Shown here: piece by piece, positions 1 through 64,000 of the stretch
Numbering within the stretch: position 1 is the first letter of the stretch
Layout: every line of letters starts with the position of its first letter
Assembly (NCBI GenBank): GCA_047638115.1
Contig: JBLJBB010000057.1
Location: 15,686-79,685, forward strand
Length of the DNA stretch: 64,000 nucleotides
Origin: Bacteroidales bacterium
GTDB lineage: Bacteria > Bacteroidota > Bacteroidia > Bacteroidales > WCHB1-69
Reading direction: 5' to 3'
Notes under the pieces: generated by a model
Database searches by the model: none
The model's input: only the letters and a program-made list of their open reading frames with translations
What the model was told of the DNA's origin: nothing
Made by a program: the position numbers and the translations under genes

Positions 1-975
1 AACTTTTTCAGCCATAAACTGAAAACTCCCTTTTTGGTTGATGGTTCCGGCAAAAACTTTAGAATCTTTCTCTTTCAATACAGGGACAGATTCTCCTGTT
101 AACATGCTTTCATCCACATAAGAGGATCCCTCTGTGAGAGTTCCATCCACGGGGATCTTCTCACCCGGTTTCACTAAAACGATCATTTTTGGGGTTAACT
201 CTTGTATAGGAATCTCAATTTGTTGAAGATTTTCATCGATAATAGTCACAGCAGTAGGTTGCAGTCCCATCAGCTTTTGAATGGCAGCCGAAGTGTTTCC
301 CTTGGCACGCTCCTCCAGAAGTTTGCCGAGTAAAATGAAAGTGATAATCACGGCAGAAGCTTCAAAATAGACATGACTCTCTAGACCTCTTGATGTCCAT
401 ACTTCTGGGAAAAGGGTATTAAAAACGCTAAAAATATAGGCCACGCCAGTACTAAGAGCTACGAGGGTGTCCATATTCGCACTTCTTTTAAGGGCGAGTT
501 TCCATGCATTTATAAAAAAGGATCTCCCAAAAATGAAGAGGACTGGAGTAGCTAAAATCCACATAATCCATTGAGAATAAGGGATATTCATAAAGAACAT
601 TCCGATAATAAAGAGAGGAACAGAAAAAATAGCAGCCCATAGGGTATCTTTTTTCAGTTTCTGGAATCTTTCTGACTTCTCTTTTTGGAAAGTCTCCTCT
701 TGAACTTTTTTTTCTCCCAGAATAATATCAAAACCGATCGACTGGATCTCTTTTTGAATCTGTTCTGGTGTAACTTTTTGAATATCAAAGGCCACTGTAA
801 GTGTTGAAGTAGCATAATTCACATTACTCAGTTGTACACCTGGGATCTGTTTCACTTTATTTTCCACACTCATCGCACAAGACGCGCAATGCATATTCAA
901 AACAGGGAAGGATGATTTAGAACTATTTGTTTGTATATCAGGTTGTTCTATACCTTTGTCATCATTTGTTTCCAT
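1..975 (-). CDS. Heavy-metal translocating P1B-type ATPase, N-terminal 325 codons (rest of gene lies beyond window start)
   Basis: Absent from the ORF track because it runs off the edge. Reverse complement from ATG at 975 reads METNDDKGIEQPD..FPVLNMHCASCAMSVENKVKQIPGV (HMA domain with CxxC), then TM helices and ..VKPGEKIPVDG..GSSYVDESMLTGESVPV. Open for all 975 nt. Metal specificity not assignable from this part. Confidence 0.85.
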   Translation of the reverse strand, partial: METNDDKGIEQPDIQTNSSKSSFPVLNMHCASCAMSVENKVKQIPGVQLSNVNYATSTLTVAFDIQKVTPEQIQKEIQSIGFDIILGEKKVQEETFQKEKSERFQKLKKDTLWAAIFSVPLFIIGMFFMNIPYSQWIMWILATPVLFIFGRSFFINAWKLALKRSANMDTLVALSTGVAYIFSVFNTLFPEVWTSRGLESHVYFEASAVIITFILLGKLLEERAKGNTSAAIQKLMGLQPTAVTIIDENLQQIEIPIQELTPKMIVLVKPGEKIPVDGTLTEGSSYVDESMLTGESVPVLKEKDSKVFAGTINQKGSFQFMAEKV

Positions 976-1001
976 TTTTAAAGTTTGTTTTCTTGGTTCT
1001 G

Positions 1002-1009
1002 CAAAAGTA
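1002..1009 (-). promoter_or_regulatory. Candidate -7 box (TAnnTTTG) for the P-type ATPase gene
   Basis: Minus-strand TACTTTTG, 26 nt upstream of ATG at 975. A second match (TATATTTG) lies at 1023-1030. Confidence 0.35.
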
Positions 1010-1065
1010 CGAAATTATTATGCAAATATATTTTTCAATATAGGATGTGGTTACAAATATTTGAT

Positions 1066-1073
1066 TATTTTTG
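1066..1073 (+). promoter_or_regulatory. Candidate -7 box for the helicase gene
   Basis: TATTTTTG, 103 nt upstream of ATG at 1177. Motif match only. Confidence 0.3.
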
Positions 1074-1176
1074 TGGCTACTAATTACTTTAAAAGATTCT
1101 ATGTTTGAGAATTAAATATCAAGATAATATGAATATGAAAAACAGAATCTATATACTCAAATAACTACTAAACATC

Positions 1177-2844
1177 ATGGAAGTAAAAAATTCACACACT
1201 TTAAAACTAAGAGACAGATTGGATATCAAAAATGAATTTCCAATAGATCAGGAGAATAAAGAGTTTAATTATGCGATTGATTTTATTCAAAACACAGAAA
1301 AAATTGTTTATATAACTGGGAAGGCGGGTACAGGAAAAACAACTTTTTTAAGGCATTTAAGGTCTATTACAAAAAAGAATACTATTGTTTTAGCCCCAAC
1401 TGGAGTTGCTGCGATTAATGCTGGTGGACAAACGATCCATTCATATTTTCAAATAAAGCCAGGTGTATATTTACCTTATGACAAACGTTTACGTTTTCAT
1501 GCAGACGCTAACGATCAAGATAAAAGCACCATTTATGACCATTTTAGATATTTCAAAGAGAAAAGTGAAACTATAAAAGCAACGGAATTGTTGATTATAG
1601 ATGAGATCTCTATGGTTCGTTGTGATCTTTTAGATTTGGTAGATAAAATTTTAAGATATTACAGACAAAACTATCATAAACCCTTTGGTGGAGTGCAAGT
1701 TGTTCTCATTGGAGATACCTTTCAGCTTCCACCTATCGCAGAACATGAACATTGGGAAATTTTAAAAACTTGTTATGATAGTGAGTTTTTCTTCAGTGCA
1801 CGGGTCATAATGGAAAACCCACCCGTTTATATCGAATTGAAAAAGATTTATCGCCAAAATGAGAGTGCTTTTATTGATATTTTAAATAAAATTAGGGTTA
1901 ATCAGGTTAATTTTGACGATCTGAATTTGTTAAATTCAAAATATCAACCCAACTTTGAACCTTCAGATAATGAAAAGTATATCATGTTAGCAACTCATAA
2001 TAAGATTGTTGATGAAACTAATTTGTCTAAATTGGAAGAGCTTCCAGGGGATATCTATGAATTTGAAGCATTGATTGATGGTGTATTTCCAGATTCTATA
2101 TTCCCTACTGAAAAAGTGTTACAACTTAAAATTGGAGCTCAAATTATCTTCATTAAAAACAATGCATCCAAAAATTATTACAATGGCAAAATTGGAATTA
2201 TTTCAGATTTTGCAGATAATAAGATTATTGTAACTGATGCTCATGGTGAAGAGATCTCTGTAGATCCTTATAAATGGGAGAATATTAGATTTAATTTGAA
2301 TAAGAAAACTCGAAAAATTGAAGAGGATGTTATTGGCACCTTCAGACAATTTCCTATTAAATTAGCTTGGGCTATCACCGTTCATAAAAGTCAGGGACTT
2401 ACTTTTGAGAAAGTTATTGCAGATATTGGTGGTGCTTTTGCACCGGGACAAGTTTATGTTGCATTAAGCCGATGCACATCTTTTAGTGGATTGGTGTTAA
2501 AATCAAAAATAAATTTTGGAGCCATCAAAACAAATCCCAAAGTGCTAGAATTTGCAAAAAATGAGATCAGTAATATTCAAATAGAGAAGGAGTTAAATTC
2601 TGGAAAAGCAGATTATTATTATGAGGAGAGTAGAAAAGCTTTTAAAGAGAAAAACTTTGAAAATTCTTTTGATTTTCTTATGAAAGCAATCAAGTGCCGA
2701 AATGATATGGAAACAGATCTTTTTAAACGATGGATTGTTGTAAATTTGAATCGTTTATCCGAAAATTCTGTTAAAATTATTGAAACGGAAAAGATATTTA
2801 GAATGAAAGTGAAACAAAGGGTGATTAAAAAATCAAAAGAATAA
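1177..2844 (+). CDS. Pif1/RecD-family SF1B DNA helicase
   Basis: Walker A GKAGTGKTT, Walker B LLIIDEISMV, QLPPI, and C-terminal WAITVHKSQGLTF..VYVALSRC motifs. Has an extra helical tail of about 95 aa. Confidence 0.8.
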   Translation: MEVKNSHTLKLRDRLDIKNEFPIDQENKEFNYAIDFIQNTEKIVYITGKAGTGKTTFLRHLRSITKKNTIVLAPTGVAAINAGGQTIHSYFQIKPGVYLPYDKRLRFHADANDQDKSTIYDHFRYFKEKSETIKATELLIIDEISMVRCDLLDLVDKILRYYRQNYHKPFGGVQVVLIGDTFQLPPIAEHEHWEILKTCYDSEFFFSARVIMENPPVYIELKKIYRQNESAFIDILNKIRVNQVNFDDLNLLNSKYQPNFEPSDNEKYIMLATHNKIVDETNLSKLEELPGDIYEFEALIDGVFPDSIFPTEKVLQLKIGAQIIFIKNNASKNYYNGKIGIISDFADNKIIVTDAHGEEISVDPYKWENIRFNLNKKTRKIEEDVIGTFRQFPIKLAWAITVHKSQGLTFEKVIADIGGAFAPGQVYVALSRCTSFSGLVLKSKINFGAIKTNPKVLEFAKNEISNIQIEKELNSGKADYYYEESRKAFKEKNFENSFDFLMKAIKCRNDMETDLFKRWIVVNLNRLSENSVKIIETEKIFRMKVKQRVIKKSKE

Positions 2845-2937
2845 TTTTTATGTTGTTAAAAATCAGGCATATATAAATTATTTTTTAGTTAAAAATCTCG
2901 TTTTGATTATTTTTGATCATTATCTAAAAAAGAGTTG

Positions 2938-2945
2938 TATCTTTG
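2938..2945 (+). promoter_or_regulatory. Candidate -7 box for the cold-shock gene (implies a ~90-nt 5' UTR)
   Basis: TATCTTTG, 90 nt upstream of ATG at 3036. Long leaders are typical of csp genes. Confidence 0.4.
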
Positions 2946-3035
2946 CTCGTTTTATAAATGTTGTGCAAGGGTTCTGCAATATTTATGATACACAAATTTT
3001 TAAACGTATTAGAACCCAGCAAAAATTTTTTTATT

Positions 3036-3227
3036 ATGAATACAGGAAAAGTAAAATTTTTCAATGCAACCAAAGGATTTGGATTTATTAAAGACGACAA
3101 AGATGGAAAAGAGTATTTCGTTCCAGCTTCTGGCTTAATCGATCAAATCACTGAAAATGATCTAGTTTCTTACGACCTTCAAGAAGGAAGAAGAGATTTA
3201 AACGCTGTCAATGTTAAAAAGATTTAA
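3036..3227 (+). CDS. Cold-shock protein (CspA-family cold-shock domain)
   Basis: MNTGKVKFFNATKGFGFIKDD.. with RNP1 KGFGFI, 63 aa. Internal ATG of ORF 2958..3227 chosen because the upstream part covers the promoter and leader. Confidence 0.85.
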   Translation: MNTGKVKFFNATKGFGFIKDDKDGKEYFVPASGLIDQITENDLVSYDLQEGRRDLNAVNVKKI

Positions 3228-3252
3228 TATATAGCACACAAAATCACATTTT

Positions 3253-3289
3253 AACACCCTAAAGTAGCAATATTTTAGGGTGTTTTTTT
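3253..3289 (+). terminator. Rho-independent terminator after csp
   Basis: Perfect 11-bp stem AACACCCTAAA / TTTAGGGTGTT with a 10-nt loop, followed by T7. Confidence 0.65.
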
Positions 3290-3294
3290 ATATT

Positions 3295-5562
3295 TTAAAA
3301 TCCTCTTTGTCCTCTTTGCGTAGCTGGAATCACAGCGGTTCTTTTCCTAACAGTTGGTGTAGATTTTGAAGCAGGTTTCGTAATAGGAGTAGTAGTTTTT
3401 GTACTTTTTGTATGACTAGTTTTTGATTTTGTTGTTGTTGGGTTACTTGTTTCTGGATGATTATTGGAAGGAGTTGAATTATCAGCTACATAATCACTCC
3501 CACCAGAAGAAGATCTTTTGTAATTTTTCATCGTTTTCACTCTACTGATCTTCGAAGAAAGATTGTGCCCTCCGGTTGTATAAAAATCATTAAACGTGAT
3601 TATAACTGAGGGAGTTTTCAAATATTTAGCCGATGAACCACTTAAACTATTTACAAAATAGTTCTTTACATCTTGCAAATTCAATCCCAGTAAATCTAGA
3701 TTATTCTTGCCAATGTGATTGATTAAATCTCTTACTTTTCTCGATTTTAGGAAAATTTGATACATCTCTTGTGTTTTGATCCGCTCCCCTCTAGGATATG
3801 CCAACATCTTAGCTAATGAATTAAATTCTGAATCAGACATTTTTTTAAGCAAGTTTCTAACTGTTACAAACTCTTTTCGCAACGATTCTTTAGAATTTTT
3901 CAAATAATCATCAATAATTCGCTCTTTTTGATCTTGAGAATAAGTGTAATTATATTGTTGCTCGTTTTTTTGTAATTGCTCCTCCAATTTTGATTTGTGG
4001 TATCCTTTGAATGTTTTACTAGTAACAGAGTCTGAAACAAAGGCAATTTGCTGGTCAGTTAACGTTTTAAAGAGATTTAATACATTTTTTACAGGGGTGA
4101 GTAGTAAATAGGGTTTGTTTTTTGGGAAAGCATTGTAGGTTTCCCCTTTGTAGGAGATTCCATTATCCATAAATAATTGATACAAAGCTGTATATTGAAC
4201 CACCCTCGCTAAATCTGTATTTCCTAACGTGGCAAAATAGTTGTACGCTTTCTTTTCATACGATCTTCCTATCGATTTACCGGACTCTGGAGAATTGAAG
4301 TATGATACAGGTAATGAACCGGTTCGATTGAGGGTGTATATGGTAACTTGATCTAAATCAATGGCATACATCGCATCTGCTGTATTCCAGTTGTACACAA
4401 GTTCATTGATTCCTAACATTTTAAAAAGTGGTTGACTAAAAGGAAAGTAGGGGGGATTAGGATATTGATAATTGGATTCCTGAATGGTCCCATTTTCAGA
4501 CCAGTCTTTTAAGAAAATATCTGTAATGGTCATTAAATGACCAAATTCTGTGTTTTCCAGTTCTTTGCTTAGATAGGTGGGGCACCAATCGCGGCCACTT
4601 TTCATTTTCCCTGCTAAAAAGTCATTAACATCCAAGCTTTGTGACAACTCTTTTTCGGTAACGGAAGCCAGTAAGAGGATCGATTCCACTTGCAAAGGAG
4701 GTAAAGTAGTTAAAGATGCTTCCCGTTCTCTCCCAATAATCACTAACATAGAGCTATCGGCTAAAGCACCAAGAATGAGATCTGCATCCAGTGTAAATTG
4801 ACGAATATAGTCTAGTTGATCTTTCAAATCACTTTTTTTCTCAATTGCCCAGGCCACAAAGCCAGGGTTTTCACTGAAAAAGACCCCTCTTTTTTGTGTT
4901 TTGAATATTTTGTCAACATTAAATTTTTGAGTAGTATCCTGTAGATCAATAAAAACCTCTTGATCTTCAATAAACCATTGATTAAATTCATACAATGAAA
5001 TCTGATAATCTAAATTATCTTTTGAAAAATAGACTCTTTCTTCTTTCACTGGCAAATTGGTCACCACAGGTTTGTAATCGGACAAATAGAGGAGTTTTGA
5101 CAATTGTTTTATTCTTAGTTCAATATTCTCATCCGTTGCATTTGCTACGGATATCATAATATCCTTAACAAAACCATCATATCCCATAGGATGTTTTACA
5201 ATTTCAACGGAGTGATTAAACTCAGAAAAAATGGATTTAATGGAATCCACTTCAAAATAGGGTGGTGGTTCAGAGATCACGATCAATTTACTGCTATCTG
5301 CAAATTTAGCAAGTGCAATCGTTTGAAAATGAAATCTAAAATGATCTCTAAAGTTTTTATAGGTGGAGTCTTTTTGTGTAAAAACATCTCTGGATTCTAG
5401 TGTCATATTTTGAATGGGTATAAACTCTGTTTTCAATAATTGTGCTGTTTCCCTTTTCACAAGATCACCAATCCTTGTGAAGTGCCAAAGTGAAACGCCT
5501 AGCAGTAGTAAGGAAACAAATGTGATAAGAAAAATGCTCTTTTTGCGATTTAAAAATCTCAT
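3295..5562 (-). CDS. Hypothetical N-terminally membrane-anchored protein with Ser/Thr/Pro/Lys-rich C-terminal tail
   Basis: 755-aa ORF with one N-terminal TM (IFLITFVSLLLLGVSLW). Last ~90 aa are low complexity (TSNPTTTKSKTSHTKSTKTTTPITKPASKSTP). Only 2 nt from the aroB stop. No family recognised. Confidence 0.6.
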   Translation of the reverse strand: MRFLNRKKSIFLITFVSLLLLGVSLWHFTRIGDLVKRETAQLLKTEFIPIQNMTLESRDVFTQKDSTYKNFRDHFRFHFQTIALAKFADSSKLIVISEPPPYFEVDSIKSIFSEFNHSVEIVKHPMGYDGFVKDIMISVANATDENIELRIKQLSKLLYLSDYKPVVTNLPVKEERVYFSKDNLDYQISLYEFNQWFIEDQEVFIDLQDTTQKFNVDKIFKTQKRGVFFSENPGFVAWAIEKKSDLKDQLDYIRQFTLDADLILGALADSSMLVIIGREREASLTTLPPLQVESILLLASVTEKELSQSLDVNDFLAGKMKSGRDWCPTYLSKELENTEFGHLMTITDIFLKDWSENGTIQESNYQYPNPPYFPFSQPLFKMLGINELVYNWNTADAMYAIDLDQVTIYTLNRTGSLPVSYFNSPESGKSIGRSYEKKAYNYFATLGNTDLARVVQYTALYQLFMDNGISYKGETYNAFPKNKPYLLLTPVKNVLNLFKTLTDQQIAFVSDSVTSKTFKGYHKSKLEEQLQKNEQQYNYTYSQDQKERIIDDYLKNSKESLRKEFVTVRNLLKKMSDSEFNSLAKMLAYPRGERIKTQEMYQIFLKSRKVRDLINHIGKNNLDLLGLNLQDVKNYFVNSLSGSSAKYLKTPSVIITFNDFYTTGGHNLSSKISRVKTMKNYKRSSSGGSDYVADNSTPSNNHPETSNPTTTKSKTSHTKSTKTTTPITKPASKSTPTVRKRTAVIPATQRGQRGF

Positions 5563-5564
5563 AA

Positions 5565-6608
5565 TTATTTGGCAGAAAGTGTATCAACAATGATTTTGTG
5601 AGTGATAGGTATATTGTAAATAGGGAACCCAATATCATTTAATAAAGTGCTCAATATTTTACCATCTTTATTTTTTTTGTCTTGTAACGTAAAATCTGCA
5701 ATTATGGATGCATCAGCAACTGAAAATGAGGGGATAGAGTATAAACTTTTTAGAACTTTTTGAATCTCCTTAGTTTTTGCATCAGATAACATATTCAGTT
5801 TTCGTGAAATCTCCACTTCGTAATAGATCCCAATGGCAACTGCAACTCCATGGGAAACTTGTGTTCCTGATTGGGCATAAAAACTCTCTAAAGCATGACC
5901 AATGGTGTGTCCAAAATTCAATATTCTCCGAATTCCTTCATCTTTAGGATCTTGTGCTACAATTTTATTCTTGAAGGATGCTATTTGGGAAATCATTGAT
6001 CCATCTATTAATGATTCTAAGTGTATTTGGGGATTATGTATAACTTTTTTTGAAATATTATTCCAAACATCAGGAAGTCCAATCAAGGCAGATTTTATCA
6101 ACTCAGCAAATCCATTCAGGAATTGATTGTTAGGTAATGTTTTAAGAAAGTTTATGTCAACAATCACTTCATCTGGGAAATAGACACTTCCAAGCACATT
6201 TTTAATATGTTGAAAGTTAACCCCATTTTTGCCACCATGAGCAGCATCAACCATAGCTAAAAGAGTTGTAGGTATGTTGATAAGTTTAACGCCTCTTTTA
6301 TAAAAAGCTGCTACAAAACCACCAATATCACTAATGGTTCCCCCTCCCAAATTGATGATCAGACTGCTCTTTTCAAACTTATTTTCAATCAAGAAATCAA
6401 AAATTTGCATGACTGTATTCATCCCTTTCGTTTCCTCAGAGGCTTGGATAGGGAATAAGAGGAATTGAGTGTTGCAGTTTTTTTCAGTAAGTGAAGCTAC
6501 ATAATCAGGATACAACTTCAAAACTAACGCATCACAAAGAATTAAAACTTTAGTAATTTGCAGTTTATCAATATATGGTTGTATTTGATCAGGCAAATTC
6601 TCTATCAT
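5565..6608 (-). CDS. aroB: 3-dehydroquinate synthase
   Basis: GGGTISDIGGF, NIPTTLLAMVDAAHGGKNGVN and LNFGHTIGHALE motifs. 347 aa. Confidence 0.85.
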   Translation of the reverse strand: MIENLPDQIQPYIDKLQITKVLILCDALVLKLYPDYVASLTEKNCNTQFLLFPIQASEETKGMNTVMQIFDFLIENKFEKSSLIINLGGGTISDIGGFVAAFYKRGVKLINIPTTLLAMVDAAHGGKNGVNFQHIKNVLGSVYFPDEVIVDINFLKTLPNNQFLNGFAELIKSALIGLPDVWNNISKKVIHNPQIHLESLIDGSMISQIASFKNKIVAQDPKDEGIRRILNFGHTIGHALESFYAQSGTQVSHGVAVAIGIYYEVEISRKLNMLSDAKTKEIQKVLKSLYSIPSFSVADASIIADFTLQDKKNKDGKILSTLLNDIGFPIYNIPITHKIIVDTLSAK

Positions 6609-6610
6609 TG

Positions 6611-7300
6611 CTATCTTCTATTTAAAAAGATAGAGATGTAATACAACAGAGTTGCTAATGATGCGAGTGCTGCAACAACATAAGTTCTGGCAGCCCATTT
6701 TAATGCATCCTGTGCATGGGTTGATTCTTGTCCAGAGGTGATCCCAGCTTGATTTAACCATGCTAACGCTCTGCGTGAAGCATCATACTCCACAGGAAGT
6801 GTAACGAATGAGAAGATCGTTGTTAAAGAGAATAGGATAATTCCTGCCAATAATAACCATTGACCAAAAATTGGAGCTGAATTTAATAATATAATCCCAC
6901 CAAATAGAATCCATTGTGCCCAGTTTGACCCAAAATGCACTACAGGAACCATAGATGATCTCATGGTTAACCATTGATAAGCAGTGGCGTGTTGCACAGC
7001 ATGGCCACACTCGTGAGCAGCTACTGCAGCGGCAGAAATACTGTTACTGCTATACACTGATTCACTCAAATTTACTGTTTTGGTTGCGGGGTTATAATGA
7101 TCTGTTAAATGTCCACGTGTACTTGTAACTTGAACATCATAAATTCCGTTATCCCTTAGCATTTTTTCAGCTATTTCCCGTCCTGTCATGCCAGAACGTA
7201 AGGGTAATTTAGAATACTTGTTAAATTTAGATTTTAAAGTTTGTCCAACGGCTAGACTAAGTAGCATGAATACACCGAAAATAATCCAATACGACACCAT
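6611..7300 (-). CDS. Membrane zinc metallopeptidase (YugP/PF04298-like)
   Basis: HECGHAVQH zinc motif, N-terminal TM and two C-terminal TM helices. 229 aa. Confidence 0.75.
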   Translation of the reverse strand: MVSYWIIFGVFMLLSLAVGQTLKSKFNKYSKLPLRSGMTGREIAEKMLRDNGIYDVQVTSTRGHLTDHYNPATKTVNLSESVYSSNSISAAAVAAHECGHAVQHATAYQWLTMRSSMVPVVHFGSNWAQWILFGGIILLNSAPIFGQWLLLAGIILFSLTTIFSFVTLPVEYDASRRALAWLNQAGITSGQESTHAQDALKWAARTYVVAALASLATLLYYISIFLNRR

Positions 7301-7349
7301 AATTTATTGTTTTTTAAGTTAATTTTTCTTATTTGTTAATTTGATACTG

Positions 7350-7357
7350 CAAAAATA
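7350..7357 (-). promoter_or_regulatory. Candidate -7 box for the Zn-peptidase/aroB/755-aa operon
   Basis: Minus-strand TATTTTTG, 49 nt upstream of ATG at 7300. Confidence 0.4.
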
Positions 7358-7370
7358 CATTGTTTTTTTG

Positions 7371-7378
7371 TATTTTTG
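7371..7378 (+). promoter_or_regulatory. Candidate -7 box for the M49-like peptidase gene
   Basis: TATTTTTG, 46 nt upstream of ATG at 7425. Divergent to the box at 7350-7357. Confidence 0.4.
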
Positions 7379-7424
7379 AGTTCGATTTTTTATAACGATA
7401 TTTATCAACTAAAATTATATATTT

Positions 7425-9068
7425 ATGAAAAAAATGTTTATTATTTTAACATGTGTTTCAGGATTAGTGATCTGTTTTTCAGCATGTAAGAAAAAAGAAC
7501 CCACTCCAGTAAAAGTAAAAAGTGAAATCGAGAAAAAAGTGGAAGAGTTTGCTTTTGTTGATCTTACTGCGCCTGAATTAGTAGCACAACTGTCAGAAAA
7601 TGGAAAACAACTGATCCCTATCTTCATTCAAATAGCAGATATTATGGATCAATTATTCTGGAAACAAACTTTTGGAGATAAAAAAATCCTGGATACAATT
7701 CAAGATCCTTTTATGAAAGATTTTGCTATGATTAACTACGGACCATGGGAACAATTGAATAATGACAAACCTTTCGTACCAGGTTTTGGACCAAAACCAA
7801 AAGGGTGTCAATACTATCCCATTGATATGACTCAAGAAGAATTTGATGCATTTTCAGACAAAAATAAAAACAGCTTATATACTGTTCTAAGACGCGATGA
7901 AGCTGGAAAACTTAAAGTGGTTTGGTACAAAGATGAGTATAAAGAGGAGATCACTAAAGTTTGTGAACTACTTGATCAAGCTATTGAATTAGCAGAGGAT
8001 GCAGGATTACGTAATTATCTTATAGAACGTAAAAAAGCTTTCTTAACCGACGATTATTTTGCGAGCGATTTAGCTTGGATGGATATGAAAAATAGTAAAA
8101 TTGACTTTGTTGTTGGGCCTATCGAGAATTATGATGATAAATATGAGATCAAAGCAGCATATGAGGCATTCATTTTATTGAAGGATGAAAAAAGGAGTGC
8201 TGATTTAGCTAAATTTGTTTCCTTTTTACCTCAACTTCAAAAAGAGCTCCCTTGTGAACCCAAATACAAAACATTTGTTCCTGGAACATCATCTGATTTA
8301 AATGTTTACAATGCTGTGTATTATGCAGGTGATTGTAATGCAGGTAGTAAAACGATTGCTATTAATTTACCTAACGACAATAGAGTGGCAAAAGCTAAGG
8401 GCTCTCGTCGTTTACAGTTAAGAAATAGCATGCAAGCTAAATTTGATAAAATATTGATGCCTATTGGTGAGCTCATTATTGTTCCAAGTCAACAAAAACA
8501 TCTAAAATTTGATGCTTTCTTCTGGAATGTTACCTTCCATGAAGTGGCTCATGGATTGGGAGTTAAGAATACCATTATTGGAAATAAAGATATTGACTTA
8601 GTGATGAAAGATGAGAAAACATCCTGGGAAGAAGCTAAAGCTGACATTTTAGGTCTTTTTATGGTGAATAAATTGATTGACATGGGTGAAATTACCAATA
8701 TCACGAAAGAGGATGCAATGGTAACTTATATTGCTGGAATTCTTCGTTCTGTAAGATTTGGAGCAGCAAGTTCTCATGGAAAAGCGAACATGATGTGTTT
8801 CAATTTTATGGAAAAGGAGGGCGCTTTTACACGTGATGCAAATGGTCAATATATTATCGATTTTGAAAAAGCATACAAAGCAATGAATGCTTGGGCTGAA
8901 CTTATTATCAAAACTCAAGGGGATGGTAATGTTGAATTTGCATCTAAATTTAGAGCTGAAAACGGAACGATTAAACCTGCACTGCAAAAAGATTTAGATA
9001 AAATCAATAATGCTGGAATACCTAGAGATATTCGATTTAATCAAGGACTAAAACAACTTGGTTTATAA
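7425..9068 (+). CDS. M49 (DPP III-like) family zinc hydrolase, lipoprotein
   Basis: Lipoprotein signal (..VICFSAC), HEVAHG zinc motif plus downstream EEAKAD second motif as in the DPP III-like family. 547 aa. Confidence 0.65.
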   Translation: MKKMFIILTCVSGLVICFSACKKKEPTPVKVKSEIEKKVEEFAFVDLTAPELVAQLSENGKQLIPIFIQIADIMDQLFWKQTFGDKKILDTIQDPFMKDFAMINYGPWEQLNNDKPFVPGFGPKPKGCQYYPIDMTQEEFDAFSDKNKNSLYTVLRRDEAGKLKVVWYKDEYKEEITKVCELLDQAIELAEDAGLRNYLIERKKAFLTDDYFASDLAWMDMKNSKIDFVVGPIENYDDKYEIKAAYEAFILLKDEKRSADLAKFVSFLPQLQKELPCEPKYKTFVPGTSSDLNVYNAVYYAGDCNAGSKTIAINLPNDNRVAKAKGSRRLQLRNSMQAKFDKILMPIGELIIVPSQQKHLKFDAFFWNVTFHEVAHGLGVKNTIIGNKDIDLVMKDEKTSWEEAKADILGLFMVNKLIDMGEITNITKEDAMVTYIAGILRSVRFGAASSHGKANMMCFNFMEKEGAFTRDANGQYIIDFEKAYKAMNAWAELIIKTQGDGNVEFASKFRAENGTIKPALQKDLDKINNAGIPRDIRFNQGLKQLGL

Positions 9069-9134
9069 TCAGAACAACACGATTTTTGAAAACATTTATT
9101 TGATTTTAATCTAATAAATCTGTTAGTTTCATAA

Positions 9135-9173
9135 AATAGTGATATTAATTTTTTATTGATATCACTATTTTTT
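9135..9173 (+). terminator. Rho-independent terminator after the peptidase gene
   Basis: Perfect 11-bp stem AATAGTGATAT / ATATCACTATT running into a T-run. Confidence 0.6.
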
Positions 9174-9175
9174 AT

Positions 9176-9183
9176 TATCTTTG
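9176..9183 (+). promoter_or_regulatory. Candidate -7 box abutting the crp/fnr start (leaderless or near-leaderless mRNA)
   Basis: TATCTTTG ends 4 nt before ATG at 9188. Confidence 0.4.
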
Positions 9184-9187
9184 TGGA

Positions 9188-9865
9188 ATGAAACACGATT
9201 GTATCGATTGCCCTTATAAATCTCAAGCATCCAAAACATTGGATGAAAATGGTATGGCAAAGCTTACTGCTAACCATGTTGCCGTGAGTTTTGCAAAAGG
9301 GGACACCATTATCAAACAAGGAAACTACACTACAAATGTAGCTTTCTTACGAAAAGGGTTTGTTAAAATCCACATAACTGGTCCAGCTGGAGAACATATC
9401 ACCCGTTTGGCAAAAGCACCTACACATTTAGGGCTTCCAACCACTTTTGGAGTAAATATAAATCAATACTCCGTTACGGCTATTTCTGATGTGGAAGTTT
9501 GCTTTATCGATTTTAACACATTTCTCTCATTTTTACATGAAAATACAGCATTTTCATACCAGATTATTTTAGAATTGTGCAACAACGAGCTAGAATCTTA
9601 TCGGAGATGTGTCAACAGAACTCAGAAACAGACACGAGGAAATGTGGCAGATATTTTATTAGAGTTTTCTGGAGAGATCTACAATTCAGATACCTTCACG
9701 ATGCCCTTAAACCAAACTGAAATTGGCACTATGTGTGATTCTACGAGAGAGAGCATCAGTCGTATTTTATCTGAGTATGAAAAAGATGGAATCATCACCA
9801 TTCAGGGTAAAACAGTGACGATACTTAATAAAAAGTCGTTGGAGATGATCAGCAAAAACGGGTAA
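9188..9865 (+). CDS. Crp/Fnr-family transcriptional regulator
   Basis: cNMP-binding-like fold (GDTIIKQGNYTTNVAFLRKGFVKI), C-terminal HTH (TRESISRILSEYEKDGII) and an N-terminal Cys pair (CIDC). Confidence 0.8.
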   Translation: MKHDCIDCPYKSQASKTLDENGMAKLTANHVAVSFAKGDTIIKQGNYTTNVAFLRKGFVKIHITGPAGEHITRLAKAPTHLGLPTTFGVNINQYSVTAISDVEVCFIDFNTFLSFLHENTAFSYQIILELCNNELESYRRCVNRTQKQTRGNVADILLEFSGEIYNSDTFTMPLNQTEIGTMCDSTRESISRILSEYEKDGIITIQGKTVTILNKKSLEMISKNG

Positions 9866-9866
9866 T

Positions 9867-9908
9867 TCGTGTGCTCGTGTGCTCGTGTGCTCGTGTGCTC
9901 GTGTGCTC
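9867..9908. repeat. Tandem octamer (TCGTGTGC) x5.25
   Basis: Read directly. Five perfect head-to-tail copies start 1 nt after the crp/fnr stop codon. Confidence 0.95.
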
Positions 9909-9937
9909 CAGTCCCTAGTCACTTGTCATTTGTCCAT

Positions 9938-9973
9938 AAAAAAAAGCACCCTTTTGGGATGCTTTTTTTTTTT
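9938..9973. terminator. Bidirectional rho-independent terminator between convergent genes
   Basis: A8, then GCACCC-TTTT-GGGATGC hairpin (one bulge), then T11. Lies between the 3' ends at 9865(+) and 9995(-). Confidence 0.6.
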
Positions 9974-9994
9974 ATAGAAATCTTTAAAATCTAA

Positions 9995-11344
9995 TTATTT
10001 TTTAAGATTGTGTTTTTTAACAAAATCTAAAAGAACAGTTTCTAAAGTTGGAGTTCCAATTTCTTGAAGTTCATAACCAATTTTAACCACAGGTTGTTTG
10101 ATTTTCACAAAACGTGGTAGGTCAATAGGAGTACCAATAACTACTGCATCACAAGGAGTGTTAGCGATAGTATCTTCAAGGTCTTTCATTTGAGCATCTC
10201 CGTATCCCATAGCTGGAAGTAATGTTCCAATGTTTGGATATGTTACGAATGTATCTTTTAAAGTACCCACAGTGTAAGGTCTTGGGTCAATAAGTTCAGA
10301 AGCACCATATTTCATAGCAGCAACAGTACCTGCACCAATTTTCATTTCACCGTGAGTTAAAGTTGGACCATCTTCAACAACTAAAACTCTTTTACCTTTG
10401 ATTAATTCTGGTTTGTCAACAGTTAAAACTGAAGCAGCATCAATCATGATAGCAGAAGGATTAATTTTTGCTAAGTTAGCTCTAACGGTATTGATATCCA
10501 CTAAAGAAGCAGAGTCAATTTTGTTCATAACGATAACGTCAGCCATTCTAGCAACCACTTCACCTGGGTAGTAACTAACTTCAGCACCTGGGCGCAATGG
10601 GTCAGCAACACCAACATAAAGATCTGGAGTATAGAAAGAGAAGTCATTGTTTCCACCATCCCAAAGGATAATATCACAACCGTCTGGATCATTTTCAGCA
10701 GCGCGAACGATAGCTTCATAATCAACACCAGCATAAATTACATTTCTTTTTGTAACTACGTGTGGTTCATACTCTTCCATTTCTTCGATAGTACAGTTGT
10801 GTTTTTTAAGATCTTCAACAGTAGCAAATCTTTGAACTTTTTGTTTGTTCAAATCTGGATCGTAAGGCATTGGGTGGCGAATAGCAACCACTTTAAGTCC
10901 CATACCTACCAAATACTCAATAATTCTTCTAGAAGTTTGTGATTTTCCACATCCTGTACGAGTTGCACCAACTGCGATTACTGGTTTTGTAGATTTGATC
11001 ATGGTATCTTTTGGTCCCATTAAAGTAAAGTTAGCACCCGCTGCATTTACGATAGCACTGATTCCCATAACATAAGAGTAAGGTTTATCACTATAAGCGA
11101 AAACACACTCATCTACGTTAAATTTTTTGATTAAAGCAGGAAGTTCAGATTCTTTAAAGATAGGAATTCCACTTGGATAAAGATCTTCTCCTGCTAATTC
11201 TTTAGGGTAAGGTCTTCCGTCGATACCAGGAATTTGTTCAGCAGTAAAAGCAACCACGTTATAATTCGGGTTGTGTCTGAAATAGGTATTGAAGTTGTGG
11301 AAATCTCTTCCAGCTGCTCCAATAATAATAACGTTTCTTTTCAT
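9995..11344 (-). CDS. COG2403-family P-loop protein (predicted GTPase / cyclic 2,3-diphosphoglycerate synthetase-like)
   Basis: 449 aa. N-terminal Rossmann-like MKRNVIIIGAAGRDFHNF and P-loop GATRTGCGKSQTS. Family recalled from memory, not searched. Confidence 0.6.
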   Translation of the reverse strand: MKRNVIIIGAAGRDFHNFNTYFRHNPNYNVVAFTAEQIPGIDGRPYPKELAGEDLYPSGIPIFKESELPALIKKFNVDECVFAYSDKPYSYVMGISAIVNAAGANFTLMGPKDTMIKSTKPVIAVGATRTGCGKSQTSRRIIEYLVGMGLKVVAIRHPMPYDPDLNKQKVQRFATVEDLKKHNCTIEEMEEYEPHVVTKRNVIYAGVDYEAIVRAAENDPDGCDIILWDGGNNDFSFYTPDLYVGVADPLRPGAEVSYYPGEVVARMADVIVMNKIDSASLVDINTVRANLAKINPSAIMIDAASVLTVDKPELIKGKRVLVVEDGPTLTHGEMKIGAGTVAAMKYGASELIDPRPYTVGTLKDTFVTYPNIGTLLPAMGYGDAQMKDLEDTIANTPCDAVVIGTPIDLPRFVKIKQPVVKIGYELQEIGTPTLETVLLDFVKKHNLKK

Positions 11345-11399
11345 AAATTATTGATTTTAAGTTATATAAAAAATATTTGATTGTATTCTTACAAGGTCG

Positions 11400-11407
11400 C
11401 AAATATA
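11400..11407 (-). promoter_or_regulatory. Candidate -7 box for the COG2403 gene
   Basis: Minus-strand TATATTTG, 55 nt upstream of ATG at 11344. Confidence 0.4.
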
Positions 11408-11530
11408 GTAAAAATTTTTCAATTTTGCAACCAAAAAAAATCCACAATTCTGGAACTCTCAATATTTCAATAAATTAAACCATAAATCACCACAATTCAC
11501 TTCTATCTTAATAAGGTTTTAGGTTTTTAG

Positions 11531-11625
11531 ATTCATTATTCACTATTCACTATTCACTATTTTTGGGCATTCCGGCTCACTGCATTCGCCTTCGGTCTCC
11601 GGCCTGTACTCTTCGTTTCGCTGCC
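11531..11625 (+). repeat. GC-rich modular repeat, copy A (5' heptamer array plus truncated core)
   Basis: (ATTCATT/ATTCACT)x5, then GGGCATTCCGGCTCAC..CGTTTCGCTGCC. It stops at the point where copy B continues. Confidence 0.7.
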
Positions 11626-11627
11626 AA

Positions 11628-11888
11628 GTGTTTATTCATCCATATATAACTCAAAAAAATGGACATATAGAAAGCTTTTATTCAATACTTTCAAGACATT
11701 TAGATCGATATGTTTTCTGGTCTTTGGACGAGCTAAAAACAAATTTAGATCTATTCTATGAGTATTTTAATGAAAGAAGGCTCCATTCTTCCATTGCAAA
11801 CTTATCTCCTTCAATATTTTGGTCATGTTGGAACAACGGTTGGGTAGAGAGAACGGTAGATTTAAAAAAAAATGATAAACAAGTTTAA
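11628..11888 (+). pseudogene. C-terminal remnant of an integrase-core (rve) DDE transposase (IS3/IS481-like)
   Basis: ..PYITQKNGHIESFYSILSRHL..FNERRLHSSIANLSPSIFW matches the end of the rve domain, including the catalytic E region. Only 86 codons, GTG start, no N-terminal domains. Confidence 0.7.
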
Positions 11889-11990
11889 ATTATTAATCCC
11901 TTATTATGAGATTAAAACTAGGCTATTAGAACAAGAAAGATTAGAAAAAAATAAAATTTTTCTTGATTGTATTTCAAATTAAAAAAAATG

Positions 11991-11998
11991 TATATTTG
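11991..11998 (+). promoter_or_regulatory. Candidate -7 box for the giant T9SS cargo gene
   Basis: TATATTTG lies inside the ORF-track N-terminal extension, 79 nt upstream of ATG at 12078. Confidence 0.4.
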
Positions 11999-12077
11999 CA
12001 CTCACAAATTAAATTTAACCCTGTCCGAAAAAAAGGGGGTTAAACCAGTTTTAATGAGTAAAAACGGGAAGAATGAA

Positions 12078-15000
12078 ATGAATAAAATAGTTCTCATGCG
12101 GAATTTAGTCTGGGTAATGCCGGTGTTTGTTTTTCTTAGCCTGATGAGTCCGATGGCTTTTGCGCAGGAATATTACTTTCCCTATAAGGTCAAAGTGGAA
12201 TCTGTTGCGGGACAATGTTATGACGATTGCTGGCTGATCATCACGATGCTGGATGATCAGAATAATGAAATAGTGGTGAATCCTTCTACACATACTACAG
12301 TGGGTGCGGTTTCGCAACCATTGTATAACATTCAGTACCATTACACGAATCAGAATGGGGGTGCCAATACCCGGTATGACACGGTGGGGATCATCCAATT
12401 GTCAGCTGCCACTTATTGTGTGGGGATTACAGCCTCGATTCTGATCATACAAGGGGGAAACCCAATCTATATTGAACTTGACACGACCATTTGCAATGTG
12501 GAAATCAATACAAATTATGTGCATTTAGAGGCCTCTATCTTGTCGGGTATTGCCGGAAACACCGATGGGAATGGTCGTGAGTTTTGCGGAACCCGTAATT
12601 CTTTTGAATGTGCCAGCGTAGGCAGGATTCAGCTTTATCTGCAAAAGGGAAATCTACCCTATCATGTCTGTATTTACAATGAGGCGCAAGATACCGTAAG
12701 AACAGCCACTTTCGCAGGACCAGTGCAGTATGGAGAAGATATTGGTTATGCTGATTATAGTGACTACTACACTTTTGATAGTTTGCCTGTCGGCAATTAC
12801 AGCATTATAGTGTATGATTCGTGTAACTACTCGTTATGGCTTTCTGCTTCGATTCAAGCCATAGAACCATCGACCCCGGAGATGTACTGCTATTCAAGAA
12901 ACAACATTGTTGACAGTAATGTCATTATTTTCCCTTTTATTATTCACTGGAATCAAAATATTCATAATTATCACCATTCTTATCTGGATAGTCTTGTGCA
13001 ATATCGATTTATCAATAGTGGGGAAGATACTACTGAATGGCAGAACGTTCCTGGTAGTACTCTTGGCCATTCATACTTTAATGCGCTGGATACTGTTTTC
13101 GGAGCACAAAACTATTGCGACATATACTATGATACTGTGACCTTCCAGATACGGGATCATTGTCAGGACACAATATTTTCGAAGAGCTTTACTTTCATTC
13201 CGTTTTTCACCTATTATCTTCAGGAGGAAACGGTGGAAGAAATGTTTAATGAGCATTTGACACCGGATACTTGTTCCATTCAAGCCAATTCAGGCTCTAT
13301 CACACAGGCGTATACCATTTTTTGGTCTTACAATTATGACAGCTATAATTCTTCTGATGCGTATTCGCAGTTTTATACAGGTCCTTTGACCCTGGAAATC
13401 AGAAATACCATAGACAACTCCATGATTGTCAGTAGTAATGCCAATAGTTTGCAGGAACTTTCCGCGACAGTGGTTTTTTATAATGATACGACCCTGCCGT
13501 TCCATGTGGTTTTATATGATGCGAAGGGTTGTGTGTTTTATGAGATGACCCATATATATACTACGATCATACAACCCTTGCAGGATTTGCATTACGTCTA
13601 TCATACAAACTCGGATTTTGGCTCTTGTAGTGGTCGTTATCTTAGTGTAGGTGAAGCAGAAGTTGACGTTGAAGCTTTTAGAGACACTGTTGTGGTGCGA
13701 TTGATTGACAGTCCTTTGTATAACAAATATAATTTCACGGGTACATTTAGTCATGGGGTGTGGACATATATGATGAATGATACTGCCAATACGACGACTA
13801 CGGTAGAATTTACCACTGGAGATGGTTGGAACGTGACTATTCGTGACAATCAACTTTCACCGGGACTGTATCAATTTGTTTGTACTACACAGTGTGGTAG
13901 CGATACCATACTCTTTCAAAATGAGGGCATTTATCGTGCTGATGTTGATTTTGAAACATTGCCGCAATATGATATGACGCAAGTTTGTGACAGACTTCTT
14001 GTGAGACCATACGGGGCTGTGGGACAATCCGATAAGTATTACGTTTCACCCAATGTCGATAATGACGAACCATCGATGATACATGACACATTCGGGGTGA
14101 ACTATTCGGTGGTGAATGGTATGGCCGGAGGATACAACCCCTGGTTAGATAATAATGGCGCATTTGTGTTTACGGTTCCCGGACAGTATGTGATTCAAAG
14201 TAGTTTTTATTCTGATTGCGTACATAGGTATCATTATGATACGGTGGTATTTGATCCAGTTTATATTGATTTTGACATGGAATATGCCGTGATGTGCAAT
14301 AATACGGAATCTATCGGCAATGTTCTCACGCATGCTATCCAGGGTTCTACCCCTTATACTTATTATTTGTATAGTGCTGCAGATTTGGGAGGAAGTATGA
14401 TTGCATCCAATAATACGGGCAATTTTTATAATGTTCCTATGATGGAAGGACAAATGCTTTCGGTGTTGGTAGTAGATTCCTGTATGAACAGTTTCTATGT
14501 GAATCTGGTGGCCACACGGCTTTCCCAAAGCACTCTGTTATGGGAAGTGGGTGCATCTAATGACCCTATTCATTGTGAAGGTGACAGTTTGCGATTATCT
14601 GCACTCCCATTTAGTGAAAATGTCAGCTATCAATGGAGTGGGCCTAATTCGTTTTCGAGTACATCACAAAACAACAACATATACTTGCCGTATGGTAGTG
14701 AAAGCGGCTGGTATAAAGTGACATTTCTGAACACCCAATGCGGCATTTTCTCTGATAGTATATATGTTGAGGTTCACAGGGCTCCTGTTGTTACCATTTT
14801 GAGTGATACCATGATCTGTCCGGGGCGAAGCATCACATTAGCTTTTGCGGTCCAAGGTTCCGGAATGGTAGAATATGATATTTCTTACTATGGAGCACTA
14901 TCTTCAGGGATCCTGTATTTAACGACGCAGGGCGGCGACACTTCGCTTTATGATTTTCAAATTCATTGTGATCATGTTTTTTGGCCGCAGAATATCATGG

Positions 15001-16556
15001 ATGAGCAATGCAGGTACGGAGCCAGTATTGACAGCACTTACGTCTCTATTTTCGGATTGGAAAATTACTCGGACACTTCAAATGTGACCGTTGTTGACGA
15101 CTCAGCCTGCTACAATTATGAAGCTATACTGATGGCAAGTTCCAACTTGCAGCTGCCGTACTTTGTTTATTGGTATGATTCAGAACTGCAAGGTAATCTT
15201 TTACAGTGTGATACCATTTTTGAAGTTACCGATGTATCCACTTTTGTAATTCCTCATTTGCTTGAAGAAACAACGCTTTATGTGACTGCTGCAAACCATA
15301 ATACCTGTGCCCCTATTTGGGGAACTATTTATGATGTGGTCAACATGACAAATGGAACTTCGCTCCTGGCTGGGAGTGAGGGAGTCCGTTTTTATGATAG
15401 TGGTGGAGAAAATGGAAATTATTCTAATAACGAACATTTAACCCATACTTTTAGTTGTCCTGACAGACCACGGCTTTATTTGTATTTCAATGAACTGAAT
15501 TTTGCGGTTGGGGATACTTTATTTGTGTATGCGGGACTGACGGCACATCCTGATTCCATGCTTCTTGCCGTTACGGGCACCAATTTCCCTGCTCAATTCA
15601 TCGTGGGAAATTCCGCTGTCACTTTTGTGTTTTCTTCCAATTGGATTAATCATTTGTCGGGCTGGAGCATCGATATCTTGACGAATGTGTCGATGACTGC
15701 TGTTCACGCAAATTTGATTCCCCCTTATCTTGAAACGGTTTTTCTGGATGTTTGTCAAACGAAGGAACCTTACCTGTATCCGGGATTTGAACCAATGGAT
15801 GTATCGGAACCGGGTGCTTTTCAAGTCGAAAAAACTTTTACTTCTGCTATAGGTTGTGACAGTCTCGTTATGCTTATCGTAACGGTACATCCCAATTATG
15901 TAACGGAATTTGAAGACGAGATTTGCGAAGGTTCTGCATATCAACTACATGGTTTTCAGATTTATCCTAATGAAACAGAAGGACAATCCGTAATCCGGAG
16001 TACCGTTCATTATCAAAGCATGTATGGTTGCGACAGCGTTTGTCAGCTCACGTTGGAAATAAGGGATACTTCAATTTATTTCCAAACCAGTGTGGACGAT
16101 TTTTGCGACGAATATGAAATGGACATACTGGTGGAGACATCATTGGGCAATATCGAGTGGAATACGGGTGAAACCACCCATACCATCCATATTGTCGAGC
16201 CCGGCTATTATACTGTTACGGCCAAAGATGAACATTGTTCCAACACTCAAAGAATTTTTGTAAAACCCTGCGAGTTTACCATCCATCTTCCCAATACAAT
16301 TACATCCTCTTCCAAGGATGGCCTCAACGATTATTTTTCTATTAACGAAAAGCAGCGGATTCAAATCAGGGAACTTGAAGTGTACATATACTCCCGTTGG
16401 GGTGAATTGGTTTATTCATCTAAAGATATAAATTTTATGTGGAATGGAGAAATTAACGGAAAGGTTATCAGTGACAATGTGTACGTTTATGTGATATTTT
16501 GGACTGATCGTCAAAATCAAGAGCATCTAAAGAAAGGTTCACTTATAACATTATAA
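12078..16556 (+). CDS. Giant secreted adhesin-like protein with T9SS type B C-terminal sorting domain
   Basis: Signal peptide MNKIVLMRNLVWVMPVFVFLSLMSPMAFAQ. C-terminus is ..KDGLNDYFSI..IYSRWGELVYSS..WNGEINGK..VYVYVIFW..KKGSLITL (gliding-motility CTD pattern). Internal Ig-like SYQWSGPNSFSS module and CUB-like GVRFYDSGGENGNYSNNEH..LYLYFNELNFAVGDTLFVYAG. Start alternatives are 11967 and 12054. Confidence 0.8.
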   Translation: MNKIVLMRNLVWVMPVFVFLSLMSPMAFAQEYYFPYKVKVESVAGQCYDDCWLIITMLDDQNNEIVVNPSTHTTVGAVSQPLYNIQYHYTNQNGGANTRYDTVGIIQLSAATYCVGITASILIIQGGNPIYIELDTTICNVEINTNYVHLEASILSGIAGNTDGNGREFCGTRNSFECASVGRIQLYLQKGNLPYHVCIYNEAQDTVRTATFAGPVQYGEDIGYADYSDYYTFDSLPVGNYSIIVYDSCNYSLWLSASIQAIEPSTPEMYCYSRNNIVDSNVIIFPFIIHWNQNIHNYHHSYLDSLVQYRFINSGEDTTEWQNVPGSTLGHSYFNALDTVFGAQNYCDIYYDTVTFQIRDHCQDTIFSKSFTFIPFFTYYLQEETVEEMFNEHLTPDTCSIQANSGSITQAYTIFWSYNYDSYNSSDAYSQFYTGPLTLEIRNTIDNSMIVSSNANSLQELSATVVFYNDTTLPFHVVLYDAKGCVFYEMTHIYTTIIQPLQDLHYVYHTNSDFGSCSGRYLSVGEAEVDVEAFRDTVVVRLIDSPLYNKYNFTGTFSHGVWTYMMNDTANTTTTVEFTTGDGWNVTIRDNQLSPGLYQFVCTTQCGSDTILFQNEGIYRADVDFETLPQYDMTQVCDRLLVRPYGAVGQSDKYYVSPNVDNDEPSMIHDTFGVNYSVVNGMAGGYNPWLDNNGAFVFTVPGQYVIQSSFYSDCVHRYHYDTVVFDPVYIDFDMEYAVMCNNTESIGNVLTHAIQGSTPYTYYLYSAADLGGSMIASNNTGNFYNVPMMEGQMLSVLVVDSCMNSFYVNLVATRLSQSTLLWEVGASNDPIHCEGDSLRLSALPFSENVSYQWSGPNSFSSTSQNNNIYLPYGSESGWYKVTFLNTQCGIFSDSIYVEVHRAPVVTILSDTMICPGRSITLAFAVQGSGMVEYDISYYGALSSGILYLTTQGGDTSLYDFQIHCDHVFWPQNIMDEQCRYGASIDSTYVSIFGLENYSDTSNVTVVDDSACYNYEAILMASSNLQLPYFVYWYDSELQGNLLQCDTIFEVTDVSTFVIPHLLEETTLYVTAANHNTCAPIWGTIYDVVNMTNGTSLLAGSEGVRFYDSGGENGNYSNNEHLTHTFSCPDRPRLYLYFNELNFAVGDTLFVYAGLTAHPDSMLLAVTGTNFPAQFIVGNSAVTFVFSSNWINHLSGWSIDILTNVSMTAVHANLIPPYLETVFLDVCQTKEPYLYPGFEPMDVSEPGAFQVEKTFTSAIGCDSLVMLIVTVHPNYVTEFEDEICEGSAYQLHGFQIYPNETEGQSVIRSTVHYQSMYGCDSVCQLTLEIRDTSIYFQTSVDDFCDEYEMDILVETSLGNIEWNTGETTHTIHIVEPGYYTVTAKDEHCSNTQRIFVKPCEFTIHLPNTITSSSKDGLNDYFSINEKQRIQIRELEVYIYSRWGELVYSSKDINFMWNGEINGKVISDNVYVYVIFWTDRQNQEHLKKGSLITL

Positions 16557-16649
16557 GAAATATGGATAGAGGTAGTAAAACCACGTATTCTGCTACTTCA
16601 AGAAAGAGACTTGACACGATTATGATCTAGATGATGCTTTGAATTAAGT

Positions 16650-17149
16650 TTTTGTTGGTATTCGATGGGCTGGGAAGTCCAATTTAATGTTCCAACAGAT
16701 TGCAAGATTGATTATTTAGAGTATTTAAAAGAGATCTGGATTGTTTTTTCTATTGAGAACATTGTTTCAAAAATGGTTGATAAAGTATCAATTAAAAAAT
16801 ACTATTTTATAGACAATGGATTATTGAATCTATTTTTAATGGATCCAAAAACTTCATTATTGGAGAATCAAGTTGCGATATCATTGTATCGTTTATATCC
16901 AAATGATCTCTTTTTTTATAATAAAGGAATTGAAGTTGATTTTTATCTTTTTGAAAAACAAATTGCAATTGAGGTTTGTTTATAGTATAATTAACTCTGA
17001 AATATATAAACGAGAAGTTACTGCATTATTAAAACTCAAATCTCAAATTGAGATAAAAAAAAATGTTGATTATTACAAAAGAGGAAGAAAAACTAATTAC
17101 AATAGATGACCAAGAGATACAAGTGGTTCCCAGCTGGAAGTTTTTGTAG
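16650..17149 (+). pseudogene. Degraded AAA+ ATPase (COG1373, DUF4143-type) gene: internal deletion plus frameshift
   Basis: Walker-A-like GIRWAGKSNL (16659-) hits a stop. DUF4143-like KKYYFIDNGLLN..EVDFY is in ORF 16665..16985. The C-terminal ..YKREVTALLKL.. and MLIITKEEEKLITIDDQEIQVVPSWKFL are in other frames. Confidence 0.5.
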
Positions 17150-17176
17150 TTTAAACAACAATATCTGAAGGTTTAA

Positions 17177-17220
17177 CGCTTCGCTGTTGAAAGGTCTAAT
17201 CGTTTCGCTGTTGAAAGGTC
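17177..17220 (+). repeat. Two tandem copies of a 20-mer CG(C/T)TTCGCTGTTGAAAGGTC
   Basis: Read directly, with a 4-nt spacer. A third related copy is at 57458-57477. Confidence 0.85.
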
Positions 17221-17265
17221 AATAGCCATCTACTATTAGCCCTAATTAACACATTTACTAATTTA

Positions 17266-17464
17266 TTATTCATTCTTCATTATTCACTATTTTTGGGCAT
17301 TCCCCTCGCTTCGCTCGGGTCGGGCTTGTTCCGGGGTTCGCTTCGCTCCCGTGCTTCATTCCGCTGCCGCTCCATTTCGCACCGGCTTCGCCGCCCTCCA
17401 CATCCCTAATGCGTTCAAAACCTTCGGTTTTGTAGTGAATAACTAATAGTGAATAGTGAATAGT
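17266..17464 (+). repeat. GC-rich modular repeat, copy B (heptamer array / 137-nt core 17295-17431 / inverted heptamer array)
   Basis: Core is GGGCATTCCCCTCGCTTCGCTCGGGTCGGGC..GGGGTTCGCTTCGCTCCCGTGCTTC..ACCGGCTTCGCCGCCCT..ATCCCTAATGCG, ending in hairpin AAAACCTTCGGTTTT. Flanks are ATTCACT-type on the left and AGTGAAT-type on the right. Confidence 0.8.
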
Positions 17465-17467
17465 TTT

Positions 17468-17498
17468 CGCTCCGTAGGTGCGTTATATTTGTAGCAAA
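17468..17498 (+). repeat. Hairpin plus TATATTTG-box repeat, copy H1
   Basis: CGCTCCGTAGGTGCG (one mismatch in stem) followed by TTATATTTGTAGCAAA. Confidence 0.75.
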
Positions 17499-17520
17499 CG
17501 ATTACCATGACAAGATACCA

Positions 17521-17550
17521 CGCTGCAGCGCAGCGTTATATTTGTGAACA
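17521..17550 (+). repeat. Hairpin plus TATATTTG-box repeat, copy H2
   Basis: CGCTGCAGCGCAGCG (6-bp stem) followed by TTATATTTGTGAACA. Confidence 0.75.
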
Positions 17551-17574
17551 AAATATCTTTTTCTTTTTCCCTTT

Positions 17575-17791
17575 ACTTTTTGTCTTGATACAAAAAGTAA
17601 CAAAAAAATCAAGGCCACAAAAATTCCACCCGCTCAGTCTGACCGATTAACGAACGCTACCTGCGCTTCAAAAACCGCGGGTATTTTTATCCAATTTGGT
17701 TCATTTATGGTGCGGTTTTTCGAATCATCTCCCCGCAAGCGTTCGTAAATCGCTTCAGACTTTCACGCTATTCCGCCTCGTTTGTGGCCTT
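17575..17791. repeat. Composite palindromic element (9-bp hairpin 17575-17598 plus ~180-nt imperfect inverted repeat 17611-17791)
   Basis: ACTTTTTGT/ACAAAAAGT hairpin. Arms pair as AAGGCCACAAA..TTTGTGGCCTT, CAGTCTGACCGATT..AATCGCTTCAGACT, AACGAACGCT..AGCGTTCGT and AAAACCGC..GCGGTTTT. Confidence 0.7.
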
Positions 17792-17857
17792 GCCATCGCA
17801 CATTCCACTTAACTTCATTTAAAGTAATTTGTTCACAAAACTAAGGTCACTGAGTAG

Positions 17858-17960
17858 AAGCGCCCTCACGATAAATTGGAGAAACGAAGGAATAAACTGC
17901 TTCGTATCGAAGTGCCGATGCCATGAATGAAGAATGAAGAATGAAAAATGAAGAATGAAC
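17858..17960 (+). repeat. Possible 3' remnant of a fifth GC-rich repeat copy with (TGAAGAA)x5 array
   Basis: AGCGCCCTCACG resembles the 3' module GGCGCCCT..CCCTCACGC of copy D. It has a CGAAG..CTTCG hairpin, then TGAAGAA heptamers at 17924-17960. Confidence 0.35.
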
Positions 17961-17990
17961 AGCTGCAGCGCAGTGTTGTATTTGTGAACA
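17961..17990 (+). repeat. Hairpin plus box repeat, copy H3 (degenerate)
   Basis: AGCTGCAGCGCAGTG followed by TTGTATTTGTGAACA. Confidence 0.65.
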
Positions 17991-18157
17991 CTCTATTCTA
18001 ATAAAAGTGTGGAGTTTTATTATGTAAGTATAAGATATTTAGTAGTTTGAAAATTTGCACTTTCTGTAAATATATTTTATGCGTACACAAATTTTACTCC
18101 CAACACATTGCACCATTTTTATTTTTTTAAGTTCCACACTTTTATTAGAATAGTGTT
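17989..18157. mobile_element. MITE-like element (~170 bp) with ~26-bp terminal inverted repeats
   Basis: Left end is AACACTCTATTCTAATAAAAGTGTGGAG and right end is TTCCACACTTTTATTAGAATAGTGTT. 21/21 nt are perfectly complementary, plus a further 4-5 nt across one indel. AT-rich interior with no ORF. Confidence 0.65.
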
Positions 18158-18221
18158 TTTGGGTTGCTGATTCAGAAGCATTTGCAATTTAATAACTGCG
18201 GGTTACGAAACGATATTGGTT

Positions 18222-18527
18222 TCACCACTCTTCATTTTTCATTTTTTCAAACCGCTTGCGGTTTGAAAAAGCGTTAGGGATTTGAAGGGCGGCGAAGCCG
18301 GTACGAGCTGGAACGAGCGCCGCAATGAGATGGCTTTGATGATGAAAATGACTTAAGCGAAGTGCAGCGAAGTACGGGAGCGAAGCGAACCCCGGAAAAG
18401 CCCGACGGCGGTGCGTTGGGTCGTGGGTGGATAACGCCGGAACGCCCAAAATTAGTGAATAGTGAATAATAAATAGTGAATAGTGAATAATGAATAGTGA
18501 ATAATGAAGAATGAAGAATGAAGAATT
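18222..18527 (-). repeat. GC-rich modular repeat, copy C (inverted orientation; 200-nt core 18248-18447 plus long heptamer arrays)
   Basis: The reverse complement aligns with copies B and D (GGGCGTTCCGGC..CGTCGGGCTT..GGGGTTCGCTTCGCTCCCGTACTTC..GGCGCTCGTTC..ACCGGCTTCGCCGCCCT..ATCCCTAACGC..AAACCGCAAGCGGTTT). About 11 heptamers (AGTGAAT/ATGAAGA) at 18451-18527. Confidence 0.8.
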
Positions 18528-18572
18528 GACCAGAAACGAGAAAGATAATCCTTTTGACTTTTAAAAAAAAAT

Positions 18573-18610
18573 ATTAGCTTATTAGCTTATTAGCAAATTA
18601 GCTTATTAAT
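18573..18610 (+). repeat. Tandem octamer (ATTAGCTT) x4.75
   Basis: Read directly. The inverse word AATAAGCTAATAAG recurs at 54542-54555. Confidence 0.9.
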
Positions 18611-18613
18611 TTG

Positions 18614-18621
18614 TATTTTTG
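18614..18621 (+). promoter_or_regulatory. Candidate -7 box upstream of the TfoX stub
   Basis: TATTTTTG, 24 nt upstream of ATG at 18646. Confidence 0.35.
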
Positions 18622-18645
18622 TGAATTATTTAAAATACAAAAATT

Positions 18646-18762
18646 ATGGCTTCGACGCAGAAATTTGTGGAGTTTGTTTTAGAGCAAATTCATGACGCAG
18701 GGGAGATTACTTCTCGAAAGATGTTTGGAGAATATGCCATCTATGCTGATGGGAAAAAGTAA
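18646..18762 (+). pseudogene. Truncated TfoX/Sxy N-terminal-domain gene (38 codons)
   Basis: MASTQKFVEFVLEQIHDAGEITSRKMFGEYAIYADGKK* matches the first third of TfoX_N proteins (..RKMFGEY.IY.DGK), then stops. Not in the ORF track because it is too short. Confidence 0.55.
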
Positions 18763-18826
18763 AACTGAGGGTACTTCAATAACTCATAATGTCTCAATTT
18801 TCCAATTTTATGTTGAAAGATGCCTC

Positions 18827-18834
18827 TATTTTTG
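18827..18834 (+). promoter_or_regulatory. Candidate -7 box for the VOC gene
   Basis: TATTTTTG, 34 nt upstream of ATG at 18869, inside the ORF-track N-terminal extension. Confidence 0.4.
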
Positions 18835-18868
18835 CCATCTAATTCATTGTTTAACAAATAAAAATAAA

Positions 18869-19228
18869 ATGAAAAAATTTATTGAATGGGTGGAGATCCC
18901 AACCGCAGATTTTCAAAGAGGTCTTAACTTCTACAATTCCGTGTTTAAACTTTCAATGGAGCCGATCGATTCCGGTACAGAACAGATGGCGTGTTTCCCA
19001 ACCGGGGAAGGGGCAATTTTTTACAAAGAGGGGTACCTCCCTTCTGATCAGGGAAGTATGATTAGTTTTACTGTACCAGACTCGATCGAAGAGACAGCTC
19101 TTCGCGTGGAAGCTCTCGGCGGAAAAGTGTTGATCCCTAAAACTCCGATTGATGAAGAGGGGAGAGGATATTTTGCAGTTTGTATTGACTCTGAAGGAAA
19201 TAAGATCGGTTTATACGAAAAATTTTAA
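18869..19228 (+). CDS. VOC (glyoxalase/bleomycin-resistance/dioxygenase) family protein
   Basis: 119 aa from the internal ATG. Single VOC-like beta-alpha-beta module (MKKFIEWVEIPTADFQRGLNFYNSVF..GGKVLIPKTPIDEEGRGYFAVCIDSEGNKIGLYE). Confidence 0.7.
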   Translation: MKKFIEWVEIPTADFQRGLNFYNSVFKLSMEPIDSGTEQMACFPTGEGAIFYKEGYLPSDQGSMISFTVPDSIEETALRVEALGGKVLIPKTPIDEEGRGYFAVCIDSEGNKIGLYEKF

Positions 19229-19271
19229 CCTTACAAAAAGTGTCCATGAAAATGTGCACTTCCTTATTTTT

Positions 19272-20084
19272 ATGTGTATTCAAATAGCATCACCATCCGA
19301 CAAACTGAAACCCTTTGTTAAACAATATTGGGCGGTTGAGAATGTGCTGCAACAAGGGGAACAATATTCACAACGGGTGATCCCAAGCGGATTGACGGAG
19401 CTGATCATGTACCTCGATCATAAACCTACTGTTTCTACCAATAACAGATTGATGGAGGATCCTTTTTTGCTTAACGGACAACAAAACGATTTTTACGATC
19501 TTTTGATCTCCGAAAATCTATCATTATTCTCCATCTCTTTTCATCCACAAGGGTTGAGCCAATTTTTTAAGCTACCCCTTCAGGAGCTGTCCAATCAAGA
19601 TATTCCGTTGCGATATATCAATAAAGATCTCTACACTGAACTGGAAGCGCGGTTATCGCCACAGATATCGTTTCAACAAAAAATCGAGATTGTGGAGCAA
19701 TGTTTGATCAGGTTGCTGCACGACAACAAAAAAGGGTACGAATTTCAACGAATCCATAACATCATCGAAATGATTCGGGTGAAACAGGGGTTGGTTGAGA
19801 TTGAAGAGCTCTCCTCTGTGGCTTGTCTGAGTAGGAAACAGTTCGAGCGCATTTTTCTGGAATATATCGGAATCTCTCCGAAACAATATTTAAAGATTAT
19901 CCGTTTCCAATCCTCAATCTTTCTGAAATCGAAGAATGAGGATATTTCATTAACCGAATTGGCTTATGAGAGTGGCTATTATGATCAGTCACATTTCATC
20001 AATGATTATAAGAAAATGACAGGAATAACACCAAAACAGTTTTTTCTGGATTGTCAATCGATCCATTCCGATTTCTTTGAGTAA
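19272..20084 (+). CDS. AraC-family transcriptional regulator
   Basis: C-terminal double HTH (..LSRKQFERIFLEYIGISPKQYLKIIRFQ.. and ELAYESGYYDQSHFINDYKKMTGITPKQF). Internal ATG chosen to avoid overlap with the VOC gene. Confidence 0.8.
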   Translation: MCIQIASPSDKLKPFVKQYWAVENVLQQGEQYSQRVIPSGLTELIMYLDHKPTVSTNNRLMEDPFLLNGQQNDFYDLLISENLSLFSISFHPQGLSQFFKLPLQELSNQDIPLRYINKDLYTELEARLSPQISFQQKIEIVEQCLIRLLHDNKKGYEFQRIHNIIEMIRVKQGLVEIEELSSVACLSRKQFERIFLEYIGISPKQYLKIIRFQSSIFLKSKNEDISLTELAYESGYYDQSHFINDYKKMTGITPKQFFLDCQSIHSDFFE

Positions 20085-20135
20085 TTTTTTAACATTTTTT
20101 TTAGTTTGTTGCAGAAAGTGAATTTAACTTTTGAT

Positions 20136-20143
20136 TATATTTG
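20136..20143 (+). promoter_or_regulatory. Candidate -7 box for the lipoprotein / Cys-His-rich gene pair
   Basis: TATATTTG, 60 nt upstream of ATG at 20204. Confidence 0.4.
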
Positions 20144-20203
20144 CATTCTAATTAAATTATTGTGATTATTAATAAAAAATATGTAAAACTAAAAACTAAA
20201 AAA

Positions 20204-20404
20204 ATGAAAAAACTATTTATCGTTCTTTTTGCAGCGGGACTATTGATCTCTTGCAATTCCAAAAAAGTGGAGCCACAACCAGAAACGGCTGCTCCTGTAG
20301 TACTTGAAGCAGAAGTGGAACAAGCTTTACAAAAAAATATTGAGCTTAATGAGCAAATCAATGAGCTTGATGCTGAATTAGAAACTATTATAAACGAACA
20401 ATAA
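20204..20404 (+). CDS. Small lipoprotein with acidic coiled-coil tail
   Basis: MKKLFIVLFAAGLLISC lipobox, 66 aa. Tail is EAEVEQALQKNIELNEQINELDAELETIINEQ. Confidence 0.65.
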   Translation: MKKLFIVLFAAGLLISCNSKKVEPQPETAAPVVLEAEVEQALQKNIELNEQINELDAELETIINEQ

Positions 20405-20417
20405 AAAAAACTGAGAT

Positions 20418-21203
20418 ATGAAAAAACTAATGATAATCGTAACAGCTTTCCTATTTGTTTTTGCTGTTAGTGCTCAAAATGCGAAAACTGAAACCAAAAA
20501 AGAGGTTAAACAAGAAGTAAAAAAAGAAGTTAAAGCTGAACATAAATGCGCAGGTGATACAAAAACTGACCACAAATGTGCAGATAAATCTAAAGATGCT
20601 AAAGGTTGCTGCGACAAAAATAAAGATAAAAAAGAGTGCGCAGACAAAGGGAAAGACCACAAATGCGCTGACAAAGGAAAAGATGCTAAAGGTTGCTGCG
20701 ACAAAGGTAAAGACCATAAAGGTTGTACAGACAAAGGGAAAGATCACAAATGCTCTGACAAAGGAAAAGACCATAAAGGTTGTGCAGACAAAGGAAAAGA
20801 TCACAACTGTGCTGACAAAGGTAAAGATGGAAAATGTTGTTCTGAAGGGGAAGCTAAAAAAGGTGATTGTTGTAAAGATGGAAAAGCTTATGGACACCAT
20901 AAAGATGGCAAATGTGGACGTGATTTTGGTCAAGAACGCGCTAAAAATGCTAAAAATAAAGTAGAGAAAGAAACCGTGGTTAAAGAGGTTGCTGCTGAAG
21001 TGGATCAAGCTATTGTAACAACTAAAAACCGTACTCAAGAGGCACGTACTGCTGTTCAAGATAAATATAAGAAAAAACAGATCACTAAAGCACAATACGA
21101 AGAAAAAATTAAACGTATTGATGAGATCGAAAAAGAGGTGATTCGTATTGAAAACGAACGCAAAGCTACTGATCAGGTGATCAAAACAAAAGTTTCAAAG
21201 TAA
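20418..21203 (+). CDS. Secreted Cys/His/Lys/Asp-rich tandem-repeat protein with C-terminal coiled coil (putative metal-binding)
   Basis: Signal peptide ..FAVSAQ. Residues 42-169 carry about 10 units of the (H)K(G)C(A/S/T)DKGKD type, with 17 Cys and 9 His. The C-terminal ~90 aa are K/E-rich helix. Confidence 0.75.
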   Translation: MKKLMIIVTAFLFVFAVSAQNAKTETKKEVKQEVKKEVKAEHKCAGDTKTDHKCADKSKDAKGCCDKNKDKKECADKGKDHKCADKGKDAKGCCDKGKDHKGCTDKGKDHKCSDKGKDHKGCADKGKDHNCADKGKDGKCCSEGEAKKGDCCKDGKAYGHHKDGKCGRDFGQERAKNAKNKVEKETVVKEVAAEVDQAIVTTKNRTQEARTAVQDKYKKKQITKAQYEEKIKRIDEIEKEVIRIENERKATDQVIKTKVSK

Positions 21204-21241
21204 TCTTGTATTAGAACTTATTTGTTTTAAAAACTTTATAC

Positions 21242-21289
21242 TATTGAGTCAAAGTTAAACGTTATTTAATTTTGACTCAATATTTTTTT
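21242..21289 (+). terminator. Rho-independent terminator after the Cys/His-rich gene
   Basis: Perfect 12-bp stem TATTGAGTCAAA / TTTGACTCAATA followed by T7. It overlaps the TTG start proposed by the ORF track for the next gene. Confidence 0.65.
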
Positions 21290-22804
21290 ATGAAAAAACA
21301 AATTCAAGTTCTTGTAGCTGTTGTATCAGCATTAGTTATTACCATATTGTTCCATTACAAAGAGATAGGATTAAACCTATTACTTGTAGAGATTCCTGTT
21401 TTTATTTGGCTTTTATGGACCAAACAAATTAAACTACACAATTATATACAAATTTCACTGTTTGTGGCTACACTACTGACTGGATTTGCAACTGTTCTGG
21501 TGTATTCGATCCTCTCTTATGTAGTCCATTTTATGCTGCTATTTGTATTTGTAGGTTTGATGATTTATCCTGAAACAAAATCGTTACTTACTTCTATCTC
21601 ACTTTCCATTGTTAACTTATGGAAATCTCAACTCAATTTTTTACACCATTTGAATGAAGTGAGATGGGGAAAATTTAAAATTGGTAGAATGATCCGTTTT
21701 GTTTTGGTTCTCATCGTTCCGATATTAGTCATACTTTTATTTATAGGTATTTACAGAGCGTCAAATCCTGTTTTTAATGATTATATGGAAAACGTTGGAG
21801 TTTATTTAGATAAAATCTGGAATTTTATCATTAAATATGTTGACATGTCTGTGATTCTTACGTTTATTCTAAGTTTAGGGATCAGTTCTTTTGTTCTGAT
21901 TAGAAGTACGACACCTCAGTTTATTGAGATAGATCAAAAAAGTTCAGAATTTTTAAAAAGAAAAAGGGGTTTCTCTTTTGTCCCTTTTCACAATTTAAGT
22001 CTTAAAAGGGAGTTACAATCTGCCATTTTTTTATTAGTTGTTTTAAATGGGCTTTTGTTACTGCTGAATATGATCGATATGAAAAGTGTATGGTTTGGAT
22101 TTGAATGGAAAGGGGAGACTCTTAAAGATTTTGTTCATGAAGGAACTTATTACCTGATCTTCTCAATCCTAATCTCCATAGCGATTATTTTGTTCTATTT
22201 TAGAAAAAATCTTAACTTTTACCTTAAAAATAAGTGGTTGAAAAGATTGAGTTATGTTTGGTTGATTCAAAACGGATTTTTAGCCATCACCGTGTTGATC
22301 AGAACCTTTTTATATATCCAACACTTTGCACTTGCATACAAGCGTATTGGTGTTATTATTTTTCTCATACTCACTATTTATGGTTTATACACAGTTTTCA
22401 TCAAAGTGAAGGATAAAAAATCAATTTTTTACTTGTTTAAGATGAATAGCTTTGCCTTTTTTATGGTTTTAAGTGTTGCAGCTCTTTTCAATTGGGATCT
22501 CATCATTGCCAAATATAACTTCAAACATTATCAAACCTCATTTGTACATCTCGATTTTATGGCTGATTTGTCGCACAAAACACTCCCTTACTTAGATAAA
22601 TCAATAGAAGAACTAAACAATATTGATTCTGTTCAAACGATCAAGTTTATGTTTAGAGGAGATTATTTTATGACTCCTGAAGATTATATTCTACGGATTG
22701 AAAAAGAGAAAGAGGAGTTTAAAACGAATTGGGAAAATAAATCGTTCCTTTCCTGGAATCTCCCCGAGTATTTAGCATATAAAAAGCTTTTTAATAATCA
22801 ATAG
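21290..22804 (+). CDS. Polytopic membrane protein (DUF4153/DUF4173-like, family uncertain)
   Basis: 504 aa from ATG at 21290 with about 10-11 hydrophobic helices and a soluble C-terminal ~100 aa. CDS is solid; the family label is a weak recollection. Confidence 0.7.
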   Translation: MKKQIQVLVAVVSALVITILFHYKEIGLNLLLVEIPVFIWLLWTKQIKLHNYIQISLFVATLLTGFATVLVYSILSYVVHFMLLFVFVGLMIYPETKSLLTSISLSIVNLWKSQLNFLHHLNEVRWGKFKIGRMIRFVLVLIVPILVILLFIGIYRASNPVFNDYMENVGVYLDKIWNFIIKYVDMSVILTFILSLGISSFVLIRSTTPQFIEIDQKSSEFLKRKRGFSFVPFHNLSLKRELQSAIFLLVVLNGLLLLLNMIDMKSVWFGFEWKGETLKDFVHEGTYYLIFSILISIAIILFYFRKNLNFYLKNKWLKRLSYVWLIQNGFLAITVLIRTFLYIQHFALAYKRIGVIIFLILTIYGLYTVFIKVKDKKSIFYLFKMNSFAFFMVLSVAALFNWDLIIAKYNFKHYQTSFVHLDFMADLSHKTLPYLDKSIEELNNIDSVQTIKFMFRGDYFMTPEDYILRIEKEKEEFKTNWENKSFLSWNLPEYLAYKKLFNNQ

Positions 22805-22845
22805 ATAAACCCAATCTATCAGCTCAATTACCGCACAATTTTTAG

Positions 22846-22853
22846 TATTTTTG
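22846..22853 (+). promoter_or_regulatory. Candidate -7 box for the activase gene
   Basis: TATTTTTG, 50 nt upstream of ATG at 22904. Confidence 0.4.
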
Positions 22854-22903
22854 CGCTCTAAATTTTCTACTGCTTATAGCAATAAAGATAAGACAAAAAG
22901 AGC

Positions 22904-25900
22904 ATGACAACATTAAAATTAGGGATAGATATTGGATCCACTACCGTTAAAGTATTGATCACCGATGCAACGTTACACCCCTTATTTTCAAGATATTCCA
23001 GACACAACACCAGGGTAGAAGATACGCTGGTGTCTTTGTTGTCAGAAATTCATCAAATATTCCCGACACAACACTTTTCTATTGCCTTTACTGGCTCCGC
23101 TGGAATGGGAATTGCGGAAAAAACAGGCGCGCTCTTCATTCAGGAGATCATCGCTGCTACCGAATTGGTGAAACACGACTATCCGGAAGTGAAAACCATT
23201 ATCGACATTGGTGGGGAGGATGCCAAATTGGTGTTGCTCGATAATCTTGCCAATCCTGATATCCGGATGAATGGAAACTGTGCTGGAGGAACGGGTGCAT
23301 ACATTGATCAGATGGCTGCTCTGTTGAATGTTTCTATAGAGCAACTGAATGATTGGGCAGAAAATCACTCCCGGATCTATCCTGTGGCTTCACGATGTGG
23401 CGTGTTTGCTAAGACAGACGTGCAAAACTTAATCAGCAGGAAAATAGACCCTCAGGATATAGCTGCTTCCATCTTTGAAGCAGTGGCCAATCAAACCCTC
23501 AACACGTTAGCGCGTGGGTGTCGGTTGAATACTCAAATATTGCTGTGTGGTGGGCCCTTAACCTACATCCCTTTTCTTCGCGCTGCCTTTGCTAAAGTGC
23601 TCCATATCGACCTATCCAACTTTGTGATCCCAGATCAAGGCGCCCTTTTTACCGCTTTGGGTACCGCTTTTTCGATCCCACAAAACACTCCCCCAACTAC
23701 CATTCCAGAGTTTTTGGCAAAACTTACTCAACCTTCACCCAAACCCATGTCAGATTATCACTTGAGTCCGCTGTTTGGGAGTCAGCAAAATTTTGATACA
23801 TGGCAACAAGTAAGAAACCTGGTACCAATACCCCAAAATGGGATCTCCCAAAGTGAAAAGCTTTTCCTGGGGATCGACTCAGGATCAACCACAACCAAAA
23901 TAGTGGTATTAAATGAACATAAAGAGATGGTGTTCCATTTCTACAAACATAACAACGGAGATCCGCTCCAAACCATTACCCACGGATTACTCTCCCTTTA
24001 CGATAAGATGAATCAACTTCCTAATCTGCCTAAAATGGTGGCTTCTGCCGTGACTGGTTACGGGGAGGAGTTGATCCGCAATGGTCTGGGGATAGACTTT
24101 GGAATTGTGGAGACGGTTGCCCACACACTTGCCGCCCAGCAATTGGACCCAGAGGTTACCTTTGTGCTTGATATTGGGGGGCAAGATATGAAGGCGATCT
24201 TTATCCAGCAGGGTATCATCACCAACATCGAGATCAACGAGGCGTGCTCCTCCGGTTGTGGCACCTTCATTGAGGGGTTTGCCAACACCTTGGGCTACTC
24301 TTCAGAAGCTTTTGCACAATTGGCGATCAATGCTCAAACCCCTTACGATCTGGGCTCCCGCTGTACGGTGTTTATGAATTCCAAAGTGAAACAAGCACTC
24401 CGCGATGGTGCTTCTGTGGAGGATCTCTCCGCAGGACTCGCGTATTCGGTGATCAAGAATTGTTTGCACAAAGTGCTACGGATCGAGTCGAATGCCGATA
24501 TTGGAAACACCGTTGTGGTGCAAGGGGGAACCTTTAAAAATAGTGCCGTGTTCCGCAGTCTGGAGATCCTTTCAGGTAAAAAGGTGGTGATCTCCGATTT
24601 TCCCGAATTGATGGGGGCTTATGGCGCGGCAATTTACGCTTTTGATAAACAAAATACACTACAAAAGTCGGGGTTCGTGGGGTTTGATCATCTCCAACTG
24701 GGCCTCTCGTTTCAATCTACCTACAAAGCTTGTATGGGGTGTTCTAACCGTTGTATGATAACAAAATATCACTTTAACAACGGCAACAGCGCCTTTGCAG
24801 GGAATAAATGTGAAAAAATATTTTCTAACAGTGGAACAAAGATGATGAAAGGGGAGAACCTTTTTGACCAGAAATGGAGCTTATTTCACAATAGAAAATC
24901 GGAAAATAGAAACCATACAACGGTTGGACTACCGCTCATCCTCAACATGTACGAGAACTATCCGTTCTGGCACACTCTTTTTACCGAGAGTGGGTTCCAT
25001 GTGATCCCCTCAGATGACAGCACCCAGGCGCTCTATCAGAAAGGGATTGGCGGCGCGATGTCGGACAACATCTGTTTCCCCGCGAAGTTAGCCCACGGCC
25101 ATATCGAAAATCTGATTGAAAAACGAGTAGATCGGATCTTCTTACCGATGGTGGTGTATGAACAGAAAAAGTTCTCTAAATCTACCAACAGCTTTAATTG
25201 TCCTGTGGTGACGGGCTACCCGGAAGTGCTCAAGAGTGGCGTACTGGATCGGCTTCCCGACAACATGGTGATCGACACCCTCCCTTTTAGTTTTCAGTCG
25301 GAGAAGTTGTTACAACAGGCATGTAGGCGCTACTTAAAGAGTCTGGGTGTTCCTAACTCCCTTTTTCAGCTCGCTTTTCAGAAGGCGATTCAGGAGCAGG
25401 CAAGATATAAACGGAAAGTGATGGAAGCGAATACGCAGATCCTCGAGCGGGCGATCAGAGATCAAAAACCGATTGTGATGGTGGCGGGGCACCCTTACCA
25501 TATGGATCCCCTGATTCATCAAAAGGTGTCACAAATTCTCTCCGATCTGGGGGTGTGCGTGATCAATGAAGAGGTGGATATGAGCCAATCGGAACACTCT
25601 TTTGATCCTTTCTTTACCATCTCACAATGGGAATATACCAACAGATTACTCCAAGCAACGAAATGGATTACCGAGCAACCTTTCCCCATTGGGATGGTGC
25701 AGCTCAACTCTTTTGGTTGCGGACTCGACTCGATCATCCTGAGTGAGATCAAGCACCTTGTGAACCAAAAGCAGATCCCCTACGCCTGGGTGCGGATCGA
25801 TGAGATCGCCAGTCCCGGTTCGGTGAAGCTCAGACTGAGATCATTAGTAGAATCTATGAAAATGCGAAAACCTATTGAAAATATCAATAAATATACAATA

Positions 25901-27133
25901 GCAAATCAACAGCGAGCCATCTTTGAAGAGAAAGACAGGCATAGAACGATACTGTTTCCATGGTTTTCCGATTTTTACTCTCCGTTGGCTCCCATCCTGG
26001 CGAAACAGGTGGGGTACAACTTTGAAAACCTCCCCCCATCCGATCAGGAATCTATCGATTTGGGTTTGAAATATGCCAATAATGAGGTGTGTTATCCCGC
26101 CACTCTGGTGGTAGGAGATATTATCAAGGCGCTCCAAAGTGGCAAGTACAATCCTAACGATATTGCAATTGGGATCACCCAAACGGGGGGACAGTGTAGG
26201 GCTACCAATTACTTGTCGCTGATCAAAAGGGCAATGGCGAATGCTGGGTATGATGAGGTGCCGATCATTGGATTGGGCTCTCCCGATGCGATTTTCAACT
26301 TGCAACCCGGATTTCAGCCGAAGTGGCGCTCCATCATCCGGCCCACGTTCTCAGCGCTCCTTTTTGCCGATGCGATTTCCAAGTTATATTACGCTACGGC
26401 CTCTCGTGAAGAGACCAATGTGAACTCAAAGCGTCTGAAAGAGAAGTATATTAAGTTAGCTCAACAGGTATTGGAAAACAAAAAGCACAATCAATTGATC
26501 CCTTTATTGGAAAAGGCGGTGCTCGAGTTTAACCAGGTTCCTTTGAAATATCAAGAAGTGAAAACGGTGGGATTGGTAGGAGAGATCTATGTTAAGTTTA
26601 ATGCATACGGTCAATATTATATCATCGATTGGCTCATAGACAACCACATCGCGGTGGAGATTCCGCCGTTGATGGAGTTTATGATGCAGGCGTTTGTCAA
26701 TACCAAAGCGCAGCGCAACGACTTTATCGCCCCCAGAAATGGGTTAGATTTCATCGAGTCGCTTATGGAGTTGTATGCCAACCATTTTATCGGCAAGTTT
26801 GAGAAGGTGTTGCAGCAGTTCCGCTACTACAAGCCAACTCCCTCGATCCACCACGCGGCGTCGCTCGCCTCTGAGATCTTAAATTTGAATCATCAGTATG
26901 GGGAGGGGTGGCTGATTCCCGCTGAGATAGCCACTTTTGCGGCACATAACATCCATGATGTCGTGTGTTTGCAACCGTTTGGCTGTATAGCCAACCACAT
27001 CATTGGCAAGGGGATGGAGAAGAAAATCAAGCAACGCTATCCCCAGTTGAACCTCTTGTACCTCGACTTCGACTCCGGCATCAGTAAAGTGAATGTGCTT
27101 AATCGATTACATTTTTTACTACAGAATCAATGA
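22904..27133 (+). CDS. Fused acyl-CoA dehydratase activase-related protein (two BcrAD/BadFG ATPase modules plus CoA-enzyme-activase-associated C-terminal domains)
   Basis: Two ASKHA phosphate-1 motifs (LGIDIGSTTVK and LGIDSGSTTTK), with DIGGEDAK / DIGGQDMK. 1409 aa. The C-terminal half resembles YjiM/DUF2229-type partners. Confidence 0.8.
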   Translation: MTTLKLGIDIGSTTVKVLITDATLHPLFSRYSRHNTRVEDTLVSLLSEIHQIFPTQHFSIAFTGSAGMGIAEKTGALFIQEIIAATELVKHDYPEVKTIIDIGGEDAKLVLLDNLANPDIRMNGNCAGGTGAYIDQMAALLNVSIEQLNDWAENHSRIYPVASRCGVFAKTDVQNLISRKIDPQDIAASIFEAVANQTLNTLARGCRLNTQILLCGGPLTYIPFLRAAFAKVLHIDLSNFVIPDQGALFTALGTAFSIPQNTPPTTIPEFLAKLTQPSPKPMSDYHLSPLFGSQQNFDTWQQVRNLVPIPQNGISQSEKLFLGIDSGSTTTKIVVLNEHKEMVFHFYKHNNGDPLQTITHGLLSLYDKMNQLPNLPKMVASAVTGYGEELIRNGLGIDFGIVETVAHTLAAQQLDPEVTFVLDIGGQDMKAIFIQQGIITNIEINEACSSGCGTFIEGFANTLGYSSEAFAQLAINAQTPYDLGSRCTVFMNSKVKQALRDGASVEDLSAGLAYSVIKNCLHKVLRIESNADIGNTVVVQGGTFKNSAVFRSLEILSGKKVVISDFPELMGAYGAAIYAFDKQNTLQKSGFVGFDHLQLGLSFQSTYKACMGCSNRCMITKYHFNNGNSAFAGNKCEKIFSNSGTKMMKGENLFDQKWSLFHNRKSENRNHTTVGLPLILNMYENYPFWHTLFTESGFHVIPSDDSTQALYQKGIGGAMSDNICFPAKLAHGHIENLIEKRVDRIFLPMVVYEQKKFSKSTNSFNCPVVTGYPEVLKSGVLDRLPDNMVIDTLPFSFQSEKLLQQACRRYLKSLGVPNSLFQLAFQKAIQEQARYKRKVMEANTQILERAIRDQKPIVMVAGHPYHMDPLIHQKVSQILSDLGVCVINEEVDMSQSEHSFDPFFTISQWEYTNRLLQATKWITEQPFPIGMVQLNSFGCGLDSIILSEIKHLVNQKQIPYAWVRIDEIASPGSVKLRLRSLVESMKMRKPIENINKYTIANQQRAIFEEKDRHRTILFPWFSDFYSPLAPILAKQVGYNFENLPPSDQESIDLGLKYANNEVCYPATLVVGDIIKALQSGKYNPNDIAIGITQTGGQCRATNYLSLIKRAMANAGYDEVPIIGLGSPDAIFNLQPGFQPKWRSIIRPTFSALLFADAISKLYYATASREETNVNSKRLKEKYIKLAQQVLENKKHNQLIPLLEKAVLEFNQVPLKYQEVKTVGLVGEIYVKFNAYGQYYIIDWLIDNHIAVEIPPLMEFMMQAFVNTKAQRNDFIAPRNGLDFIESLMELYANHFIGKFEKVLQQFRYYKPTPSIHHAASLASEILNLNHQYGEGWLIPAEIATFAAHNIHDVVCLQPFGCIANHIIGKGMEKKIKQRYPQLNLLYLDFDSGISKVNVLNRLHFLLQNQ

Positions 27134-27192
27134 AATGTTTTCTAAATTGGCTTTTCATTTTCAATCCAGAAAGAGTTCATTTGTTTTTTCTT

Positions 27193-27200
27193 TACTTTTG
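27193..27200 (+). promoter_or_regulatory. Candidate -7 box for the 193-aa OMP-like gene
   Basis: TACTTTTG, 37 nt upstream of ATG at 27238. Confidence 0.4.
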
Positions 27201-27237
27201 CATATCATTCTAAAATTTTTGTTTTAATTCGATAAAT

Positions 27238-27819
27238 ATGAAAAAATGGTTCTTTCTCTTTGTTGTTTTCACTTACTCTCTGTTTCTTTATGCAAATGAA
27301 CCAAAAAAAGATATCTATAGTGGGGGAATGTTGTTTTATCAGCCCGGATATACAATGGCTCATAACCCTCATCAAGAGATTACGGGGTTAAGTAATTCAA
27401 TTGGTGGTATTTTAAGATTCTATTTTTGGGATTATTTTACTTGTGGTATATATGGTGGAAGCCAAAAAACACATTATAATACTATAAATTCTACAAATTC
27501 TTATATGAATTTGGGTTATGGAGGAGTATTTGCTGGTGGTGTATTAAAAACAGGAAAATTAAGATTTGTACTCTCTTTTTTTGCAGGTAAAGGTGCCATA
27601 AGTAACTTGCATATTGAAAAACAAAACAATACTATACTTGAAGATGCAAATTTGTATAAATATGGTGTTTTTGTATATTCTCCAATTTTTAGTGCTGATT
27701 ATATGCTTACTTCAAAGATTTCGTTGACAACACAAGTCATATGTTTAACTACGCAAATTCCTGATGAGAAGCACTTTATTAACCCCACTTTTCAGATTGG
27801 GATTTTATTTAATCGATAA
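27238..27819 (+). CDS. Hypothetical outer-membrane beta-barrel-like protein
   Basis: Signal peptide, alternating aromatic/Gly-rich strands, C-terminal ..FQIGILFNR. No family recognised. Confidence 0.55.
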   Translation: MKKWFFLFVVFTYSLFLYANEPKKDIYSGGMLFYQPGYTMAHNPHQEITGLSNSIGGILRFYFWDYFTCGIYGGSQKTHYNTINSTNSYMNLGYGGVFAGGVLKTGKLRFVLSFFAGKGAISNLHIEKQNNTILEDANLYKYGVFVYSPIFSADYMLTSKISLTTQVICLTTQIPDEKHFINPTFQIGILFNR

Positions 27820-27842
27820 TATTTTGGATTTAATAATGTTGA

Positions 27843-30800
27843 TTATAATAGTGCGTCAAATAGAATTTCTAAAGGGTGACAAGAATCTACTTTTGTGCCA
27901 TCTTTAATTTGATGCCGACAACTTGTGCCACAGGCAGCAATCATTGATTCATTTTGATATGCTCTTATAGTTGGAAATAAAATTAATTCTCCAATTTTTT
28001 GTGACATTTCGAAATGCTCTTTTTCAAAACCAAAAGAACCAGCCATACCACAGCACCCATCTTCGATTAGTGTAACTCTGTAATTGATTGGAATCTGCAT
28101 CATTCTGATACTGGCACTCTTATCAGAAATTGCTTTTTGGTAACAATGAGCATGAAATAAGATATGTTTTTGTTCTCGAGAAAATTTTGTTCTATCGATA
28201 TCCCCTTTTTCCATTAGAAGAGCAATAAATTCATCTATAAGATAAGTGTTTTTTGATAGATGAATAGCTTTAGATTTTAAATTTCCGTTTAATAGATCAG
28301 GGTACTCATCTCTAAATGATAGTATTGCAGAAGGTTCAATCCCAATTAATGGTGTTTCATCAGAAATTAATGGGCTGTAAAGTTTTACGTTTTTTTCAGC
28401 ACATTTCCGTGCACTTTTTAACATCCCTTTTGAGAGATATGTTCTACCACTGAAAGCAGATTTAATAATGAGAACTTCATAACCAAGTGCTTCCAATAAA
28501 AGAATCCCTTTTTTGCCAATTTCTGTATCATTTCTATTCGTAAATTCATCACAAAACAGATACAACTTTTTTAGTGTATTTGGTTTCTGATCTCCTCTTT
28601 TTTTTATCCAAGAATATAAAGATTGCTTATGTATGGTTGGTAAACTTCGTTTAGGAGCAAAACCAATCACTTTTTTCAGAAGATTAGATGCTTTTTTGTT
28701 TGTAACCGTCCAGTTGTAAATAGATGAAAAGTAACTCCCTAACTCATTAATAATTGGGTAGTTTCCAATAATTCTACTTCTCAATGGAATTCCATGATGA
28801 TCATAATAATGTTGCAAAAATTCTGCTTTCAATTTGGTCATATCAACCTGTGAAGGACATTCAGCTTTACATGCCTTACATGCTAAACACCAAGATAATA
28901 TTTTATAAATCTCTTTTTCATTATATTCCAAATATAAACTTGTATTTCCAGAAGTATTTGATCTTTTTTTATCAAAAAATTGATTCAACTTTGAAGGAGT
29001 TTGTAAATATTCCCTTAATAGGTTTGCTCTGGCTCTGGTACTGAAATACTCATCATTCGTCGCTTGGAATGAGGGACACATGGCCCCAGAAAAGAGATGG
29101 GATTTTCTACAATCACCTGAATTACAACACTTATTTACCGCATTTTCAAAGCCGTCGGTTTCAGGAAAATCAAAATAGGATTGATTACTAATATGTGTTG
29201 AAAAAGGATTCACTCTTAGATTTTGATCTATGGGAGGAGTATTTGTAATTTTGCCTACGTTAAAAATATGGTTTGGGTCGAAGAGATTTTTAATTGAAAT
29301 TAGGAGTTCATAGTTTTTATTTCCTAACATAAAAGGGATGAAAGCTCCTCTCAATCTCCCATCACCATGTTCTCCGCTAATTGATCCTTTATATTTCTTT
29401 ACTAATTGTGCATCCCATTGTGCTATGAAAGAGAATAGTTGATACTCTTCAACTTTTTGTAAGTTTAATATAGGTTTCTTATGAATTTCACCTGTAGAAA
29501 TATGTCCATAATATATTACATCTACCTTGTTTTCCTTACAAATCTGATCAAATTCAGCAAAATAGGAGGGGAGATCTTTAGGTAATACAACACTATCCTC
29601 TACAAAGGATCTCGCTTTGGCATCCCCTTTTAAATTGGACATGATTCCTAATCCGGCTTTTCTTAGATTCCAAACGTTATTAAGATTTGACCCTTTTAGA
29701 ATGGGAAAATGGAATCCAATTCCTTCCATTTTTAGTAATTGAATACATTGCGAACATTTTGTTAGAAGCTCATCTTCACTGTCCTCTGTGAACTCTATGG
29801 CTAATAAAGTTATGGTCTCTTTGTGATTCTCAACATCTAAAAAATCAATATTTTTAGCTTGAGATCTATTCTCTAAACTAAGCTTTAATATCTGATTGTC
29901 AATAAGTTCTACCGCAGACGGTTTCAGTTTTAAAGCAATGATATTGCCTTTAAGTGTTTCAGTAATCGAATGAGTGTGAACTGCAATAACCGCTTTATGG
30001 ATTGAGGGTAAAGGTGAGAGTTTCACTTTAATAGCAGTCACAAATGCTAAAGTTCCTTCCGATCCTGCTAATAATTTGCAAAGATTGAAGGGATGTTCAC
30101 TTTTGTAGGTTTGATCATCTTGTGTTGAAAAAAGATCTGAATAGATGAGTTCGTCTATGGCATAGCCACAATTACGCCTAATTATTTGCTTCTCTGGAAA
30201 GTGATTCTTAATTTCCTGTTGGTTCTGAGAATCAGATAAAATGGCCCAGAGAGAGTCATATATTTTATATTCAAAACTATCCTTATTTAGATTCCTTATA
30301 AAATGGGGAAAATTATCAATATTTTTAAAATAAAAATCGGATCCATCCGACAAATACCCTTTCACTTCCAAAATATGTTCTCTGGTAGTTCCATAAACTA
30401 ATGCATTGGCACCGCATGAGTTATTTCCAAACATGCCACCTATACATGCTCTGTTTGAAGTGGATGTTTCTGGTGCAAAAAATAATCCTTTTTGGGATAG
30501 ATGTTGATTTAAAATATCTCTTACAACTCCTGGCTCAACCCAAGCGAATTGTTCTGATTCATTAATCTCAATAATGTGATTAAAATATTTGGAAATATCA
30601 ACCACTAAACCATTCCCAACAACTTGACCAGCTAATGAAGTGCCTCCCGCCCTAGGAATCAGTGAAATTTTATTTTCCAGAGCAAATTGAATCAACAGTT
30701 TTATATCTTCATTTACTTTGGGATAAACAACTCCTATGGGGATTTCTCTGTATTCAGAAGCGTCGGTAGCATAAATATATCTGTATGATGATTGGTCATA

Positions 30801-30845
30801 AATTTCACCTTGAAAAGATTTTTTATATAAATCCAATAAGTTCAT
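27843..30845 (-). CDS. FAD-binding and (Fe-S)-binding oxidoreductase (GlcD-like plus GlpC/CCG-like fusion)
   Basis: FAD PCMH-domain motif PRAGGTSLAGQ, ferredoxin-type CLACKACKAECP, and C-terminal Cys-rich CCG-type repeats (..GCCGMAGSFG..). 1000 aa. Confidence 0.8.
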   Translation of the reverse strand: MNLLDLYKKSFQGEIYDQSSYRYIYATDASEYREIPIGVVYPKVNEDIKLLIQFALENKISLIPRAGGTSLAGQVVGNGLVVDISKYFNHIIEINESEQFAWVEPGVVRDILNQHLSQKGLFFAPETSTSNRACIGGMFGNNSCGANALVYGTTREHILEVKGYLSDGSDFYFKNIDNFPHFIRNLNKDSFEYKIYDSLWAILSDSQNQQEIKNHFPEKQIIRRNCGYAIDELIYSDLFSTQDDQTYKSEHPFNLCKLLAGSEGTLAFVTAIKVKLSPLPSIHKAVIAVHTHSITETLKGNIIALKLKPSAVELIDNQILKLSLENRSQAKNIDFLDVENHKETITLLAIEFTEDSEDELLTKCSQCIQLLKMEGIGFHFPILKGSNLNNVWNLRKAGLGIMSNLKGDAKARSFVEDSVVLPKDLPSYFAEFDQICKENKVDVIYYGHISTGEIHKKPILNLQKVEEYQLFSFIAQWDAQLVKKYKGSISGEHGDGRLRGAFIPFMLGNKNYELLISIKNLFDPNHIFNVGKITNTPPIDQNLRVNPFSTHISNQSYFDFPETDGFENAVNKCCNSGDCRKSHLFSGAMCPSFQATNDEYFSTRARANLLREYLQTPSKLNQFFDKKRSNTSGNTSLYLEYNEKEIYKILSWCLACKACKAECPSQVDMTKLKAEFLQHYYDHHGIPLRSRIIGNYPIINELGSYFSSIYNWTVTNKKASNLLKKVIGFAPKRSLPTIHKQSLYSWIKKRGDQKPNTLKKLYLFCDEFTNRNDTEIGKKGILLLEALGYEVLIIKSAFSGRTYLSKGMLKSARKCAEKNVKLYSPLISDETPLIGIEPSAILSFRDEYPDLLNGNLKSKAIHLSKNTYLIDEFIALLMEKGDIDRTKFSREQKHILFHAHCYQKAISDKSASIRMMQIPINYRVTLIEDGCCGMAGSFGFEKEHFEMSQKIGELILFPTIRAYQNESMIAACGTSCRHQIKDGTKVDSCHPLEILFDALL

Positions 30846-30867
30846 AAGTGATTCGATATTTAGAGTG

Positions 30868-30875
30868 CAAAAGTA
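30868..30875 (-). promoter_or_regulatory. Candidate -7 box for the FAD/Fe-S oxidoreductase gene
   Basis: Minus-strand TACTTTTG, 22 nt upstream of ATG at 30845. Confidence 0.4.
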
Positions 30876-30929
30876 AGATTATTTTGAAAAATAAATTGTA
30901 TTTTTACATTCTAAAATCAAGTGTAAAAA

Positions 30930-31580
30930 ATGAAACTCTATAAAAAAATTATTTTATTCTTAATCGTGTCATTTGTAGTAACTTCATGTACAAAGACAGT
31001 GAATGAATTTTATCCTTCTGGAAGACTTAAATCTCAAATTCAGTACCGTAATGGGAAAGAAAATGGTATTTCTAAATATTATAATGAGAGTTATGGCTCA
31101 GTAATTTTGGAAACTCAAATGAAAAATGGTAAGAAAGATGGGTTTTTGAAAAGATATTATTTCAATGGTAATTTGGAATACGAAGCGCACTATTCTAATG
31201 ATCAACTTGATGGAATTGAAAGATATTACACAAAAAAGGGTCAAATGGTGATGGAAACGATGTATAAAAAAGGGATCAAAGAGGGTCCTTACCATTCATG
31301 GCACGAAAATGGTGTTCAGTTTAATATTGGAGCTTATAAAAATGATCTGCAAAATGGTAAATGGGAAATCTACGACGAAAGGGGTTTGCTTATTGGTGAA
31401 GCTACTTTCAACGAAGGAACTGGTGAGCAATTAGCTTTCGACCAGAATGGAATTTTAAATCGAAAAACATTGTATAAAGGCGGATTGAAAGATGGTGAAG
31501 AAACCTATTATAAACCAGATGGTTCCATTGATAAAGTTCTTGTATTTCAGAAGGATAGAATCATTGAAGAACGCAAATAA
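30930..31580 (+). CDS. MORN-repeat-variant (YwqK-like) lipoprotein
   Basis: Lipobox VVTSC. Repeated G-x-x-(N/D)G-x-x-x-x-Y(Y/H) units (NGKENGISKYY, NGKKDGFLKRYY, DQLDGIERYY, KGIKEGPYHSW, DLQNGKWEIY, GGLKDGEETYY). Confidence 0.7.
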   Translation: MKLYKKIILFLIVSFVVTSCTKTVNEFYPSGRLKSQIQYRNGKENGISKYYNESYGSVILETQMKNGKKDGFLKRYYFNGNLEYEAHYSNDQLDGIERYYTKKGQMVMETMYKKGIKEGPYHSWHENGVQFNIGAYKNDLQNGKWEIYDERGLLIGEATFNEGTGEQLAFDQNGILNRKTLYKGGLKDGEETYYKPDGSIDKVLVFQKDRIIEERK

Positions 31581-31594
31581 TTTACTCCTCAGAA

Positions 31595-33157
31595 ATGAAA
31601 GCACGTTTTTTAATTCTTTTTCTACTCATCTTGCTATCTGTTCCCAGCTTAGCCCAAAAAAGGATAACTTATCGGGCTGAATGGGCGTATCATGATGATG
31701 AGAATTTTCCTGGTATTGAAAAGTTAATTGGAAATGTAATATTTACTCATGAAAATACCATTGGATATTGCGACAGTGCTTTTAATTATGTAAATGAAAA
31801 TTATATAATTGCTTATGGCAATCCTGTTAAAATTTTCATCAATGACTCAGTAACGTTATATGGTGATCAAGTTATTTATAATGGAAATACCAAAATTACA
31901 AATATAATCGGGAAAGTCATTTTACAAGATAATACTTCAGCATTGTATACAAATAGTCTAATGTACGACAATAATAACGATGTAGGTTATTATACTACTT
32001 GGGGCAAAATGATCAATCAAACAGATACTTTGACGAGTGATCTCGGATACTACTATACAAAAGATAAAATCGTCTTTTTGAATAGTAATGTTCATTTTGT
32101 AAATGAATCATATACAATGAATTGTGATTCATTGAGATATAATACATTGAATGAAGTGATCTATTTTATTTCTCGAACAAAACTGGTTTCTGATGATAAT
32201 GTGATCTTAACCAATTCAGGTTGGTATGACACAAAAAATGACTTAGCACTTTTAATTGATAGTGTTGAATTATTTAACCGAGATCAGAAATTAACCGGAG
32301 ATTCATTATATTATGATAGAAATACCAAGTTTGGAATTGGATGGAATAATGTTATAGTTCATGATACTACAAAAGGGTATGTTGTAAAAGGAAATTATGT
32401 GGAATATTCGGAAATTGGGGGAAACTCTCTAACCACTGATAGTGCCCTGCTTATCATGATTAATGAAAATGACTCGCTCTATTTGCATGCTGATACATTA
32501 CGATTATTTTTTGATACACTTCAAAATCCACTCGAGATTCATGCATTTAATCATGCAAAATTTTTTAGTTATGATTTGCAAGGTGCTTGTGACTCAATGG
32601 TATATCTAATTAATGACTCCACTTTAACAATGTATCACAACCCTGTTTTATGGTCAGGAGAAAATCAACTTACAGCAGATACCATACGATTTACGATCAT
32701 TGATTCGATCCGTACTAAATTGGATCTTATAAAAGCTGGATTTATAGTTTCATCATTATTTGAAGAGACAGAGTTTAATCAAATTAAAGGGGCATCGATC
32801 CTTGGTTATATTGAAAACAATAAATTACAACAAGTGGATGTAATCAATAATGCGGAGTGTATATATTACATTTTGGATGATGATACTGCACTTATTGGCA
32901 TCAATGTTTCTGTTACCTCAGAAATGAAGATTCTATTTAATCAAAATAAAATTGAACGGATCAATTACTACAATGCACCAGATGGAAAAATTTATGCTGA
33001 TGCAGAATTTAAAAAGGAGGATCGTTTATTGAGAGATTTTCGCTATTTGAATGGGTATCGTCCTAAAGAGATTTTGGATATTTTTAAAAATCCAATTCCG
33101 AGAATTAAGGGTTCTGAGGTGCCATTATCTGGCTCAGTTTTAGATACAAATCAGTAA
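31595..33157 (+). CDS. OstA/LptA-fold-like periplasmic protein
   Basis: Signal peptide, then repeated beta-jellyroll-like segments (LIGNVIFTHENTIGYCDSA.., GKVILQDNTSALYTNSL..). Family label is from memory of Bacteroidota OstA-like proteins. Confidence 0.55.
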   Translation: MKARFLILFLLILLSVPSLAQKRITYRAEWAYHDDENFPGIEKLIGNVIFTHENTIGYCDSAFNYVNENYIIAYGNPVKIFINDSVTLYGDQVIYNGNTKITNIIGKVILQDNTSALYTNSLMYDNNNDVGYYTTWGKMINQTDTLTSDLGYYYTKDKIVFLNSNVHFVNESYTMNCDSLRYNTLNEVIYFISRTKLVSDDNVILTNSGWYDTKNDLALLIDSVELFNRDQKLTGDSLYYDRNTKFGIGWNNVIVHDTTKGYVVKGNYVEYSEIGGNSLTTDSALLIMINENDSLYLHADTLRLFFDTLQNPLEIHAFNHAKFFSYDLQGACDSMVYLINDSTLTMYHNPVLWSGENQLTADTIRFTIIDSIRTKLDLIKAGFIVSSLFEETEFNQIKGASILGYIENNKLQQVDVINNAECIYYILDDDTALIGINVSVTSEMKILFNQNKIERINYYNAPDGKIYADAEFKKEDRLLRDFRYLNGYRPKEILDIFKNPIPRIKGSEVPLSGSVLDTNQ

Positions 33158-34271
33158 AAACCAATGCTGAATTCCCATTTCGTTCAATATGAAATATTGC
33201 GGAATTGCACTCATGAAGCAAAGCCGAAGAGTTTTTTAAAGTTACATAATCTTTAAATGTATATAAAACTTTTTTCTCATTTGAACTAGCCATAACCATC
33301 TGGTCATTTCCCATATGAATCATCAAAATATTTCTGATACATCTTGTCATGTATTTGATAAAATTCTTTTGTTCTTCTCTCCCTTTTGCAATGATTTCTG
33401 AAAAAATATCTTTAACTTCATGAAATCTAATCTGTTCGTGAGATTTTCTTGTAGATAAAGAAATAGCACTTGAAAAAATGATTTCAAAGTTTTTAAGAAT
33501 TTCTCTGAGTTGAGAACTTTCAAGTGTTAACCTTCTTGCTATTGTATAATTTCCTTCAGCAATAGATGCAATATCTTCCGCTTTTTGCTGTGGAATATTG
33601 AATTCTTGAATCAATTGCTCTTCAATCGTCGCTGTTTGAAGTCTTGGAATTTTTACTAATTGAGTTCGTGATAATATGGTTGATAAAATTTTGTCTGGAT
33701 TTTCAGTGAGTAATATGAATAAGGTATTATTTTCCGGTTCTTCAAGCGTTTTTAGCAATTTAGGAGCAGCCGAATGGTAAAGCCGATCAGCACACCACAA
33801 AATATATATTTTATAACCCCCTTCATAGGAACGAACACTATTCTGATTTATAATATTGGAACAATCTCGCATATTGATACTGGCTTGTTTGTTTTCACCT
33901 TCTAATTCAGCTAGCCAATCATCAATATCGATGTGATAATTATTTTTAAATACAAAATTTTTAAAATCTTGAGCAAATAGATTTGAATCAGGATCTTTTT
34001 TTACTTTTTTTGTAATACAATTAGGAAAAATGAGATGCAAGTCTGGATGAGAAAGTTTTTCAAATTTCTGACAAGAGGGGCAAGTTCCACATGAATCTGA
34101 CTCATTACGATTTTCACAACACAGAAATTGAGCATAAGCTATGGCAAGAGCAAATGCATGAGTTCCTGGAGGTGACAAAAAAAGTTGAGCATGACTAATC
34201 CTTGTTTCCTTAACGAGAGAAATTAGTTGATCTTTTAACTCTTGTTCAACGATCACATCTTTAAATAGCAT
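33105..34271 (-). CDS. holB: DNA polymerase III delta-prime subunit
   Basis: AAA+ clamp-loader fold: SHAQLFLSPPGTHAF, zinc module CGTCPSCQKF, DEAD-like YILWCADRL and SRTQLVKIP (SRC-type) motif. Confidence 0.75.
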   Translation of the reverse strand: MLFKDVIVEQELKDQLISLVKETRISHAQLFLSPPGTHAFALAIAYAQFLCCENRNESDSCGTCPSCQKFEKLSHPDLHLIFPNCITKKVKKDPDSNLFAQDFKNFVFKNNYHIDIDDWLAELEGENKQASINMRDCSNIINQNSVRSYEGGYKIYILWCADRLYHSAAPKLLKTLEEPENNTLFILLTENPDKILSTILSRTQLVKIPRLQTATIEEQLIQEFNIPQQKAEDIASIAEGNYTIARRLTLESSQLREILKNFEIIFSSAISLSTRKSHEQIRFHEVKDIFSEIIAKGREEQKNFIKYMTRCIRNILMIHMGNDQMVMASSNEKKVLYTFKDYVTLKNSSALLHECNSAIFHIERNGNSALVFTDLYLKLSQIMAPQNP

Positions 34272-34294
34272 AGAATTTTGGTTTTATGAGTGTG

Positions 34295-34302
34295 CAAAGA
34301 TA
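34295..34302 (-). promoter_or_regulatory. Candidate -7 box for holB
   Basis: Minus-strand TATCTTTG, 23 nt upstream of ATG at 34271. Confidence 0.4.
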
Positions 34303-34409
34303 CAAAAAATGGGCAAATATGTTTTATATTTATAAGCAGAAAAGTGAATATCTCTTCACGTTTATTGTGTTTTTAAAAAACGTTAATATTTCTCAAAATA
34401 ATTCTAAAA

Positions 34410-36065
34410 TCAATATACAAATTTACTTCCACCCACAAATTCTCTTAAAATCGATGTCCCTGGAATAAGTTCATCTGGAATGGGTTTAAAATAGGAAAGG
34501 AAATTCAACAACCGAGCGGCTTCAGCATATTCGGGAGCAGTTTCAGGAACCTCAAGTAAAATAGGTAATGCATAAGGTTTTAGCACTCCTAACTCATATA
34601 TTAATGAAGTATTAAACATCATATCCGCATTTTCTTGAAATGGGAAAATATTTTTTTCTTCCCCATTTCTAACACTTGGCCATCTTTTAAGGGTGTCTAA
34701 AGCAGAATAACTCCTATAATTATAATCTCTTATGATCCTGCGAATTAGTCTGTTATCAGTCGTTGGAATCGGATTCATTTTGTCTATAGATAACGACGTT
34801 AATGCAGAAACAAAAATTTTATATTTTGTCGAGTCATCAACCAATTCTGTTAATTTTGGATTTAAACAATGTATCCCTTCAACGACTAAAATTGAATTTT
34901 CTTGAAGTTTAATTTTATGTCCATGCCACTCTTTAGTTCCAGTTGTAAAATTAAAACGTGGAATTTCAACTTCCTCACCTGCTAAGAGTTGAATCAAAGT
35001 GTTGTTAAATAGCATTAAATCAATAGCATCTAAAGATTCAAAGTCATAATTTCCATGTTCATCCAGTGGTGTTTCGTTACGTTCAACGAAAAAATCATCT
35101 ACTGAAATTTGAATAGGATGAAAATCAAGTACACTCAATTGAACAGAAAGTCTTTTACATGATGTTGTTTTCCCTGAACTTGAGGGGCCACTAATCAAAA
35201 TCATTTTACTCCCTTTTTTTAAAATCTCATCCGCACAATTTGCCCAGATTTTTTCTTGTAGAGCTTCCGTTGTAAGTATAAGATCTCCAATATCTTTCTT
35301 TTCAACTCTTTTGTTTAAATCACTGATATAAGGTACCCCAATCCTTTTACCCCAATCTTTAAATTGTTTGTAAACTGTAAAAAGTTTTGGCATTTTTCGA
35401 GTCATCCCAATTGATGTTGGACGTTTTTTACTGGGAACTTTTAAAAGTAAACCAGTTTCGTAAAGTTCTAATTGGAAGTGTTTTAAGTATTCTGTTGATG
35501 GAAGTAAATGACTGTAATAGTAGTTAACCACATCATCTAAAAGATACACAGTTGTGAAAAATTTAGTTCGATCTAAGAAAATATCAAACTCATTTATCCC
35601 ACCATTTTTTTCATGATCATGATACGCTTGCTCAGATAAGATTTCAATTCTTTTGAATGGCAATTTTTTTTCAACAATTTCCATCATTCGGTTTTGAATA
35701 CTCTCGGCAACATTTTGAGATAATGCAATCGGTAAATGTTCTAATTCACAGTATTTTCCTCCGGATATTGAATGAAGAACATTGAGTGTAGCAGAAGGAT
35801 ATAAGTCATGAACAGCTTTATATAACACAAAAAATAGTGATCTTGTGTACATCTCAATACCATGAGAAGAAGTCATATCAAAGAAATCAATAACACAAGG
35901 TTTATGCACCCGGTAACTTAAAGATCTCACTTTGTTATTAACTAATCCACCTAAGTAGGGTAGTCCATTGTGGATGTTTTTTTGTTCAACAATCTCCTGA
36001 AGAGTTGATCCATAAGGGATTACAATGGTTTCTTTTAAGTTGATGATAAAAACTTCTACAGTCAT
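34410..36065 (-). CDS. Uridine kinase/PRK-family nucleoside kinase with N-terminal TGS-like extension
   Basis: P-loop ILISGPSSSGKTT, with ..VDDFFVERNETPLDEHGNYDFESLDAID..VVEGIHCLNP as in udk/PRK kinases. Start moved to ATG at 36065 because the longer ORF runs through repeat D and the -7 box. Confidence 0.7.
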   Translation of the reverse strand: MTVEVFIINLKETIVIPYGSTLQEIVEQKNIHNGLPYLGGLVNNKVRSLSYRVHKPCVIDFFDMTSSHGIEMYTRSLFFVLYKAVHDLYPSATLNVLHSISGGKYCELEHLPIALSQNVAESIQNRMMEIVEKKLPFKRIEILSEQAYHDHEKNGGINEFDIFLDRTKFFTTVYLLDDVVNYYYSHLLPSTEYLKHFQLELYETGLLLKVPSKKRPTSIGMTRKMPKLFTVYKQFKDWGKRIGVPYISDLNKRVEKKDIGDLILTTEALQEKIWANCADEILKKGSKMILISGPSSSGKTTSCKRLSVQLSVLDFHPIQISVDDFFVERNETPLDEHGNYDFESLDAIDLMLFNNTLIQLLAGEEVEIPRFNFTTGTKEWHGHKIKLQENSILVVEGIHCLNPKLTELVDDSTKYKIFVSALTSLSIDKMNPIPTTDNRLIRRIIRDYNYRSYSALDTLKRWPSVRNGEEKNIFPFQENADMMFNTSLIYELGVLKPYALPILLEVPETAPEYAEAARLLNFLSYFKPIPDELIPGTSILREFVGGSKFVY

Positions 36066-36084
36066 AGTTTCAATATTTAGAATG

Positions 36085-36092
36085 CAAATATA
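36085..36092 (-). promoter_or_regulatory. Candidate -7 box for the kinase-like gene
   Basis: Minus-strand TATATTTG, 19 nt upstream of ATG at 36065. Confidence 0.4.
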
Positions 36093-36114
36093 CGGATAAT
36101 TTTTTTTATCTAAT

Positions 36115-36311
36115 GGGCGTGCCGGCTTTTCCATCGCAAGACCCACCGCACGCCGTCGGGCTTACTACGGGGTCCGCTTCGCTGCCGTGCTTCACCTCAC
36201 TTCGCTTTGGAAAATGCACTCCATTTATTCAAAACAAAACGGCGCTCGTTCAGGTTCGCACCGCCTACGGCGCCCTACGTATCCCTCACGCACAAAACCG
36301 CAAGCGGTTTT
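36115..36311 (+). repeat. GC-rich modular repeat, copy D (197-nt core, no heptamer flanks)
   Basis: GGGCGTGCCGGC..GCACGCCGTCGGGCTT..GGGGTCCGCTTCGCTGCCGTGCTTC..[AT-rich 32 nt]..GGCGCTCGTTCAGGTTCGCACCGCCTACGGCGCCCT..ATCCCTCACGC..AAAACCGCAAGCGGTTTT. Confidence 0.8.
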
Positions 36312-36562
36312 AAAGAACTATCAAGTTCTGAATCATTTTGCGAAGAACCTGTAGATTTTATTCTATTAAAAGAGTGGAATTATTCTTTATAAATAGATAT
36401 AATTCAAATATTTAAAAACAATAAATTATAACATAGCAACTCTAACACTTTTTAAGTAGAATAATATGAAAACGATTCATCTGGAATTTTTAAAACATCA
36501 CAAGGATTTCTTAATTTTGATTTTATTCTCAATATTTAAAAACAACAATCTTCCAAAACTTC

Positions 36563-36584
36563 ATTAAGTTTGATCAAACTTAAT
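36563..36584. repeat. Perfect 22-bp palindrome ATTAAGTTTGA|TCAAACTTAAT
   Basis: Read directly. Lies 67 nt beyond the stop of the minus-strand transposase gene. Confidence 0.9.
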
Positions 36585-36650
36585 ATTTGACATACATTTT
36601 TTAATCAATCAAGGATTCTTAACTGAAATCTAACAAAAAAACGATTTGTA

Positions 36651-37658
36651 TTATACAAACATTCTACATTTTTTATATCTCACTTTTCCATCCTTTACTT
36701 GAATCGATTTTTCAAGAAATACTGCAGTAAGATCTCTCTCGTGTTTGATTTGTTCAATTAACAAAAACCAATACAAATAGTTTTGTAAATATGTTGAAGA
36801 TACCCCTTTAAATCTCTCCATCCAGAACAATAGATCAAAGATCAATTTTTGAGAGTTTTCGGTGTTAAAATATTTGTTTTTCCCTTTAATCCTTTTCTGA
36901 TTCTCTAAAACATGATAACTGAATTTTTTTCTTATGGCAAACAGCTTTAAGGAAATATTTTGATCGATACATAATTTCTTTACACTTTTGAGTTTTGAGA
37001 AGAAAGTATCTCTTAAATCAAACTCACTAACTTTCCCAATTTTGATTACTTTGAAATCAATTTTATGGTTTCGATCGTTAACAACAATAACAGAAACATG
37101 CTCTTGATTTTTTTTTAATTCTTCATTATCTGATTTAATTTCTCCTTTTGCACCGATTTTTTTTGCTTTTGCTCCCTGTCCTTTTTTTGAGAATGGGAAA
37201 AGATATTCAATGATTTCAATAATTCCACTAAATTGTTTGGGAACATGTTCAGCCAGAGTAGAAATAATCTTATGTCTCCAATCAAAGGTGGTTTGAATAC
37301 TTAAAGAAAGCAATTTTGCGCATTCTTTTAAACTACTTCCAGATAACATTTCAAAAATGAAAGGTTTTAGTAAATGTTTTTTCTTTAAATATGAAATACA
37401 AGTTCCAGTGAATTCATTAAATCTTTTACTACATTTTTTGCATTTATAGTTTTGTACCCCTTTACGTTTTCCGTATAATATAAATTGCGATTTTCCACAA
37501 TGTGGACAAACTTTAATATTTTTTCGATTGATATCTTCACAAATATCAAAAAGAGGAGTTTTTAATGTAATTTTGGAATAAAGAGTATCAACTATTTTCT
37601 TTTGGACTTCAATATTTGAAGTGTTGAAAACCTGGGTAATTGGGGCTAGTTCATTCAT
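36651..37658 (-). CDS. IS1595-family (ISXO2-like) transposase with N-terminal zinc ribbon and HTH
   Basis: CPHCGKSQFILYGKRKGVQNYKCKKCSKRFNEFTG zinc ribbon, HTH SLKECAKLLSLSIQTTFDWRHKI, and C-terminal ..FWMERFKGVSSTYLQNYLYWF typical of the ISXO2-like DDE domain. IS ends not identifiable. Confidence 0.6.
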   Translation of the reverse strand: MNELAPITQVFNTSNIEVQKKIVDTLYSKITLKTPLFDICEDINRKNIKVCPHCGKSQFILYGKRKGVQNYKCKKCSKRFNEFTGTCISYLKKKHLLKPFIFEMLSGSSLKECAKLLSLSIQTTFDWRHKIISTLAEHVPKQFSGIIEIIEYLFPFSKKGQGAKAKKIGAKGEIKSDNEELKKNQEHVSVIVVNDRNHKIDFKVIKIGKVSEFDLRDTFFSKLKSVKKLCIDQNISLKLFAIRKKFSYHVLENQKRIKGKNKYFNTENSQKLIFDLLFWMERFKGVSSTYLQNYLYWFLLIEQIKHERDLTAVFLEKSIQVKDGKVRYKKCRMFV

Positions 37659-37692
37659 AGAAGTTAGAGTTAATGAGTACTAATAGTGACTG

Positions 37693-37700
37693 CAAATATA
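37693..37700 (-). promoter_or_regulatory. Candidate -7 box for the transposase gene
   Basis: Minus-strand TATATTTG, 34 nt upstream of ATG at 37658. Confidence 0.35.
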
Positions 37701-37963
37701 TAAAAATAATTTAGAAATAATCCCCACAAGAAAAAAAATCAATTCTAATTAAAGTGTGGAAGTGTGCATGTTTTTAAATTAAGTTGTATTCAAGTACTAT
37801 AAATTCAATGATTTATATTTATAAAACCACACCGTATCTGGAATAGGATCCACAGGTTTACCCTTGAAGCTATAGTCCAATTCACTCGCATGAACATATC
37901 ACTATTAGTAAATGCTAAAATATTTCAGTTTTGTCTGACGTATTAATTCTTTATTAGAAAACT

Positions 37964-39757
37964 CTATCTGTTAATCAAAAAATGTTGAAAAATAATTTTT
38001 GATTTTGATTTACCTACTACATTTGACAGTTCATCTAATGAAGCTGTTTTAATTTTTTTGACACTTTTAAAATGCACTAAGAGTTGTTCTTTTGTTTTGG
38101 GTCCGATACCAGAAATTTCATCCAATTCAGAACTAATGCTCTTTTTGGATCTTCTTTTTCTATGATGCGTGATCCCGAAACGATGAACTTCATCACGAAT
38201 AAATTGGAGTAGCTTTTGAGATTCAGATTTCTTGTCTATATAAATTGGGAGTGATTCATTCACTTTATAGATATCTTCCAATCGTTTTGCAATGCCAATA
38301 ATCATAATTTTATTCTCAAGATTGAGCTTTGAAAGTGCTTTATTTGCTGCACTTAATTGTCCTTTCCCTCCATCAATAATAATCAGATCAGGTAATGGAG
38401 TGTTCTCCTCTAAAACACGATGATATCTTCTAAAAACAACCTCTTCCATGGATGCAAAATCGTCTGGACCAACAACGCTTTTGATGTTAAAATGTCTGTA
38501 TTCTCGCTTCTCTGGCTTTCCATTGATGAAGCAAACCATAGCTGCAACTGGTTCATCACCTCCTGTATTAGAATTATCAAAACATTCAATCCGATCTGGG
38601 ACTTTATCCATTTGTAAATCGTTCTGTAGTGTTTTTAGAATCCGTTTTTGATGCCTATTGGGATCAATAAGTTCTTCTTGTTTCCTTTTTTCCAAGATAA
38701 AAAATTTAACATTTTTCTCACTAAGTTCAAGAAGTTTCTTTTTATCACCTCTCTTCGGTACTGTAAAGAAAATATTGTCAAGTTTAATTTCAAGATGGAA
38801 TGGAACAATGATCTCCTTGGATAGTGGACCAAATCGTTTCTCAATTTCAACAATTCCCATTAATAAAAGATCTTCCTGCGATAAATCCACTATCTTGACT
38901 AATTCCAATGTAAATGCTTGAATAATAGAGCCCTCCACGATCCTAAGAAAGTTAATATATGCTGCATCATCCTCTGTGTTGATGGCAAATACATCGCAAT
39001 TTGTGATTTCGGGATTAACAACTACCGATTTTCCTTTAAATGTTTCTAATATTTCAATTTTTTCCTTGATGATTTGTGCCTTTTCAAACTCCCATTTCTC
39101 TGCATAATACATCATCTCTTCTCGTAATTGTTTGATTACTGAACTGTTGTTCCCTTTAATGATTTCAATAGCTTTTTTGATATTTGAATTATATTCTTCT
39201 GAAGAAATGAGTTGAACACAAGGTGCAGCACACTTTTTTATGTGAAATTGAAGACACGGGCGAACATGCTGAGATATCACCTTACAGGTTCTTATTGGAA
39301 AAACTTCAAAAATGGTTTCCAACAATGTGTGCATAAATCGCCCCGAAGGATAGGGTCCAAAAAGATCTTGCTTGTTTTTGTCAGGTTGTCGTGTCGAAAA
39401 TATTCTAGGAAACTCCTCTTTTGAAATCGCAATCCAAGGGTAAGTTTTGTCATCTTTTAACATGACATTGTATCGTGGCCGATACTCTTTGATCATACTA
39501 TTTTCTAATAATAATGCTTCCCACTCAGTATTTACAACGATAGTTTGAATGTCAACAATTTTACTAACAAGAACTCTTACTTTACCTAATTCATGGTTTT
39601 TATTAAAATAGGATGAAACTCGTTTTTTTAAATCTTTTGCCTTCCCAATATATATTATTTTCCCTGTTTCATCAATAAAACGATACACCCCTGGTTTGTT
39701 AGGAAGTGTTTTTAAAATTAATAAAATATTAGAAAGTATCGGATTTTTTTTGATCAT
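37964..39757 (-). CDS. uvrC: Excinuclease ABC subunit C
   Basis: GIY-YIG (PGVYRF..GKIIYIGKAKDLKKRVSSY), UVR domain, RNase H-like endonuclease domain and C-terminal (HhH)2 (ISGIGPKTKEQLL). Internal ATG at 39757 chosen. Confidence 0.85.
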   Translation of the reverse strand: MIKKNPILSNILLILKTLPNKPGVYRFIDETGKIIYIGKAKDLKKRVSSYFNKNHELGKVRVLVSKIVDIQTIVVNTEWEALLLENSMIKEYRPRYNVMLKDDKTYPWIAISKEEFPRIFSTRQPDKNKQDLFGPYPSGRFMHTLLETIFEVFPIRTCKVISQHVRPCLQFHIKKCAAPCVQLISSEEYNSNIKKAIEIIKGNNSSVIKQLREEMMYYAEKWEFEKAQIIKEKIEILETFKGKSVVVNPEITNCDVFAINTEDDAAYINFLRIVEGSIIQAFTLELVKIVDLSQEDLLLMGIVEIEKRFGPLSKEIIVPFHLEIKLDNIFFTVPKRGDKKKLLELSEKNVKFFILEKRKQEELIDPNRHQKRILKTLQNDLQMDKVPDRIECFDNSNTGGDEPVAAMVCFINGKPEKREYRHFNIKSVVGPDDFASMEEVVFRRYHRVLEENTPLPDLIIIDGGKGQLSAANKALSKLNLENKIMIIGIAKRLEDIYKVNESLPIYIDKKSESQKLLQFIRDEVHRFGITHHRKRRSKKSISSELDEISGIGPKTKEQLLVHFKSVKKIKTASLDELSNVVGKSKSKIIFQHFLINR

Positions 39758-39761
39758 AATG

Positions 39762-39769
39762 CAAAAATA
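39762..39769 (-). promoter_or_regulatory. Candidate -7 box abutting the uvrC start (near-leaderless)
   Basis: Minus-strand TATTTTTG ends 4 nt before ATG at 39757. It lies inside the 12-codon extension of the ORF-track call. Confidence 0.35.
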
Positions 39770-39831
39770 AAATAATTTTGGAAATATAAACAATTATTAC
39801 TCCATTTTTAAGAAAATTGACACTTTTTTTT

Positions 39832-39839
39832 TATATTTG
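39832..39839 (+). promoter_or_regulatory. Candidate -7 box for the 39866-42093 gene string
   Basis: TATATTTG, 26 nt upstream of ATG at 39866. Confidence 0.4.
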
Positions 39840-39865
39840 CAAATTAAAATTTAAATCTCATATTA

Positions 39866-40753
39866 ATGAAAGAAAATGTTTATTGTACTACTTATGTTCC
39901 TACGCAAACAGGAGAAATTATTATTGAATCAGAACATGTTTTAGATAGTTCTGTCGAGTTTAATGACCAAGGGAAGGAGATTGTTATTGAAAATTTTGAT
40001 GAAAATAATAGCGTCTTTTCAAAAGAAGTATATGAATACGATTCTAATGGAAATCGAATCTCTGAAGATCTCTATGATTTTAATAATGAAATAATTGAAA
40101 AAATTAGATATAAATATAATGAAGATGGAAAAGTAATATTCCAATCTGAACAATATGTGGAAAGTGAAGAACAATATATTACGAAATATATTTACCAAGA
40201 TCAAAAATTAGTTCAGATAGATCATTTTTGCGACGAAGCTTTTGAGTATACTGAAAAGAAATTTATGTATGAGAAGAACTTTTTAGTAAAAGAGATAGAA
40301 TATAATGAAGATGAAGAAGTTAAGATAATCATTCAATATAAATATGACATCAATGGAATGTTAGTAAAAATGATTAAAGATGAAGTTATTGAGAAAGATA
40401 GAAGATCTTACGAATATTTTTATGATTCCAATGGAAATAAAGTTAAAGAATTGATTTATAATTTTAAAGATAAATTAATTGCTGCACATTACATAAAGTA
40501 TAATGATAAAAATCAAGAAATTGAAAGTGAATGGGAGGATTTGGACAATTATAGAAAAACATGCAGTGAATACGAAGGTGATATGCAAGTGAAACTTCAA
40601 ATTTTAGATAAAGATGGAAAAGTTTTAATTATTTCTGAATATATCAGAGATGAAAATGGAAAGATTCTTGAACTTAGAAGATACGATTTTGATGATCTTT
40701 ATACAAATCAAATTCAACTTTCAAAAGTGTATACTTATGAGAGAATAGATTAA
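39866..40753 (+). CDS. Hypothetical acidic cytoplasmic repeat protein (YD-repeat-like units)
   Basis: No signal peptide. Recurrent Y-E-Y-D-S-N-G-N-x-x-x-E / Y-K-Y-N-E-D-G-K units roughly every 40 aa. 295 aa. Confidence 0.55.
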   Translation: MKENVYCTTYVPTQTGEIIIESEHVLDSSVEFNDQGKEIVIENFDENNSVFSKEVYEYDSNGNRISEDLYDFNNEIIEKIRYKYNEDGKVIFQSEQYVESEEQYITKYIYQDQKLVQIDHFCDEAFEYTEKKFMYEKNFLVKEIEYNEDEEVKIIIQYKYDINGMLVKMIKDEVIEKDRRSYEYFYDSNGNKVKELIYNFKDKLIAAHYIKYNDKNQEIESEWEDLDNYRKTCSEYEGDMQVKLQILDKDGKVLIISEYIRDENGKILELRRYDFDDLYTNQIQLSKVYTYERID

Positions 40754-40754
40754 A

Positions 40755-41312
40755 ATGAAACGTTTATTTATTGCAGTTCCTGTTAATCTTTCTCCGACAC
40801 TAATTAACCATACTTTAAATTTGCAAAAAGAGTTCTATAGAGATCATATTGTTTGGGTAAAACCCGATTTACAACATTTAACTTTGCGTTTTTTAGGAAA
40901 AACACCAGATAACTTCATCGATCAACTTTTAAAATCTATGGAAATTGTTGCTCAGGAAACAGAAAAGTTTGAATTGGAAATAAATAAATTAGGTGTTTTT
41001 GGTAGTAAATATGCACCAAAAGTGTTGTGGTATGGGTTTCAAGATTTTATAAAATTTAAAGAGCTTTTTCTAAAATTGGAACCCTTAATTAACAACATCG
41101 GATTTGAGCCAAATTATGGTAATTTTGTACCACATTTGACGATTGGAAGAATAAAAAAAATTGAAAATAAAAGAATGTTTACAGAAATTGTTACTCAAAA
41201 CCAACCAATCTTCTCTCAAACAATCCCAATTCATGAAATTCAACTCATAAGAAGCAAACTCTCTGCAGACGGTCCAAAATATACCATTTTGGAGAAATTT
41301 AATCTACAATAA
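40755..41312 (+). CDS. thpR: RNA 2',3'-cyclic phosphodiesterase (2H phosphoesterase, LigT/ThpR family)
   Basis: Two H-x-T-x motifs (HLTLRFLG and HLTIGRI) at the expected spacing. 185 aa. Confidence 0.8.
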   Translation: MKRLFIAVPVNLSPTLINHTLNLQKEFYRDHIVWVKPDLQHLTLRFLGKTPDNFIDQLLKSMEIVAQETEKFELEINKLGVFGSKYAPKVLWYGFQDFIKFKELFLKLEPLINNIGFEPNYGNFVPHLTIGRIKKIENKRMFTEIVTQNQPIFSQTIPIHEIQLIRSKLSADGPKYTILEKFNLQ

Positions 41313-41322
41313 ACCTCAATCA

Positions 41323-42093
41323 ATGATACAAAAATACTCCTATATTACTGTTGATGACGAAAATGCATCCCATCTCATTTTGGATCATTTTTTAAGAGAT
41401 ATCTCTGAATTAGAAAAACTTAATCAATTTTCAGATCCGCTGGAAGCCCTTCATTTTTTAAATCATAACGATTGTGATCTGATTTTCTTGGATATCGATA
41501 TGCCCTATCTGAATGGATTTGAGTTAATACAACAAATTAAGAAAAATATTTTTGTGATTATGATTACAGCCCATGCGCAAAAATATGCATTGAGTGGATA
41601 TCAATATTTAGATAAAGGAGTGATTGACTTTTTAGAGAAACCCATTGAAAAAATCAGATTGGAAGAGGCCATCCAGAGATTTTTGAGAATAAGTAATGAA
41701 CAAAAAGTAAAAGTTAATATTTCTGATATTCTTGGATTTTATTCTGAGGAGATGCTTCAAGTTCAAAAAAAAGATAAATGGGTTTCCATCCCAGTTTCCT
41801 CAGTTAAGTATTTGGCAGTTAGTGGAAATTATGTTCATATTTATGTTAGTAAATTAGAGTATTATACAAAGTATATTTCATTGGAAGAGATATTAAAACA
41901 GTTGCCGAGTGAATGTTTTATTCAGGTAAACAGACAACAAGTTGTAAATTTATTCCATATTGAAAGTTATAATAAAGAGATCATTCAAATTGGAAAATTA
42001 GAAAATGATGATTTTGCGATTATTCCAATTTCAACAAGAAAAAGAAATTTTGTTATTGAACAAATTGAACGTATCAAAAAGACAATTCAGTAA
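41323..42093 (+). CDS. LytR/AlgR-family response regulator (receiver plus LytTR DNA-binding domain)
   Basis: Receiver with DLIFLDIDMP. C-terminal LytTR-like ..VKYLAVSGNYVHIYV..FIQVNRQQVVN. Confidence 0.8.
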   Translation: MIQKYSYITVDDENASHLILDHFLRDISELEKLNQFSDPLEALHFLNHNDCDLIFLDIDMPYLNGFELIQQIKKNIFVIMITAHAQKYALSGYQYLDKGVIDFLEKPIEKIRLEEAIQRFLRISNEQKVKVNISDILGFYSEEMLQVQKKDKWVSIPVSSVKYLAVSGNYVHIYVSKLEYYTKYISLEEILKQLPSECFIQVNRQQVVNLFHIESYNKEIIQIGKLENDDFAIIPISTRKRNFVIEQIERIKKTIQ

Positions 42094-42101
42094 AAGTTGT
42101 T

Positions 42102-43112
42102 TTAAAGATTAATATGTAAAAAAACATGATATTCGTTTTCAGTTTCCGTGAATATCAATTCGTGTTTATTAGGATATAGAAGTTCCAACCTTGCTTTTAA
42201 ATTACTTAAACCTTTAGCTGTGGAATCATGATTATTTATTGAGCTATTCCATTTGTTATTTGTACATTTAAAAACAATCTCATGCTTTGAAAGGGATTCA
42301 AATAGTATTGAAATAACACCTGTTCCATCCTTTAAAACATATTTAAAGGCGTTATTGATCAATGGTTCAAATAAAAGTGGGGCAATTTTTAAGGTAGTAT
42401 GAAATTCAGGAGCTTCAAAATCTACTTGAATTTTATGATTATATCTTTTATTTTCTAATTCAATATACCTTTTATAAAATTTAATTTCTTCATTTAAAAG
42501 CACAATATCTCTGTGCGATTCATCAACATAGTAATGTAACAGTTTAGATAGTTGAAAAATATAATCTGGTAATTTTGTATCTTGCAGAATGGCATCTGCA
42601 TAAATTGAATTTAACACATTATACAAAAAATGTGGTGCAATCCGAGATCTAAGATACGTATTTTCAATGGCATGTTTCTCTTTTTCAAGTTTATTAACTT
42701 TGAGTGCCTCAACATACAATTTTAGAATTATAAAGAAAAGTAAAAATCCTACATCTCTTAACCCAACAAATAAATACACTGATCTTATATAATCTTGAAC
42801 AATATTTTGAGGTAGTGTAAAAGTATTCAGAATTATCGTTGATGAAATATAACCTTCTATAAGAGCAATAATGATAACGGAGAAGAATGAGAATAGTATA
42901 TAAAGTGTTCTTTTGTTTTTCTTAAATAAATATGGAAATAAAACAAAATAATTGAAATATATCGTTATCGCAATGATGATTGTTGAAAAAACTTCATACT
43001 TAACTCCGATAGTTGGTCTAATAAAGGAGTATTTCAAGAAAAAATATCCTGTAAATATCCAAAAAAGGGTATGAGCAATTATTTTAAGATATTTTTTCAT
43101 GTTTTTATTCAT
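42102..43112 (-). CDS. Membrane sensor histidine kinase (LytS/YehU-type His_kinase domain)
   Basis: About 5 N-terminal TM helices, IAPHFLYNVLNSI phosphoacceptor region and HATPase-like C-terminus. Convergent with the response regulator gene. Confidence 0.75.
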   Translation of the reverse strand: MNKNMKKYLKIIAHTLFWIFTGYFFLKYSFIRPTIGVKYEVFSTIIIAITIYFNYFVLFPYLFKKNKRTLYILFSFFSVIIIALIEGYISSTIILNTFTLPQNIVQDYIRSVYLFVGLRDVGFLLFFIILKLYVEALKVNKLEKEKHAIENTYLRSRIAPHFLYNVLNSIYADAILQDTKLPDYIFQLSKLLHYYVDESHRDIVLLNEEIKFYKRYIELENKRYNHKIQVDFEAPEFHTTLKIAPLLFEPLINNAFKYVLKDGTGVISILFESLSKHEIVFKCTNNKWNSSINNHDSTAKGLSNLKARLELLYPNKHELIFTETENEYHVFLHINL

Positions 43113-43701
43113 TGATATAGAGTGGATAAGATGTAAAAGTTACTCTTTCATAATATAGCAAACTGTCATCAATATTTCTTTTAACAAATTGTTCAGGGAT
43201 ATTCATCCATCTTGATCTCCAATCTACAAAATTACCAGAAACCCAAAAGGTTCTATTTGGAATTAAAAAGAGATTGTCGTCTCTTAAATCATCAAAGAGA
43301 TTCAATGAATCCAATACTTGATGACTAACACTAGTTACGGTATAATAATCGAAGGGAGAGCCATTAATCAAAGAAATATGAGATTCTGAAACAGAAACAA
43401 GAACTACACTAGAAACATTACAAGATGTTCCAGGTCCTCGACAAGGGACATGAGTTGGAACACCATTAATAAGGACACAACCTGTGCATTCAGACTGTTC
43501 ATGCCCCATCTTCATATTCAATTGTAACATCGATTTTGTATTTGAACTATAAGGTAAAGAGATGGCTGTGGTAGAGGGTGCTGACTCATTTACAACCTCG
43601 TTTCGTTGGAAAAGGATTGGATCTTCTGTACATCGAACTAAAAAAATGAATGCAATGATGAATATGCTGAAATGTAAGTAATTTATGAGTTTCTTTTTCA
43701 T
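43105..43701 (-). CDS. Hypothetical lipoprotein with 4-Cys cluster
   Basis: Lipobox FLVRC. Cluster is HEQSECTGCVLINGVPTHVPCRGPGTSC. The stop overlaps the kinase start by 8 nt. Confidence 0.6.
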   Translation of the reverse strand: MKKKLINYLHFSIFIIAFIFLVRCTEDPILFQRNEVVNESAPSTTAISLPYSSNTKSMLQLNMKMGHEQSECTGCVLINGVPTHVPCRGPGTSCNVSSVVLVSVSESHISLINGSPFDYYTVTSVSHQVLDSLNLFDDLRDDNLFLIPNRTFWVSGNFVDWRSRWMNIPEQFVKRNIDDSLLYYERVTFTSYPLYINE

Positions 43702-43711
43702 GAGATTAAAT

Positions 43712-44590
43712 CTATTTTAAGTAATTAAACTCCCAACGAATGGTGGTTTCATTTCCGATATTGGAATATATTTGAATTGGATATTTCTTATTTTCATAAA
43801 CAATATCGTAATGAACCTCTAATCCTACACCTGGTGTACCATAATGTTCAGTATATGATGAGAAAATAAAATTATTTTTACAATAACTTGTTAAAGGGGA
43901 AGATGGAAATTTTAAATAATCAATAAGTGCGTATGGAAGCCCATATAATGGATTCTCTTTATCGTCGTAATTAAACTTGTACAAAGTAGTGAATCCATTG
44001 TTGTAAACCGTTTCAAGTTGAGTAATATTCTTATCTTTATAGGTAACATTAGTGTGAGAAACGAGTGCCATCCCACTTTTTATATCTTCTAAAATTTTGT
44101 GAATATTCTTGTATGCATGAGCGTGCATATAAGATTGAAATAGTCTAGAATTTATTTGATCTGTTAACATTTCTTTTCCTAAAGGAGCAATATATGATTT
44201 GTATCCATAAATCATTCCATCTTGACGATAGAATGTATCCATTTGGAATATTACATTTGAATTGTTAAAATATGAACATTTTGATAGTTTTTTGTCGATA
44301 TATTCCATTGTTACAAATCCATAGGGTAGATTATTTGAAAACCCTAATATTTTAGTAACTTGCAGATCTTCATTATATTCAAAATGAAAAGATGAGTTAT
44401 CGAAGAAAACAGCTTTTTCAATTTTTTCATCTTTATTATAAATGAATGAAACAAAAGGTGTTTTTACAGATTGTTGATAATCAAATATGGATAGCAATCT
44501 TTTCTTTGGATTGTATACATCTTCTTTCTGACAACTAAAAAATATTAGTGAAGAGATTAAAACAATAAGTATTTTGATATAAAATTTCAT
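43712..44590 (-). CDS. Hypothetical lipoprotein
   Basis: Lipobox LIFFSC. 292 aa, beta-rich with Y/N/F-rich repeats. First gene of the minus-strand string ending in the kinase. Confidence 0.6.
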   Translation of the reverse strand: MKFYIKILIVLISSLIFFSCQKEDVYNPKKRLLSIFDYQQSVKTPFVSFIYNKDEKIEKAVFFDNSSFHFEYNEDLQVTKILGFSNNLPYGFVTMEYIDKKLSKCSYFNNSNVIFQMDTFYRQDGMIYGYKSYIAPLGKEMLTDQINSRLFQSYMHAHAYKNIHKILEDIKSGMALVSHTNVTYKDKNITQLETVYNNGFTTLYKFNYDDKENPLYGLPYALIDYLKFPSSPLTSYCKNNFIFSSYTEHYGTPGVGLEVHYDIVYENKKYPIQIYSNIGNETTIRWEFNYLK

Positions 44591-44609
44591 AAAAGATATA
44601 TTACGAATG

Positions 44610-44617
44610 CAAAATTA
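44610..44617 (-). promoter_or_regulatory. Candidate -7 box for the lipoprotein-lipoprotein-kinase operon
   Basis: Minus-strand TAATTTTG, 19 nt upstream of ATG at 44590. Confidence 0.4.
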
Positions 44618-44684
44618 AACAATAAATTATTCACTCAGAGAAAACGCTGTTGAATTATGATAAAAATATGATAAACGATTATTT

Positions 44685-46607
44685 TTATTGCTCTTGTAAC
44701 TCAAGCCACTGTAGTTCTTTCTCTTCAATTTCAACTTTTATGGATTCATATTCTCTGTAAAGAGTTCCATTTGAAATTTCTTGAGCATATTTTTCAGGGA
44801 GAGCCATTTTTTCTTCAATAACAAAAAGTTCATTTTGAAGTTGAGAGATTTCGGTTTCTAATTTTTTTAATCTATTCTGATTTTTTCTAAGAATAGCTTC
44901 AAGCTCTTTTTTCTTCTCGTAATTTTCCTTGTTAGAGATGTTTGTTTTAGGATCACTATTATTTTCTTTATTCTTTTTTTGAAGTTCATTAAGAGAATCT
45001 AGTTTCTTTTTTTCTAAAAATTCATAAACATCACCAATAAATGTTTTTATTTTATGATCCTTAAATTCAAATATTTTTTCTGTTAACCCTTCTAAAAAAT
45101 CACGATCGTGTGATACAATAATCATACTTCCCTCATATTGAAGAAGTGCATTTTTTAGAATATCTTTGGATTGCATATCCAAATGGTTAGTTGGTTCATC
45201 TAAAATTAGAAGATTGAATGGGGAGAGTAGTAGTTTTGCTAATGCAAGTCTAGATTTTTCGCCACCAGAAAGGAAACTTACCTTTTTTTCAGTATCTTCC
45301 GTTGAAAAGAGGAACCTTCCTAATATTGTCCTAATTTTTGGTCGTATATCTCCGATAGCTACATCATCAATTGTTTCAAAAACTGTTTTATTTGGATTCA
45401 GTAATAGCGCTTGATTTTGAGCATAATAACCAATTACGACTTGATGACCAAGTTGAATGGATCCATTTTGTGGTGTAAGTTCACCAACAATTGCTTTTAC
45501 AAAAGTTGATTTTCCTTCCCCATTTTTCCCAACAAAAGCAACTCTTTCACCTCTTTCTAAGTGCATATCAATTTGCTTAAGCACATTTAGATTCCCATAT
45601 CCAAGACTTAAATTTTTTGCCTCAACAGTAACCCTTCCGGAGTGTGGTGCAGGGGGAAATTTAAATGAAATAGATGACTTGTCAATATCTTCAACTTCAA
45701 CTTTGTCCATTTTCCCAAGAAGTTTTACTCTACTCTGAACTTGTTTTGCTTTACTCGATTTGTATCTAAAACGTTCAATAAATTTCTCAATCTGTGCAAT
45801 CTCTTTTTGTTGATTTTCAAATGCAGACTGTTGAATCTCTTGTCGTTCTAATCTTTGTTCAACATATTCTGAATAGCTACATTTATAATCTTGAATAGAT
45901 CCAAATGTGATTTCGATAGTTCTGTTTGTAACTCTATCTAAAAATGTTCTATCGTGAGAAACTAAGATTAAACATCCATTATAATTAGCCAAATAGTCTT
46001 CTAACCATTGAATTGATTCAATATCAAGGTGATTTGTTGGCTCATCTAAGAGAATTATTTCAGGATGTTGAAGTAAAATTTTTGCCAAAGCAACCCTCAT
46101 TTGCCACCCAGAGCTAAATTCTTGTAACATTCTATGAAAATCAGTAGCATTAAAACCCAACCCTAGCAAAACTTTTTCAGCATCACCTTCCATAGTATGG
46201 CCACCCAGAATGTGAAACCGATCCGTAAAATCTGCTAGTTGTTGAGCCAGTTTACTATATTCTTCTGATTCATAGTCTTCTCTTTCAGTTAATTGCTTTG
46301 TAATTTTATGAATATTTTTTTCAATTTCTTTTTGTTCAGTAAAAGCAGTCATGGTTTCATCCCAAACAGATTTACTAAAATTTGAAGCCATCTCTTGGGG
46401 TAAATAACCTGTTTTGTAACCCGTAGTTATTATCATATTCCCAGATTCTGGCTCAATCATCTTGTGAATGATCTTTAATAATGTTGATTTTCCAGCACCA
46501 TTTCGGCCAACAAGTCCTATTCGGTCTAAGTCACCCGCAACAAAAGAGATATCTTTAAAAAGAAAATCTCCAGAGAAGTTTATTGAAAGTTTATTTACAG
46601 AAATCAT
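44685..46607 (-). CDS. ABC-F family ATPase (two ABC domains, no TM domain, coiled-coil C-terminus)
   Basis: GRNGAGKST / GKNGEGKST Walker A, FSSGWQMRVALA / LSGGEKSRLALA signatures, and an inter-domain linker. 640 aa. Confidence 0.85.
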   Translation of the reverse strand: MISVNKLSINFSGDFLFKDISFVAGDLDRIGLVGRNGAGKSTLLKIIHKMIEPESGNMIITTGYKTGYLPQEMASNFSKSVWDETMTAFTEQKEIEKNIHKITKQLTEREDYESEEYSKLAQQLADFTDRFHILGGHTMEGDAEKVLLGLGFNATDFHRMLQEFSSGWQMRVALAKILLQHPEIILLDEPTNHLDIESIQWLEDYLANYNGCLILVSHDRTFLDRVTNRTIEITFGSIQDYKCSYSEYVEQRLERQEIQQSAFENQQKEIAQIEKFIERFRYKSSKAKQVQSRVKLLGKMDKVEVEDIDKSSISFKFPPAPHSGRVTVEAKNLSLGYGNLNVLKQIDMHLERGERVAFVGKNGEGKSTFVKAIVGELTPQNGSIQLGHQVVIGYYAQNQALLLNPNKTVFETIDDVAIGDIRPKIRTILGRFLFSTEDTEKKVSFLSGGEKSRLALAKLLLSPFNLLILDEPTNHLDMQSKDILKNALLQYEGSMIIVSHDRDFLEGLTEKIFEFKDHKIKTFIGDVYEFLEKKKLDSLNELQKKNKENNSDPKTNISNKENYEKKKELEAILRKNQNRLKKLETEISQLQNELFVIEEKMALPEKYAQEISNGTLYREYESIKVEIEEKELQWLELQEQ

Positions 46608-46631
46608 AGAAAATGGTAAGAAATTGGATCA

Positions 46632-49600
46632 TTATTGAGATAAAAGGAGTCGAATACTGATCCCTGTTTCGAGGTTCATGTTGTTATTTTGTAAAGCAAT
46701 TCTTGGTCTGTTGATAATCTGATTATAATAGTATCGTAACCCAACCATTTTGCTTATTTGGTAATCTGCAGATACATTTATGGAAACATTTAACATCCCT
46801 GCAGAAACTTGATTTTGATTCTCTTCAATTTTTCTTAAAACTGTAATATTATCTTTTAGTGAAAATCCAGCCGTAATATTTAAGTCACTAACTGTTTCCC
46901 TTTTCTCACCTGAGAAAACAAAACCTAATTTTAAATCTTTGAATCGATAACCAGCAGAAATTGAAATTTCATTACTATTCATCTCAGTAATCTGATTATT
47001 TGAAAAACTTAAAGATACGTTTCTCCCTTTTTTGTAATCAATTTTAAGCATCATACTATTTTTGAGAGTCATATCAAAACCAATAAATGGACCAAATTGT
47101 TCATTTATAGATATTTGTTTAAAATCTCTCTCTGCTATAAAGTTTCCAAGTGCATCAACTTCAGTTGGATTACCATTTGCATCAGCTTTATAGTTAATGT
47201 TTGTTGAAAAATTCCCAACAGCATACGTACAAACATATGAGTGTGTTAAAGAAACATTCTGGAAAATTTTTGTTAGAAACTTGATTTTAGATAATCCATT
47301 GTAATTCAGTCTCCAGTTTGGTAATGGAATTTTAGGGAATGGTGTAGAAACATCAAGTTTTAAAGGATCTTGTCCTCCATAAGAAGCTAAAAATGCACTG
47401 GTTAAAACTTCTTTATTAATTCCACTGTAACCTACAGGGAATCCAGTTGTTGGATCAACCTCCCCAGTGTAATTGGGGTTAGTTGCTGAGATTCTTTGAG
47501 CCATTTGATTTCTTAAAGCCCTAAATTGTGAAAAAATATCATCTGGATCTTTAAAAAATGTAGATAATCCCAAAAATGAAGTGTTAAAAGATCCCATAGT
47601 TGTGGGGGAATAATGGTGCATAACTCCTTCAGCATCTGATCTAAAATATTCAGAATAAGCATGAGTGTAAACTCTATTTGCCGTCACATCTATTCTGAAA
47701 TCTCTGAACGGTTCAACCGTAACACGTACATTAATAGTTTGGTTTTTCTTTTGCAAAAATGGTGTATTGAGTAAAGTATCTTTTGTTAACCAATTCCCAT
47801 CTGTAGCAAGTTGTTGAATGTTTGGTTGTCCTCCCAAAACAAATAGTGCTCCAGGTGAACCATTTGCTAAATTAATACCCATAATACTAGGCGAATACAT
47901 ATAACCTGGGAGTGTAGTTCCTCTTCCTTCAGTAATATTAAAAGAAACATTACGAACCATCATTAAAAACCTTAAAGATCCATCTAAGATTACTTTACCA
48001 ATATTCACTTTAACAGTGTCTTTCACAGGTTCTTTGGGTGTTTCAACTCCTCCTCCTCTAGGACCTCTGCCTGATTGTGCTTGTGGGGCTCGTTTCGGAC
48101 CTTGATTTACCTTTTTCAAATATGGAATAACATCATATAGTGCTACTAAGTTAAATGTTACATTGCCTTGAACTTGATTTGAATTATCTATCGTATTACC
48201 TAAATTGGCTAATGTTATAGGTGATGATGTAAAATTGTAGGTAGCATTATACATCACATTTGTATTTATCCACTTGAAAATGGGGATCTTATTGATTGGA
48301 ACTTGCCAAGAACCATCTATTCTTTGGGTAAATTGAGTTACTCTACCTCCATTACCAAAACTTCTCCATACAGAATCTTTCTCAGATCTATTATCAATTA
48401 ATCCTTGAGGTTCATCAATTCTCGCTGTTGCAAGCGCTTTATAATTTAATCTTAATGCCTGGGTCAAATCCCATTGTACAGCGTAATCTCGAATCCACAT
48501 AAAATTCTTAACAATACTGGTGTCAATGATGATATTACCTTGACTTTTTGGACGTAACTTAAACTCATTCATATCTCTCGTTACCGTAGTCCTAAAAGTA
48601 ACATTTTTAGGTAAAGCATTGAAATTAATATCTTTGATAATTTGTAACCAGGAAGATTTTAAGAATTTTGCTTTTGAGAAAGGTCTTATATTTTTTGGAT
48701 TGTTTGTAAATGTGTATCCAATTTGACCTTCGTGTCTAAATTCATTATCAAATTCAACATCTACATCTCTTTTTTTAACTTCTGAGTATGCATAGGAAAA
48801 ATCGAGGTTCTCAACATCCCACGCTCTAATCTTTAATGGTTTATTTAAATCTCTCTCTTTACGAACATTGGTTACATTTAAGTTCTGACGTTGAACCAAC
48901 ACCGTAGTCATAGCTCGAATTGAATCTCTCTCTTGAGAGGTTTCATAAGTTTGAATATCATCTTTTAAAAACACATCTGGATTTAACGGATTATATTCAG
49001 GAAGTTCTCCAACTTGAGATAAATCATAATGGAAAGGAACTTTAATATTCCATTTTTGTGGGAAAAGTACTTTTCCACCATCCAAGTTTGTTGCAAAATC
49101 GACACTATATTTTGTTGCAATTTGGCGTTGAGTAACGGCTTGTTCAACGGATCCAAAACCAGGTGTTGAGTATGTAGAAGATACAGTTACATCACCTAAA
49201 TCCGCTAAGTTCATTCTCACTCTTCCTAAAGCAGCAAATCCGGATCTGTCATCAAAACCAACCAGACGGAGTTCATTTAACCAAACCTCAACTGATTTTG
49301 GAAGCATGTCGTCACCATCATTTAAAGTACGCTTTTTAGGATTTCTAACACCAATCATTATGGTATTAACACTGGCAATGTTTGGCATACCAACAACTGA
49401 AATTCTATTGCCATTGTCTAAATGATATACAAATGGAACAGTGTTGCCAGTATGATATCCATTACGTACAGCTTGATTTCGTAATTGTTTAATGCTTATA
49501 AGTGAATCTAAAACTATAGATAATCTATTATTTAAAGGCCAGATAAGTGAGGTATCTTTCCCAACACCCCAAGGAGTGATTTCAATTGGAATCTCATACT

Positions 49601-52600
49601 CATAGTAATTATCTGTAAAGTCACTACCTAATCTTAAAAAGACGGTAACATCACCTGGTCTTAACTCTCCAGATGAATATACATCTTCAGCATGAATAAA
49701 CATCTCCAATTTTTTGAATTGTCGCATATCAAAATTGGAGTTTTTATAAATGGCTCTGGCATCACCATCAACTAAATCTACAACTTTCATTGAAAGTGAT
49801 TGTTCATTTTCATGATATACGGTAATTCCCAAAACTTCTTCTCTAATAATTCCAGGAGGAAGAACATAAGGGATTGGGACTCTATTGCTATTCTCTTCAA
49901 AATTCACTGTTCCAACATTTACTGTAGTTTCAGATGTTCCACCAGGTACATAATCCCCATCTTCAAACAATTCGTGTGTATATGTTCTCCAATTACTTTT
50001 TACTAATTCAAAAGTAGCCATACGGCAAATAATTGGTTCTTGGAATTCACGCATAAAGACTCTCATGAATCTTATGGAATGGAACCCAGAAATGTTTCCA
50101 ATCACTTGATCAGGGTTCTTTATTGGAATTCTAAACTGATACCATTTTGTAACAGGTGAAGTTCCATCTGGGAGTCTTTCAGGAATAGCTTCGTATATGT
50201 CATTGATATAATTCTCTCCAACATTCATCCTGTCAGGTTTTATATCAATAACATATTGATAATATTTTTCATCCTCACTCAATGTATTATCATTGTTTAC
50301 ATCTTCAACATTGGGTAAAGTGGATTCTGCAGCTAAATAACTCTCTTGATTTTGAGATAAAGATGGTGAGTTTCCATCTGGATTGTTGTAATATTTATAT
50401 CTTTCAACAATTTTAATATTATCATTGTCATAATCAGTTCCTCTGAAATAATGAAAATTATCTGCAGAAGGGTCATTTAATGCTTTTTGATATGCAATTG
50501 AAGATTCTCCAAATTGCGTTCTCAATAGAGCTAAGTATGTGTTGTCGAAAAATGTGTTTTCTAAATTATCGTTTAACCCATCAAATCCCACATCTTGATA
50601 TTGTCTGGATGATTCCTGAGCATCAAAAGTATTAATAATTTGTTGTAATGTAGGAACTTTTCCCCACACTGTATATTCAACATTGTCGTCACTTCCATCT
50701 ATAGGTAATCCACTTTCAAAGAATTTCTTTCCATCTCTTAAAATATCTTCAGAAATATCTCCTAAGTTGATGACTAATTTTCCACCGGTATGATTGGGTT
50801 TTTCAATAAATGGATCCATCATCCAAAATTCGATATACTCATAATTGTTAGATTCAAAATCTGTATAATCAAATTTTCGCATTATTCCACCCCATCTTGA
50901 TGAGGGATCTCTTAATGAACCATCATCATTTAGTCCTGCAGAAAAACCTTCCGAACCGTCAATATCATAGTTATATGGTCCTCTTTCTGTGGGATAATAT
51001 GCTAAATTGAAGACAGACATATAAGTTGATTGTGCAGCAGATGCATACTCTCTATTAGGAAAAAGTTCAGGTTCATAAACGGCACGAGCATAAGGTGCAG
51101 ATTGATCGGCCTTTGTAAGATTAGATGGTGTTGCCGTAGTATTAGCATAAAATAAAGGATCAATAATATACCAAGATAATTTTGCTCTATTAAAACCATA
51201 TGCTAACTGTCTTCTTGGAATTTCATTAGTACTAATGGGAAGTCCCTCTTTAAACCAATTGGGTTGTCCTTGAGGGGTAGATGCTAATACCCAATATTGT
51301 CTTTGCCCTAAGTCAACAGCAACTTTTGCAGCTTCAAAATCATCGATATATGTTGTTCCTTCACTTCCCACAGCTCTGGAATGGCCTGGAATAAAATGTG
51401 CAAACTCTGCATCAGCTTGAAGGAATGATTTGGCTGTCGTACTGTAAAAAGGAAGAAAGTCTACAATTTTTGTAATTAATGGAATCTCTTTTTTATAAGA
51501 AGTATTCATCCCCCATATAACATTGTTAATGGGTTCATTACCATAATTCACTTTATTTGAAATAGGTCTTTCTCTTAAATTTAAAATGGTAGCACCAATA
51601 TTAAAGTCTTTATTGATGCGATAATCCAGATTGGTTCCTAACATCCATTTGTCAGATACCATATCTCTGTTCTCTAAATCAATTTTTATAGGCGTACCAG
51701 ATTTTAATATCCCTTCATTAGTGATGGTAACTGTTCCCATTCCATAATTCACCGTATAATCTTGATTTAATACTAAAGGAATACCACCTGCAGTTACTTT
51801 TACAGATCCTTCTGGAATATTAAATGCTCCCAATTGAATCTCTGAACCATACGATGATTTGTAAGTACCTTCTATATAAAATTTATTTTTGTTTGTATAC
51901 TGTTGTGCTAGTGTTTTGGTTAAAGTATATAAAGAGTCATAGGCATATCTTTCAGCAATTTCTGGTTCTGGGATCACCGATCTTAAATCTTTACCAAATG
52001 GTTCAATGGTAGGAAAGAAAATCCTCCCAGATCTGGAAATAATTGTACCTCCATTTATATCTGCATTATCAACAAAATCAAAAATTCCATCAGGATATGG
52101 ATCTTGCTGTTGATTTAAACGATCTAGCCCCATTAGTCTGATAATTGGAATACCCTTAACACTTCCAGTATTAAAGAATCCATTTGCAACACCTTCATCA
52201 TCACCAGTATATAATACATTTAATCTGAATTTTTCATTTGAAATTTGATATGCATTTAAATTGTAAACGTTTTTCATCATCAATTTCCAAAGTGGAGATT
52301 TTGTATTTAAAGTTGTAGATTTTAATAACTTTACACGAAGTGCTCCAGGAGAAGATACTTCATCAGAAAATTCACCAACTTGATAAACGGTGTTACTTCC
52401 AATAACTTGGTATTGAAATGCTACCGCTAACACTTGATCTGACGTAAGTGTTGTGTTTAGAGATATAAAACCTAACTTACTGTTAAAAGTATATTCGTTT
52501 GGTGATAAAAGGCGAGCATTTTCTATTTTTTCATAATCTTCCCCAGATGTAAGACCAAAACCTCTTAAGTTATTAGATGCCGTGGATATATTCCGGTATT

Positions 52601-53894
52601 GACTTGTATCAATTAATAGCGTAATGTCGTTACTATTATCGCTTGGTAAATTTACTCCTAAGCCGTGAAAACCCGAAAAAGAGGGTTGAGATTCCCCTAA
52701 ATCTGTAAATGCAACAATATTCCTATTTTCAGTGGTTGCTGCACCAATATTTGTTCTCCAAACTTCAATTCTTGTGATAACAATTGGAGAACCAACTAAA
52801 GGAAGTGTTGACATAAAATTGTTGTAGTTGTCTCTAAAGTATTGTGCGGCAAAATAGTGTTTGTTGGCCTCGTAATCATCAGCTTTAAAATAGAAATCTT
52901 GTGTTTGTGCACCCCCTGAAACAGTAATACTTTGTGTCGATGCTTTACTTTCCGAAATTACAGAAGTTACGGTTAATTTTCCAAATTTTAATGCTGTTTT
53001 AAAACCAAAAAGAGATTGACTCCCTGTAATTAGTGTACTCTGTAGAGGTAACATCACATCTCCAAATTCTAAAAGTTGAATGATGTCATCCTCTTTACCC
53101 TCATATTTGAGTTTCATTTTGTTATCAAACTCAAAGTTAGATTCAGTATTATAATTCAAATTGTAGGAAATCTTATCGCCAACTTTAGCCATAACATTCA
53201 TTTGAATTTTCTCATCAAATTTGAATTCTGTTCTTTTTTGTTGTCGTTGTGTTAAATTTGGGTTTTCATCTCTATTATGTAGCACACCGAAAAGTAGTTC
53301 AACATTTCCAGAGGGCCTGATATCAATAACATTGCTCCCAAAAATACTTTCAAAAATGTCTCCTCCAATTCTTAATTGTGGGATAACCCCACCACCCCCT
53401 CTACGATTTGGATTTGAAGAGTGTGATGCACCGTGCTGTCTCCAGTAATTACGAGTTTCATTTCTTAAATCATAATCAATATACTCATCAATATCCATAG
53501 ATGATGTTGGCCCAAAAGGAGTATCCCCAATCATATTTCGAAATACATAAGTATTCGTGATGGTATCATAGTATATTTGTCTTTTTAATGAAGGTGGGTT
53601 AGATAAATGGAATGGTGAGTAAAAAAATCCCTCATCTAAAGGATTATTTAATGGTTGAGGTATCGGAGCAGATAACCCTGAGTCAGGAGGTGTTATAAGA
53701 ATATCTTCACTATGAAATTTTGAAGTAGGATAAAGATTAGCAAATCGAGATAACTCATGAAGGGAATTTTGATCATTTTTTCCCTCCAGTAGTTGATTAT
53801 TCTTAATTATCGGAATAGCCCAAAGTGCTGAATAAAAAGCTATAACAACAATAATGGGGATGATAATTTTCTTAGATTGTTTTCCTTCGGCCAC
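46632..53894 (-). CDS. sprA: T9SS translocon / cell-surface protein SprA
   Basis: 2420 aa with GTG start, N-terminal signal anchor and a very large beta-rich protein. Size, composition and position directly downstream of ruvA match Bacteroidota sprA. Confidence 0.8.
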   Translation of the reverse strand: MAEGKQSKKIIIPIIVVIAFYSALWAIPIIKNNQLLEGKNDQNSLHELSRFANLYPTSKFHSEDILITPPDSGLSAPIPQPLNNPLDEGFFYSPFHLSNPPSLKRQIYYDTITNTYVFRNMIGDTPFGPTSSMDIDEYIDYDLRNETRNYWRQHGASHSSNPNRRGGGGVIPQLRIGGDIFESIFGSNVIDIRPSGNVELLFGVLHNRDENPNLTQRQQKRTEFKFDEKIQMNVMAKVGDKISYNLNYNTESNFEFDNKMKLKYEGKEDDIIQLLEFGDVMLPLQSTLITGSQSLFGFKTALKFGKLTVTSVISESKASTQSITVSGGAQTQDFYFKADDYEANKHYFAAQYFRDNYNNFMSTLPLVGSPIVITRIEVWRTNIGAATTENRNIVAFTDLGESQPSFSGFHGLGVNLPSDNSNDITLLIDTSQYRNISTASNNLRGFGLTSGEDYEKIENARLLSPNEYTFNSKLGFISLNTTLTSDQVLAVAFQYQVIGSNTVYQVGEFSDEVSSPGALRVKLLKSTTLNTKSPLWKLMMKNVYNLNAYQISNEKFRLNVLYTGDDEGVANGFFNTGSVKGIPIIRLMGLDRLNQQQDPYPDGIFDFVDNADINGGTIISRSGRIFFPTIEPFGKDLRSVIPEPEIAERYAYDSLYTLTKTLAQQYTNKNKFYIEGTYKSSYGSEIQLGAFNIPEGSVKVTAGGIPLVLNQDYTVNYGMGTVTITNEGILKSGTPIKIDLENRDMVSDKWMLGTNLDYRINKDFNIGATILNLRERPISNKVNYGNEPINNVIWGMNTSYKKEIPLITKIVDFLPFYSTTAKSFLQADAEFAHFIPGHSRAVGSEGTTYIDDFEAAKVAVDLGQRQYWVLASTPQGQPNWFKEGLPISTNEIPRRQLAYGFNRAKLSWYIIDPLFYANTTATPSNLTKADQSAPYARAVYEPELFPNREYASAAQSTYMSVFNLAYYPTERGPYNYDIDGSEGFSAGLNDDGSLRDPSSRWGGIMRKFDYTDFESNNYEYIEFWMMDPFIEKPNHTGGKLVINLGDISEDILRDGKKFFESGLPIDGSDDNVEYTVWGKVPTLQQIINTFDAQESSRQYQDVGFDGLNDNLENTFFDNTYLALLRTQFGESSIAYQKALNDPSADNFHYFRGTDYDNDNIKIVERYKYYNNPDGNSPSLSQNQESYLAAESTLPNVEDVNNDNTLSEDEKYYQYVIDIKPDRMNVGENYINDIYEAIPERLPDGTSPVTKWYQFRIPIKNPDQVIGNISGFHSIRFMRVFMREFQEPIICRMATFELVKSNWRTYTHELFEDGDYVPGGTSETTVNVGTVNFEENSNRVPIPYVLPPGIIREEVLGITVYHENEQSLSMKVVDLVDGDARAIYKNSNFDMRQFKKLEMFIHAEDVYSSGELRPGDVTVFLRLGSDFTDNYYEYEIPIEITPWGVGKDTSLIWPLNNRLSIVLDSLISIKQLRNQAVRNGYHTGNTVPFVYHLDNGNRISVVGMPNIASVNTIMIGVRNPKKRTLNDGDDMLPKSVEVWLNELRLVGFDDRSGFAALGRVRMNLADLGDVTVSSTYSTPGFGSVEQAVTQRQIATKYSVDFATNLDGGKVLFPQKWNIKVPFHYDLSQVGELPEYNPLNPDVFLKDDIQTYETSQERDSIRAMTTVLVQRQNLNVTNVRKERDLNKPLKIRAWDVENLDFSYAYSEVKKRDVDVEFDNEFRHEGQIGYTFTNNPKNIRPFSKAKFLKSSWLQIIKDINFNALPKNVTFRTTVTRDMNEFKLRPKSQGNIIIDTSIVKNFMWIRDYAVQWDLTQALRLNYKALATARIDEPQGLIDNRSEKDSVWRSFGNGGRVTQFTQRIDGSWQVPINKIPIFKWINTNVMYNATYNFTSSPITLANLGNTIDNSNQVQGNVTFNLVALYDVIPYLKKVNQGPKRAPQAQSGRGPRGGGVETPKEPVKDTVKVNIGKVILDGSLRFLMMVRNVSFNITEGRGTTLPGYMYSPSIMGINLANGSPGALFVLGGQPNIQQLATDGNWLTKDTLLNTPFLQKKNQTINVRVTVEPFRDFRIDVTANRVYTHAYSEYFRSDAEGVMHHYSPTTMGSFNTSFLGLSTFFKDPDDIFSQFRALRNQMAQRISATNPNYTGEVDPTTGFPVGYSGINKEVLTSAFLASYGGQDPLKLDVSTPFPKIPLPNWRLNYNGLSKIKFLTKIFQNVSLTHSYVCTYAVGNFSTNINYKADANGNPTEVDALGNFIAERDFKQISINEQFGPFIGFDMTLKNSMMLKIDYKKGRNVSLSFSNNQITEMNSNEISISAGYRFKDLKLGFVFSGEKRETVSDLNITAGFSLKDNITVLRKIEENQNQVSAGMLNVSINVSADYQISKMVGLRYYYNQIINRPRIALQNNNMNLETGISIRLLLSQ

Positions 53895-53915
53895 GTGTTT
53901 TATCTATCTTTGAGT

Positions 53916-54506
53916 CTATAATAATTTTAATGCTTTTTTAATTAATTCTTCAACTGTTAAATCAACTCCCTCATTTTGAATTATTTTATCTAAAACAATC
54001 TCAGTAGGGTTCTTTACAAAACCTAATGAAACTAATGCAGATAACGCTTCCGCTTTATTATTATTGTAAGAAAATTTAAAATTATCTGAATTATGTGAAC
54101 TTGTTTTCCCAATTTTATCTTTCAAATCAATCAAAAGTCGTTGAGCTGTTTTAATTCCAATCCCTTTTACCCCTTTTATCGTGTTTACATTTTCTGTAGC
54201 TATGGCATTAATTAAATCAGAAACACTTAATGATGATAGCATTAATCGAGCAGTGTTTACACCAATTCCACTTACAGTAATCAGTAATCTAAACATCGAT
54301 CGTTCCTCCTCTTCCCAAAATCCATACAGTGAATGTGCATCCTCTTTAATGACATAATGTGTTAGCAGTTTAATCGTTTCCTGTTCACCAATTGCAGAAA
54401 ATGTAGCTAATGAAATATTAATTACATACCCAACTCCTCCAGCAGTTTCAATTACTACTTGTGTGGGTGTTTTTTCGATTAATTTCCCCTTAATGTACTC
54501 TATCAT
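53916..54506 (-). CDS. ruvA: Holliday junction branch-migration complex subunit RuvA
   Basis: MIEYIKGKL..VIETAGGVGY..LYGF.. and HhH motifs (VSGIGVNTARLML, VKGIGIKTAQRLL). ATG at 54506 preferred over TTG at 54530. Confidence 0.85.
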   Translation of the reverse strand: MIEYIKGKLIEKTPTQVVIETAGGVGYVINISLATFSAIGEQETIKLLTHYVIKEDAHSLYGFWEEEERSMFRLLITVSGIGVNTARLMLSSLSVSDLINAIATENVNTIKGVKGIGIKTAQRLLIDLKDKIGKTSSHNSDNFKFSYNNNKAEALSALVSLGFVKNPTEIVLDKIIQNEGVDLTVEELIKKALKLL

Positions 54507-54527
54507 AAATTGAATTGAATTAATTTG

Positions 54528-54535
54528 CAAAAATA
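54528..54535 (-). promoter_or_regulatory. Candidate -7 box for ruvA-sprA(-ABC-F)
   Basis: Minus-strand TATTTTTG, 21 nt upstream of ATG at 54506. Confidence 0.4.
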
Positions 54536-54647
54536 CAAAATAATAAGCTAATAAGAGAATGTGATAATGAGCTAATTTAACTTAATGGCAGATATCAGAA
54601 GTTTAGAACTGATAACTTTTTAATTTTTTTTCGTAGATCTACTTTTT

Positions 54648-55214
54648 TTAATAGTTAACAAACTGACTAGTGGTATCAGGTTCTTCACCAAACCAAACGC
54701 AGGCATACCCTTTGTACATCCCTATACCTATCGCTTGCCATTCAGAACTTTTCCACATTCCTGAATTGATAATTACTGCATTATGGGGGGCACTCCCTTT
54801 CCAACTTTTTAGAGCAGTTGTTGGTGTCATCACTAAATCTTTTTGAGTACCATAAATCATAGTTACAATTTCATACCCTTTCCCCTTGTAATTGGTTAAT
54901 TCTGAAGGTTTACTGTACATCAATTTTGCTTGTGCATGATTTGAAGTGTAACATACTGGAATCCAATTTCCATGATTAGACCAACTATGAGCATTACAAC
55001 TCCCCTTATCCGGTCTGTTGATTGCCAAATCTTTTGCATGTGTTTGAGCTACAATTGTAAGTGAAGGGGATAACGGAATAACTGGTAATCCCTGTTCTGT
55101 ACGATATTGCATGATTAAATCGTACAATTTTTGCTCTTCAATGGTAAGTTTTTGACTCCAAAGGGTAGGGGTGATTGTCAAAAAAAGAATCACCCATAGT
55201 AATCTGATTTTCAT
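54648..55214 (-). CDS. Secreted CAP/SCP (PR-1-like) domain protein
   Basis: Signal peptide. ..HAKDLA.., ..WKGSAPHNAVI.. and ..GIGMYKGYACVWFGE pattern of CAP domains. Confidence 0.7.
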   Translation of the reverse strand: MKIRLLWVILFLTITPTLWSQKLTIEEQKLYDLIMQYRTEQGLPVIPLSPSLTIVAQTHAKDLAINRPDKGSCNAHSWSNHGNWIPVCYTSNHAQAKLMYSKPSELTNYKGKGYEIVTMIYGTQKDLVMTPTTALKSWKGSAPHNAVIINSGMWKSSEWQAIGIGMYKGYACVWFGEEPDTTSQFVNY

Positions 55215-55336
55215 AATAATAAAGTTATTGGAGTAGCTTTGAAATCATAAATTATTTTTAATTATCAAAAATTAAACGTTGTGAAGTTTCACATTAGTAT
55301 GACATTTTAATAATTGATATGTTAAAATTATCACAT

Positions 55337-57379
55337 TTATTTTACGATTATCACCTTTTTAATAATTGGTTCTTGATCCCTAATTAGAATTTTAATAAAA
55401 TAGATTCCTGAAGAAATGTTGGAAATATCAACAGTATGTGTGTTATTAAAAGTAGCAATCAGTTTTCCAGAACTATGGAACAACTCAACACACGCTATCT
55501 CATAATCACTAATTATCCTTACCCATTGAGTTGCTGGATTAGGGTAGATATATGGATTCTTATTTTTTAAATGTACTCCAATGTCTGCAGAAGGATCAAA
55601 CTCATAAGCCCCAATATCTGATCCACTGTCAATAGGTCTAGGAGTTCCAGAAAAATCATCATGAACTGAGGGAACGGGATATCCCATATTTATTGAACTG
55701 ATCGAATTTTGGTTGATGTCGAAAGAGCGCAACAAAGGGTCTGAATGGAGAGGATCTATGAATGTGATCGTACCATTTAGAACATTATTTGAATACTCCG
55801 TATTTGGAGATTCATTGAACACTGAAAAATGACCAGCGCAAATGTAAGGAAACATCACTAAGTTGTTTCTTGCAACTACAGGACCACACGAATCCTGAAT
55901 GTGAATTCCGTACCAAATTTGCCCGTTGGGATCACTCCCTTTAAAAATGGTATTGTGGTAAATATGCACCTGGGTTGGTACTGGAACCACATTATTTGGT
56001 CTGACTGAAATACCCGTAAAGTATGTGCCAAATGCAGTGGCATCCATAATGTTGTTGCGTACTGTAATATCTGTTCCAATGCAAGTTAAGATTACCGAAG
56101 GTTGCAAGGAGAGTGCACTTTGAGAACCAAAATCGGAAAAATATTGATTTTTTTCAAAGATGATGTTTGAGATTCTCTCATCTGTCCAATCATCCTGAGG
56201 AGCAATCATAATTGGCCATGGACCTGAAGAACCGAACAGATTATTTGAAATGATAGAAAACTGCGTTCTTTTATTCAAATGACTCCATTCAGTGGATGCA
56301 ATTTGAGCTTCAGTTGGACCATGAAATTTCATGGCATGTCGTCCTGTGTTTGTAGATAAACTGGATCCTGACATTTGATTATGGGAGATCACACCTTTGT
56401 AAGATTGCCAAATTCGGAGAACATGAGACTCTTGAGCATCTTTAAAAACGGAACCTAAGATCATTAATCTTTCGCTACCCACATAACCCACATTAACAGC
56501 TGCATTCTCAAAAACACAAGAAACAATTCCCATATGGTCTGCATGAGTATCTCCAAGTGGGTCGTTCCAGGTACTCCACCCAATCGGAACGGTAAATCCA
56601 TTAGTTTTTAGTCGAAGGAAGAGCCATTTTTTGAAAGATTGTGAGCCCCCAAAAGTACCGAAAGTGCCCGTAGGATCATTAAACTGGATATCCATGATTC
56701 TCCAATCCTGTTTATAATCTAATGGGAGAAAAGTACCCCCAGTAACGGTAATTTGAGGGTTGTTTTCAAAAATTCCAAATTGATCTGGATTCGTTCCAGT
56801 TCCGTAGGCCCCGATGATCACTGTACCTCCATTTTCGGGCCAATTATTGAGTCCAGCAGTAGCCCACGAGGCGCCCCTTTTAAACAAGATTCTTCTTCCT
56901 GAAGTGGCATATTGGGTAATGGTAGATAAATCGTTGGTAGAGATTTGCAGAGCTCCGGCAGGGGCTCCAATGAAAGAATTATCTCCAGCAGGATTCACAC
57001 AAACGGTAAGATTCCCTGCAAAAACGGTAGTCGGGTTTGTAACAGTTATGGTTGCATTAAAGGTTGTTGTTGTTCCATTTTCGAGTTTTTTTTGAAACTG
57101 AACGGTATAGATTCCAGGAGTTTCAAAGAGATGAGCCGTAATGGCGCCTTGTGCACTATTTTTTGAAAGTTGATTTGTACCCCATAAACCCGAATTTGGA
57201 TCATCAAAATCCCAAATAAAATTTGATGTATGAAACTCGTTTTGAGTACACTCTGCTTCAAAATGAACTAAGAGAGGCGCCACACCTTCCACCACAGAAG
57301 AAGAAATTTGAGCATTTCCATGGATAGGAATCACCAGCCAAAGAAGCATAAAAAAGGTTATAGTGGATCTGTTTTTCAT
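55337..57379 (-). CDS. T9SS type A cargo: PKD domain plus right-handed beta-helix protein with Por_Secre_tail
   Basis: Signal peptide, PKD-like VEGVAPLLVHFEA..FIWDFDD..GIYTVQF, and beta-helix repeats (..NN.. turns). C-terminus is ..IYPNPATQWVRI..SGIYFIKI..KKVIIVK. Confidence 0.8.
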   Translation of the reverse strand: MKNRSTITFFMLLWLVIPIHGNAQISSSVVEGVAPLLVHFEAECTQNEFHTSNFIWDFDDPNSGLWGTNQLSKNSAQGAITAHLFETPGIYTVQFQKKLENGTTTTFNATITVTNPTTVFAGNLTVCVNPAGDNSFIGAPAGALQISTNDLSTITQYATSGRRILFKRGASWATAGLNNWPENGGTVIIGAYGTGTNPDQFGIFENNPQITVTGGTFLPLDYKQDWRIMDIQFNDPTGTFGTFGGSQSFKKWLFLRLKTNGFTVPIGWSTWNDPLGDTHADHMGIVSCVFENAAVNVGYVGSERLMILGSVFKDAQESHVLRIWQSYKGVISHNQMSGSSLSTNTGRHAMKFHGPTEAQIASTEWSHLNKRTQFSIISNNLFGSSGPWPIMIAPQDDWTDERISNIIFEKNQYFSDFGSQSALSLQPSVILTCIGTDITVRNNIMDATAFGTYFTGISVRPNNVVPVPTQVHIYHNTIFKGSDPNGQIWYGIHIQDSCGPVVARNNLVMFPYICAGHFSVFNESPNTEYSNNVLNGTITFIDPLHSDPLLRSFDINQNSISSINMGYPVPSVHDDFSGTPRPIDSGSDIGAYEFDPSADIGVHLKNKNPYIYPNPATQWVRIISDYEIACVELFHSSGKLIATFNNTHTVDISNISSGIYFIKILIRDQEPIIKKVIIVK

Positions 57380-57396
57380 AGTTTTATCTTTGATGA

Positions 57397-57404
57397 CAAA
57401 AGTA
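57397..57404 (-). promoter_or_regulatory. Candidate -7 box for the T9SS type A cargo gene
   Basis: Minus-strand TACTTTTG, 17 nt upstream of ATG at 57379. A plus-strand TATCTTTG also occurs at 57385-57392. Confidence 0.4.
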
Positions 57405-57457
57405 AGGAAAATTAGTGAATTAGAAAATGAGTTTTTGTTTAAGGTTTAAAGATTTAA

Positions 57458-57477
57458 CGCTTCGCTGTTTAAGGTTT
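57458..57477 (+). repeat. Third copy of the CGCTTCGCTGTT(G/T)AAGGT word
   Basis: CGCTTCGCTGTTTAAGGTTT, compared with the copies at 17177-17220. Confidence 0.7.
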
Positions 57478-57482
57478 AGTTC

Positions 57483-57512
57483 AATTGCCTTGTACTTTAG
57501 TGCAAGGCAATT
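57483..57512. other. Perfect 10-bp stem hairpin (AATTGCCTTG / CAAGGCAATT, 10-nt loop)
   Basis: Read directly. Followed by only TT, so not a canonical terminator. Confidence 0.8.
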
Positions 57513-57676
57513 TTGATAAGAGTTAACCACAGAGTTTCACAGAGTTATAAAAGAGTATCACAGAGGTTGCAGATGAATAGCCGTGGGTTGCGAAACTACC
57601 TGCGGATGAATGATACCCCACAACACTCTACTACCTCGAAGAGGTTGAAGAAAAGAATGAAAAATAAAAAATGAAT

Positions 57677-57707
57677 CGCTCCGTAGGAGCGTTATATTTG
57701 TAGCAAA
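57677..57707 (+). repeat. Hairpin plus TATATTTG-box repeat, copy H4
   Basis: CGCTCCGTAGGAGCG (perfect 6-bp stem) followed by TTATATTTGTAGCAAA. Nearly identical to H1 at 17468. Confidence 0.8.
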
Positions 57708-57770
57708 TGAACTCCTAATTCTTTTTTCTGATTTTTGTATTTTTTTAAATAATTTGTATTGTTTTTTTAC

Positions 57771-57778
57771 TATTTTTG
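57771..57778 (+). promoter_or_regulatory. Candidate -7 box for the lipoprotein/OMP/DUF4249/TonB-receptor operon
   Basis: TATTTTTG, 216 nt upstream of ATG at 57995. The microsatellite lies in the implied leader. Confidence 0.35.
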
Positions 57779-57820
57779 CAAAAGAAAATAATTGAAAATA
57801 ATGAAGAATTTAGCAGTCAG

Positions 57821-57862
<42 letters not shown>

Positions 57863-57920
57863 GTGGGTTATGCTATATAATTATTTACATTGCTCAATTC
57901 AAAAGTAATGGAGTTTGATT

Positions 57921-57952
57921 ATCCCATTAACTAAGATAAAAGTTAATGGGAT
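57921..57952 (+). promoter_or_regulatory. Leader hairpin immediately upstream of the operon start
   Basis: Perfect 11-bp stem ATCCCATTAAC / GTTAATGGGAT with a 10-nt loop, ending 6 nt before ATG at 57959. Confidence 0.5.
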
Positions 57953-57994
57953 AAAATTATGAACTCGAATTACAAATTAATAAAAATCAAAATT

Positions 57995-58720
57995 ATGAAA
58001 TTAATCAAAAACATAAAATATTTTATCTTATCATTATTTATTTTAATGTTCGTTTCATGTGAAAAGGAATCCACAGAAATAGATTCAAAATCAACAGAAT
58101 CTTTAAAGTATTCCAAAACAATTAGAGTTTTTGCTGATAATAATAAAGATTATTTAGACTTAAGAGTTTCTTCAAATAAAAATGAAATTATTGATGAATA
58201 CACTTCTACTTATAATATGAAATTAAGCAACAAAGACCCTGATTATATAACTGTTAATCAACAAGATAGACAAGTTTCTGAAATAAAAAACTTAGAGGAT
58301 TCAAAAGATCAATTAGAAATTGAAATTATTGATGGAAGTAAAGGTGTAAAAGAAAATTATTCAAATATTTCTTTTGAGGTAAATGAACAAAATAAAGACA
58401 ACCCACCTCTTCCAAATTTTAATTATTCAGTAACTTATAAATCTTGGGCAAACCATCCAACTTTATATCTAAAATATTATCCAAAAAGTTATGACTACTG
58501 GGGTATAAAATTTCTTTGGGGATATTTGCCCAATGATGGATTTTGGACTGTTTGGAGATGGCAATCTACTATTACAACTGTTCCATATACAACACCTGAA
58601 ACTACTTATTTAAATGTGTGGAATAATACTGGTCAATATAAACTTGGGGTAAAAGTTCAAGCTCCTTGGGCTGCAGGTAGTGAATGGGCTAATTTTGTAT
58701 GGTTTTGGAATTCTTATTAA
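57995..58720 (+). CDS. Hypothetical lipoprotein with Trp-rich C-terminal domain
   Basis: MKLIKNIKYFILSLFILMFVSC lipobox (alternative start 57959). The last ~90 aa contain 12 Trp (..WGIKFLWGYLPNDGFWTVWRWQ..WAAGSEWANFVWFWNSY). Confidence 0.65.
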   Translation: MKLIKNIKYFILSLFILMFVSCEKESTEIDSKSTESLKYSKTIRVFADNNKDYLDLRVSSNKNEIIDEYTSTYNMKLSNKDPDYITVNQQDRQVSEIKNLEDSKDQLEIEIIDGSKGVKENYSNISFEVNEQNKDNPPLPNFNYSVTYKSWANHPTLYLKYYPKSYDYWGIKFLWGYLPNDGFWTVWRWQSTITTVPYTTPETTYLNVWNNTGQYKLGVKVQAPWAAGSEWANFVWFWNSY

Positions 58721-58723
58721 AAT

Positions 58724-59356
58724 ATGAAAAAATCACTCCTAATTTTTATCTTTTTTTGCTTTAGCTTTGATGCTTTTTCACAAAGTGTATATGTGAAAGC
58801 TGGGTTAAACCTTTCAAATATTTTCCAATTTGGAAATTCCTTTACAAATGATTTTAAAATCAAACCAGGGTTTCATTTAGGTGGAACATTTGAAATACCG
58901 ATTGACACCAATGTCTATTTTGAAACGGGTCTTTTTATAGATTCTAAAGGCTATAAATTTGAATCTTGGACACAATCAGATCCTAATGTAAAGGTGAAAA
59001 CAGAACTCTATTTTATTGAGATCCCTCTTTTGTTCAAATATAAATATCCTTTGAAAAATGTTCTTATAGTAGGTTCCTTTGGACCAAATTTTGGAATTGG
59101 AATTTGGGGGTATCAGACTCAAAAAGGCTCTTTATTTGTTCCAGATAAAATTAATTATGATTGTTTTGGAGAAACAGGGATGTATAATCGTTTTTATGGA
59201 GCACTCTTTGGTTCATTGGGCATTGAGTACAGAAAATATATCTTTTCTGTAAATTGCAATTTTGGATTAACAAATATATATGGATATCGATATGCACCAT
59301 ATTACTCAAACTATTCAATCTCTCTCTCAGTAGGATATAAATTATGGACAAAATAA
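58724..59356 (+). CDS. Small outer-membrane beta-barrel (porin-family/OmpA-like barrel) protein
   Basis: Signal peptide ..SFDAFSQ, alternating strands and C-terminal ..SLSVGYKLW. Confidence 0.65.
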   Translation: MKKSLLIFIFFCFSFDAFSQSVYVKAGLNLSNIFQFGNSFTNDFKIKPGFHLGGTFEIPIDTNVYFETGLFIDSKGYKFESWTQSDPNVKVKTELYFIEIPLLFKYKYPLKNVLIVGSFGPNFGIGIWGYQTQKGSLFVPDKINYDCFGETGMYNRFYGALFGSLGIEYRKYIFSVNCNFGLTNIYGYRYAPYYSNYSISLSVGYKLWTK

Positions 59357-60336
59357 ATCTTATTCAAAAATATATCAATCCCATAATAATTTTTGTGGGA
59401 TTGATTTTCTTTATGCTTACTTCTTGTCAAAATATTTTAGAAGAAGCAAGTTTTGAACTTACAGGATTACATAAGCCCACTCCTGTAATATCAGGGTTCA
59501 TTACTCCTGATTCTATGGTGAAAATTATAATGTCAGGCACGTTACCTGCATTTTCTTCCGATACTGCCATTTACAATTATGAGCAAGTAACCATAACCGA
59601 TATAAAAAACAATTTGATCTACAACTTTTACCCTAGTGACAGTGCACAAATATGGACACACAATAATTTTACTCCTGAGTTTGGAGGATTATATAAAATT
59701 CAAGCACAACTATCTGGTTCCAATGATCTTATTGAAGCCATAGATTCAATTCCTTACCCATGTTCAGTGCAAAATCTAACAGTTTTGCCTGCTGAAGGAG
59801 TTTACAATTTAGCAAAATTAAAAATAACACCCCCAACAAATACTCCAAAAATTAGTTATTACGAAATTTTGGTTTTTGGAAAAACATATAGTTCCACTTT
59901 TGGAAATGGAGATGGCCAAATCTATAATTTGAAAACTTACAACGAGTTGATCACTTCTGAAGATTATTACCCAAAAGTTAATATGACTACTCCCAATTAT
60001 CCAAAAACTTTACTCTTTAAAACACAACCTGGACAAACTCCGTTTTATATAGATTTTGTTTATATGTCTCCTGGTGGATCAGGTGGAGGTGCTATTGCAG
60101 ATTACTTTTTATTTGAACATACGCTTAGGGTTGAAGTAAGAGTGGTTAGCCAAGCCTATTTTTTATACAAAACATCTTACTATAAACAAATAAATGCCAT
60201 TAATGGAGATTCATTCTATGGACTTCCCAATCCGGTGTCTGTTTTCTCAAATATTAAACATGGATTAGGCGTTTTTGCTGGATTTTCAACCGTTTCAACA
60301 GAATTTTTAGTACCAGAAAGGTATGCCAATGATTAA
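59344..60336 (+). CDS. DUF4249-like lipoprotein
   Basis: Lipobox MLTSC. C-terminal ..SNIKHGLGVFAGFS.. motif as recalled for DUF4249 partners of CarboxypepD_reg TonB receptors. Overlaps both neighbours by 13-14 nt. Confidence 0.55.
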   Translation: MDKINLIQKYINPIIIFVGLIFFMLTSCQNILEEASFELTGLHKPTPVISGFITPDSMVKIIMSGTLPAFSSDTAIYNYEQVTITDIKNNLIYNFYPSDSAQIWTHNNFTPEFGGLYKIQAQLSGSNDLIEAIDSIPYPCSVQNLTVLPAEGVYNLAKLKITPPTNTPKISYYEILVFGKTYSSTFGNGDGQIYNLKTYNELITSEDYYPKVNMTTPNYPKTLLFKTQPGQTPFYIDFVYMSPGGSGGGAIADYFLFEHTLRVEVRVVSQAYFLYKTSYYKQINAINGDSFYGLPNPVSVFSNIKHGLGVFAGFSTVSTEFLVPERYAND

Positions 60337-62653
60337 GATTTTACATAAATTAAAAAGATCCTTTCTTTGCTTCCTTCTTGTAATCGGATTAATTCAATTC
60401 GGACACTCTCAAAGAACAACCCTATATGGAAAAGTTGTTTCTGCAAAAAATGGTGAGATACTCATCGGTGCTCTTATTGTTGATCCCATAACTCAAGCAT
60501 CTTCCATTACAGATCAGTTTGGAAGGTACTCCATTGAAACCAATTTTATAGGGGATTCTCTTTCTCTTGAAGTTCTCTGTTTGGGTTATATGAAGCAAAA
60601 GGTCATATTTTCTCCTTTTCAAAAATCGATTTTACACAATTGGTCTCTCACCCAATCAACACAACAATTAGCAGAGGTGGAAATTGAAGGATCACGTAGT
60701 CAATATCTTTCTGAAAATCAAACTTCTGGATTTAAACTGGCTCCTATTGAACTTAAAAGTGCACCTTCTATCGGTGGGGAGAAAGACTTGTTAAAAATGA
60801 TTCAGCTAACTCCTGGAATCCAAATCTCAAACGATTTCAACTCCAATCTTTTTGTTAGAGGAGGAGATTATGATCAAAATCTTTTTTTGTTGGACAACAT
60901 GCCCCTTTACCATGTAAACCATGCTGGAGGTTTTTTATCCACTTTTAATGCTGACATCATCAAAAGTGCTGAGATTTTGAAAGGAGATCAATCAGCAAAG
61001 TATGGTGGAAGGTTATCTTCTGTTGTTAATATAAATACAATTGATGGAGATATGAGCCATTATAATTATGATATAAACTTGGGTCTTATCTCTTCAAAAA
61101 TAATGTTAAATGGGCCCATTGTAAAAAACAAAGCCTCTTTTGTAGCTTCTTTTAGAATAAATTCTCCCATTGTGAGATATACTTTTGGAGCTTTCAAATT
61201 TCTATTTTATGATACAAATTTAAAGTTAAATTGGGAAATTAGCAAAAAAGACAGGGTCAATTTTAGTTTTTATAATGGGTACGATAATATTGGAGTAAAA
61301 TTTGGAGAAGATTCTGTTTTAATCTCAAATCTATCTGCTGGATGGGGAAATTTTGCCTCTTCATTGAGATATAACAAGCTCTTTACTTCTAAACTTTTTG
61401 CAGATTTCATCTTAGGATACACCCAATATAAGTACGAAGAGAATTCAGATATTCAATTTTTTGCAGATAAGATAATTTTCAAAAATTTAAACAATCAGTT
61501 CAAATCTAAAATAACCGAATCTTTTCTGAAAGCCCACTTTAATTATTTTATCTCAAATTCATGGTCACTTTGTACTGGGGTAGAATCTTCATTAATCCAA
61601 TTTGAACCAGGGGCTTCTTTTATTAAAGTCCAAGTGATCGAAGAAGATTTAATTCAAGATAATGTTTCTTATCCTTTGACAAAATCTTTTGAAAATTCAT
61701 TTTTTATTGAAGCAATTGGAAAAGAGGTGTATGGTTTTAATTTCAATATTGGTCTAAGAGGTCAATGGGTAAATATTAAAAATGACAACTTTTTAACACT
61801 TCAACCCAGAGTTTTTGTCTCCAAATCTTTAGGGAAACTTTTTGCAATCAAAGCATCTTATTCCAGATTAACTCAAAATTTTCACATGGTTTCCAATGAA
61901 GGGGGCGGTATCCCTGTTGAGTATAGATTACCTGCATCCCAATATGCTCCTCCTTCTATAAGTGATCAGTTTGTGTTAGGAGCAACTTTTTCACCAAAAA
62001 AATCATCCTATTTCTTTAGTATTGAGGGATATTACAAAAAAATGTATCATTTAGTTACCTTAAAAGAGGGAGTCTATTTTACACTTGATTTTAGAGATTT
62101 CGAGAACATTCTTTATACTAATGGTAAAGGAGAATCTAAAGGGATAGAGTTTTATATTAGAAAAATCAAAGGAAAATCAACAGGTTGGATTGCCTCTACT
62201 CTTTCTAAAACAACTCGTCAATTTGCCGAAATTAATGATGGCATCCCTTATCCTTTTAAATTTGATCGCCGTTTTGATCTTAAGATTTTTTACCAAAGAG
62301 CCATTACGCACCGATTTAGCGTTTCAATTTCTTGGGCCTTTGCCACAGGAAATGCATTTACTTTGCCCATTGGTAGTTATGTTGATATTAATGGAAACTC
62401 AATTTTGGTATATGGACCTCGAAACAGTTTTAGAGAAAAAAGTTACCATCGCTTAGATATCGGATTTCAGTACCAATTTAAAATTAGAAAAAAGATTAAT
62501 TGTACGTTAGATTTTAATATCGTTAATTTATATAATCGCAAAAATCCATTTTTTTATTATATTGGTTATAATGGTACAACAACTCCAAAGTTATATGTTC
62601 AGCATCAATTCCCTCTTTTCCCATCCATAAACATCTGTTTCAAAAATCTCTAA
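60323..62653 (+). CDS. TonB-dependent receptor with N-terminal carboxypeptidase-regulatory-like domain
   Basis: LYGKVVSAKNGEILIGALI (CarboxypepD_reg-like), plug (..LTPGIQ..FVRGG..DNMPLY..) and about 500 aa of barrel. Confidence 0.8.
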   Translation: MPMIKILHKLKRSFLCFLLVIGLIQFGHSQRTTLYGKVVSAKNGEILIGALIVDPITQASSITDQFGRYSIETNFIGDSLSLEVLCLGYMKQKVIFSPFQKSILHNWSLTQSTQQLAEVEIEGSRSQYLSENQTSGFKLAPIELKSAPSIGGEKDLLKMIQLTPGIQISNDFNSNLFVRGGDYDQNLFLLDNMPLYHVNHAGGFLSTFNADIIKSAEILKGDQSAKYGGRLSSVVNINTIDGDMSHYNYDINLGLISSKIMLNGPIVKNKASFVASFRINSPIVRYTFGAFKFLFYDTNLKLNWEISKKDRVNFSFYNGYDNIGVKFGEDSVLISNLSAGWGNFASSLRYNKLFTSKLFADFILGYTQYKYEENSDIQFFADKIIFKNLNNQFKSKITESFLKAHFNYFISNSWSLCTGVESSLIQFEPGASFIKVQVIEEDLIQDNVSYPLTKSFENSFFIEAIGKEVYGFNFNIGLRGQWVNIKNDNFLTLQPRVFVSKSLGKLFAIKASYSRLTQNFHMVSNEGGGIPVEYRLPASQYAPPSISDQFVLGATFSPKKSSYFFSIEGYYKKMYHLVTLKEGVYFTLDFRDFENILYTNGKGESKGIEFYIRKIKGKSTGWIASTLSKTTRQFAEINDGIPYPFKFDRRFDLKIFYQRAITHRFSVSISWAFATGNAFTLPIGSYVDINGNSILVYGPRNSFREKSYHRLDIGFQYQFKIRKKINCTLDFNIVNLYNRKNPFFYYIGYNGTTTPKLYVQHQFPLFPSINICFKNL

Positions 62654-62920
62654 TATTTCCAATTCTAAAAACATCTTTGCGATTTTTCGAATAAATGATT
62701 AGACTAGAGATAAGAGACTCCAGCCAACAGTCCACAGACTTTAGACAACTGTCACTAAATCAACAAAATGCAAATTTTTATTCACAATTTCTCTTTGTAT
62801 TAGTTCTTTCTCCTTATTGATAACTATAAGGAAAGTGTAATCATAAGATCTTGACCCTATGCAATTTGTTAAATGTGTACCTTTTATTATAATATTTGTC
62901 AGATTATCCAAACTTTATAT

Positions 62921-62928
62921 TATCTTTG
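62921..62928 (+). promoter_or_regulatory. Candidate -7 box for the metallophosphoesterase gene
   Basis: TATCTTTG, 135 nt upstream of ATG at 63064. Confidence 0.3.
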
Positions 62929-63063
62929 CCAAGAATAATAATTTTTCACAGAGTCTAATTAGTTGAATTTTTTTTAAAGAACACTTAGCAATACACATAA
63001 AAATGACAACTATTTAGTAATACAAAATAAAATATTTAAAACACCATTTAAATTCTAAATATT

Positions 63064-64000
63064 ATGAAAAATTACAAATTAATTCTTGGATTACTCATGT
63101 TTTTTGGTTTAACCATCTGCATGCTTACATCATGTGAAGAGGATATCATACCAGATAATCCATCAACAATGATAACCCCTTTAAACAACGGCACTAAAGT
63201 CCGTAATTTAATTCTTATAATTAGTGACATTCACCTAGGTGTGGCTAGCTATCAAGAATGCAATGCTAACCGAATAGCTTTGGTTCATTTCCTGCAAAAA
63301 GTTAGAAATTCTCCTAATGTTAAAGAATTGGTTATTGCTGGAGACTTTTTAGATGAATGGTTTGTTCCAGCAAACATTGATAACTACCAAGGAACTGATC
63401 AAACTAACTATGTTGATCGAATTGCATTAAATAATCAATCCGTCTTTAATGCTTTTAACAATATTATTCAAGATGGGAATATTCTTTTAACCTATATTCC
63501 AGGAAATCATGATTTGACTATTACAGAAGCTAATATCAACCGTATTTTACCAGGAATCAATCAAAGTCGAGATGTTGGAAAATTAGGATTAGGATCCTAT
63601 TCTCCTGAAAATTATCCTGAAATTGTAATTGAACATGGACACCGTTATAATTTTTTCTGTGCACCAGATCCATTCTCTAATCAAGATATTGCTCCGGGTA
63701 CAATTTTACCCCCTGGTTACTTTTTTACCAGAATCGCAGCATTACATGTTGTTCAAGGATGTGAACAAAACATCGACACGCTCCCTATTGTTACAGTGAA
63801 CGGTTCTGGTGGTCCAAGTCAGTCTTTACTTTATAAATATTGGTATCTTTGGGCATGGGCAATTAATGAATTACCCGTTAATCAACATTTTGATGATGAT
63901 TTTATTATTACAAATTTGAATGGGTTAAATGGATCTTATAGCATTAATGATTTAATTCCATATCAAAAAACTCCAGGTGGGACTATTCAATTAAACCTTT
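63064..64000 (+). CDS. Calcineurin-like metallophosphoesterase lipoprotein (5' part; continues beyond window end)
   Basis: Absent from the ORF track because there is no stop in the window. MKNYKLILGLLMFFGLTICMLTSC lipobox, then LILIISDIHLG, VIAGDFLDEW, IPGNHD and EHGHRYN motifs. Confidence 0.85.
   Translation, partial: MKNYKLILGLLMFFGLTICMLTSCEEDIIPDNPSTMITPLNNGTKVRNLILIISDIHLGVASYQECNANRIALVHFLQKVRNSPNVKELVIAGDFLDEWFVPANIDNYQGTDQTNYVDRIALNNQSVFNAFNNIIQDGNILLTYIPGNHDLTITEANINRILPGINQSRDVGKLGLGSYSPENYPEIVIEHGHRYNFFCAPDPFSNQDIAPGTILPPGYFFTRIAALHVVQGCEQNIDTLPIVTVNGSGGPSQSLLYKYWYLWAWAINELPVNQHFDDDFIITNLNGLNGSYSINDLIPYQKTPGGTIQLNL

Follow-up and report, generated by a model that had tools for sequence, protein, structure and literature searches.

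In an uncultured, low-GC (~32%) Lentimicrobium-like member of the Bacteroidales, 8.6 kb of DNA between 11.46 and 20.1 kb of our window (the whole 64 000 nt stretch that was analysed) raises the question of how debris and foreign sequence came to lie between a COG2403 gene and a lipoprotein gene. These 8.6 kb contain three pseudogenes, a 1.5 kb tract free of ORFs and all but one of the four GC-rich repeat copies, in a window that otherwise consists of tightly spaced, intact ORFs. The first-pass annotation interpreted the region, which holds one clearly foreign gene beside its three decayed ones, as an integration hotspot or eroding genomic island. We found that the region is a genuine but ordinary hotspot, made up of at least four pieces, in which genes are gained, lost and degraded: close relatives differ from one another at this locus, but it is not a single insertion between adjacent housekeeping genes. 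The reading that we favour, and consider probably correct, is that of a composite plasticity region whose four segments have separate histories.

The composition of the DNA gave a mixed picture. Mean GC content is 38.4% across the region versus 33–34% in its flanks, and GC3 exceeds the background of ~0.23 in a type IX secretion system (T9SS) cargo gene (0.40), a VOC gene (0.40) and an AraC-family gene (0.45), but looks native in a transposase (rve) stub (0.23) and a DUF4143 fragment (0.22). In a window scan, tetranucleotide outliers were confined to 12–16 kb (z 3.6–5.1) and 23–27 kb (z 5.7–6.6), the strongest being a CoA-activase gene at 22.9–27.1 kb, beyond the region and in a supposed housekeeping block. 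The sliding-window analysis that the first-pass annotation had proposed as a check bore out a break at 12–16 kb, but one that is patchy and exceeded by an outlier outside. The compositional break is genuine, the cargo gene is the sole clear outlier inside the region, and the region is not uniformly atypical. Hand-counted GC values proved exact at 14521–14580 (43.3%), 40021–40080 (28.3%) and 19381–19440 (46.7%), but sprA has an overall GC content of 33.4%, not the 38% that had been quoted.

The hallmarks of an integrative element were largely missing. When every ORF and the six-frame translation were searched against Pfam, no intact integrase or recombinase emerged, the sole match being the rve stub of ~85 aa, and no tRNA or tmRNA genes were present across the window. 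The short direct repeats anticipated at the edges were not found; the longest word common to the two edges was an AT-rich 11 nt, and 17/200 shuffles gave one as long. No credible Rfam family was detected, whether by gathering or by E-value threshold; a plant miRNA model came closest, at 29 bits against a cut-off of 102. The proposed edges themselves coincide with breaks in synteny, at 11440 and 11561 on the left and at 20118 on the right. No contig was found in which the COG2403 gene adjoins the lipoprotein gene; the contigs of relatives stop in repeats or carry other neighbours. A scan of species-representative genomes with the COG2403 protein returned at least 80 loci, at no more than 88% amino acid identity, none of which had the window's neighbours among the matches listed, and metagenome contigs queried with the same protein likewise yielded no such locus. 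The closest relatives were missing from the species-representative listing, and were recovered through protein clusters.

At the left edge, homology with contigs L180 and L181 stops at 11440, and homology with HGW-Bacteroidetes-20 and its relatives stops at 11561, within a heptamer array. The HGW-Bacteroidetes-20 contig is collinear with the window from 111 to 11561 and diverges thereafter. The independent Logan contig L081 covers the passage from the COG2403 gene into the heptamer array and stops at 11560, and three further contigs (L182–L184) agree on this junction. The array belongs to copy A of a dispersed repeat (11531–11627, + strand), in which (TTCACTA/TTCATTA)n is followed by a GC-rich core; it is a shortened version of elements at 17261–17462 and 18221–18530. 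Directly downstream lies the predicted C-terminus of an IS3/IS481-type DDE transposase (11628–11888, + strand; ~85 aa; rve_3 E=3.6e-12, profile positions 7–67/67), so that the fusion of a truncated repeat to an rve stub is present as first described. The stub matches the last ~60 residues of transposase models (IS3 307–366/369, IS481 221–281/284), and no full-length DDE transposase with terminal inverted repeats occurs there. Because its only homologues in the protein database were two short fragments at 51–56% identity, with no close full-length relative, we found no evidence for an active insertion sequence of this type. The breaks in Logan contigs at 11560 and 11893 had suggested that the IS end is multi-copy, an idea that we dropped as the search for stub homologues gave it no support; the break at 11893 may reflect a strain polymorphism near 11884, where homology with contig L187 begins. 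Between the COG2403 block and the cargo gene, the connecting sequence (11561–11884) is made up of repeat and IS end, and the link is known from the present assembly alone.

The second segment (11954–16573, + strand) is a cassette containing an intact 4.5 kb T9SS type-B cargo gene of foreign composition. The cassette brings a promoter-like -7 box of its own, TATATTTG (11991–11998); the gene probably starts at 12054, and its stop lies at 16556. Its high GC content was confirmed at 40.5% for the whole gene, and its type-B sorting domain by C-terminal matches to PF13585 CHU_C (E=1.1e-14) and TIGR04131 (35.2 bits against a cut-off of 35). The N-terminus, MNKIVLMRNLVWVMPVFVFLSLMSPMAFAQ, is signal-peptide-like in appearance (a putative Sec signal). 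Apart from a weak Ig_7 match, the passenger region has no Pfam family, and comparison of the protein with solved structures returned no match. Since the T9SS translocon is represented in the host by SprA (ORF 46632–53894, SprA_N E=7e-176), the cargo protein can be secreted. A dN/dS of 0.26–0.48, compared with 0.01–0.10 in neighbouring genes, indicates a gene under constraint yet fast-evolving, and hence functional.

The cargo gene and its promoter also occur in three other, unrelated gene contexts at 92–95% nucleotide identity. In L165 and L166, homology with the window is limited to 11954–16573 (92.0%), between an ECF sigma/DUF4252 cluster and purL; in L169 and L185 it is limited to 11955–16615 (94.8%), between an outer-membrane protein gene and small ORFs, with Y1_Tnp nearby; and L187, a Lentimicrobium sp. 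MAG contig, matches 11884–16567 at 92.1%, supporting the position of 11884–11953 next to the cargo gene. The GC3 of the gene in L165 (0.37) falls within that of the neighbouring housekeeping genes (0.25–0.41), whereas its neighbours in the window and in L169 have values of ~0.2–0.27, which makes the lineage of L165 the likely donor. The three unrelated contexts, together with a GC3 that matches the neighbours in one of them, point to single-gene horizontal transfer, whose direction and recency are judged solely by GC3 and gene context. The copies in L165 or L169 might conceivably be paralogues, or belong to a sister species whose genome has been rearranged.

The third segment consists of a pseudogene and a pile-up of repeats. 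The AAA_14/DUF4143 ATPase pseudogene (16620–17149, + strand) retains a Walker-A-like remnant, and has suffered an internal deletion and two frameshifts, in agreement with the broken gene originally reported: the DUF4143 fragment at 16665–16985 spans profile positions 46–158/160, the AAA_14 domain is absent upstream, and C-terminal pieces in two other frames run to a stop at 17147–17149. The adjoining tract (17150–18640) was correctly described as repeat-built and devoid of credible ORFs, as no ORF exceeds 75 aa and neither Pfam nor Rfam gave a match. It is a cluster of dispersed intergenic modules from several repeat families, comprising copy B of the heptamer/GC-rich repeat (17261–17462), a long imperfect hairpin (17610–17792), a 27 nt inverted-repeat element (17987–18159), copy C on the reverse strand (18221–18530), three copies of a 29 nt promoter-like unit (17469, 17522 and 17962) and TATTAGCT octamers (18572–18603). 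Tandem intergenic 7 nt units form arrays at 11531–11558, 17448–17461 and 18454–18530, and the arrays at corresponding sites in L171 and L183 are longer. Inverted arrays bracket cores of 100–300 nt in copies B and C, and the heptamer/GC-rich elements, with four related copies in the window, resemble MITEs in their terminal inverted repeats, small size and multiple copies; a cognate transposase was not found. The possibility that the GC-rich core is a structured RNA or REPIN was rejected (folding z -1.3 and -0.2, with only a small terminal hairpin recurring). Repeat modules recur in the window at 36106–36312, ~54515–54576, 57430–57710 and 62694–62784, and are dispersed genome-wide intergenic modules. 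The first-pass annotation had set its interpretation against a gene order conserved among relatives, repeats included, with no compositional break. In part such conservation exists, since the ATPase remnant and repeat tract are kept at 98.6–99.6% in conspecific contigs, but so does the break.

The right-hand segment begins with a tfoX stub of 38 codons plus stop (18646–18762, + strand; TfoX_N positions 1–25/91), the length first assigned to it, left by an internal deletion of ~245 nt that starts at 18757. The VOC and AraC pair noted at this end is also present: an intact VOC/glyoxalase-fold gene (18869–19228, + strand; dN/dS 0.08 against an 83%-identical relative) is followed by an intact AraC-family regulator with DUF6597 and HTH_18 domains (19272–20084, + strand; dN/dS 0.035). 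In that relative (L162, 82.7% nucleotide identity), which is collinear with window positions 18498–27127, the order is heptamer array, intact 121 aa tfoX, VOC, AraC, lipoprotein, Cys/Lys protein, DUF4153 and activase. Because of this synteny, we regard the tfoX–VOC–AraC module as old, and ancestral to the right flank. Conspecific contigs L170–L173 (97.3–99.6% nucleotide identity) keep window positions 14207–18232, but lack 18757–20117, and with it VOC and AraC; they carry instead the 3′ part of tfoX and an (ATGAAAA)n array, and homology returns at 20118. Between the equivalent of 18635 and tfoX, these contigs contain a 4.6 kb FISUMP gene (1517 aa). L175 and L176 share the window's arrangement at 98.9%, so that gene content differs among conspecifics beside a right flank that is conserved from 20118. 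All junctions from 14207 onwards are backed by independent ENA contigs.

These observations are consistent with the following model. Segment 11531–11953 would be a dispersed heptamer/GC-rich repeat that a deletion has joined to an IS3/IS481-type transposase, of which the final ~85 codons remain. Segment 11954–16573 would be a promoter-plus-gene cassette that arrived horizontally, by acquisition from a Bacteroidales lineage of higher GC content or by exchange with one, while in segment 16620–18640 the ATPase pseudogene and repeat pile-up had presumably reached fixation by the time the sampled conspecific strains split. Segment 18646–20117 would be the old tfoX–VOC–AraC module of the right flank, eroding differently strain by strain, with an internal tfoX deletion in the present strain and, in others, apparent loss of VOC and AraC and gain of the FISUMP gene. 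From the position of the repeat arrays and IS remnants beside breakpoints, we infer that they may provide the substrate on which slippage, deletion and recombination (illegitimate or homology-facilitated) act, which would make the intergenic zone tolerate insertions and deletions with no dedicated integrase.

A single horizontally gained island between the COG2403 and lipoprotein genes, now decaying, would explain the raised mean GC content, the transposase stub with two more pseudogenes inside and the coincidence of both edges with synteny breakpoints. We nevertheless judge it very unlikely: integrase, tRNA and att repeat are all absent, the tfoX–VOC–AraC module is collinear with the right flank in the 83% relative, and the IS stub and ATPase remnant have native GC3. 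Furthermore, other genomes share the cargo gene alone, with sharp, gene-sized homology limits, and an empty site occurs in none of the genomes found. At the opposite extreme, the locus may be nothing special, a typical interval of a genome that is repeat-rich and mosaic throughout. We counted against the plasticity reading that repeat modules lie in other intergenic regions, and that the COG2403–Crp pair (9175–11440) also occurs in an unrelated context in L180 (92.9% nucleotide identity); the top compositional outlier, the activase gene, is also outside the region. The concentration of pseudogenes, GC-rich repeat copies and ORF-free sequence within 8.6 kb, at least three structural variants at species-level divergence and the complete collinearity of the 11.5 kb left block with HGW-Bacteroidetes-20 make this explanation unlikely.

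The left half might also be partly an assembly artefact, in which a repeat-induced misjoin set the cargo/ATPase/repeat block beside the COG2403 block. Short-read contigs assembled independently from the same sample break off at 11560 and begin again at 11893, the sister genome departs from the window directly after the heptamer array, and the bridging 330 nt consist of a repeat and an IS end. A misjoin is highly improbable in our assessment, given that L187 supports the sequence next to the cargo gene, four contigs back the link from COG2403 to the heptamer array, and the ENA contigs back every junction from 14207; moreover, the truncated repeat and rve stub form one continuous ORF, like a genuine deletion junction. 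A more ambitious extension of the plasticity reading is that the heptamer/GC-rich modules are active cassette-exchange sites in Lentimicrobium-like Bacteroidales, at which promoter-bearing genes for surface or secreted proteins (T9SS cargo, FISUMP) are inserted, deleted or swapped between co-resident lineages without a classical integrase. We regard this as a long shot; a Y1 (RAYT/IS200-like) transposase, found near two other cargo-gene contexts, might be involved in such exchange.

Among known systems, the locus resembles plasticity regions and recombination hotspots without an integrase, in that content varies between conserved flanks in conspecifics, genes of foreign and of native origin are interspersed with pseudogenes, and IS remnants and repeats lie at breakpoints; it differs in that a conserved flank is demonstrated on the right only, the left flank being followed in no conspecific contig. 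With classical tRNA/att-bounded, integrase-encoding islands it shares a partial compositional shift, a mobile-element remnant and strain-variable content, but it has no integrase, tRNA or flanking direct repeats, and its segments have independent histories. The cargo gene is like other Bacteroidota type-B (CHU_C/TIGR04131) cargo in its C-terminal sorting domain, signal-peptide-like N-terminus, large repetitive extracellular product and SprA-encoding host, and unlike them in its passenger, with no Pfam (bar the weak Ig_7) or solved-structure match, and in behaving as a mobile unit of one gene. Tandem heptanucleotide repeats in intergenic DNA are known as the cyanobacterial STRR and LSSR, and TAACTGA repeats have been reported from Beggiatoaceae, Cyanobacteria and some Bacteroidetes (PMC4679880). 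Like these, the repeats described here are tandem 7 nt units, often just 5′ of genes, that vary between strains in copy number and presence; unlike them, the units are TTCACTA, TTCATTA, ATGAAGA and ATGAAAA, and the heptamers flank a GC-rich core of 100–300 nt in inverted orientation, giving a MITE-like look. Finally, what the stub shares with IS3/IS481 elements is the C-terminal end of the rve (DDE) catalytic domain, but only ~85 codons are left, with no N-terminal HTH, complete DDE triad or identified terminal inverted repeats.

No new kind of system is revealed by this locus. Annotators should mark three genes here as pseudogenes and one as foreign, and should avoid calling genes in the repeats; the fragility of MAG contigs at heptamer/GC-rich repeats is a warning. 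What the locus documents is strain-level flexibility at one site in an uncultured wastewater/anaerobic-digester lineage of Bacteroidales, where a small regulator/enzyme module and the competence-related tfoX are being lost in strain-specific ways, and where one gene, encoding a large surface protein secreted by the T9SS, appears to move between genomes together with its promoter, as a unit.

Between the COG2403-type gene and the small lipoprotein gene (11.46-20.1 kb), every element listed by the first-pass annotation was found; its reading of the interval as a single decaying island was not borne out. Instead, the interval is a composite zone of plasticity: it comprises four segments with distinct histories, and includes one gene-sized horizontal acquisition and three pseudogenes. 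At its left end, the ORF at 11628-11888 encodes the C-terminus of an rve transposase (rve_3, E=3.6e-12; positions 307-366 of 369 in the IS3 model), and the 5' end of this stub is fused to a truncated repeat (11531-11627). A large T9SS type B ORF with CHU_C and TIGR04131 type-B sorting domains follows, ending at a stop codon at 16556. The ATPase gene is broken, with a DUF4143 fragment at 16665-16985 (profile positions 46-158 of 160), no AAA_14 domain, and its remaining C-terminal pieces in two other frames, extending to a stop at 17147-17149. The tract at 17150-18640 is devoid of ORFs >75 aa and matched nothing in Pfam or Rfam. Beyond it lie a 38-codon TfoX_N stub (18646-18762) and the VOC and AraC genes, both under purifying selection (dN/dS 0.08 and 0.035, respectively). 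The window belongs to a contig of 97,992 bp, and proteins matching at ≥90% identity are filed under the source names "Lentimicrobium sp." and "Bacteroidetes bacterium HGW-Bacteroidetes-20".

Hallmarks of an integrated island were lacking. We found no tRNA or tmRNA genes, and no intact integrase among the Pfam domain matches. Att-like repeats, suggested as a check at the two edges, were absent; the best shared word was 11 nt, AT-rich and within the range of shuffled sequence. In none of the contigs compared did the COG2403 gene adjoin the lipoprotein gene.

The claimed compositional break is real in GC3 and tetranucleotides, but patchy. Against a background of ~32% GC and GC3 ~0.23 in the window, GC3 reached 0.40 in the T9SS cargo gene, 0.40 in VOC and 0.45 in AraC, whereas the rve stub (0.23) and DUF4143 fragment (0.22) were native-like. 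Within the interval, only 12-16 kb was a tetranucleotide outlier (z 3.6-5.1, 2-kb windows), and the strongest outlier of the whole window lay in the supposed housekeeping block, at the activase gene (23-27 kb, z 5.7-6.6). This gene (22904-27133) encodes a 1409-aa double BcrAD_BadFG/DUF2229 CoA-enzyme activase, with 46% GC and GC3 0.54 in a 32% GC genome. Its anomaly is old, since an 83%-identical relative has it at the same position, with GC3 0.51. Three GC values counted by hand in the first-pass annotation were exact on recount; its figure of ~38% for sprA should read 33.4% for the gene as a whole. The presence of sprA (46632-53894) shows that the organism possesses a type IX secretion system. 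A further T9SS cargo gene, with a Por_Secre_tail type-A CTD and a PKD domain, is located at 55337-57379 and has mildly raised GC (39%) and GC3 (0.31). About 100 nt upstream of a gene with its start at 57959 lies a perfect (ATCT)n microsatellite of ~9 units (57826-57861), a candidate tract for slippage (phase variation).

The cargo gene occupies three contexts besides that of the window, as judged from the contigs of its 32-member 90% protein cluster. Four contigs (L165-L168) place it between an ECF sigma/DUF4252 cluster and purL, with 92.0% nucleotide identity and homology confined to 11954-16573. In L169/L185, it lies between a gene for an outer-membrane beta-barrel protein and small ORFs, at a distance of 2.5 kb from a Y1_Tnp gene (94.8% over 11955-16615), and in a Lentimicrobium sp. 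MAG (L187) it follows Y1_Tnp and a 90-aa ORF (92.1% over 11884-16567). The MAGs to which these contigs belong are ERZ15185023 and ERZ28614920 for L165/L166, JGI 3300025858 for L169 and GCA_034005265.1 for L187. The stretch shared with the window begins, in every comparison, ~35 nt upstream of the TATATTTG box at 11991-11998, and ends 17-59 nt past the stop codon. The box agrees with the Bacteroidetes -7 promoter consensus, TAnnTTTG. GC3 of the flanking housekeeping genes in L165 is 0.25-0.41, close to the 0.37 of the cargo gene there, and neighbours of the gene in the window and L169 have GC3 of 0.2-0.27. GC3 and context point to transfer of this one gene into low-GC genomes, with a higher-GC lineage as its source. 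The gene is intact, and its dN/dS of 0.26-0.48, versus 0.01-0.10 in neighbours, indicates that it probably encodes a fast-evolving but functional secreted protein.

The right side has a different history. A contig with 82.7% identity over 8.4 kb (L162) is collinear with 18498-27127, and carries a heptamer array, an intact 121-aa tfoX, VOC, AraC and the right-flank genes (lipoprotein, Cys/Lys-rich repeat protein, DUF4153 protein and 1409-aa activase). The tfoX-VOC-AraC module thus belongs with the right flank, and is older than the species split. The tfoX gene of the window has lost ~245 nt internally, from 18757. Conspecific contigs L170-L173 (97.3-99.6% nucleotide identity) keep 14207-18232, including the ATPase remnant and repeat tract, and have, between the promoter at ~18635 and a 110-aa tfoX, a 4.6-kb gene whose 1517-aa product contains a FISUMP domain. 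They lack 18757-20117 (VOC and AraC), with an (ATGAAAA)n array instead, and homology restarts at 20118. Both arrangements circulate, as L175 and L176, from other samples, match the window layout (98.9%) and L170-L173 differ. When L162 is taken as the outgroup, one clade has gained FISUMP and lost VOC-AraC as derived changes, and the tfoX deletion is a derived change of the other. The secreted 261-aa Cys/Lys-rich protein (20418-21203) is made of tandem repeats of 29 aa (87 nt) whose motif is KCADKGKD..., matched no Pfam or NCBIfam family, and shares 257 of 258 aligned residues with conspecific contigs.

On the left, where aroB, two peptidase genes and a Crp/Fnr regulator gene accompany the COG2403-type gene, the sister genome HGW-Bacteroidetes-20, GCA_002840945.1, is collinear with 111-11561 (93-95.5% nucleotide identity). 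Past the heptamer array, its contig has a complete GC-rich element and REP-like sequence up to its end, in place of the rve stub. Independent short-read contigs of the source sample break off exactly at repeats (11560 and 17346), and none of the independent contigs confirmed 11561-11884, the link between the two blocks; a repeat-induced misjoin there is possible. L180/L181 share only 9175-11440 (COG2403 and Crp) with the window (92.9%), with unrelated genes on either side, and this 'housekeeping' pair, too, may have passed between lineages. In L180 the pair lies at 9905-12152, and its neighbours have higher GC3.

The GC-rich elements with inverted heptamer arrays at their borders belong to a single family, of which the window contains four copies: the truncated copy at 11531-11627, one with an internal deletion (17261-17462), the fullest, on the reverse strand (18221-18530), and a GC-rich core without heptamer arrays between two intact genes outside the interval (36106-36312). 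Copies of other sub-modules from the 1.5-kb tract lie at 54515-54576, 57430-57710 and 62694-62784. These outside occurrences identify genome-wide intergenic modules, rather than island-specific debris. Intergenic heptanucleotide arrays have been described in some Bacteroidetes, Cyanobacteria and Beggiatoaceae (PMC4679880). A structured core of the GC-rich element was rejected, as folding was no better than for shuffled sequence. The ORF-free tract also contains a long imperfect inverted repeat at 17610-17792, CAAGGCCACAAA...TTTGTGGCCTTG (inner arms 17644-17658 and 17738-17752), with no Rfam match, and a 27-nt inverted-repeat arm (17987-18013) that resembles sequence following the 36106-36312 copy (36360-36385). 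A different heptamer family, GACTACG/GACAACA/GACTACA, is inserted in L171 (4024-4160), adjoining the counterpart of the fullest copy, and occurs in L165 (14640-14680) just downstream of the cargo gene; a related copy lies at 62694-62784 of the window. In L169, palindromic units of ~30-40 nt (1678-1795 and 2335-2444) lie on both sides of the Y1_Tnp gene, a REP/RAYT-like arrangement, and related copies occur at the HGW-Bacteroidetes-20 contig end (L182, 69-106) and in intergenic sequence of the window (57560-57620).

At the species level there are at least three structural variants, with breakpoints at or beside repeat arrays. The repeats and IS remnant probably promote the deletions and insertions in this composite zone. 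A separate reading, of low probability, has promoter-bearing genes for surface proteins exchanged through the heptamer-array modules without an integrase. Plasticity zones are already a well-known type of locus.

Follow-up and report, generated by a model that had tools for sequence, protein, structure and literature searches.

The 64-kb stretch of Bacteroidales DNA analysed here (the window) carries several short GC-rich segments, two of which are inverted relative to each other and bracketed by tandem heptamers, raising the question of what kind of element they represent. An initial annotation proposed either a mobile element with terminal inverted repeats made of heptamers or a structured non-coding RNA, and found no named family to place them in. 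We find that the segments belong to an unnamed, undescribed, many-copy, non-coding and structured family. Both proposed natures are still live. The conserved structure and its compensatory changes stand, but the heptamer-based mechanism finds no support.

Copies in the window and their parts

A scan of the whole window with covariance model R1, run with filters off, recovered copies B, C and D at 109, 179 and 175 bits, giving a total of three full copies and one fragment in the 64 kb (Table 1). The GC-rich impression made by the cores was borne out, with 60–66% GC in B, C and D against 34% for the window, and the 5' and 3' modules that had been described as common to the cores are real. So is the mutual inversion of B and C, and tail-to-tail pairs recur at other loci. 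In strain contigs L165 and L166, cores B and C are 99.2% and 99.4% identical, respectively, to those of the window. Copy A has the GGGCATTCCGGC start and a P2 as in the main family, followed by GTCGGTCTCCGGC. It corresponds to the first ~75 nt, on the 5' side, of a sister family that has the ends and P2 in common but another body, aligns with family-2 copies L045:860, L022:4635, L016:3148, L026:2682 and L044:144, and ends where an rve_3 integrase-core fragment (Pfam, 11628–11885) starts. With R1, copy A reaches only 8.8 bits. The possible 3' remnant at 17858–17960 was not found by the model, and only its heptamer array recurs elsewhere. Nor is the interval 17500–18220 the proposed repeat nest: on comparison with 1.28 Mb of related loci, a single heptamer array was the only part of it to be matched.

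Table 1 Coordinates of the copies, their helices and the surrounding repeats in the window
Feature	Position	Strand	Basis
(ATTCACT)4.4 array + T-run, 5' of A	11531..11564	+	TRF
Copy A, truncated 5' fragment of sister 'family 2'	11565..~11626	+	8.8 bits with model R1
(ATTCATT/ATTCACT)n array + T-run, 5' of B	17261..17294	+	TRF
Core copy B, short form, 118 nt	17295..17412	+	cmsearch 109.1 bits, E = 5e-27
B helix P1, GCATT/AATGC	17297-17301/17408-17412	+	helix mapping
B short P2 hairpin, GCTTCGC inside		+	helix mapping
B helix P3a	17322-17324/17404-17406	+	helix mapping
B helix P3b	17327-17329/17400-17402	+	helix mapping
B conserved GGGGTTCGCTTCGCTCCCGT; P5 short		+	helix mapping
B helix P6	~17384-17392	+	helix mapping
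3' hairpin of B, AAAACC-TTC-GGTTTT	17417..17431	.	read from sequence
(TAGTGAA)n array, 3' of B, complementary to 5' array	17433..17464	+	TRF, fold
B–C interval, outside the family	17465..18221	.	sequence comparison
Interval: hairpin + TTATATTTGT modules	17467-17501, 17520-17550, 17961-17990
Interval: ~180-nt hairpin	17610-17790
Interval: heptamer array	17925-17959
Interval: inverted repeat, 27 nt	17987-18159
(AAATGAA)-like run, 3' of C	18222..18247	-	fold; TRF 18231-18246
3' hairpin of C, CAAACCGCAAGCGGTTTG on element strand	18248..18265	.	read from sequence
Core copy C, long form, 177 nt	18271..18447	-	cmsearch 179.3 bits, E = 2e-45
C helix P1, GCGTT/AACGC	18441-18445/18271-18275	-	helix mapping
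C helix P2, C-rich loop	18436-18439/18406-18409	-	helix mapping; P3a/P3b also present
C helix P5 + inner segments, ~31-nt AT-rich tip	18372-18375/18301-18304	-	helix mapping
C helix P6	18291-18299	-	helix mapping
(ATTCACT/ATTCTTC)n arrays, 5' of C	18448..18527	-	TRF
Core copy D, long form, 177 nt, without heptamer flanks	36115..36291	+	cmsearch 174.9 bits
D helix P1, GCGTG/CACGC	36117-36121/36287-36291	+	helix mapping
D helix P2	36123-36126/36152-36155	+	helix mapping
D helix P3a	36158-36160/36283-36285	+	helix mapping
D helix P3b, TAC/GTA	36163-36165/36279-36281	+	helix mapping
D helix P5	36187-36190/36258-36261	+	helix mapping
D helix P6	36263-36271	+	helix mapping
3' hairpin of D, AAAACCGCAAGCGGTTTT	36294..36311	.	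read from sequence

A closed multi-helix fold conserved across copies

The core forms a closed multi-helix fold, P1–P6, whose conservation across copies is strongly confirmed. The minimal unit of ~84 nt consists of P1, in which the 5' and 3' ends of the core pair, a two-part stem (P3a/P3b) running into a junction, and the junction itself, made of GGGGTYCGCTTCGCTSCCGT, a P5 hairpin of variable length and ACC..GCCCT. The near-invariance of the junction 20-mer is in part an effect of ascertainment, as it served as the search pattern by which homologues were gathered. Long forms of 160–180 nt have in addition a small P6 and a P2 whose loop is rich in C, and their P5 is long, with an AT-rich tip that varies by subfamily. 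The ~31-nt AT-rich inserts noticed in C and D, and indeed absent from B, are the tip of this hairpin; they fall into subfamilies and are therefore not completely unrelated, and what had been read as a swappable central module is the apical portion of P5.

The helices covary in both sets of copies that were aligned. Among 36 hand-collected copies, 96.6% of the cells were paired, against 38–49% with slid partners, and double changes occurred at 15 pairs, a value reached by none of 500 shuffles. The second set comprises 89 copies from Bacteroidota, Planctomycetota and Spirochaetota/Leptospira; in this alignment, which was fitted to the covariance model itself, 95.3% of the cells were paired and compensatory changes were found at 26 of 30 pairs (360 compensatory cells). 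Compensatory base changes that keep the helices, the generic mark of a structured RNA, are thus present. P3a occurs as GGG/CCC, AGG/CCU and GCG/CGC, while the pairs of P1 include UA, GC, CG and AU types. P1 is paired in all 36 copies with 21 double changes, joining 5' GCGTK to the 3' terminal MACGC. The compensatory G-to-T and C-to-A change that had been seen in the 5' stem therefore exists, but its partner is this terminal segment and not the internal GCACGCC, which is constant whatever the sequence of the 5' end. Even two near-identical paralogues in one genome (L013 and L026) differ by a double change in P6, from A-T to G-C.

Two other pairings were rejected. A structure obtained by RNAalifold only, pairing GGGC with GCCC, is partly wrong; the AGG/CCU and GCG/CGC variants identify the CCC of ATCCCT as the true partner. 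A P4 hairpin (GGG/CCC around the invariant loop) displayed no covariation and had nine mismatches at one pair, and an alternative GGGG/CCCU pairing could not be distinguished from it. Folded by itself, copy D was not more stable than its shuffled versions (z = −0.34).

Surrounding repeats and genomic placement

The hairpin that had been noted after each core is present in B, C and D. In B, a short GC stem with a TNC loop stands between an A-run and a T-run. Of 41 long-form copies, 28 have a module of the form A3-6 / CC-loop-GG / T3-8 lying 1–6 nt past the core (mean A-run 4.4, mean T-run 5.0). By its form, the module resembles a bidirectional intrinsic terminator, with weak stems of two to four G-C pairs that a generic scan did not list. 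Loops of the C[TNC]G type recur in P6 (37 of 41 scored), in the short P2, in the invariant stretch and in one common form of the 3' hairpin (TNC-loop); the opposite strand has C[GNA]G in their place, and GCGAAGC in place of GCTTCGC. The GCTTCGC/GCGAAGC motif occurs nine times in the window against ~2 expected, eight of them inside repeat modules; on the complementary strand, D has one GCGAAGC, while B and C have two to three. GCGNAGC and CCGNAGG are extraordinarily stable mini-hairpin DNA motifs that occur at the phage G4 complementary-strand origin and at ssiA of RSF1010 (reviewed in PMC13037366). One strand of the cores carries these motifs, as a match of sequence only.

The heptamer arrays are separate, interchangeable tandem-repeat modules that are swapped between strains, and they are not the ends of the element. 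As had been noted, they flank A, B and C with complementary sides, but they are not a feature of the family, being missing from D and from about one third of the other copies. Some copies carry unrelated or non-complementary arrays on their two sides, and the same arrays also occur far from any core. Array length and type change between strains while the cores stay identical: in L165/L166 the 5' array of B is 13 nt longer with a different mix of units, and strain alignment showed the 5' arrays of C to be 36–44 nt shorter. A and B are 91% identical over the 43 nt up to GGGCATTCC. Folding with flanks gave z = −3.2 for B and z = −4.1 for C, in which the 3' run pairs with part of the 5' array. Across 36 copies, however, complementarity between a copy's own flanks (−25.8 kcal/mol) barely exceeded that of mismatched flank pairs (−23.0 kcal/mol), and together with the many array-free copies this speaks against terminal inverted repeats of heptamers. 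A Logan contig matching the window stops inside a heptamer array; the element breaks assemblies.

The copies are dispersed, numerous, present or absent among relatives, and exchange modules with one another, subfamilies and combinations of P2, P6 and P5 tip being shuffled between copies. The 3.5-Mb chromosome OW818690.1 carries at least 24 copies spread over 0.05–3.46 Mb. Placement of copies of the family was scored as 12 convergent, 11 co-directional and 3 divergent intergenic regions. Along OW818690.1 the strands of the 24 copies run + + - - + - + - - - - - - + - + - + - + + - - -, without a switch by replication arm, in what is a weak test since origin and terminus were not located and 24 is a lower bound on the copies. 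Many copies lie beside housekeeping genes, and no recurrent family emerged among the neighbouring genes when flanking ORFs were compared all against all by BLAST and scanned with Pfam. No transposase or reverse transcriptase was seen there; 85 neighbouring ORFs (~1.3 Mb around copies) matched 85 Pfam families, and Y1_Tnp was absent from the 25 matched most often. Matched 5' and 3' end motifs were 107–181 nt apart in 1.28 Mb, apparent exceptions being cut off or chance pairs, and no long, autonomous version lay between end motifs in this set.

A metagenome scan revealed 53 loci (524 kb) that have the same kinase gene as D and lack the copy, including L099–L101 (81–83% amino acid identity) and the partial L145 (72%). 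At these loci in relatives the flanks are not syntenic and there is no clean empty site; in OW818690.1, a copy instead follows the kinase orthologue on its downstream side. Inspection by eye of 41 flank pairs, with boundaries not defined by a clean empty site, revealed no target-site duplication. Eight Hymenobacter species have a single copy at one syntenic locus, in a long non-coding stretch by genes for Peptidase_M15_4, YspA-SLOG (DprA-like) and DUF3846. This copy is ~81–97% identical at the nucleotide level, compared with 65–80% for its flanks, and therefore looks like a functional gene or signal rather than a parasite. For the 700 nt downstream of it, tblastx was too noisy to call coding sequence.

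Known classes and competing explanations

No named family accounts for these sequences. Rfam 15 gave no match in the 64-kb window at the gathering threshold, and at E <= 10 only noise from miRNA and snoRNA models was returned for 17100–18650 (highest score 29 bits, where the gathering score is 102). Full-text literature searches with four core 15-mers found no paper, and keyword searches returned only general papers on REP/MITE elements and on ncRNA discovery. REP sequences are single stem-loops of 20–40 nt with a GTAG or CGTC tag, as described in PMC3733652, which also mentions mosaic regions of Neisseria. The present family resembles REPs and BIMEs in being high-copy, extragenic and conserved in structure with no gene inside, and in its frequent position between convergent genes, its tail-to-tail pairs and its motif mosaics. 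It differs in that the core is an 84–180-nt multi-helix junction that starts with GGGC and lacks the GTAG/CGTC tag. The 'atypical' REPs of Bacteroidetes RAYT subclass 2.6 are hairpins of 20–30 nt, except for one of 122 nt (PMC6006769, supplement). A link to REP/RAYT systems was rejected, as the sequences are unrelated and none of the REPs in that supplement contains the motifs of the family. REPINs are mobilised by RAYT Y1 transposases; among the 25 most frequent Pfam families of neighbouring ORFs, no RAYT gene was seen beside a copy. In the weak strand test above, the lagging-strand orientation typical of IS200/IS605 elements was not found among the at least 24 copies of OW818690.1, and as terminal inverted repeats of the MITE kind, only the 5-bp P1 is common to all copies, with a sequence that varies by covariation.

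Integron attC sites carry inverted core sites, 5' RYYYAAC ... GTTRRRY 3', in cassette arrays. The ends here read 5' GCGTT ... AACGC 3', in the opposite order and covarying, and the copies are dispersed by housekeeping genes, so an attC identity was rejected. NIME/dRS3 sequences are intergenic mosaics of short repeat units with hairpin-forming repeats near gene ends, and Correia elements are bounded by terminal inverted repeats of 26 bp, with a TA duplication of the target. The family shares with NIMEs the building of an intergenic mosaic from a vocabulary of repeat units. Its sequence is unrelated to either, neither the inverted repeats nor the TA duplication of Correia elements was seen in it, and neither group is known to have anything like its core conserved across phyla. 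BOX elements of Streptococcus pneumoniae (boxA-boxB(n)-boxC) are modular and intergenic, with a predicted stable fold and no transposase. Their conserved–variable–conserved architecture is similar, but they are not known outside streptococci, their variable part is a repeated module instead of a hairpin tip, and to our knowledge multi-phylum covariation has not been reported for them. In Porphyromonas gingivalis, according to PMC4596501, a MITE with inverted repeats at its ends contains a minisatellite; this too is a Bacteroidota repeat joining an element to tandem short repeats, whereas the arrays here lie outside the core and are dispensable. The complementary strand of the core resembles the mini-hairpin priming signals in its GCGAAGC copies and in the C[GNA]G triloops of P6 and the 3' hairpin, but those signals are single-copy parts of phage or plasmid origins.

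We give an even chance to the explanation that the cores are a new REP/BIME/NIME-like structured mosaic repeat, dispersed, non-coding and non-autonomous, which conserves a fold and not a reading frame. That the element instead acts as a structured RNA, transcribed alone or with the upstream gene, is possible but doubtful; such an RNA might be an exonuclease-blocking 3'-UTR domain placed before the terminator, a member of a small-RNA family that touches a protein or targets with its variable P5 tip or C-rich P2 loop, or a self-cleaving ribozyme of a new kind with a product that begins at the sharply bounded GGGC. Six covarying helices closed by a terminal stem and joined by near-invariant strands are more typical of functional RNA than of DNA repeats, and the sharp 5' boundary directly behind a T-run, the terminator-like hairpin past the 3' end and the single Hymenobacter locus conserved above its flanks all point in this direction. 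A multicopy distribution with no fixed gene neighbours is also seen in small ribozymes. Of 33 copies, 24 have an upstream gene of the same orientation (24:9, p = 0.0135), but we rejected this bias as RNA evidence because it arises mostly from convergent placement, in which the upstream gene is always 'same', and co-directional regions gave 7 sense and 4 antisense copies. G-U pairs are tolerated no more than A-C (20 and 22 among 2176 cells), so that selection on the sense strand is not apparent; the 3' hairpin is symmetric, the sense strand in register forms C[UNC]G triloops rather than the stable UNCG or GNRA tetraloops, D alone folds like shuffled sequence, and no ribozyme or riboswitch of Rfam matches. 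A single-stranded DNA priming signal or promoter of the ssi/Frpo kind, of conjugative or phage-like origin and later amplified in some Bacteroidales chromosomes, would suit the covariation by Watson–Crick pairs only, the GCGAAGC and CCGNAGG mini-hairpins of the complementary strand and the Hymenobacter neighbours, which point to a mobile-element context. We regard this reading as improbable, since the mini-hairpins match by sequence only, a search of 2.9 million viral contigs found the 20-mer in none, plasmid records contain nothing similar to C, and tens of chromosomal copies by housekeeping genes have no obvious use for priming.

A classical MITE with the heptamer arrays as its terminal inverted repeats, B and C being the ends of a ~1.2-kb composite element, is largely refuted and very improbable. 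The complementary flanks of B and C and the tail-to-tail pairs at other loci would agree with it, as would the whole B–C block, which is 99–100% identical in three strains against 87–99% for the flanking genes, as if moved or swept as a unit. Set against this are that no target duplication was seen and the behaviour of the arrays, which are dispensable, replaced by unrelated ones elsewhere, no better paired with their own partners than with foreign ones, variable around constant cores, and also found far from them. A decayed protein-coding gene or a diverged known RNA family has a negligible chance and is refuted for practical purposes. The 75-codon ORF through C (18222–18449, minus strand) would speak for a gene, but it exists because the GC-rich sequence is free of stop codons, so that copy C gives rise to a spurious ORF; core indels are not multiples of three, the covariation is of Watson–Crick type, and among 5.8 billion proteins the ORF forms one cluster, from the same locus in sister strains. 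The Rfam results leave a known RNA equally without a match.

The element lies in intergenic DNA, mainly between convergent genes, and is often set among interchangeable tandem-repeat modules; on the reading as a mosaic repeat, its core would be one component of a mosaic repeat system, as REPs are in BIMEs and repeat units in NIMEs. The fold may serve as the substrate of some trans-acting factor that recognises it single-stranded; copies would multiply or reshuffle through that factor, through recombination between copies, or both, and may persist where they are harmless or help termination. We lean slightly towards DNA rather than sense RNA as the single-stranded form, because similar G-U and A-C counts, the lack of a transcription-direction bias and the GNA loops on the other strand give no sign of sense-RNA function. 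Counted against the mosaic repeat are that no transposase candidate, target-site duplication, terminal inverted repeat or clean empty site was seen, that no strand switch by replication arm, as expected of lagging-strand single-stranded DNA transposons (IS200/IS605, REP type), was apparent, and, further, the RNA-like closed junction of helices and the single-locus conservation in Hymenobacter.

A bolder and unlikely proposal is that the ~84-nt core (P1, P3a/b, GGGGUYCGCUUCGCUSCCGU, P5, ACC..GCCCU) defines a new functional class of nucleic acid, a self-cleaving ribozyme, a protein-recruiting RNA or a self-spreading single-stranded DNA signal, which underwent a burst in Bacteroidales; that class would be common to Bacteroidota, Planctomycetota and Spirochaetota. 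Were the folded single-stranded DNA version true, the element would drive its own spread in a way that has no described precedent among bacterial repeats. If it is as widespread as the scan suggests, it would count among the commoner structured elements of Bacteroidota that lack annotation; it has relatives in two further phyla and is yet absent from Rfam and the searchable REP/MITE literature. Its covariation is unusually clear, and the minimal 84-nt core is open to direct tests. Together with its swappable repeat modules, the element flags intergenic DNA with a turnover far above that of the surrounding genes, and this rapid turnover bears on the evolution of promoters and terminators in these genomes.

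Core copies and their fold

A covariance model of the core (R1) was built from 36 copies and used to scan the whole window with filters off, and exactly three full copies, B, C and D, were found. The window is AT-rich (34% GC) and encodes proteins that include a T9SS-type giant protein, with nearest relatives in Bacteroidales/Bacteroidetes MAGs; both assign it to an uncultured lineage of Bacteroidota. The GC-rich islands described in the initial annotation are real. Copy A has the heptamer array, T-run, GGGCATTCCGGC and a P2 hairpin in common with the family, but scores only 8.8 bits with R1. Beyond the P2 hairpin its body reads GTCGGTCTCCGGCC..., matching a sister family of OW818690.1, and it ends after ~75 nt at the start of an rve_3 integrase-core fragment. 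The proposed 3′ remnant between B and C was not detected by R1, and its heptamer array alone was found elsewhere. Separately, a ~3-kb region has 55–61% GC (80-nt windows) against the 34% background and no R1 match.

Coordinates of the core copies, related elements and neighbouring features
Feature	Position	Strand	Detail
Core B	17295–17412	+	R1 109 bits
Core C	18271–18447	−	R1 179 bits
Core D	36115–36291	+	R1 175 bits
Copy A (sister family)	11565–11626
Other sister-family copies	L022:4635–4814, L045:860–1036, L026:2682–2863, L016:3148–3328, L044:144–~330
Hymenobacter loci	L004, L020, L033, L048, L063, L066, L091, L096
Proposed remnant	17858–17960
GC-rich region	24000–26900
B–C block	17295–18447		1.15 kb, non-coding
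B–C interior	17465–18221
Long hairpin	17610–17790
27-nt inverted repeat	17987–18013, 18133–18159
Small hairpin module	17467–17501, 57676–57710		variants at 17520–17550, 17961–17990
Tandem 24-mer	17168–17220, 57440–57480
Array at tfoX promoter	18572–18608		inverted relative at 54515–54576
tfoX_N	18646–18759
Segment absent from L165	18757–20117
261-aa ORF	20418–21203	+
335-aa ORF	36651–37658	−
(TCGTGTGC)5.2	9867–9908
(ATCT)10.5	57821–57862

When the copies were aligned side by side, the two ends were seen to covary (GCGTT/AACGC, GCATT/AATGC, GCGTG/CACGC, GCGGC/GCCGC and GCACC/GGTGC), with the 3′ end tracking the 5′ one in all 36 copies; their pairing forms helix P1. Helices were derived from pairs of alignment columns in which both partners change, with rare variants as a check. 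P2 (CGGC/GCCG) closes a 25-nt C-rich loop or a short GCTTCGC hairpin. P3a joins the GGG of GTCGGGCT to the CCC of ATCCCT and is confirmed by the variants AGG/CCT and GCG/CGC, while P3b comprises three pairs (TGT/ACA, TAC/GTA, TTT/AAA or TGC/GCA). P5 consists of GTRC...GYAC, then GCTG/CAGC or ACCG/CGGT, then GC/GC, and P6 is a small hairpin 5′ of GCCCT. P4, a hairpin around the invariant stretch, showed no covariation in either alignment and is uncertain. In the hand-made alignment, 96.6% of cells are paired, against 38–49% with slid partners, double changes occur at 15 pairs, and the observed scores were reached by no shuffle. The 89 model-aligned copies gave 95.3% paired cells, double changes in 26 of 30 pairs and 360 compensatory cells, in an alignment that, being fitted to R1, leans towards structure. 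These results show that the core forms a folded single strand.

The compensatory changes noted earlier are thereby confirmed in aligned copies; the stem to which they had been assigned was the wrong one, as the internal CACGCC is constant with 5′ GCGTG, GCGTT or GCATT. The ~31-nt segment previously taken for an unrelated central module is in fact the P5 tip, absent from B and from the short forms of other phyla, which have a plain hairpin at this position (for example, CTGCCAAATGGCAG in Leptospira). The smallest members (84–88 nt; L008, L010 and L074) lack P2 and P6.

Relatives, placement and turnover

Species-representative genomes were searched in one scan with the 20-mer GGGGTYCGCTTCGCTSCCGT, the invariance of which is partly by construction because it is the search pattern, and at least 97 stretches matched. 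Among the matches listed, R1 accepts 89 elements at E < 1e-3 and turns down chance matches within genes of Nocardia, Streptomyces, Microbacterium and other high-GC taxa. Carriers among these listed matches include many Bacteroidota (Bacteroidales MAGs, Hymenobacter, Cyclobacteriaceae, Chitinophagales, Lentimicrobiaceae and Thermaurantimonas), and accepted copies are carried by five Planctomycetota MAGs, Leptospira isolates and Spirochaetaceae MAGs. The sister family, present in OW818690.1 (a 3.47-Mb ‘metagenome chromosome’ of Bacteroidota), has both ends as in the core (5′ GGGCRTTCC plus P2, 3′ CCCTAAYGC), with P1 covarying there too, around a different ~120-nt body that includes a GTAAAAGGAGC...GCTCTTTTAC hairpin; its copies often lie tail-to-tail with a core copy. 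Together with L002:5842, it points to more diverged members, which surely exist.

Genes beside the copies are ordinary (P-type ATPase, MutS, ParC/GyrA, aminotransferases and T9SS proteins), and no recurrent neighbour family, transposase or reverse transcriptase was found among neighbouring ORFs (Pfam, 25 most frequent of 85 families). In 1.28 Mb, no long element bounded by the core's ends was found. Adjoining D is a 335-aa ORF with CxxC pairs in its N-terminal region and no Pfam match, which may resemble ISXO2/IS1595-type transposases. Both flanking genes could be called for 26 long-form copies, of which 12 lie in convergent, 11 in co-directional and 3 in divergent contexts. A first count placed the upstream gene in element orientation in 24 of 33 cases (p = 0.0135), mostly because of convergent placement, where the ‘upstream’ gene invariably shares the element's orientation; co-directional regions gave 7 sense versus 4 antisense. 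A hairpin of A-run, short GC stem and T-run lies 1–6 nt after the core in 28 of 41 long-form copies, and with its near-equal runs (4.4 versus 5.0) resembles a bidirectional terminator. Tail-to-tail pairs like B/C also occur in L002, L026, L045, L059, L060 and L085.

The D-adjacent gene encodes a PRK-family kinase with orthologues in L099–L101 (81–83% aa identity) and a partial one in L145 (72%). No core lies within 6 kb of the kinase gene in these or in 49 more distant homologues; the orthologues' upstream regions are non-syntenic, so that no clean empty site is readable. In OW818690.1 the orthologue (L055) lacks an upstream copy; its copy lies 215 nt downstream, a position without a copy in the window. 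Copies within a genome fall into subfamilies whose P5 tips are nearly identical, with P2, P6 and P1 types recombined among them. In Hymenobacter, a 20-mer-bearing copy occupies one syntenic locus in eight species (one copy per species). It is better conserved than its flanks, with an AT-rich promoter-like stretch before it and ~700 nt without a clear ORF after it. Its neighbours (Peptidase_M15_4, a holin-like ORF, YspA-SLOG and DUF3846) make the setting look like a mobile-element context, phage- or conjugative-element-like.

Heptamer arrays and the B–C block

The flanks of the copies are drawn from a large set of tandem 7–14-mers (ATTCACT, TATTAGCT, TGAGCACA, GTCTGTAGTCC, GGGTTTTAG, CCCTTTCCCCTT, CTGATAG, GTTCGACGTTAAAC and others) found near copies and also far away. 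This shared vocabulary builds intergenic DNA of the lineage in the window, L055, L099–L101 and many OW818690.1 loci. A copy's own 5′ and 3′ flanks pair at a mean of −25.8 kcal/mol, against −23.0 kcal/mol for mismatched pairs, and clearly complementary flanks occur in only ~8 of 36 copies. The B–C block is also present in two strain contigs, L165 and L166, and its cores and interior are 99–100% identical in the three strains versus 87–99% for the flanking genes, pointing to recent spread of the block by sweep, transfer or conversion. The outer arrays differ by 13 and 36–44 nt between L165/L166 and the window, the tfoX promoter carries (TATTAGCT)n in the window and (TGAGCACA)n in L165/L166, and orthologous kinase-gene promoters of relatives each have a different array. 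Because strains vary in arrays while cores and interior are near-identical, and flank pairing is little above mismatched pairing, the arrays are modules in their own right that change rapidly and do not form the ends of the element. The observation in the initial annotation was largely right, but its mechanism of heptamer terminal inverted repeats was wrong. A Logan public short-read contig (L098), identical to window 9879–11560, stops exactly within the array before copy A; arrays therefore break assemblies.

The ‘repeat nest’ proposed between B and C is not one: a single array is the only part of the interior that recurs in 1.28 Mb of related sequence. Within the interior lie a near-perfect hairpin of ~180 nt (−63.7 kcal/mol, z = −5.7), which has neither a relative in these loci nor a credible Rfam match, and 27-nt inverted arms (93% complementary) around 119 nt of AT-rich DNA. 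A small module, 94% identical at its two sites and usually directly after a heptamer array, joins a GC hairpin (GCTCCGTAGGAGC or GCTGCAGCGCAGC) to TTATATTTGT(A/G) behind it, and contains TAnnTTTG, the Bacteroidetes −7 promoter box. The tandem 24-mer AAGGTCTAACGCTTCGCTGTTGA (2.3 copies) contains GCTTCGC as in the cores, and related units adjoin copies in L003, L043 and L055.

Nearby, tfoX_N is cut after 38 codons in the window but intact (110 aa) in L165/L166, and 1.36 kb with glyoxalase-fold and AraC-family genes is absent from L165, which resumes at window 20118. No Pfam family matches a secreted-looking 261-aa protein, whose repeats (KCADKGKDH; DNA periods 30/57/87 nt) are rich in Cys, Lys and Asp. 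Two perfect tracts are possibly slippage-prone: (TCGTGTGC)5.2, over the last codons and stop of a 225-aa ORF (9188–9865) and into the spacer, and the intergenic (ATCT)10.5.

Identity and acting strand of the core

No Rfam family matches the core, in agreement with the initial annotation, which had assigned it to no named element. Coding sequence was rejected: copies differ in length by 1–2 nt, and in 5.8 billion proteins the 75-codon ORF that crosses C has only one cluster, which comes from the same locus of sister strains. Catalogued REPs are 20–40-nt hairpins with GTAG or CGTC feet (PMC3733652), unlike the core, and the atypical REPs of Bacteroidetes RAYT subclass 2.6 (PMC6006769 supplement) are mostly short hairpins unrelated to it. 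Phage or plasmid carriage was not found in the viral and plasmid collections searched, nor any paper containing core 15-mers in a full-text literature search.

A sense RNA would fit a junction whose joining strands are conserved, a sharply defined start behind a T-run and a 3′ hairpin that resembles a terminator. However, G-U pairs number 20 against 22 A-C mismatches among 2176 cells, orientation relative to transcription is unbiased, the 3′ hairpin is symmetric, and D folded alone does no better than shuffles. The loops, moreover, are C[TNC]G triloops, both in P6 (37 of 41 scored) and in the 3′ hairpin in its common TNC-loop form. The window has GCTTCGC 9 times, versus ~2 expected, and P2, the invariant stretch and P6 all contain it. 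Their complements on the opposite strand, C[GNA]G and GCGAAGC, are mini-hairpin DNA motifs that, according to a 2026 review, are of extraordinary stability and occur at single-strand priming signals (PMC13037366). We therefore lean slightly towards DNA rather than RNA as the acting strand. A lagging-strand DNA transposon is weakly disfavoured by the copies of OW818690.1, at least 24, which in chromosome order show no strand switch.

The core copies make up a genuine family of structured, non-autonomous intergenic repeats that spans phyla and had not been named before. The family is one part of a repeat mosaic of the same general kind as REP/BIME, NIME or BOX, with a fold far more elaborate and better conserved than theirs.

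Follow-up and report, generated by a model that had tools for sequence, protein, structure and literature searches.

Two genes on the forward strand of the window (the whole stretch of 64,000 nt that was analysed) form one transcription unit. An ORF called at 20204 to 20404 encodes a 66-aa lipoprotein with the lipobox L-I-S-C17; its end is followed after 13 nt by the ATG of a second called ORF (20418 to 21203), which encodes a 261-aa Cys/His-rich protein. Upstream of the lipoprotein gene, on the same strand, lies a conserved promoter block, ATTTAACTTTTG..TATATTTGCA (20122 to 20145), whose columns are invariant across five aligned loci with otherwise diverged flanks. The block contains the box TAnnTTTG (20136 to 20143), which we take to be a Bacteroidetes-type -7 element on the basis of the Bacteroides promoter consensus; a sigma-70 promoter scan of the same strand gave no match. 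An intrinsic terminator, with an 18-pair stem (21242 to 21282) followed by a T run, closes the unit (21242 to 21289), and at the related locus L001 a terminator of different sequence is found at the equivalent place. Both the 66-aa lipoprotein beside the Cys/His gene and the strong terminator behind the pair had been named in a preliminary description of this DNA, and both are real. An antisense ORF of 214 aa (20451 to 21095) was set aside as a mirror image of the repeat, without support. The window holds no further copy of the Cys/His gene, and Rfam searches of the window and of locus L006 returned no match.

The Cys/His protein starts with a Sec / signal peptidase I signal peptide (residues 1 to 19, ...AVSA|Q; 20418 to 20474), read from the sequence and free of a twin-arginine (RR) motif. 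The predicted mature N-terminus, Gln20, is invariant in 36 family members, in line with the Bacteroidetes Q-rule for position +1 (PMC5837995). After a K/E-rich spacer with a 12-nt periodicity (QNAKTETKKEVKQEVKKEVKAE; 20475 to 20540) comes the Cys/His array (residues 42 to 169; 20541 to 20924). It contains exactly 17 Cys and 9 His along with 36 Lys, 24 Asp and 19 Gly (13% Cys, 28% Lys, 15% Gly, 7% His), a single Tyr, and no Phe, Trp, Leu, Ile, Val, Met or Pro. Cys averages 1.16% in the long ORFs of the window; against this background, the binomial chance of at least 17 Cys in 128 residues is about 2e-13. The Cys fall into 13 Cys or CC clusters, at residues 44, 54, 64/65, 74, 83, 93/94, 103, 112, 122, 131, 140/141, 151/152 and 166, which are spaced 9-11 residues apart except for 15 residues to the last. 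The unit consensus is K-D-H-K-C-A-D-K-G-K-D, or a G-C-C variant of it. Overall, the array has four CC doublets, a single HH pair and neither CxC nor CxxC, and its last part reads CC-x9-CC-x7-HH followed by C. At the DNA level, Tandem Repeats Finder reported periods of 30, 57 and 87 nt across 20568 to 20836, and the copies of the 87-nt super-repeat are 84% identical, so that part of the array is young. The signal peptide, the Cys and His counts, the periodic units and the terminal CC..CC..HH..C thus all agree with what had first been noticed. AlphaFold2 predicts the array to be disordered (pLDDT about 30).

The end of the Cys/His segment overlaps a family-defining motif, G-K-A-Y-G-H-H-K-D-G-K-C-G-R-D-F-G-Q-E-R-A (residues 155 to 175; 20880 to 20942). 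The stretch from 20925 to 21203, stop codon included, encodes a C-terminal helical hairpin with predicted helices at about 168-218 and 224-260 (AlphaFold2; pLDDT 78-93 in the full-length model, mean 83 and up to 97 in a domain model). The tail had been described as K/E-rich and helical. Helical it is, but rather than an appendage it is, together with the preceding motif, the conserved and defining part of the protein; the hairpin is the best-conserved region, with 50 of 94 columns invariant within the clade of Cys-rich proteins described below.

These last ~105 residues, motif plus hairpin, define an uncurated family of the Bacteroidota. Residues 155 to 261 align with 35 diverse relatives, over the ~90-aa hairpin and, in front of it, the motif G-x-A-Y-G-x-x-K-x(4)-G-[RK]-[DE]-F-G-Q-x-R-A, and profile searches retrieve distant relatives at E-values of 1e-17 to 1e-34. 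Across 36 diverse relatives there is little or no variation at the motif positions G, (A), Y, G, K, G, F, G, Q, R and A, and the family version reads G-N-A-Y-G-K-D-K-x4-G-R-E-F-G-Q-x-R-A. When the protein, the lipoprotein and the 36 relatives were scanned against Pfam and NCBIfam (E up to 1 for the window protein), only sub-threshold coiled-coil noise came up. PDB sequence searches with two profiles gave no match below E = 0.02, all matches being generic coiled coils, and Foldseek, run on both the full-length and the domain model against the PDB, gave none at E <= 0.001, only generic helical hairpins. In a literature search on exported or periplasmic metallothionein-like repeat proteins, the family was not described. 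The initial statement that no characterised family carries this repeat therefore stands as regards curated families, but the protein does belong to a widespread uncurated one.

The pairing with a lipoprotein extends across this family. In metagenome loci that extend far enough upstream, the hairpin-protein gene is immediately preceded on the same strand by one for a small acidic lipoprotein (65 of 65 loci); the same holds for all ten window-plus-locus pairs that were aligned, for L007 and for all of L017-L024. The pair of lipoprotein and hairpin protein is obligate. The lipoproteins carry charges of -6 to -21, and the linker plus hairpin of the partner is net positive in nine of ten pairs (the hairpin of L014 alone has a charge of -4). 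The region between signal peptide and motif is a K/E/Q-rich, disordered linker in other members, with 0-2 Cys per protein in 57 relatives outside the clade, and its composition varies highly within the family (K/E, Q/E/R, N-rich, P-rich, His-rich). Family members outside the narrow clade lack the Cys array. Far from being an orphan, the Cys/His protein is accordingly the form that a widespread two-gene envelope module of the Bacteroidota takes in one clade. A conserved module of this kind without a Pfam or NCBIfam model is of note whatever the answer on metals. As a separate observation, the linkers of two distant family members are rich in His and Asp (20 and 11 His), an independent parallel to the Cys/His array.

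The mature lipoprotein of the window (50 aa after the signal peptide, net charge -9) has the lipid-modified lipobox Cys as its only Cys, and its C-terminal helix is amphipathic and heptad-patterned (LEAEVEQALQKNIELNEQINELDAELETIINEQ). In Bacteroidetes, export of lipoproteins to the surface is signalled by an acidic motif of the K-(D/E)2 or S-D-D-D type at +2 to +6 after the lipidated Cys (PMC5080379). The mature N-terminus here, C-N-S-K-K-V-E-P-Q-P-E, has no (D/E)2 doublet at +3 to +6, and for this reason the lipoprotein is predicted to face the periplasm. Some distant family lipoproteins start with C-S-E-A-E-E-E or C-S-N-D-D-Q and look export-competent. Braun lipoprotein (Lpp) and OprI are similar in having a mature chain of about 50 aa that is essentially one heptad-patterned helix. 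In contrast to them, the window lipoprotein lacks a C-terminal Lys for peptidoglycan attachment (it ends in ...IINEQ), is strongly acidic and is always accompanied by a hairpin-bearing partner. The NCBIfam Lpp/OprI model gave a weak match for only one of 36 partner proteins, and none for the window lipoprotein itself.

The Cys/His array is confined to one narrow clade, with 15 proteins found among 5.8 billion, all from uncultured Bacteroidales-like bacteria of wastewater and groundwater. These proteins are 52-100% identical and form a monophyletic group in a rough NJ tree, in which the sister proteins carry an E/Q/R-rich linker. Each has 11-18 Cys, compared with 0-2 in the 57 other relatives, in an array of 8-13 units of 9-10 residues, every unit with one Cys or Cys-Cys in a Lys/Asp/Gly context; a His stands at -2 in 75 of 163 Cys windows. 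Intervals from Cys to Cys measure 8-12 residues in 131 of 147 cases; the other 16 measure 14-19, and none of these falls inside the regular array. Units without Cys do not occur in the 15 proteins, despite ~40% sequence divergence and reshuffling of repeats, and in the clade Cys and His are also found at variable positions of the motif (AYGHHKDGKCG compared with AYGKDKGDLSG). Judged from these alignments, the Cys array is clade-specific and retained by selection. Variation in repeat number had also been suggested, and near-identical strains do differ by whole units: at L023, with flanks 99-100% identical, whole units have been inserted (27 nt) and deleted (60 nt). The UvrC of the window shares 99% identity with its counterpart in a groundwater MAG, with the Lentimicrobiaceae as nearest named relatives (~68%), and a BcrAD/BadFG-type activase gene lies close by in the window. 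Since both the UvrC affiliation and the activase fit an anaerobe, the host lineage is probably anaerobic, and periplasmic thiols could therefore remain reduced.

Clustering of the flanking ORFs of ~90 loci revealed no shared neighbour besides the lipoprotein gene, only synteny specific to sub-clades. None of the loci links the pair to a metal-responsive regulator, transporter or chaperone. An AraC gene had been offered as the nearest regulator, but it is a strain-specific neighbour: strains with an identical protein have a TfoX_N gene beside the pair in its place, and AraC was rejected as a regulator of the pair. The metal ATPase named 19 kb away was not found either. The ORF 19 kb upstream encodes a PIF1-like helicase, none of the 29 other window ORFs scanned against Pfam is a P-type ATPase, and on these ORFs the idea of a link to such an enzyme was dropped.

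We compared the protein with known metal-binding and Cys-rich systems. Metallothioneins, for which SmtA/BmtA and MymT are prokaryotic examples, are likewise Cys-rich, Lys/Gly-rich, free of aromatic (one Tyr here) and hydrophobic residues and dependent on ligands for folding, and the role expected to be shared would be high-capacity buffering of Zn, Cu(I) or Cd. They differ from the window protein in being cytosolic rather than Sec-exported and in their ~30% Cys, of which the array has under half. On the operational criteria for metallothioneins, the array offers its Cys content, a single Tyr over 128 aa and CC doublets, of which there are four, whereas CxC and CxxC are missing; its Cys lie in tandem units 9-10 residues apart, and the chain continues into a conserved helical hairpin and has a lipoprotein partner. 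SmtA/BmtA (Pfam Metallothio_Pro) are cytosolic proteins of ~55 aa with a zinc-finger-like fold, whereas the window protein has 261 aa and a signal peptide and gave no Pfam or NCBIfam match at E up to 1. PcoE/SilE and the copper storage protein Csp1 are extracytoplasmic high-capacity metal buffers, the former disordered until metal binds. PcoE/SilE use Met and His, however, and the array has no Met; Csp1 is a Tat-exported four-helix bundle with a Cys-lined core, whereas the Cys region here is predicted to be disordered, and with no RR motif and no family match the protein was not assigned to Csp1/Csp3. In Chlamydia, the small lipoprotein OmcA and OmcB are cysteine-rich envelope proteins encoded as an operon, a layout of lipoprotein plus exported Cys-rich envelope protein that recurs here. 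Membership was rejected because the window lipoprotein is not Cys-rich (lipobox Cys only) and Pfam gave no match; the Cys part of its partner is, moreover, a tandem repeat of short units with His. The CpxP/Spy/ZraP (LTXXQ) family was likewise rejected: two LTXXQ motifs are required and one invariant I-T-K-A-Q (222-226) is present, Pfam LTXXQ and Metal_resist match neither the window protein nor the 36 relatives, and the PDB offers no significant sequence or fold match. Helicobacter pylori Hpn, Hpn-like protein and the C-terminal tail of HspA are metal stores with similarly low-complexity His/Cys sequence, and EEGCCHGHHE of Hpn (G-C-C, then G-H-H) resembles GDCCKDGKAYGHH of the window protein. 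This GCC...GHH is the only resemblance (PMC10221980): Hpn is cytoplasmic, about half His and has four Cys only, whereas the array is exported and repeat-built, with 7% His against ~30-50%, 13% Cys, one HH pair and no sequence homology, so that it is not a member of Hpn / Hpn-like.

Our best reading, which we hold tentatively and which is based on composition, is that the pair provides an envelope-tethered, metallothionein-like buffer of high capacity for thiophilic metals. The first gene encodes a strongly acidic lipoprotein of small size, in essence a single amphipathic helix once mature, and the second a Sec-exported, net-basic protein made of a disordered low-complexity linker, the invariant motif and the C-terminal hairpin. 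The lipoprotein helix may pack on the hairpin and so tether the exported protein to the membrane on its periplasmic side; obligate co-occurrence and charge complementarity suggest such a complex. In the narrow clade, Cys/His units have taken the place of the flexible linker, and the resulting hydrophobic-free chain, dense in thiols and imidazoles, may bind periplasmic metal ions such as Zn, Cu(I), Ni or Cd. Its 17 Cys and 9 His could accommodate roughly 6-10 ions per chain, and recombination within the repeats could tune this capacity through gain or loss of whole units. The metallothionein-like composition, the predicted disorder, the CC doublets and the CC-x9-CC-x7-HH end speak for metal binding; in Hpn and HspA peptides, Zn(II) and Ni(II) are strongly anchored by CC and His/Cys motifs (PMC10221980). 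Against it, the Cys mostly lie 9-10 residues apart, so that cluster formation would need long-range folding; an oxidising periplasm would give disulfides instead; and the array could serve a role other than metal binding. Metal binding had been suggested at the outset. The features behind that suggestion (export, extreme Cys/His content, construction from repeats) hold up, but no locus adds a linked metal gene, regulator or transporter.

Those same features can be read in other ways. The spaced Cys might form inter- or intramolecular disulfides in a covalent periplasmic or outer-membrane-associated layer, as in Chlamydia OmcA/OmcB. The operon layout, the strictly periodic Cys and the want of a hydrophobic core, which leaves only covalent or metal cross-links to structure the chain, would suit such a scaffold. 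Disulfides need no His, however, and here His accompanies Cys, at -2 in nearly half of the Cys windows; the sole Cys of the lipoprotein is the lipid-modified one, a stable disulfide network is less expected in a lineage that looks anaerobic, and no Pfam match to the chlamydial outer membrane protein families was found. We consider the scaffold unlikely. The His beside Cys, being conserved, and the terminal CC..CC..HH also favour coordination over redox chemistry, and thereby count against a periplasmic thiol buffer or carrier. Such an array would absorb oxidants and electrophiles, being consumed or recycled in the process, or would transport sulfane sulfur or polysulfide in a sulfidic habitat. 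Seventeen exposed thiols on a disordered, soluble, Lys-rich chain and a habitat of wastewater and anoxic groundwater would be in keeping with that role, but no reductase, thioredoxin-like or sulfur-metabolism gene is linked at any locus, and we regard it as improbable.

A less demanding possibility is that any long, hydrophilic and flexible linker suffices and that a Cys/His unit was amplified by chance, its ligand residues having no specific role. Linker composition does vary widely through the family, arrays are quick to expand and contract, and the 84% identity of the 87-nt super-repeat makes the array partly young. Chance drift fits poorly, however, with the near exclusion of Cys elsewhere in the family (0-2 per protein), the Cys kept by every unit in 15 diverged proteins and the spread of Cys and His into variable motif positions, the more so as selection normally disfavours unpaired exported Cys; it seems quite unlikely, if less so than the thiol buffer. 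Functional coupling to a downstream 1409-aa BcrAD_BadFG/DUF2229 protein, for example in the supply or handling of iron, sulfur or metal, strikes us as far-fetched. Its gene does lie downstream of the pair at every locus of the Cys-rich clade, with a gap of just 8 nt in L002. The Cys/His protein is exported, though, and the activase-type protein has no signal peptide and comes from a cytoplasmic family; a DUF4153 gene and the terminator intervene in the window, L001 has a terminator too, and the linkage is missing from all other sub-clades, which is most simply read as inherited synteny in a narrow lineage.

Returning to the tethered metal buffer, a bolder version would make the pair a new structural element of the envelope, present throughout the phylum Bacteroidota. 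Its tether would be a heteromeric coiled coil of the lipoprotein helix with both helices of the hairpin, functionally comparable to Lpp-type lipoproteins, and would display an exchangeable disordered periplasmic 'brush'; the Cys/His clade would then have the first metallothionein that is exported by Sec, tethered to a membrane and tunable through its repeats, with the His-rich variants as a second metal-binding version of independent origin. We offer this as speculation, with a low but real chance of being right. To our knowledge, the bacterial metallothioneins described so far reside in the cytosol, and the metal buffers described for the periplasm rely on Met/His or on a folded bundle lined with Cys. 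If the metal-binding reading is true, the protein would be an exported, lipoprotein-tethered thiol/imidazole chain with a capacity set by gain and loss of whole units, which could bear on metal tolerance and the fate of metals in treatment plants and would provide a compact natural scaffold for metal capture. The identical protein was found on 14 contigs, from several wastewater samples.

The Cys/His gene is an open reading frame (ORF) of 261 aa at 20418..21203 (+), whose product begins with a signal peptide of typical type, MKKLMIIVTAFLFVFAVSA, directly followed by Q. The signal peptide, the tandem repeats, the CC..CC..HH..C end and the helical tail proposed in the preliminary description are all seen in this ORF, and its count of 17 Cys and 9 His for residues 42-169 proved exact. 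The same residues contain 36 Lys, 24 Asp, 19 Gly and a single Tyr, and no Phe, Trp, Leu, Ile, Val, Met or Pro. Relative to the mean Cys content of the long ORFs of the window (1.16%, at 34% G+C), at least 17 Cys would occur in 128 residues with a probability of about 2e-13. Cys or Cys-Cys clusters are spaced 9-11 residues apart, the array ends in CC(140/141)..CC(151/152)..HH(160/161)..C166, and at the DNA level Tandem Repeats Finder detects 30-, 57- and 87-nt periods. AlphaFold2 predicts residues 1-166 to be disordered (pLDDT ~30) and residues ~168-260 to form a helical hairpin (mean pLDDT 83, maximum 97 in the domain model). A Phe/Ser/Thr-rich antisense ORF of 214 aa (20451-21095, -) mirrors the Lys/Asp/Gly codons of the repeat and was rejected as a gene.

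A search of 5.8 billion proteins returned only 15 relatives carrying such an array (the Cys clade; 52-100% identity, 221-274 aa), and among 185,579 species genomes the carriers are four uncultured Bacteroidetes/Bacteroidales MAGs. In the clade alignment the number of array units differs, and conservation is far higher in the last ~95 residues, where 50 of 94 columns are invariant, than in the array. Along the gene, nucleotide identity forms a mosaic between strains, which suggests recombination between alleles inside it. The repeat-number variation anticipated in the preliminary description was borne out by strain comparison: locus L023 differs from the window by whole units, having gained one (a 27-nt insertion) and lost two (a 60-nt deletion), while its promoter and last 279 nt are 99-100% identical. 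Within the gene, L023 is 87% identical to the window over the first 123 nt and 100% over the last 279 nt; another strain, L024, is 99% identical over the first 123 nt and 90% at the 3' end.

Beyond this clade, an exhaustive profile search with the C-terminal part against 1.84 billion cluster representatives, followed by one with a profile to which the first distant matches had been added, identified 53 further proteins of ~150-200 aa, and a metagenome scan added 145 coding stretches, with the best 80 loci retained. The common architecture is a signal peptide, a disordered, charged low-complexity linker, a motif and a helical hairpin. Gln at +1 after the signal peptide is invariant in 36 sequences, matching the Bacteroidetes Q-rule (PMC5837995), and the near-invariant motif reads G-[NH]-A-Y-G-[KR]-[DN]-K-x4-G-[RK]-[DE]-F-G-Q-x-R-A. 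The 15 clade members have 11-18 Cys per protein versus 0-2 in all relatives outside; in a rough NJ tree the clade is monophyletic, with P0017 and P0022, which have E/Q/R-rich linkers, as sisters. Two unrelated members, P0052 (20 His) and P0056 (11 His), carry His/Asp-rich linkers that look like an independent origin. In the Cys/His array, one lineage has therefore replaced a linker of plastic composition, and ligand-rich linkers have at least two origins. The His/Asp-rich type is exemplified by DKHDKYHDKHHDKHKDH, and the motif in these two proteins (locus L010, 5001-5510) is AYGHHKDG / AYGRHKNG. Six short relatives (P0066, P0068-P0072; 126-144 aa) keep GNAYGKDK...G[RK][DE]FGQ with a K/R-rich tail soon after and no helical hairpin, so the motif may be a separable module; several of them have an extra GGFAVGGYDN motif. 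The 36 family members gave no consistent match to any Pfam or NCBIfam family, the Cys/His protein and the lipoprotein of the window gave only sub-threshold noise in both databases, and PDB profile searches and Foldseek with two models returned only generic coiled coils and helical hairpins. Thus the earlier statement that no characterised family has this repeat holds for curated families and solved structures, but wider relatives do exist.

Both the 66-aa lipoprotein gene and the closing terminator of the preliminary description are present: the former (20204-20404, +; lipobox L-I-S-C17) stops 13 nt short of the Cys/His start codon, and the latter (21242-21289) combines an 18-pair hairpin with a T run after it. 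In every set examined, the family gene is immediately preceded, in the same orientation and across gaps of ~1-50 nt, by one for a small lipoprotein: the window, nine aligned loci (six of them distant relatives with unrelated flanks) and L007; all of L017-L024; and all 65 of the metagenome loci that extend far enough upstream (45 by pattern, 20 by inspection; eight loci lay at contig edges, and some overlap the earlier sets). Clustering of all flanking ORFs revealed no other gene common to the sub-clades beside the pair. The lipoprotein is an obligate partner. Mature lipoproteins are ~45-55 aa and strongly acidic, with a net charge of -6 to -21, and their C-terminus is an amphipathic helix (...L-D-x-E-L-E-x-I-I-N-E or ...D-S-L-L-N-E-L); nine of ten pairs have a partner whose linker and hairpin add up to a net positive charge, the hairpin of L014 taken by itself being -4. 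The lipoprotein helix could pack on the hairpin and so tether the exported protein. As the lipoprotein N-terminus, C-N-S-K-K-V-E..., is devoid of the K-(D/E)2 export signal of surface lipoproteins (PMC5080379), the pair may, with low confidence, be placed facing the periplasm.

Upstream of the lipoprotein gene, a promoter block at 20122-20145, ATTTAACTTTTG-nn-TATATTTGCA, shows no variation among five diverged loci. Within it is a TAnnTTTG box, which we take to be of the kind serving as the -7 element in Bacteroidetes. ATTTAACTTTTG itself (20122-20133), directly upstream of this box and likewise invariant across the five loci, is not a -33 element because the box is too near; it could be a regulator binding site. 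The region 5' of the pair varies from strain to strain. An AraC gene, previously named as the nearest regulator, does lie there in the window, but it is strain-specific, and strains with an identical Cys/His protein have TfoX_N instead. Comparison of window 18692-20084 with L017 and L019 places the AraC/DUF6597 regulator and its preceding small ORF in some strains only, the others having the TfoX_N gene and a Fib_succ_major protein. At the 3' side, the Cys-clade locus L001 has its own terminator, which differs in sequence from that of the window.

The window UvrC shares 99% identity with the UvrC of 'Bacteroidetes bacterium HGW-Bacteroidetes-20', the closest named relatives being Lentimicrobiaceae and Bacteroidales (~68%), and several wastewater metagenomes contain the identical Cys/His protein. 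Taken together, UvrC kinship, wastewater occurrence and the neighbouring BcrAD/BadFG-type gene suggest an anaerobic host.

The protein is thus exported and conserved: a chain free of hydrophobic residues, in which Cys, CC and His recur periodically, is joined to a conserved hairpin, obligately paired with a lipoprotein, and varies rapidly by whole units. From its composition, our tentative preference is for a metallothionein-like protein, tethered to the envelope, that would buffer thiophilic metals, because metal-thiolate/imidazole clusters or disulfides would be the only source of structure for such a chain, because Zn(II) and Ni(II) are strongly anchored by CC and His/Cys motifs in Hpn and HspA peptides (PMC10221980), and because periplasmic thiols could stay reduced in an anaerobe. 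A disulfide-linked scaffold would draw on the same Cys and is unlikely; a role as thiol redox or sulfur carrier is less probable still. No metal-related gene is linked to the pair in any locus examined, and the metal ATPase placed 19 kb away by the preliminary description was not recovered: the ORFs scanned include no heavy-metal ATPase, and the ORF 19 kb upstream encodes a PIF1-like helicase.

That the array is a drifting spacer without function, for which unit-number variation might speak, ranks between those two alternatives. Across the 15 proteins not one unit lacks Cys despite ~40% divergence and independent reshuffling, and 131 of 147 intervals between Cys clusters measure 8-12 residues; the other 16 are longer, 13 of them being the final interval, which crosses the family motif region (residues 155-175 in the window protein), and 3 falling at one N-terminal site. 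His stands at -2 to Cys in 75 of 163 Cys windows, and variable motif positions hold Cys/His (AYGHHKDGKCG in the window versus AYGKDKGDLSG elsewhere). Coupling to the downstream activase-like protein seems very improbable: its 1409-aa BcrAD_BadFG/DUF2229 gene lies 3' of the pair in all Cys-clade loci and is absent beside members of other sub-clades, an adjacency we read as inherited synteny. In the window, the terminator and a DUF4153 gene separate it from the pair.

The metal buffer so proposed would resemble metallothionein and Hpn-type stores in working mode, and PcoE/SilE and Csp1 in site of action. The tests placed the protein in none of the four families: homology is lacking throughout, and the protein has no CxC or CxxC (metallothionein), no Met in the array (PcoE/SilE), no helical bundle and a Sec rather than Tat signal (Csp1), and little His (Hpn). 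Its anatomy is clear and unusual: it belongs to a family without a name, built on an uncharacterised Bacteroidota two-gene module, and its proposed function is of a kind already known from bacterial metal-buffering low-complexity proteins.

Elsewhere in the window, five ORFs of 292-755 aa had no Pfam match at the thresholds used: 3295-5562 (-), 9995-11344 (-), 36651-37658 (-), 39866-40753 (+) and 43712-44590 (-). The DUF4153 membrane-protein gene (21290-22804) intervenes in this strain and resembles an insertion specific to its lineage; other species of the clade have the large gene directly after the pair (L001, 8756-8896; L002, 1085-1093, a gap of only 8 nt). The block at 22904-30845, which may encode an uncharacterised system for anaerobic redox reactions, comprises the 1409-aa fusion of two BcrAD/BadFG ATPase domains and DUF2229, a 193-aa protein without family and a convergent 1000-aa FAD-oxidase/4Fe-4S protein; its gene order is kept in L002.
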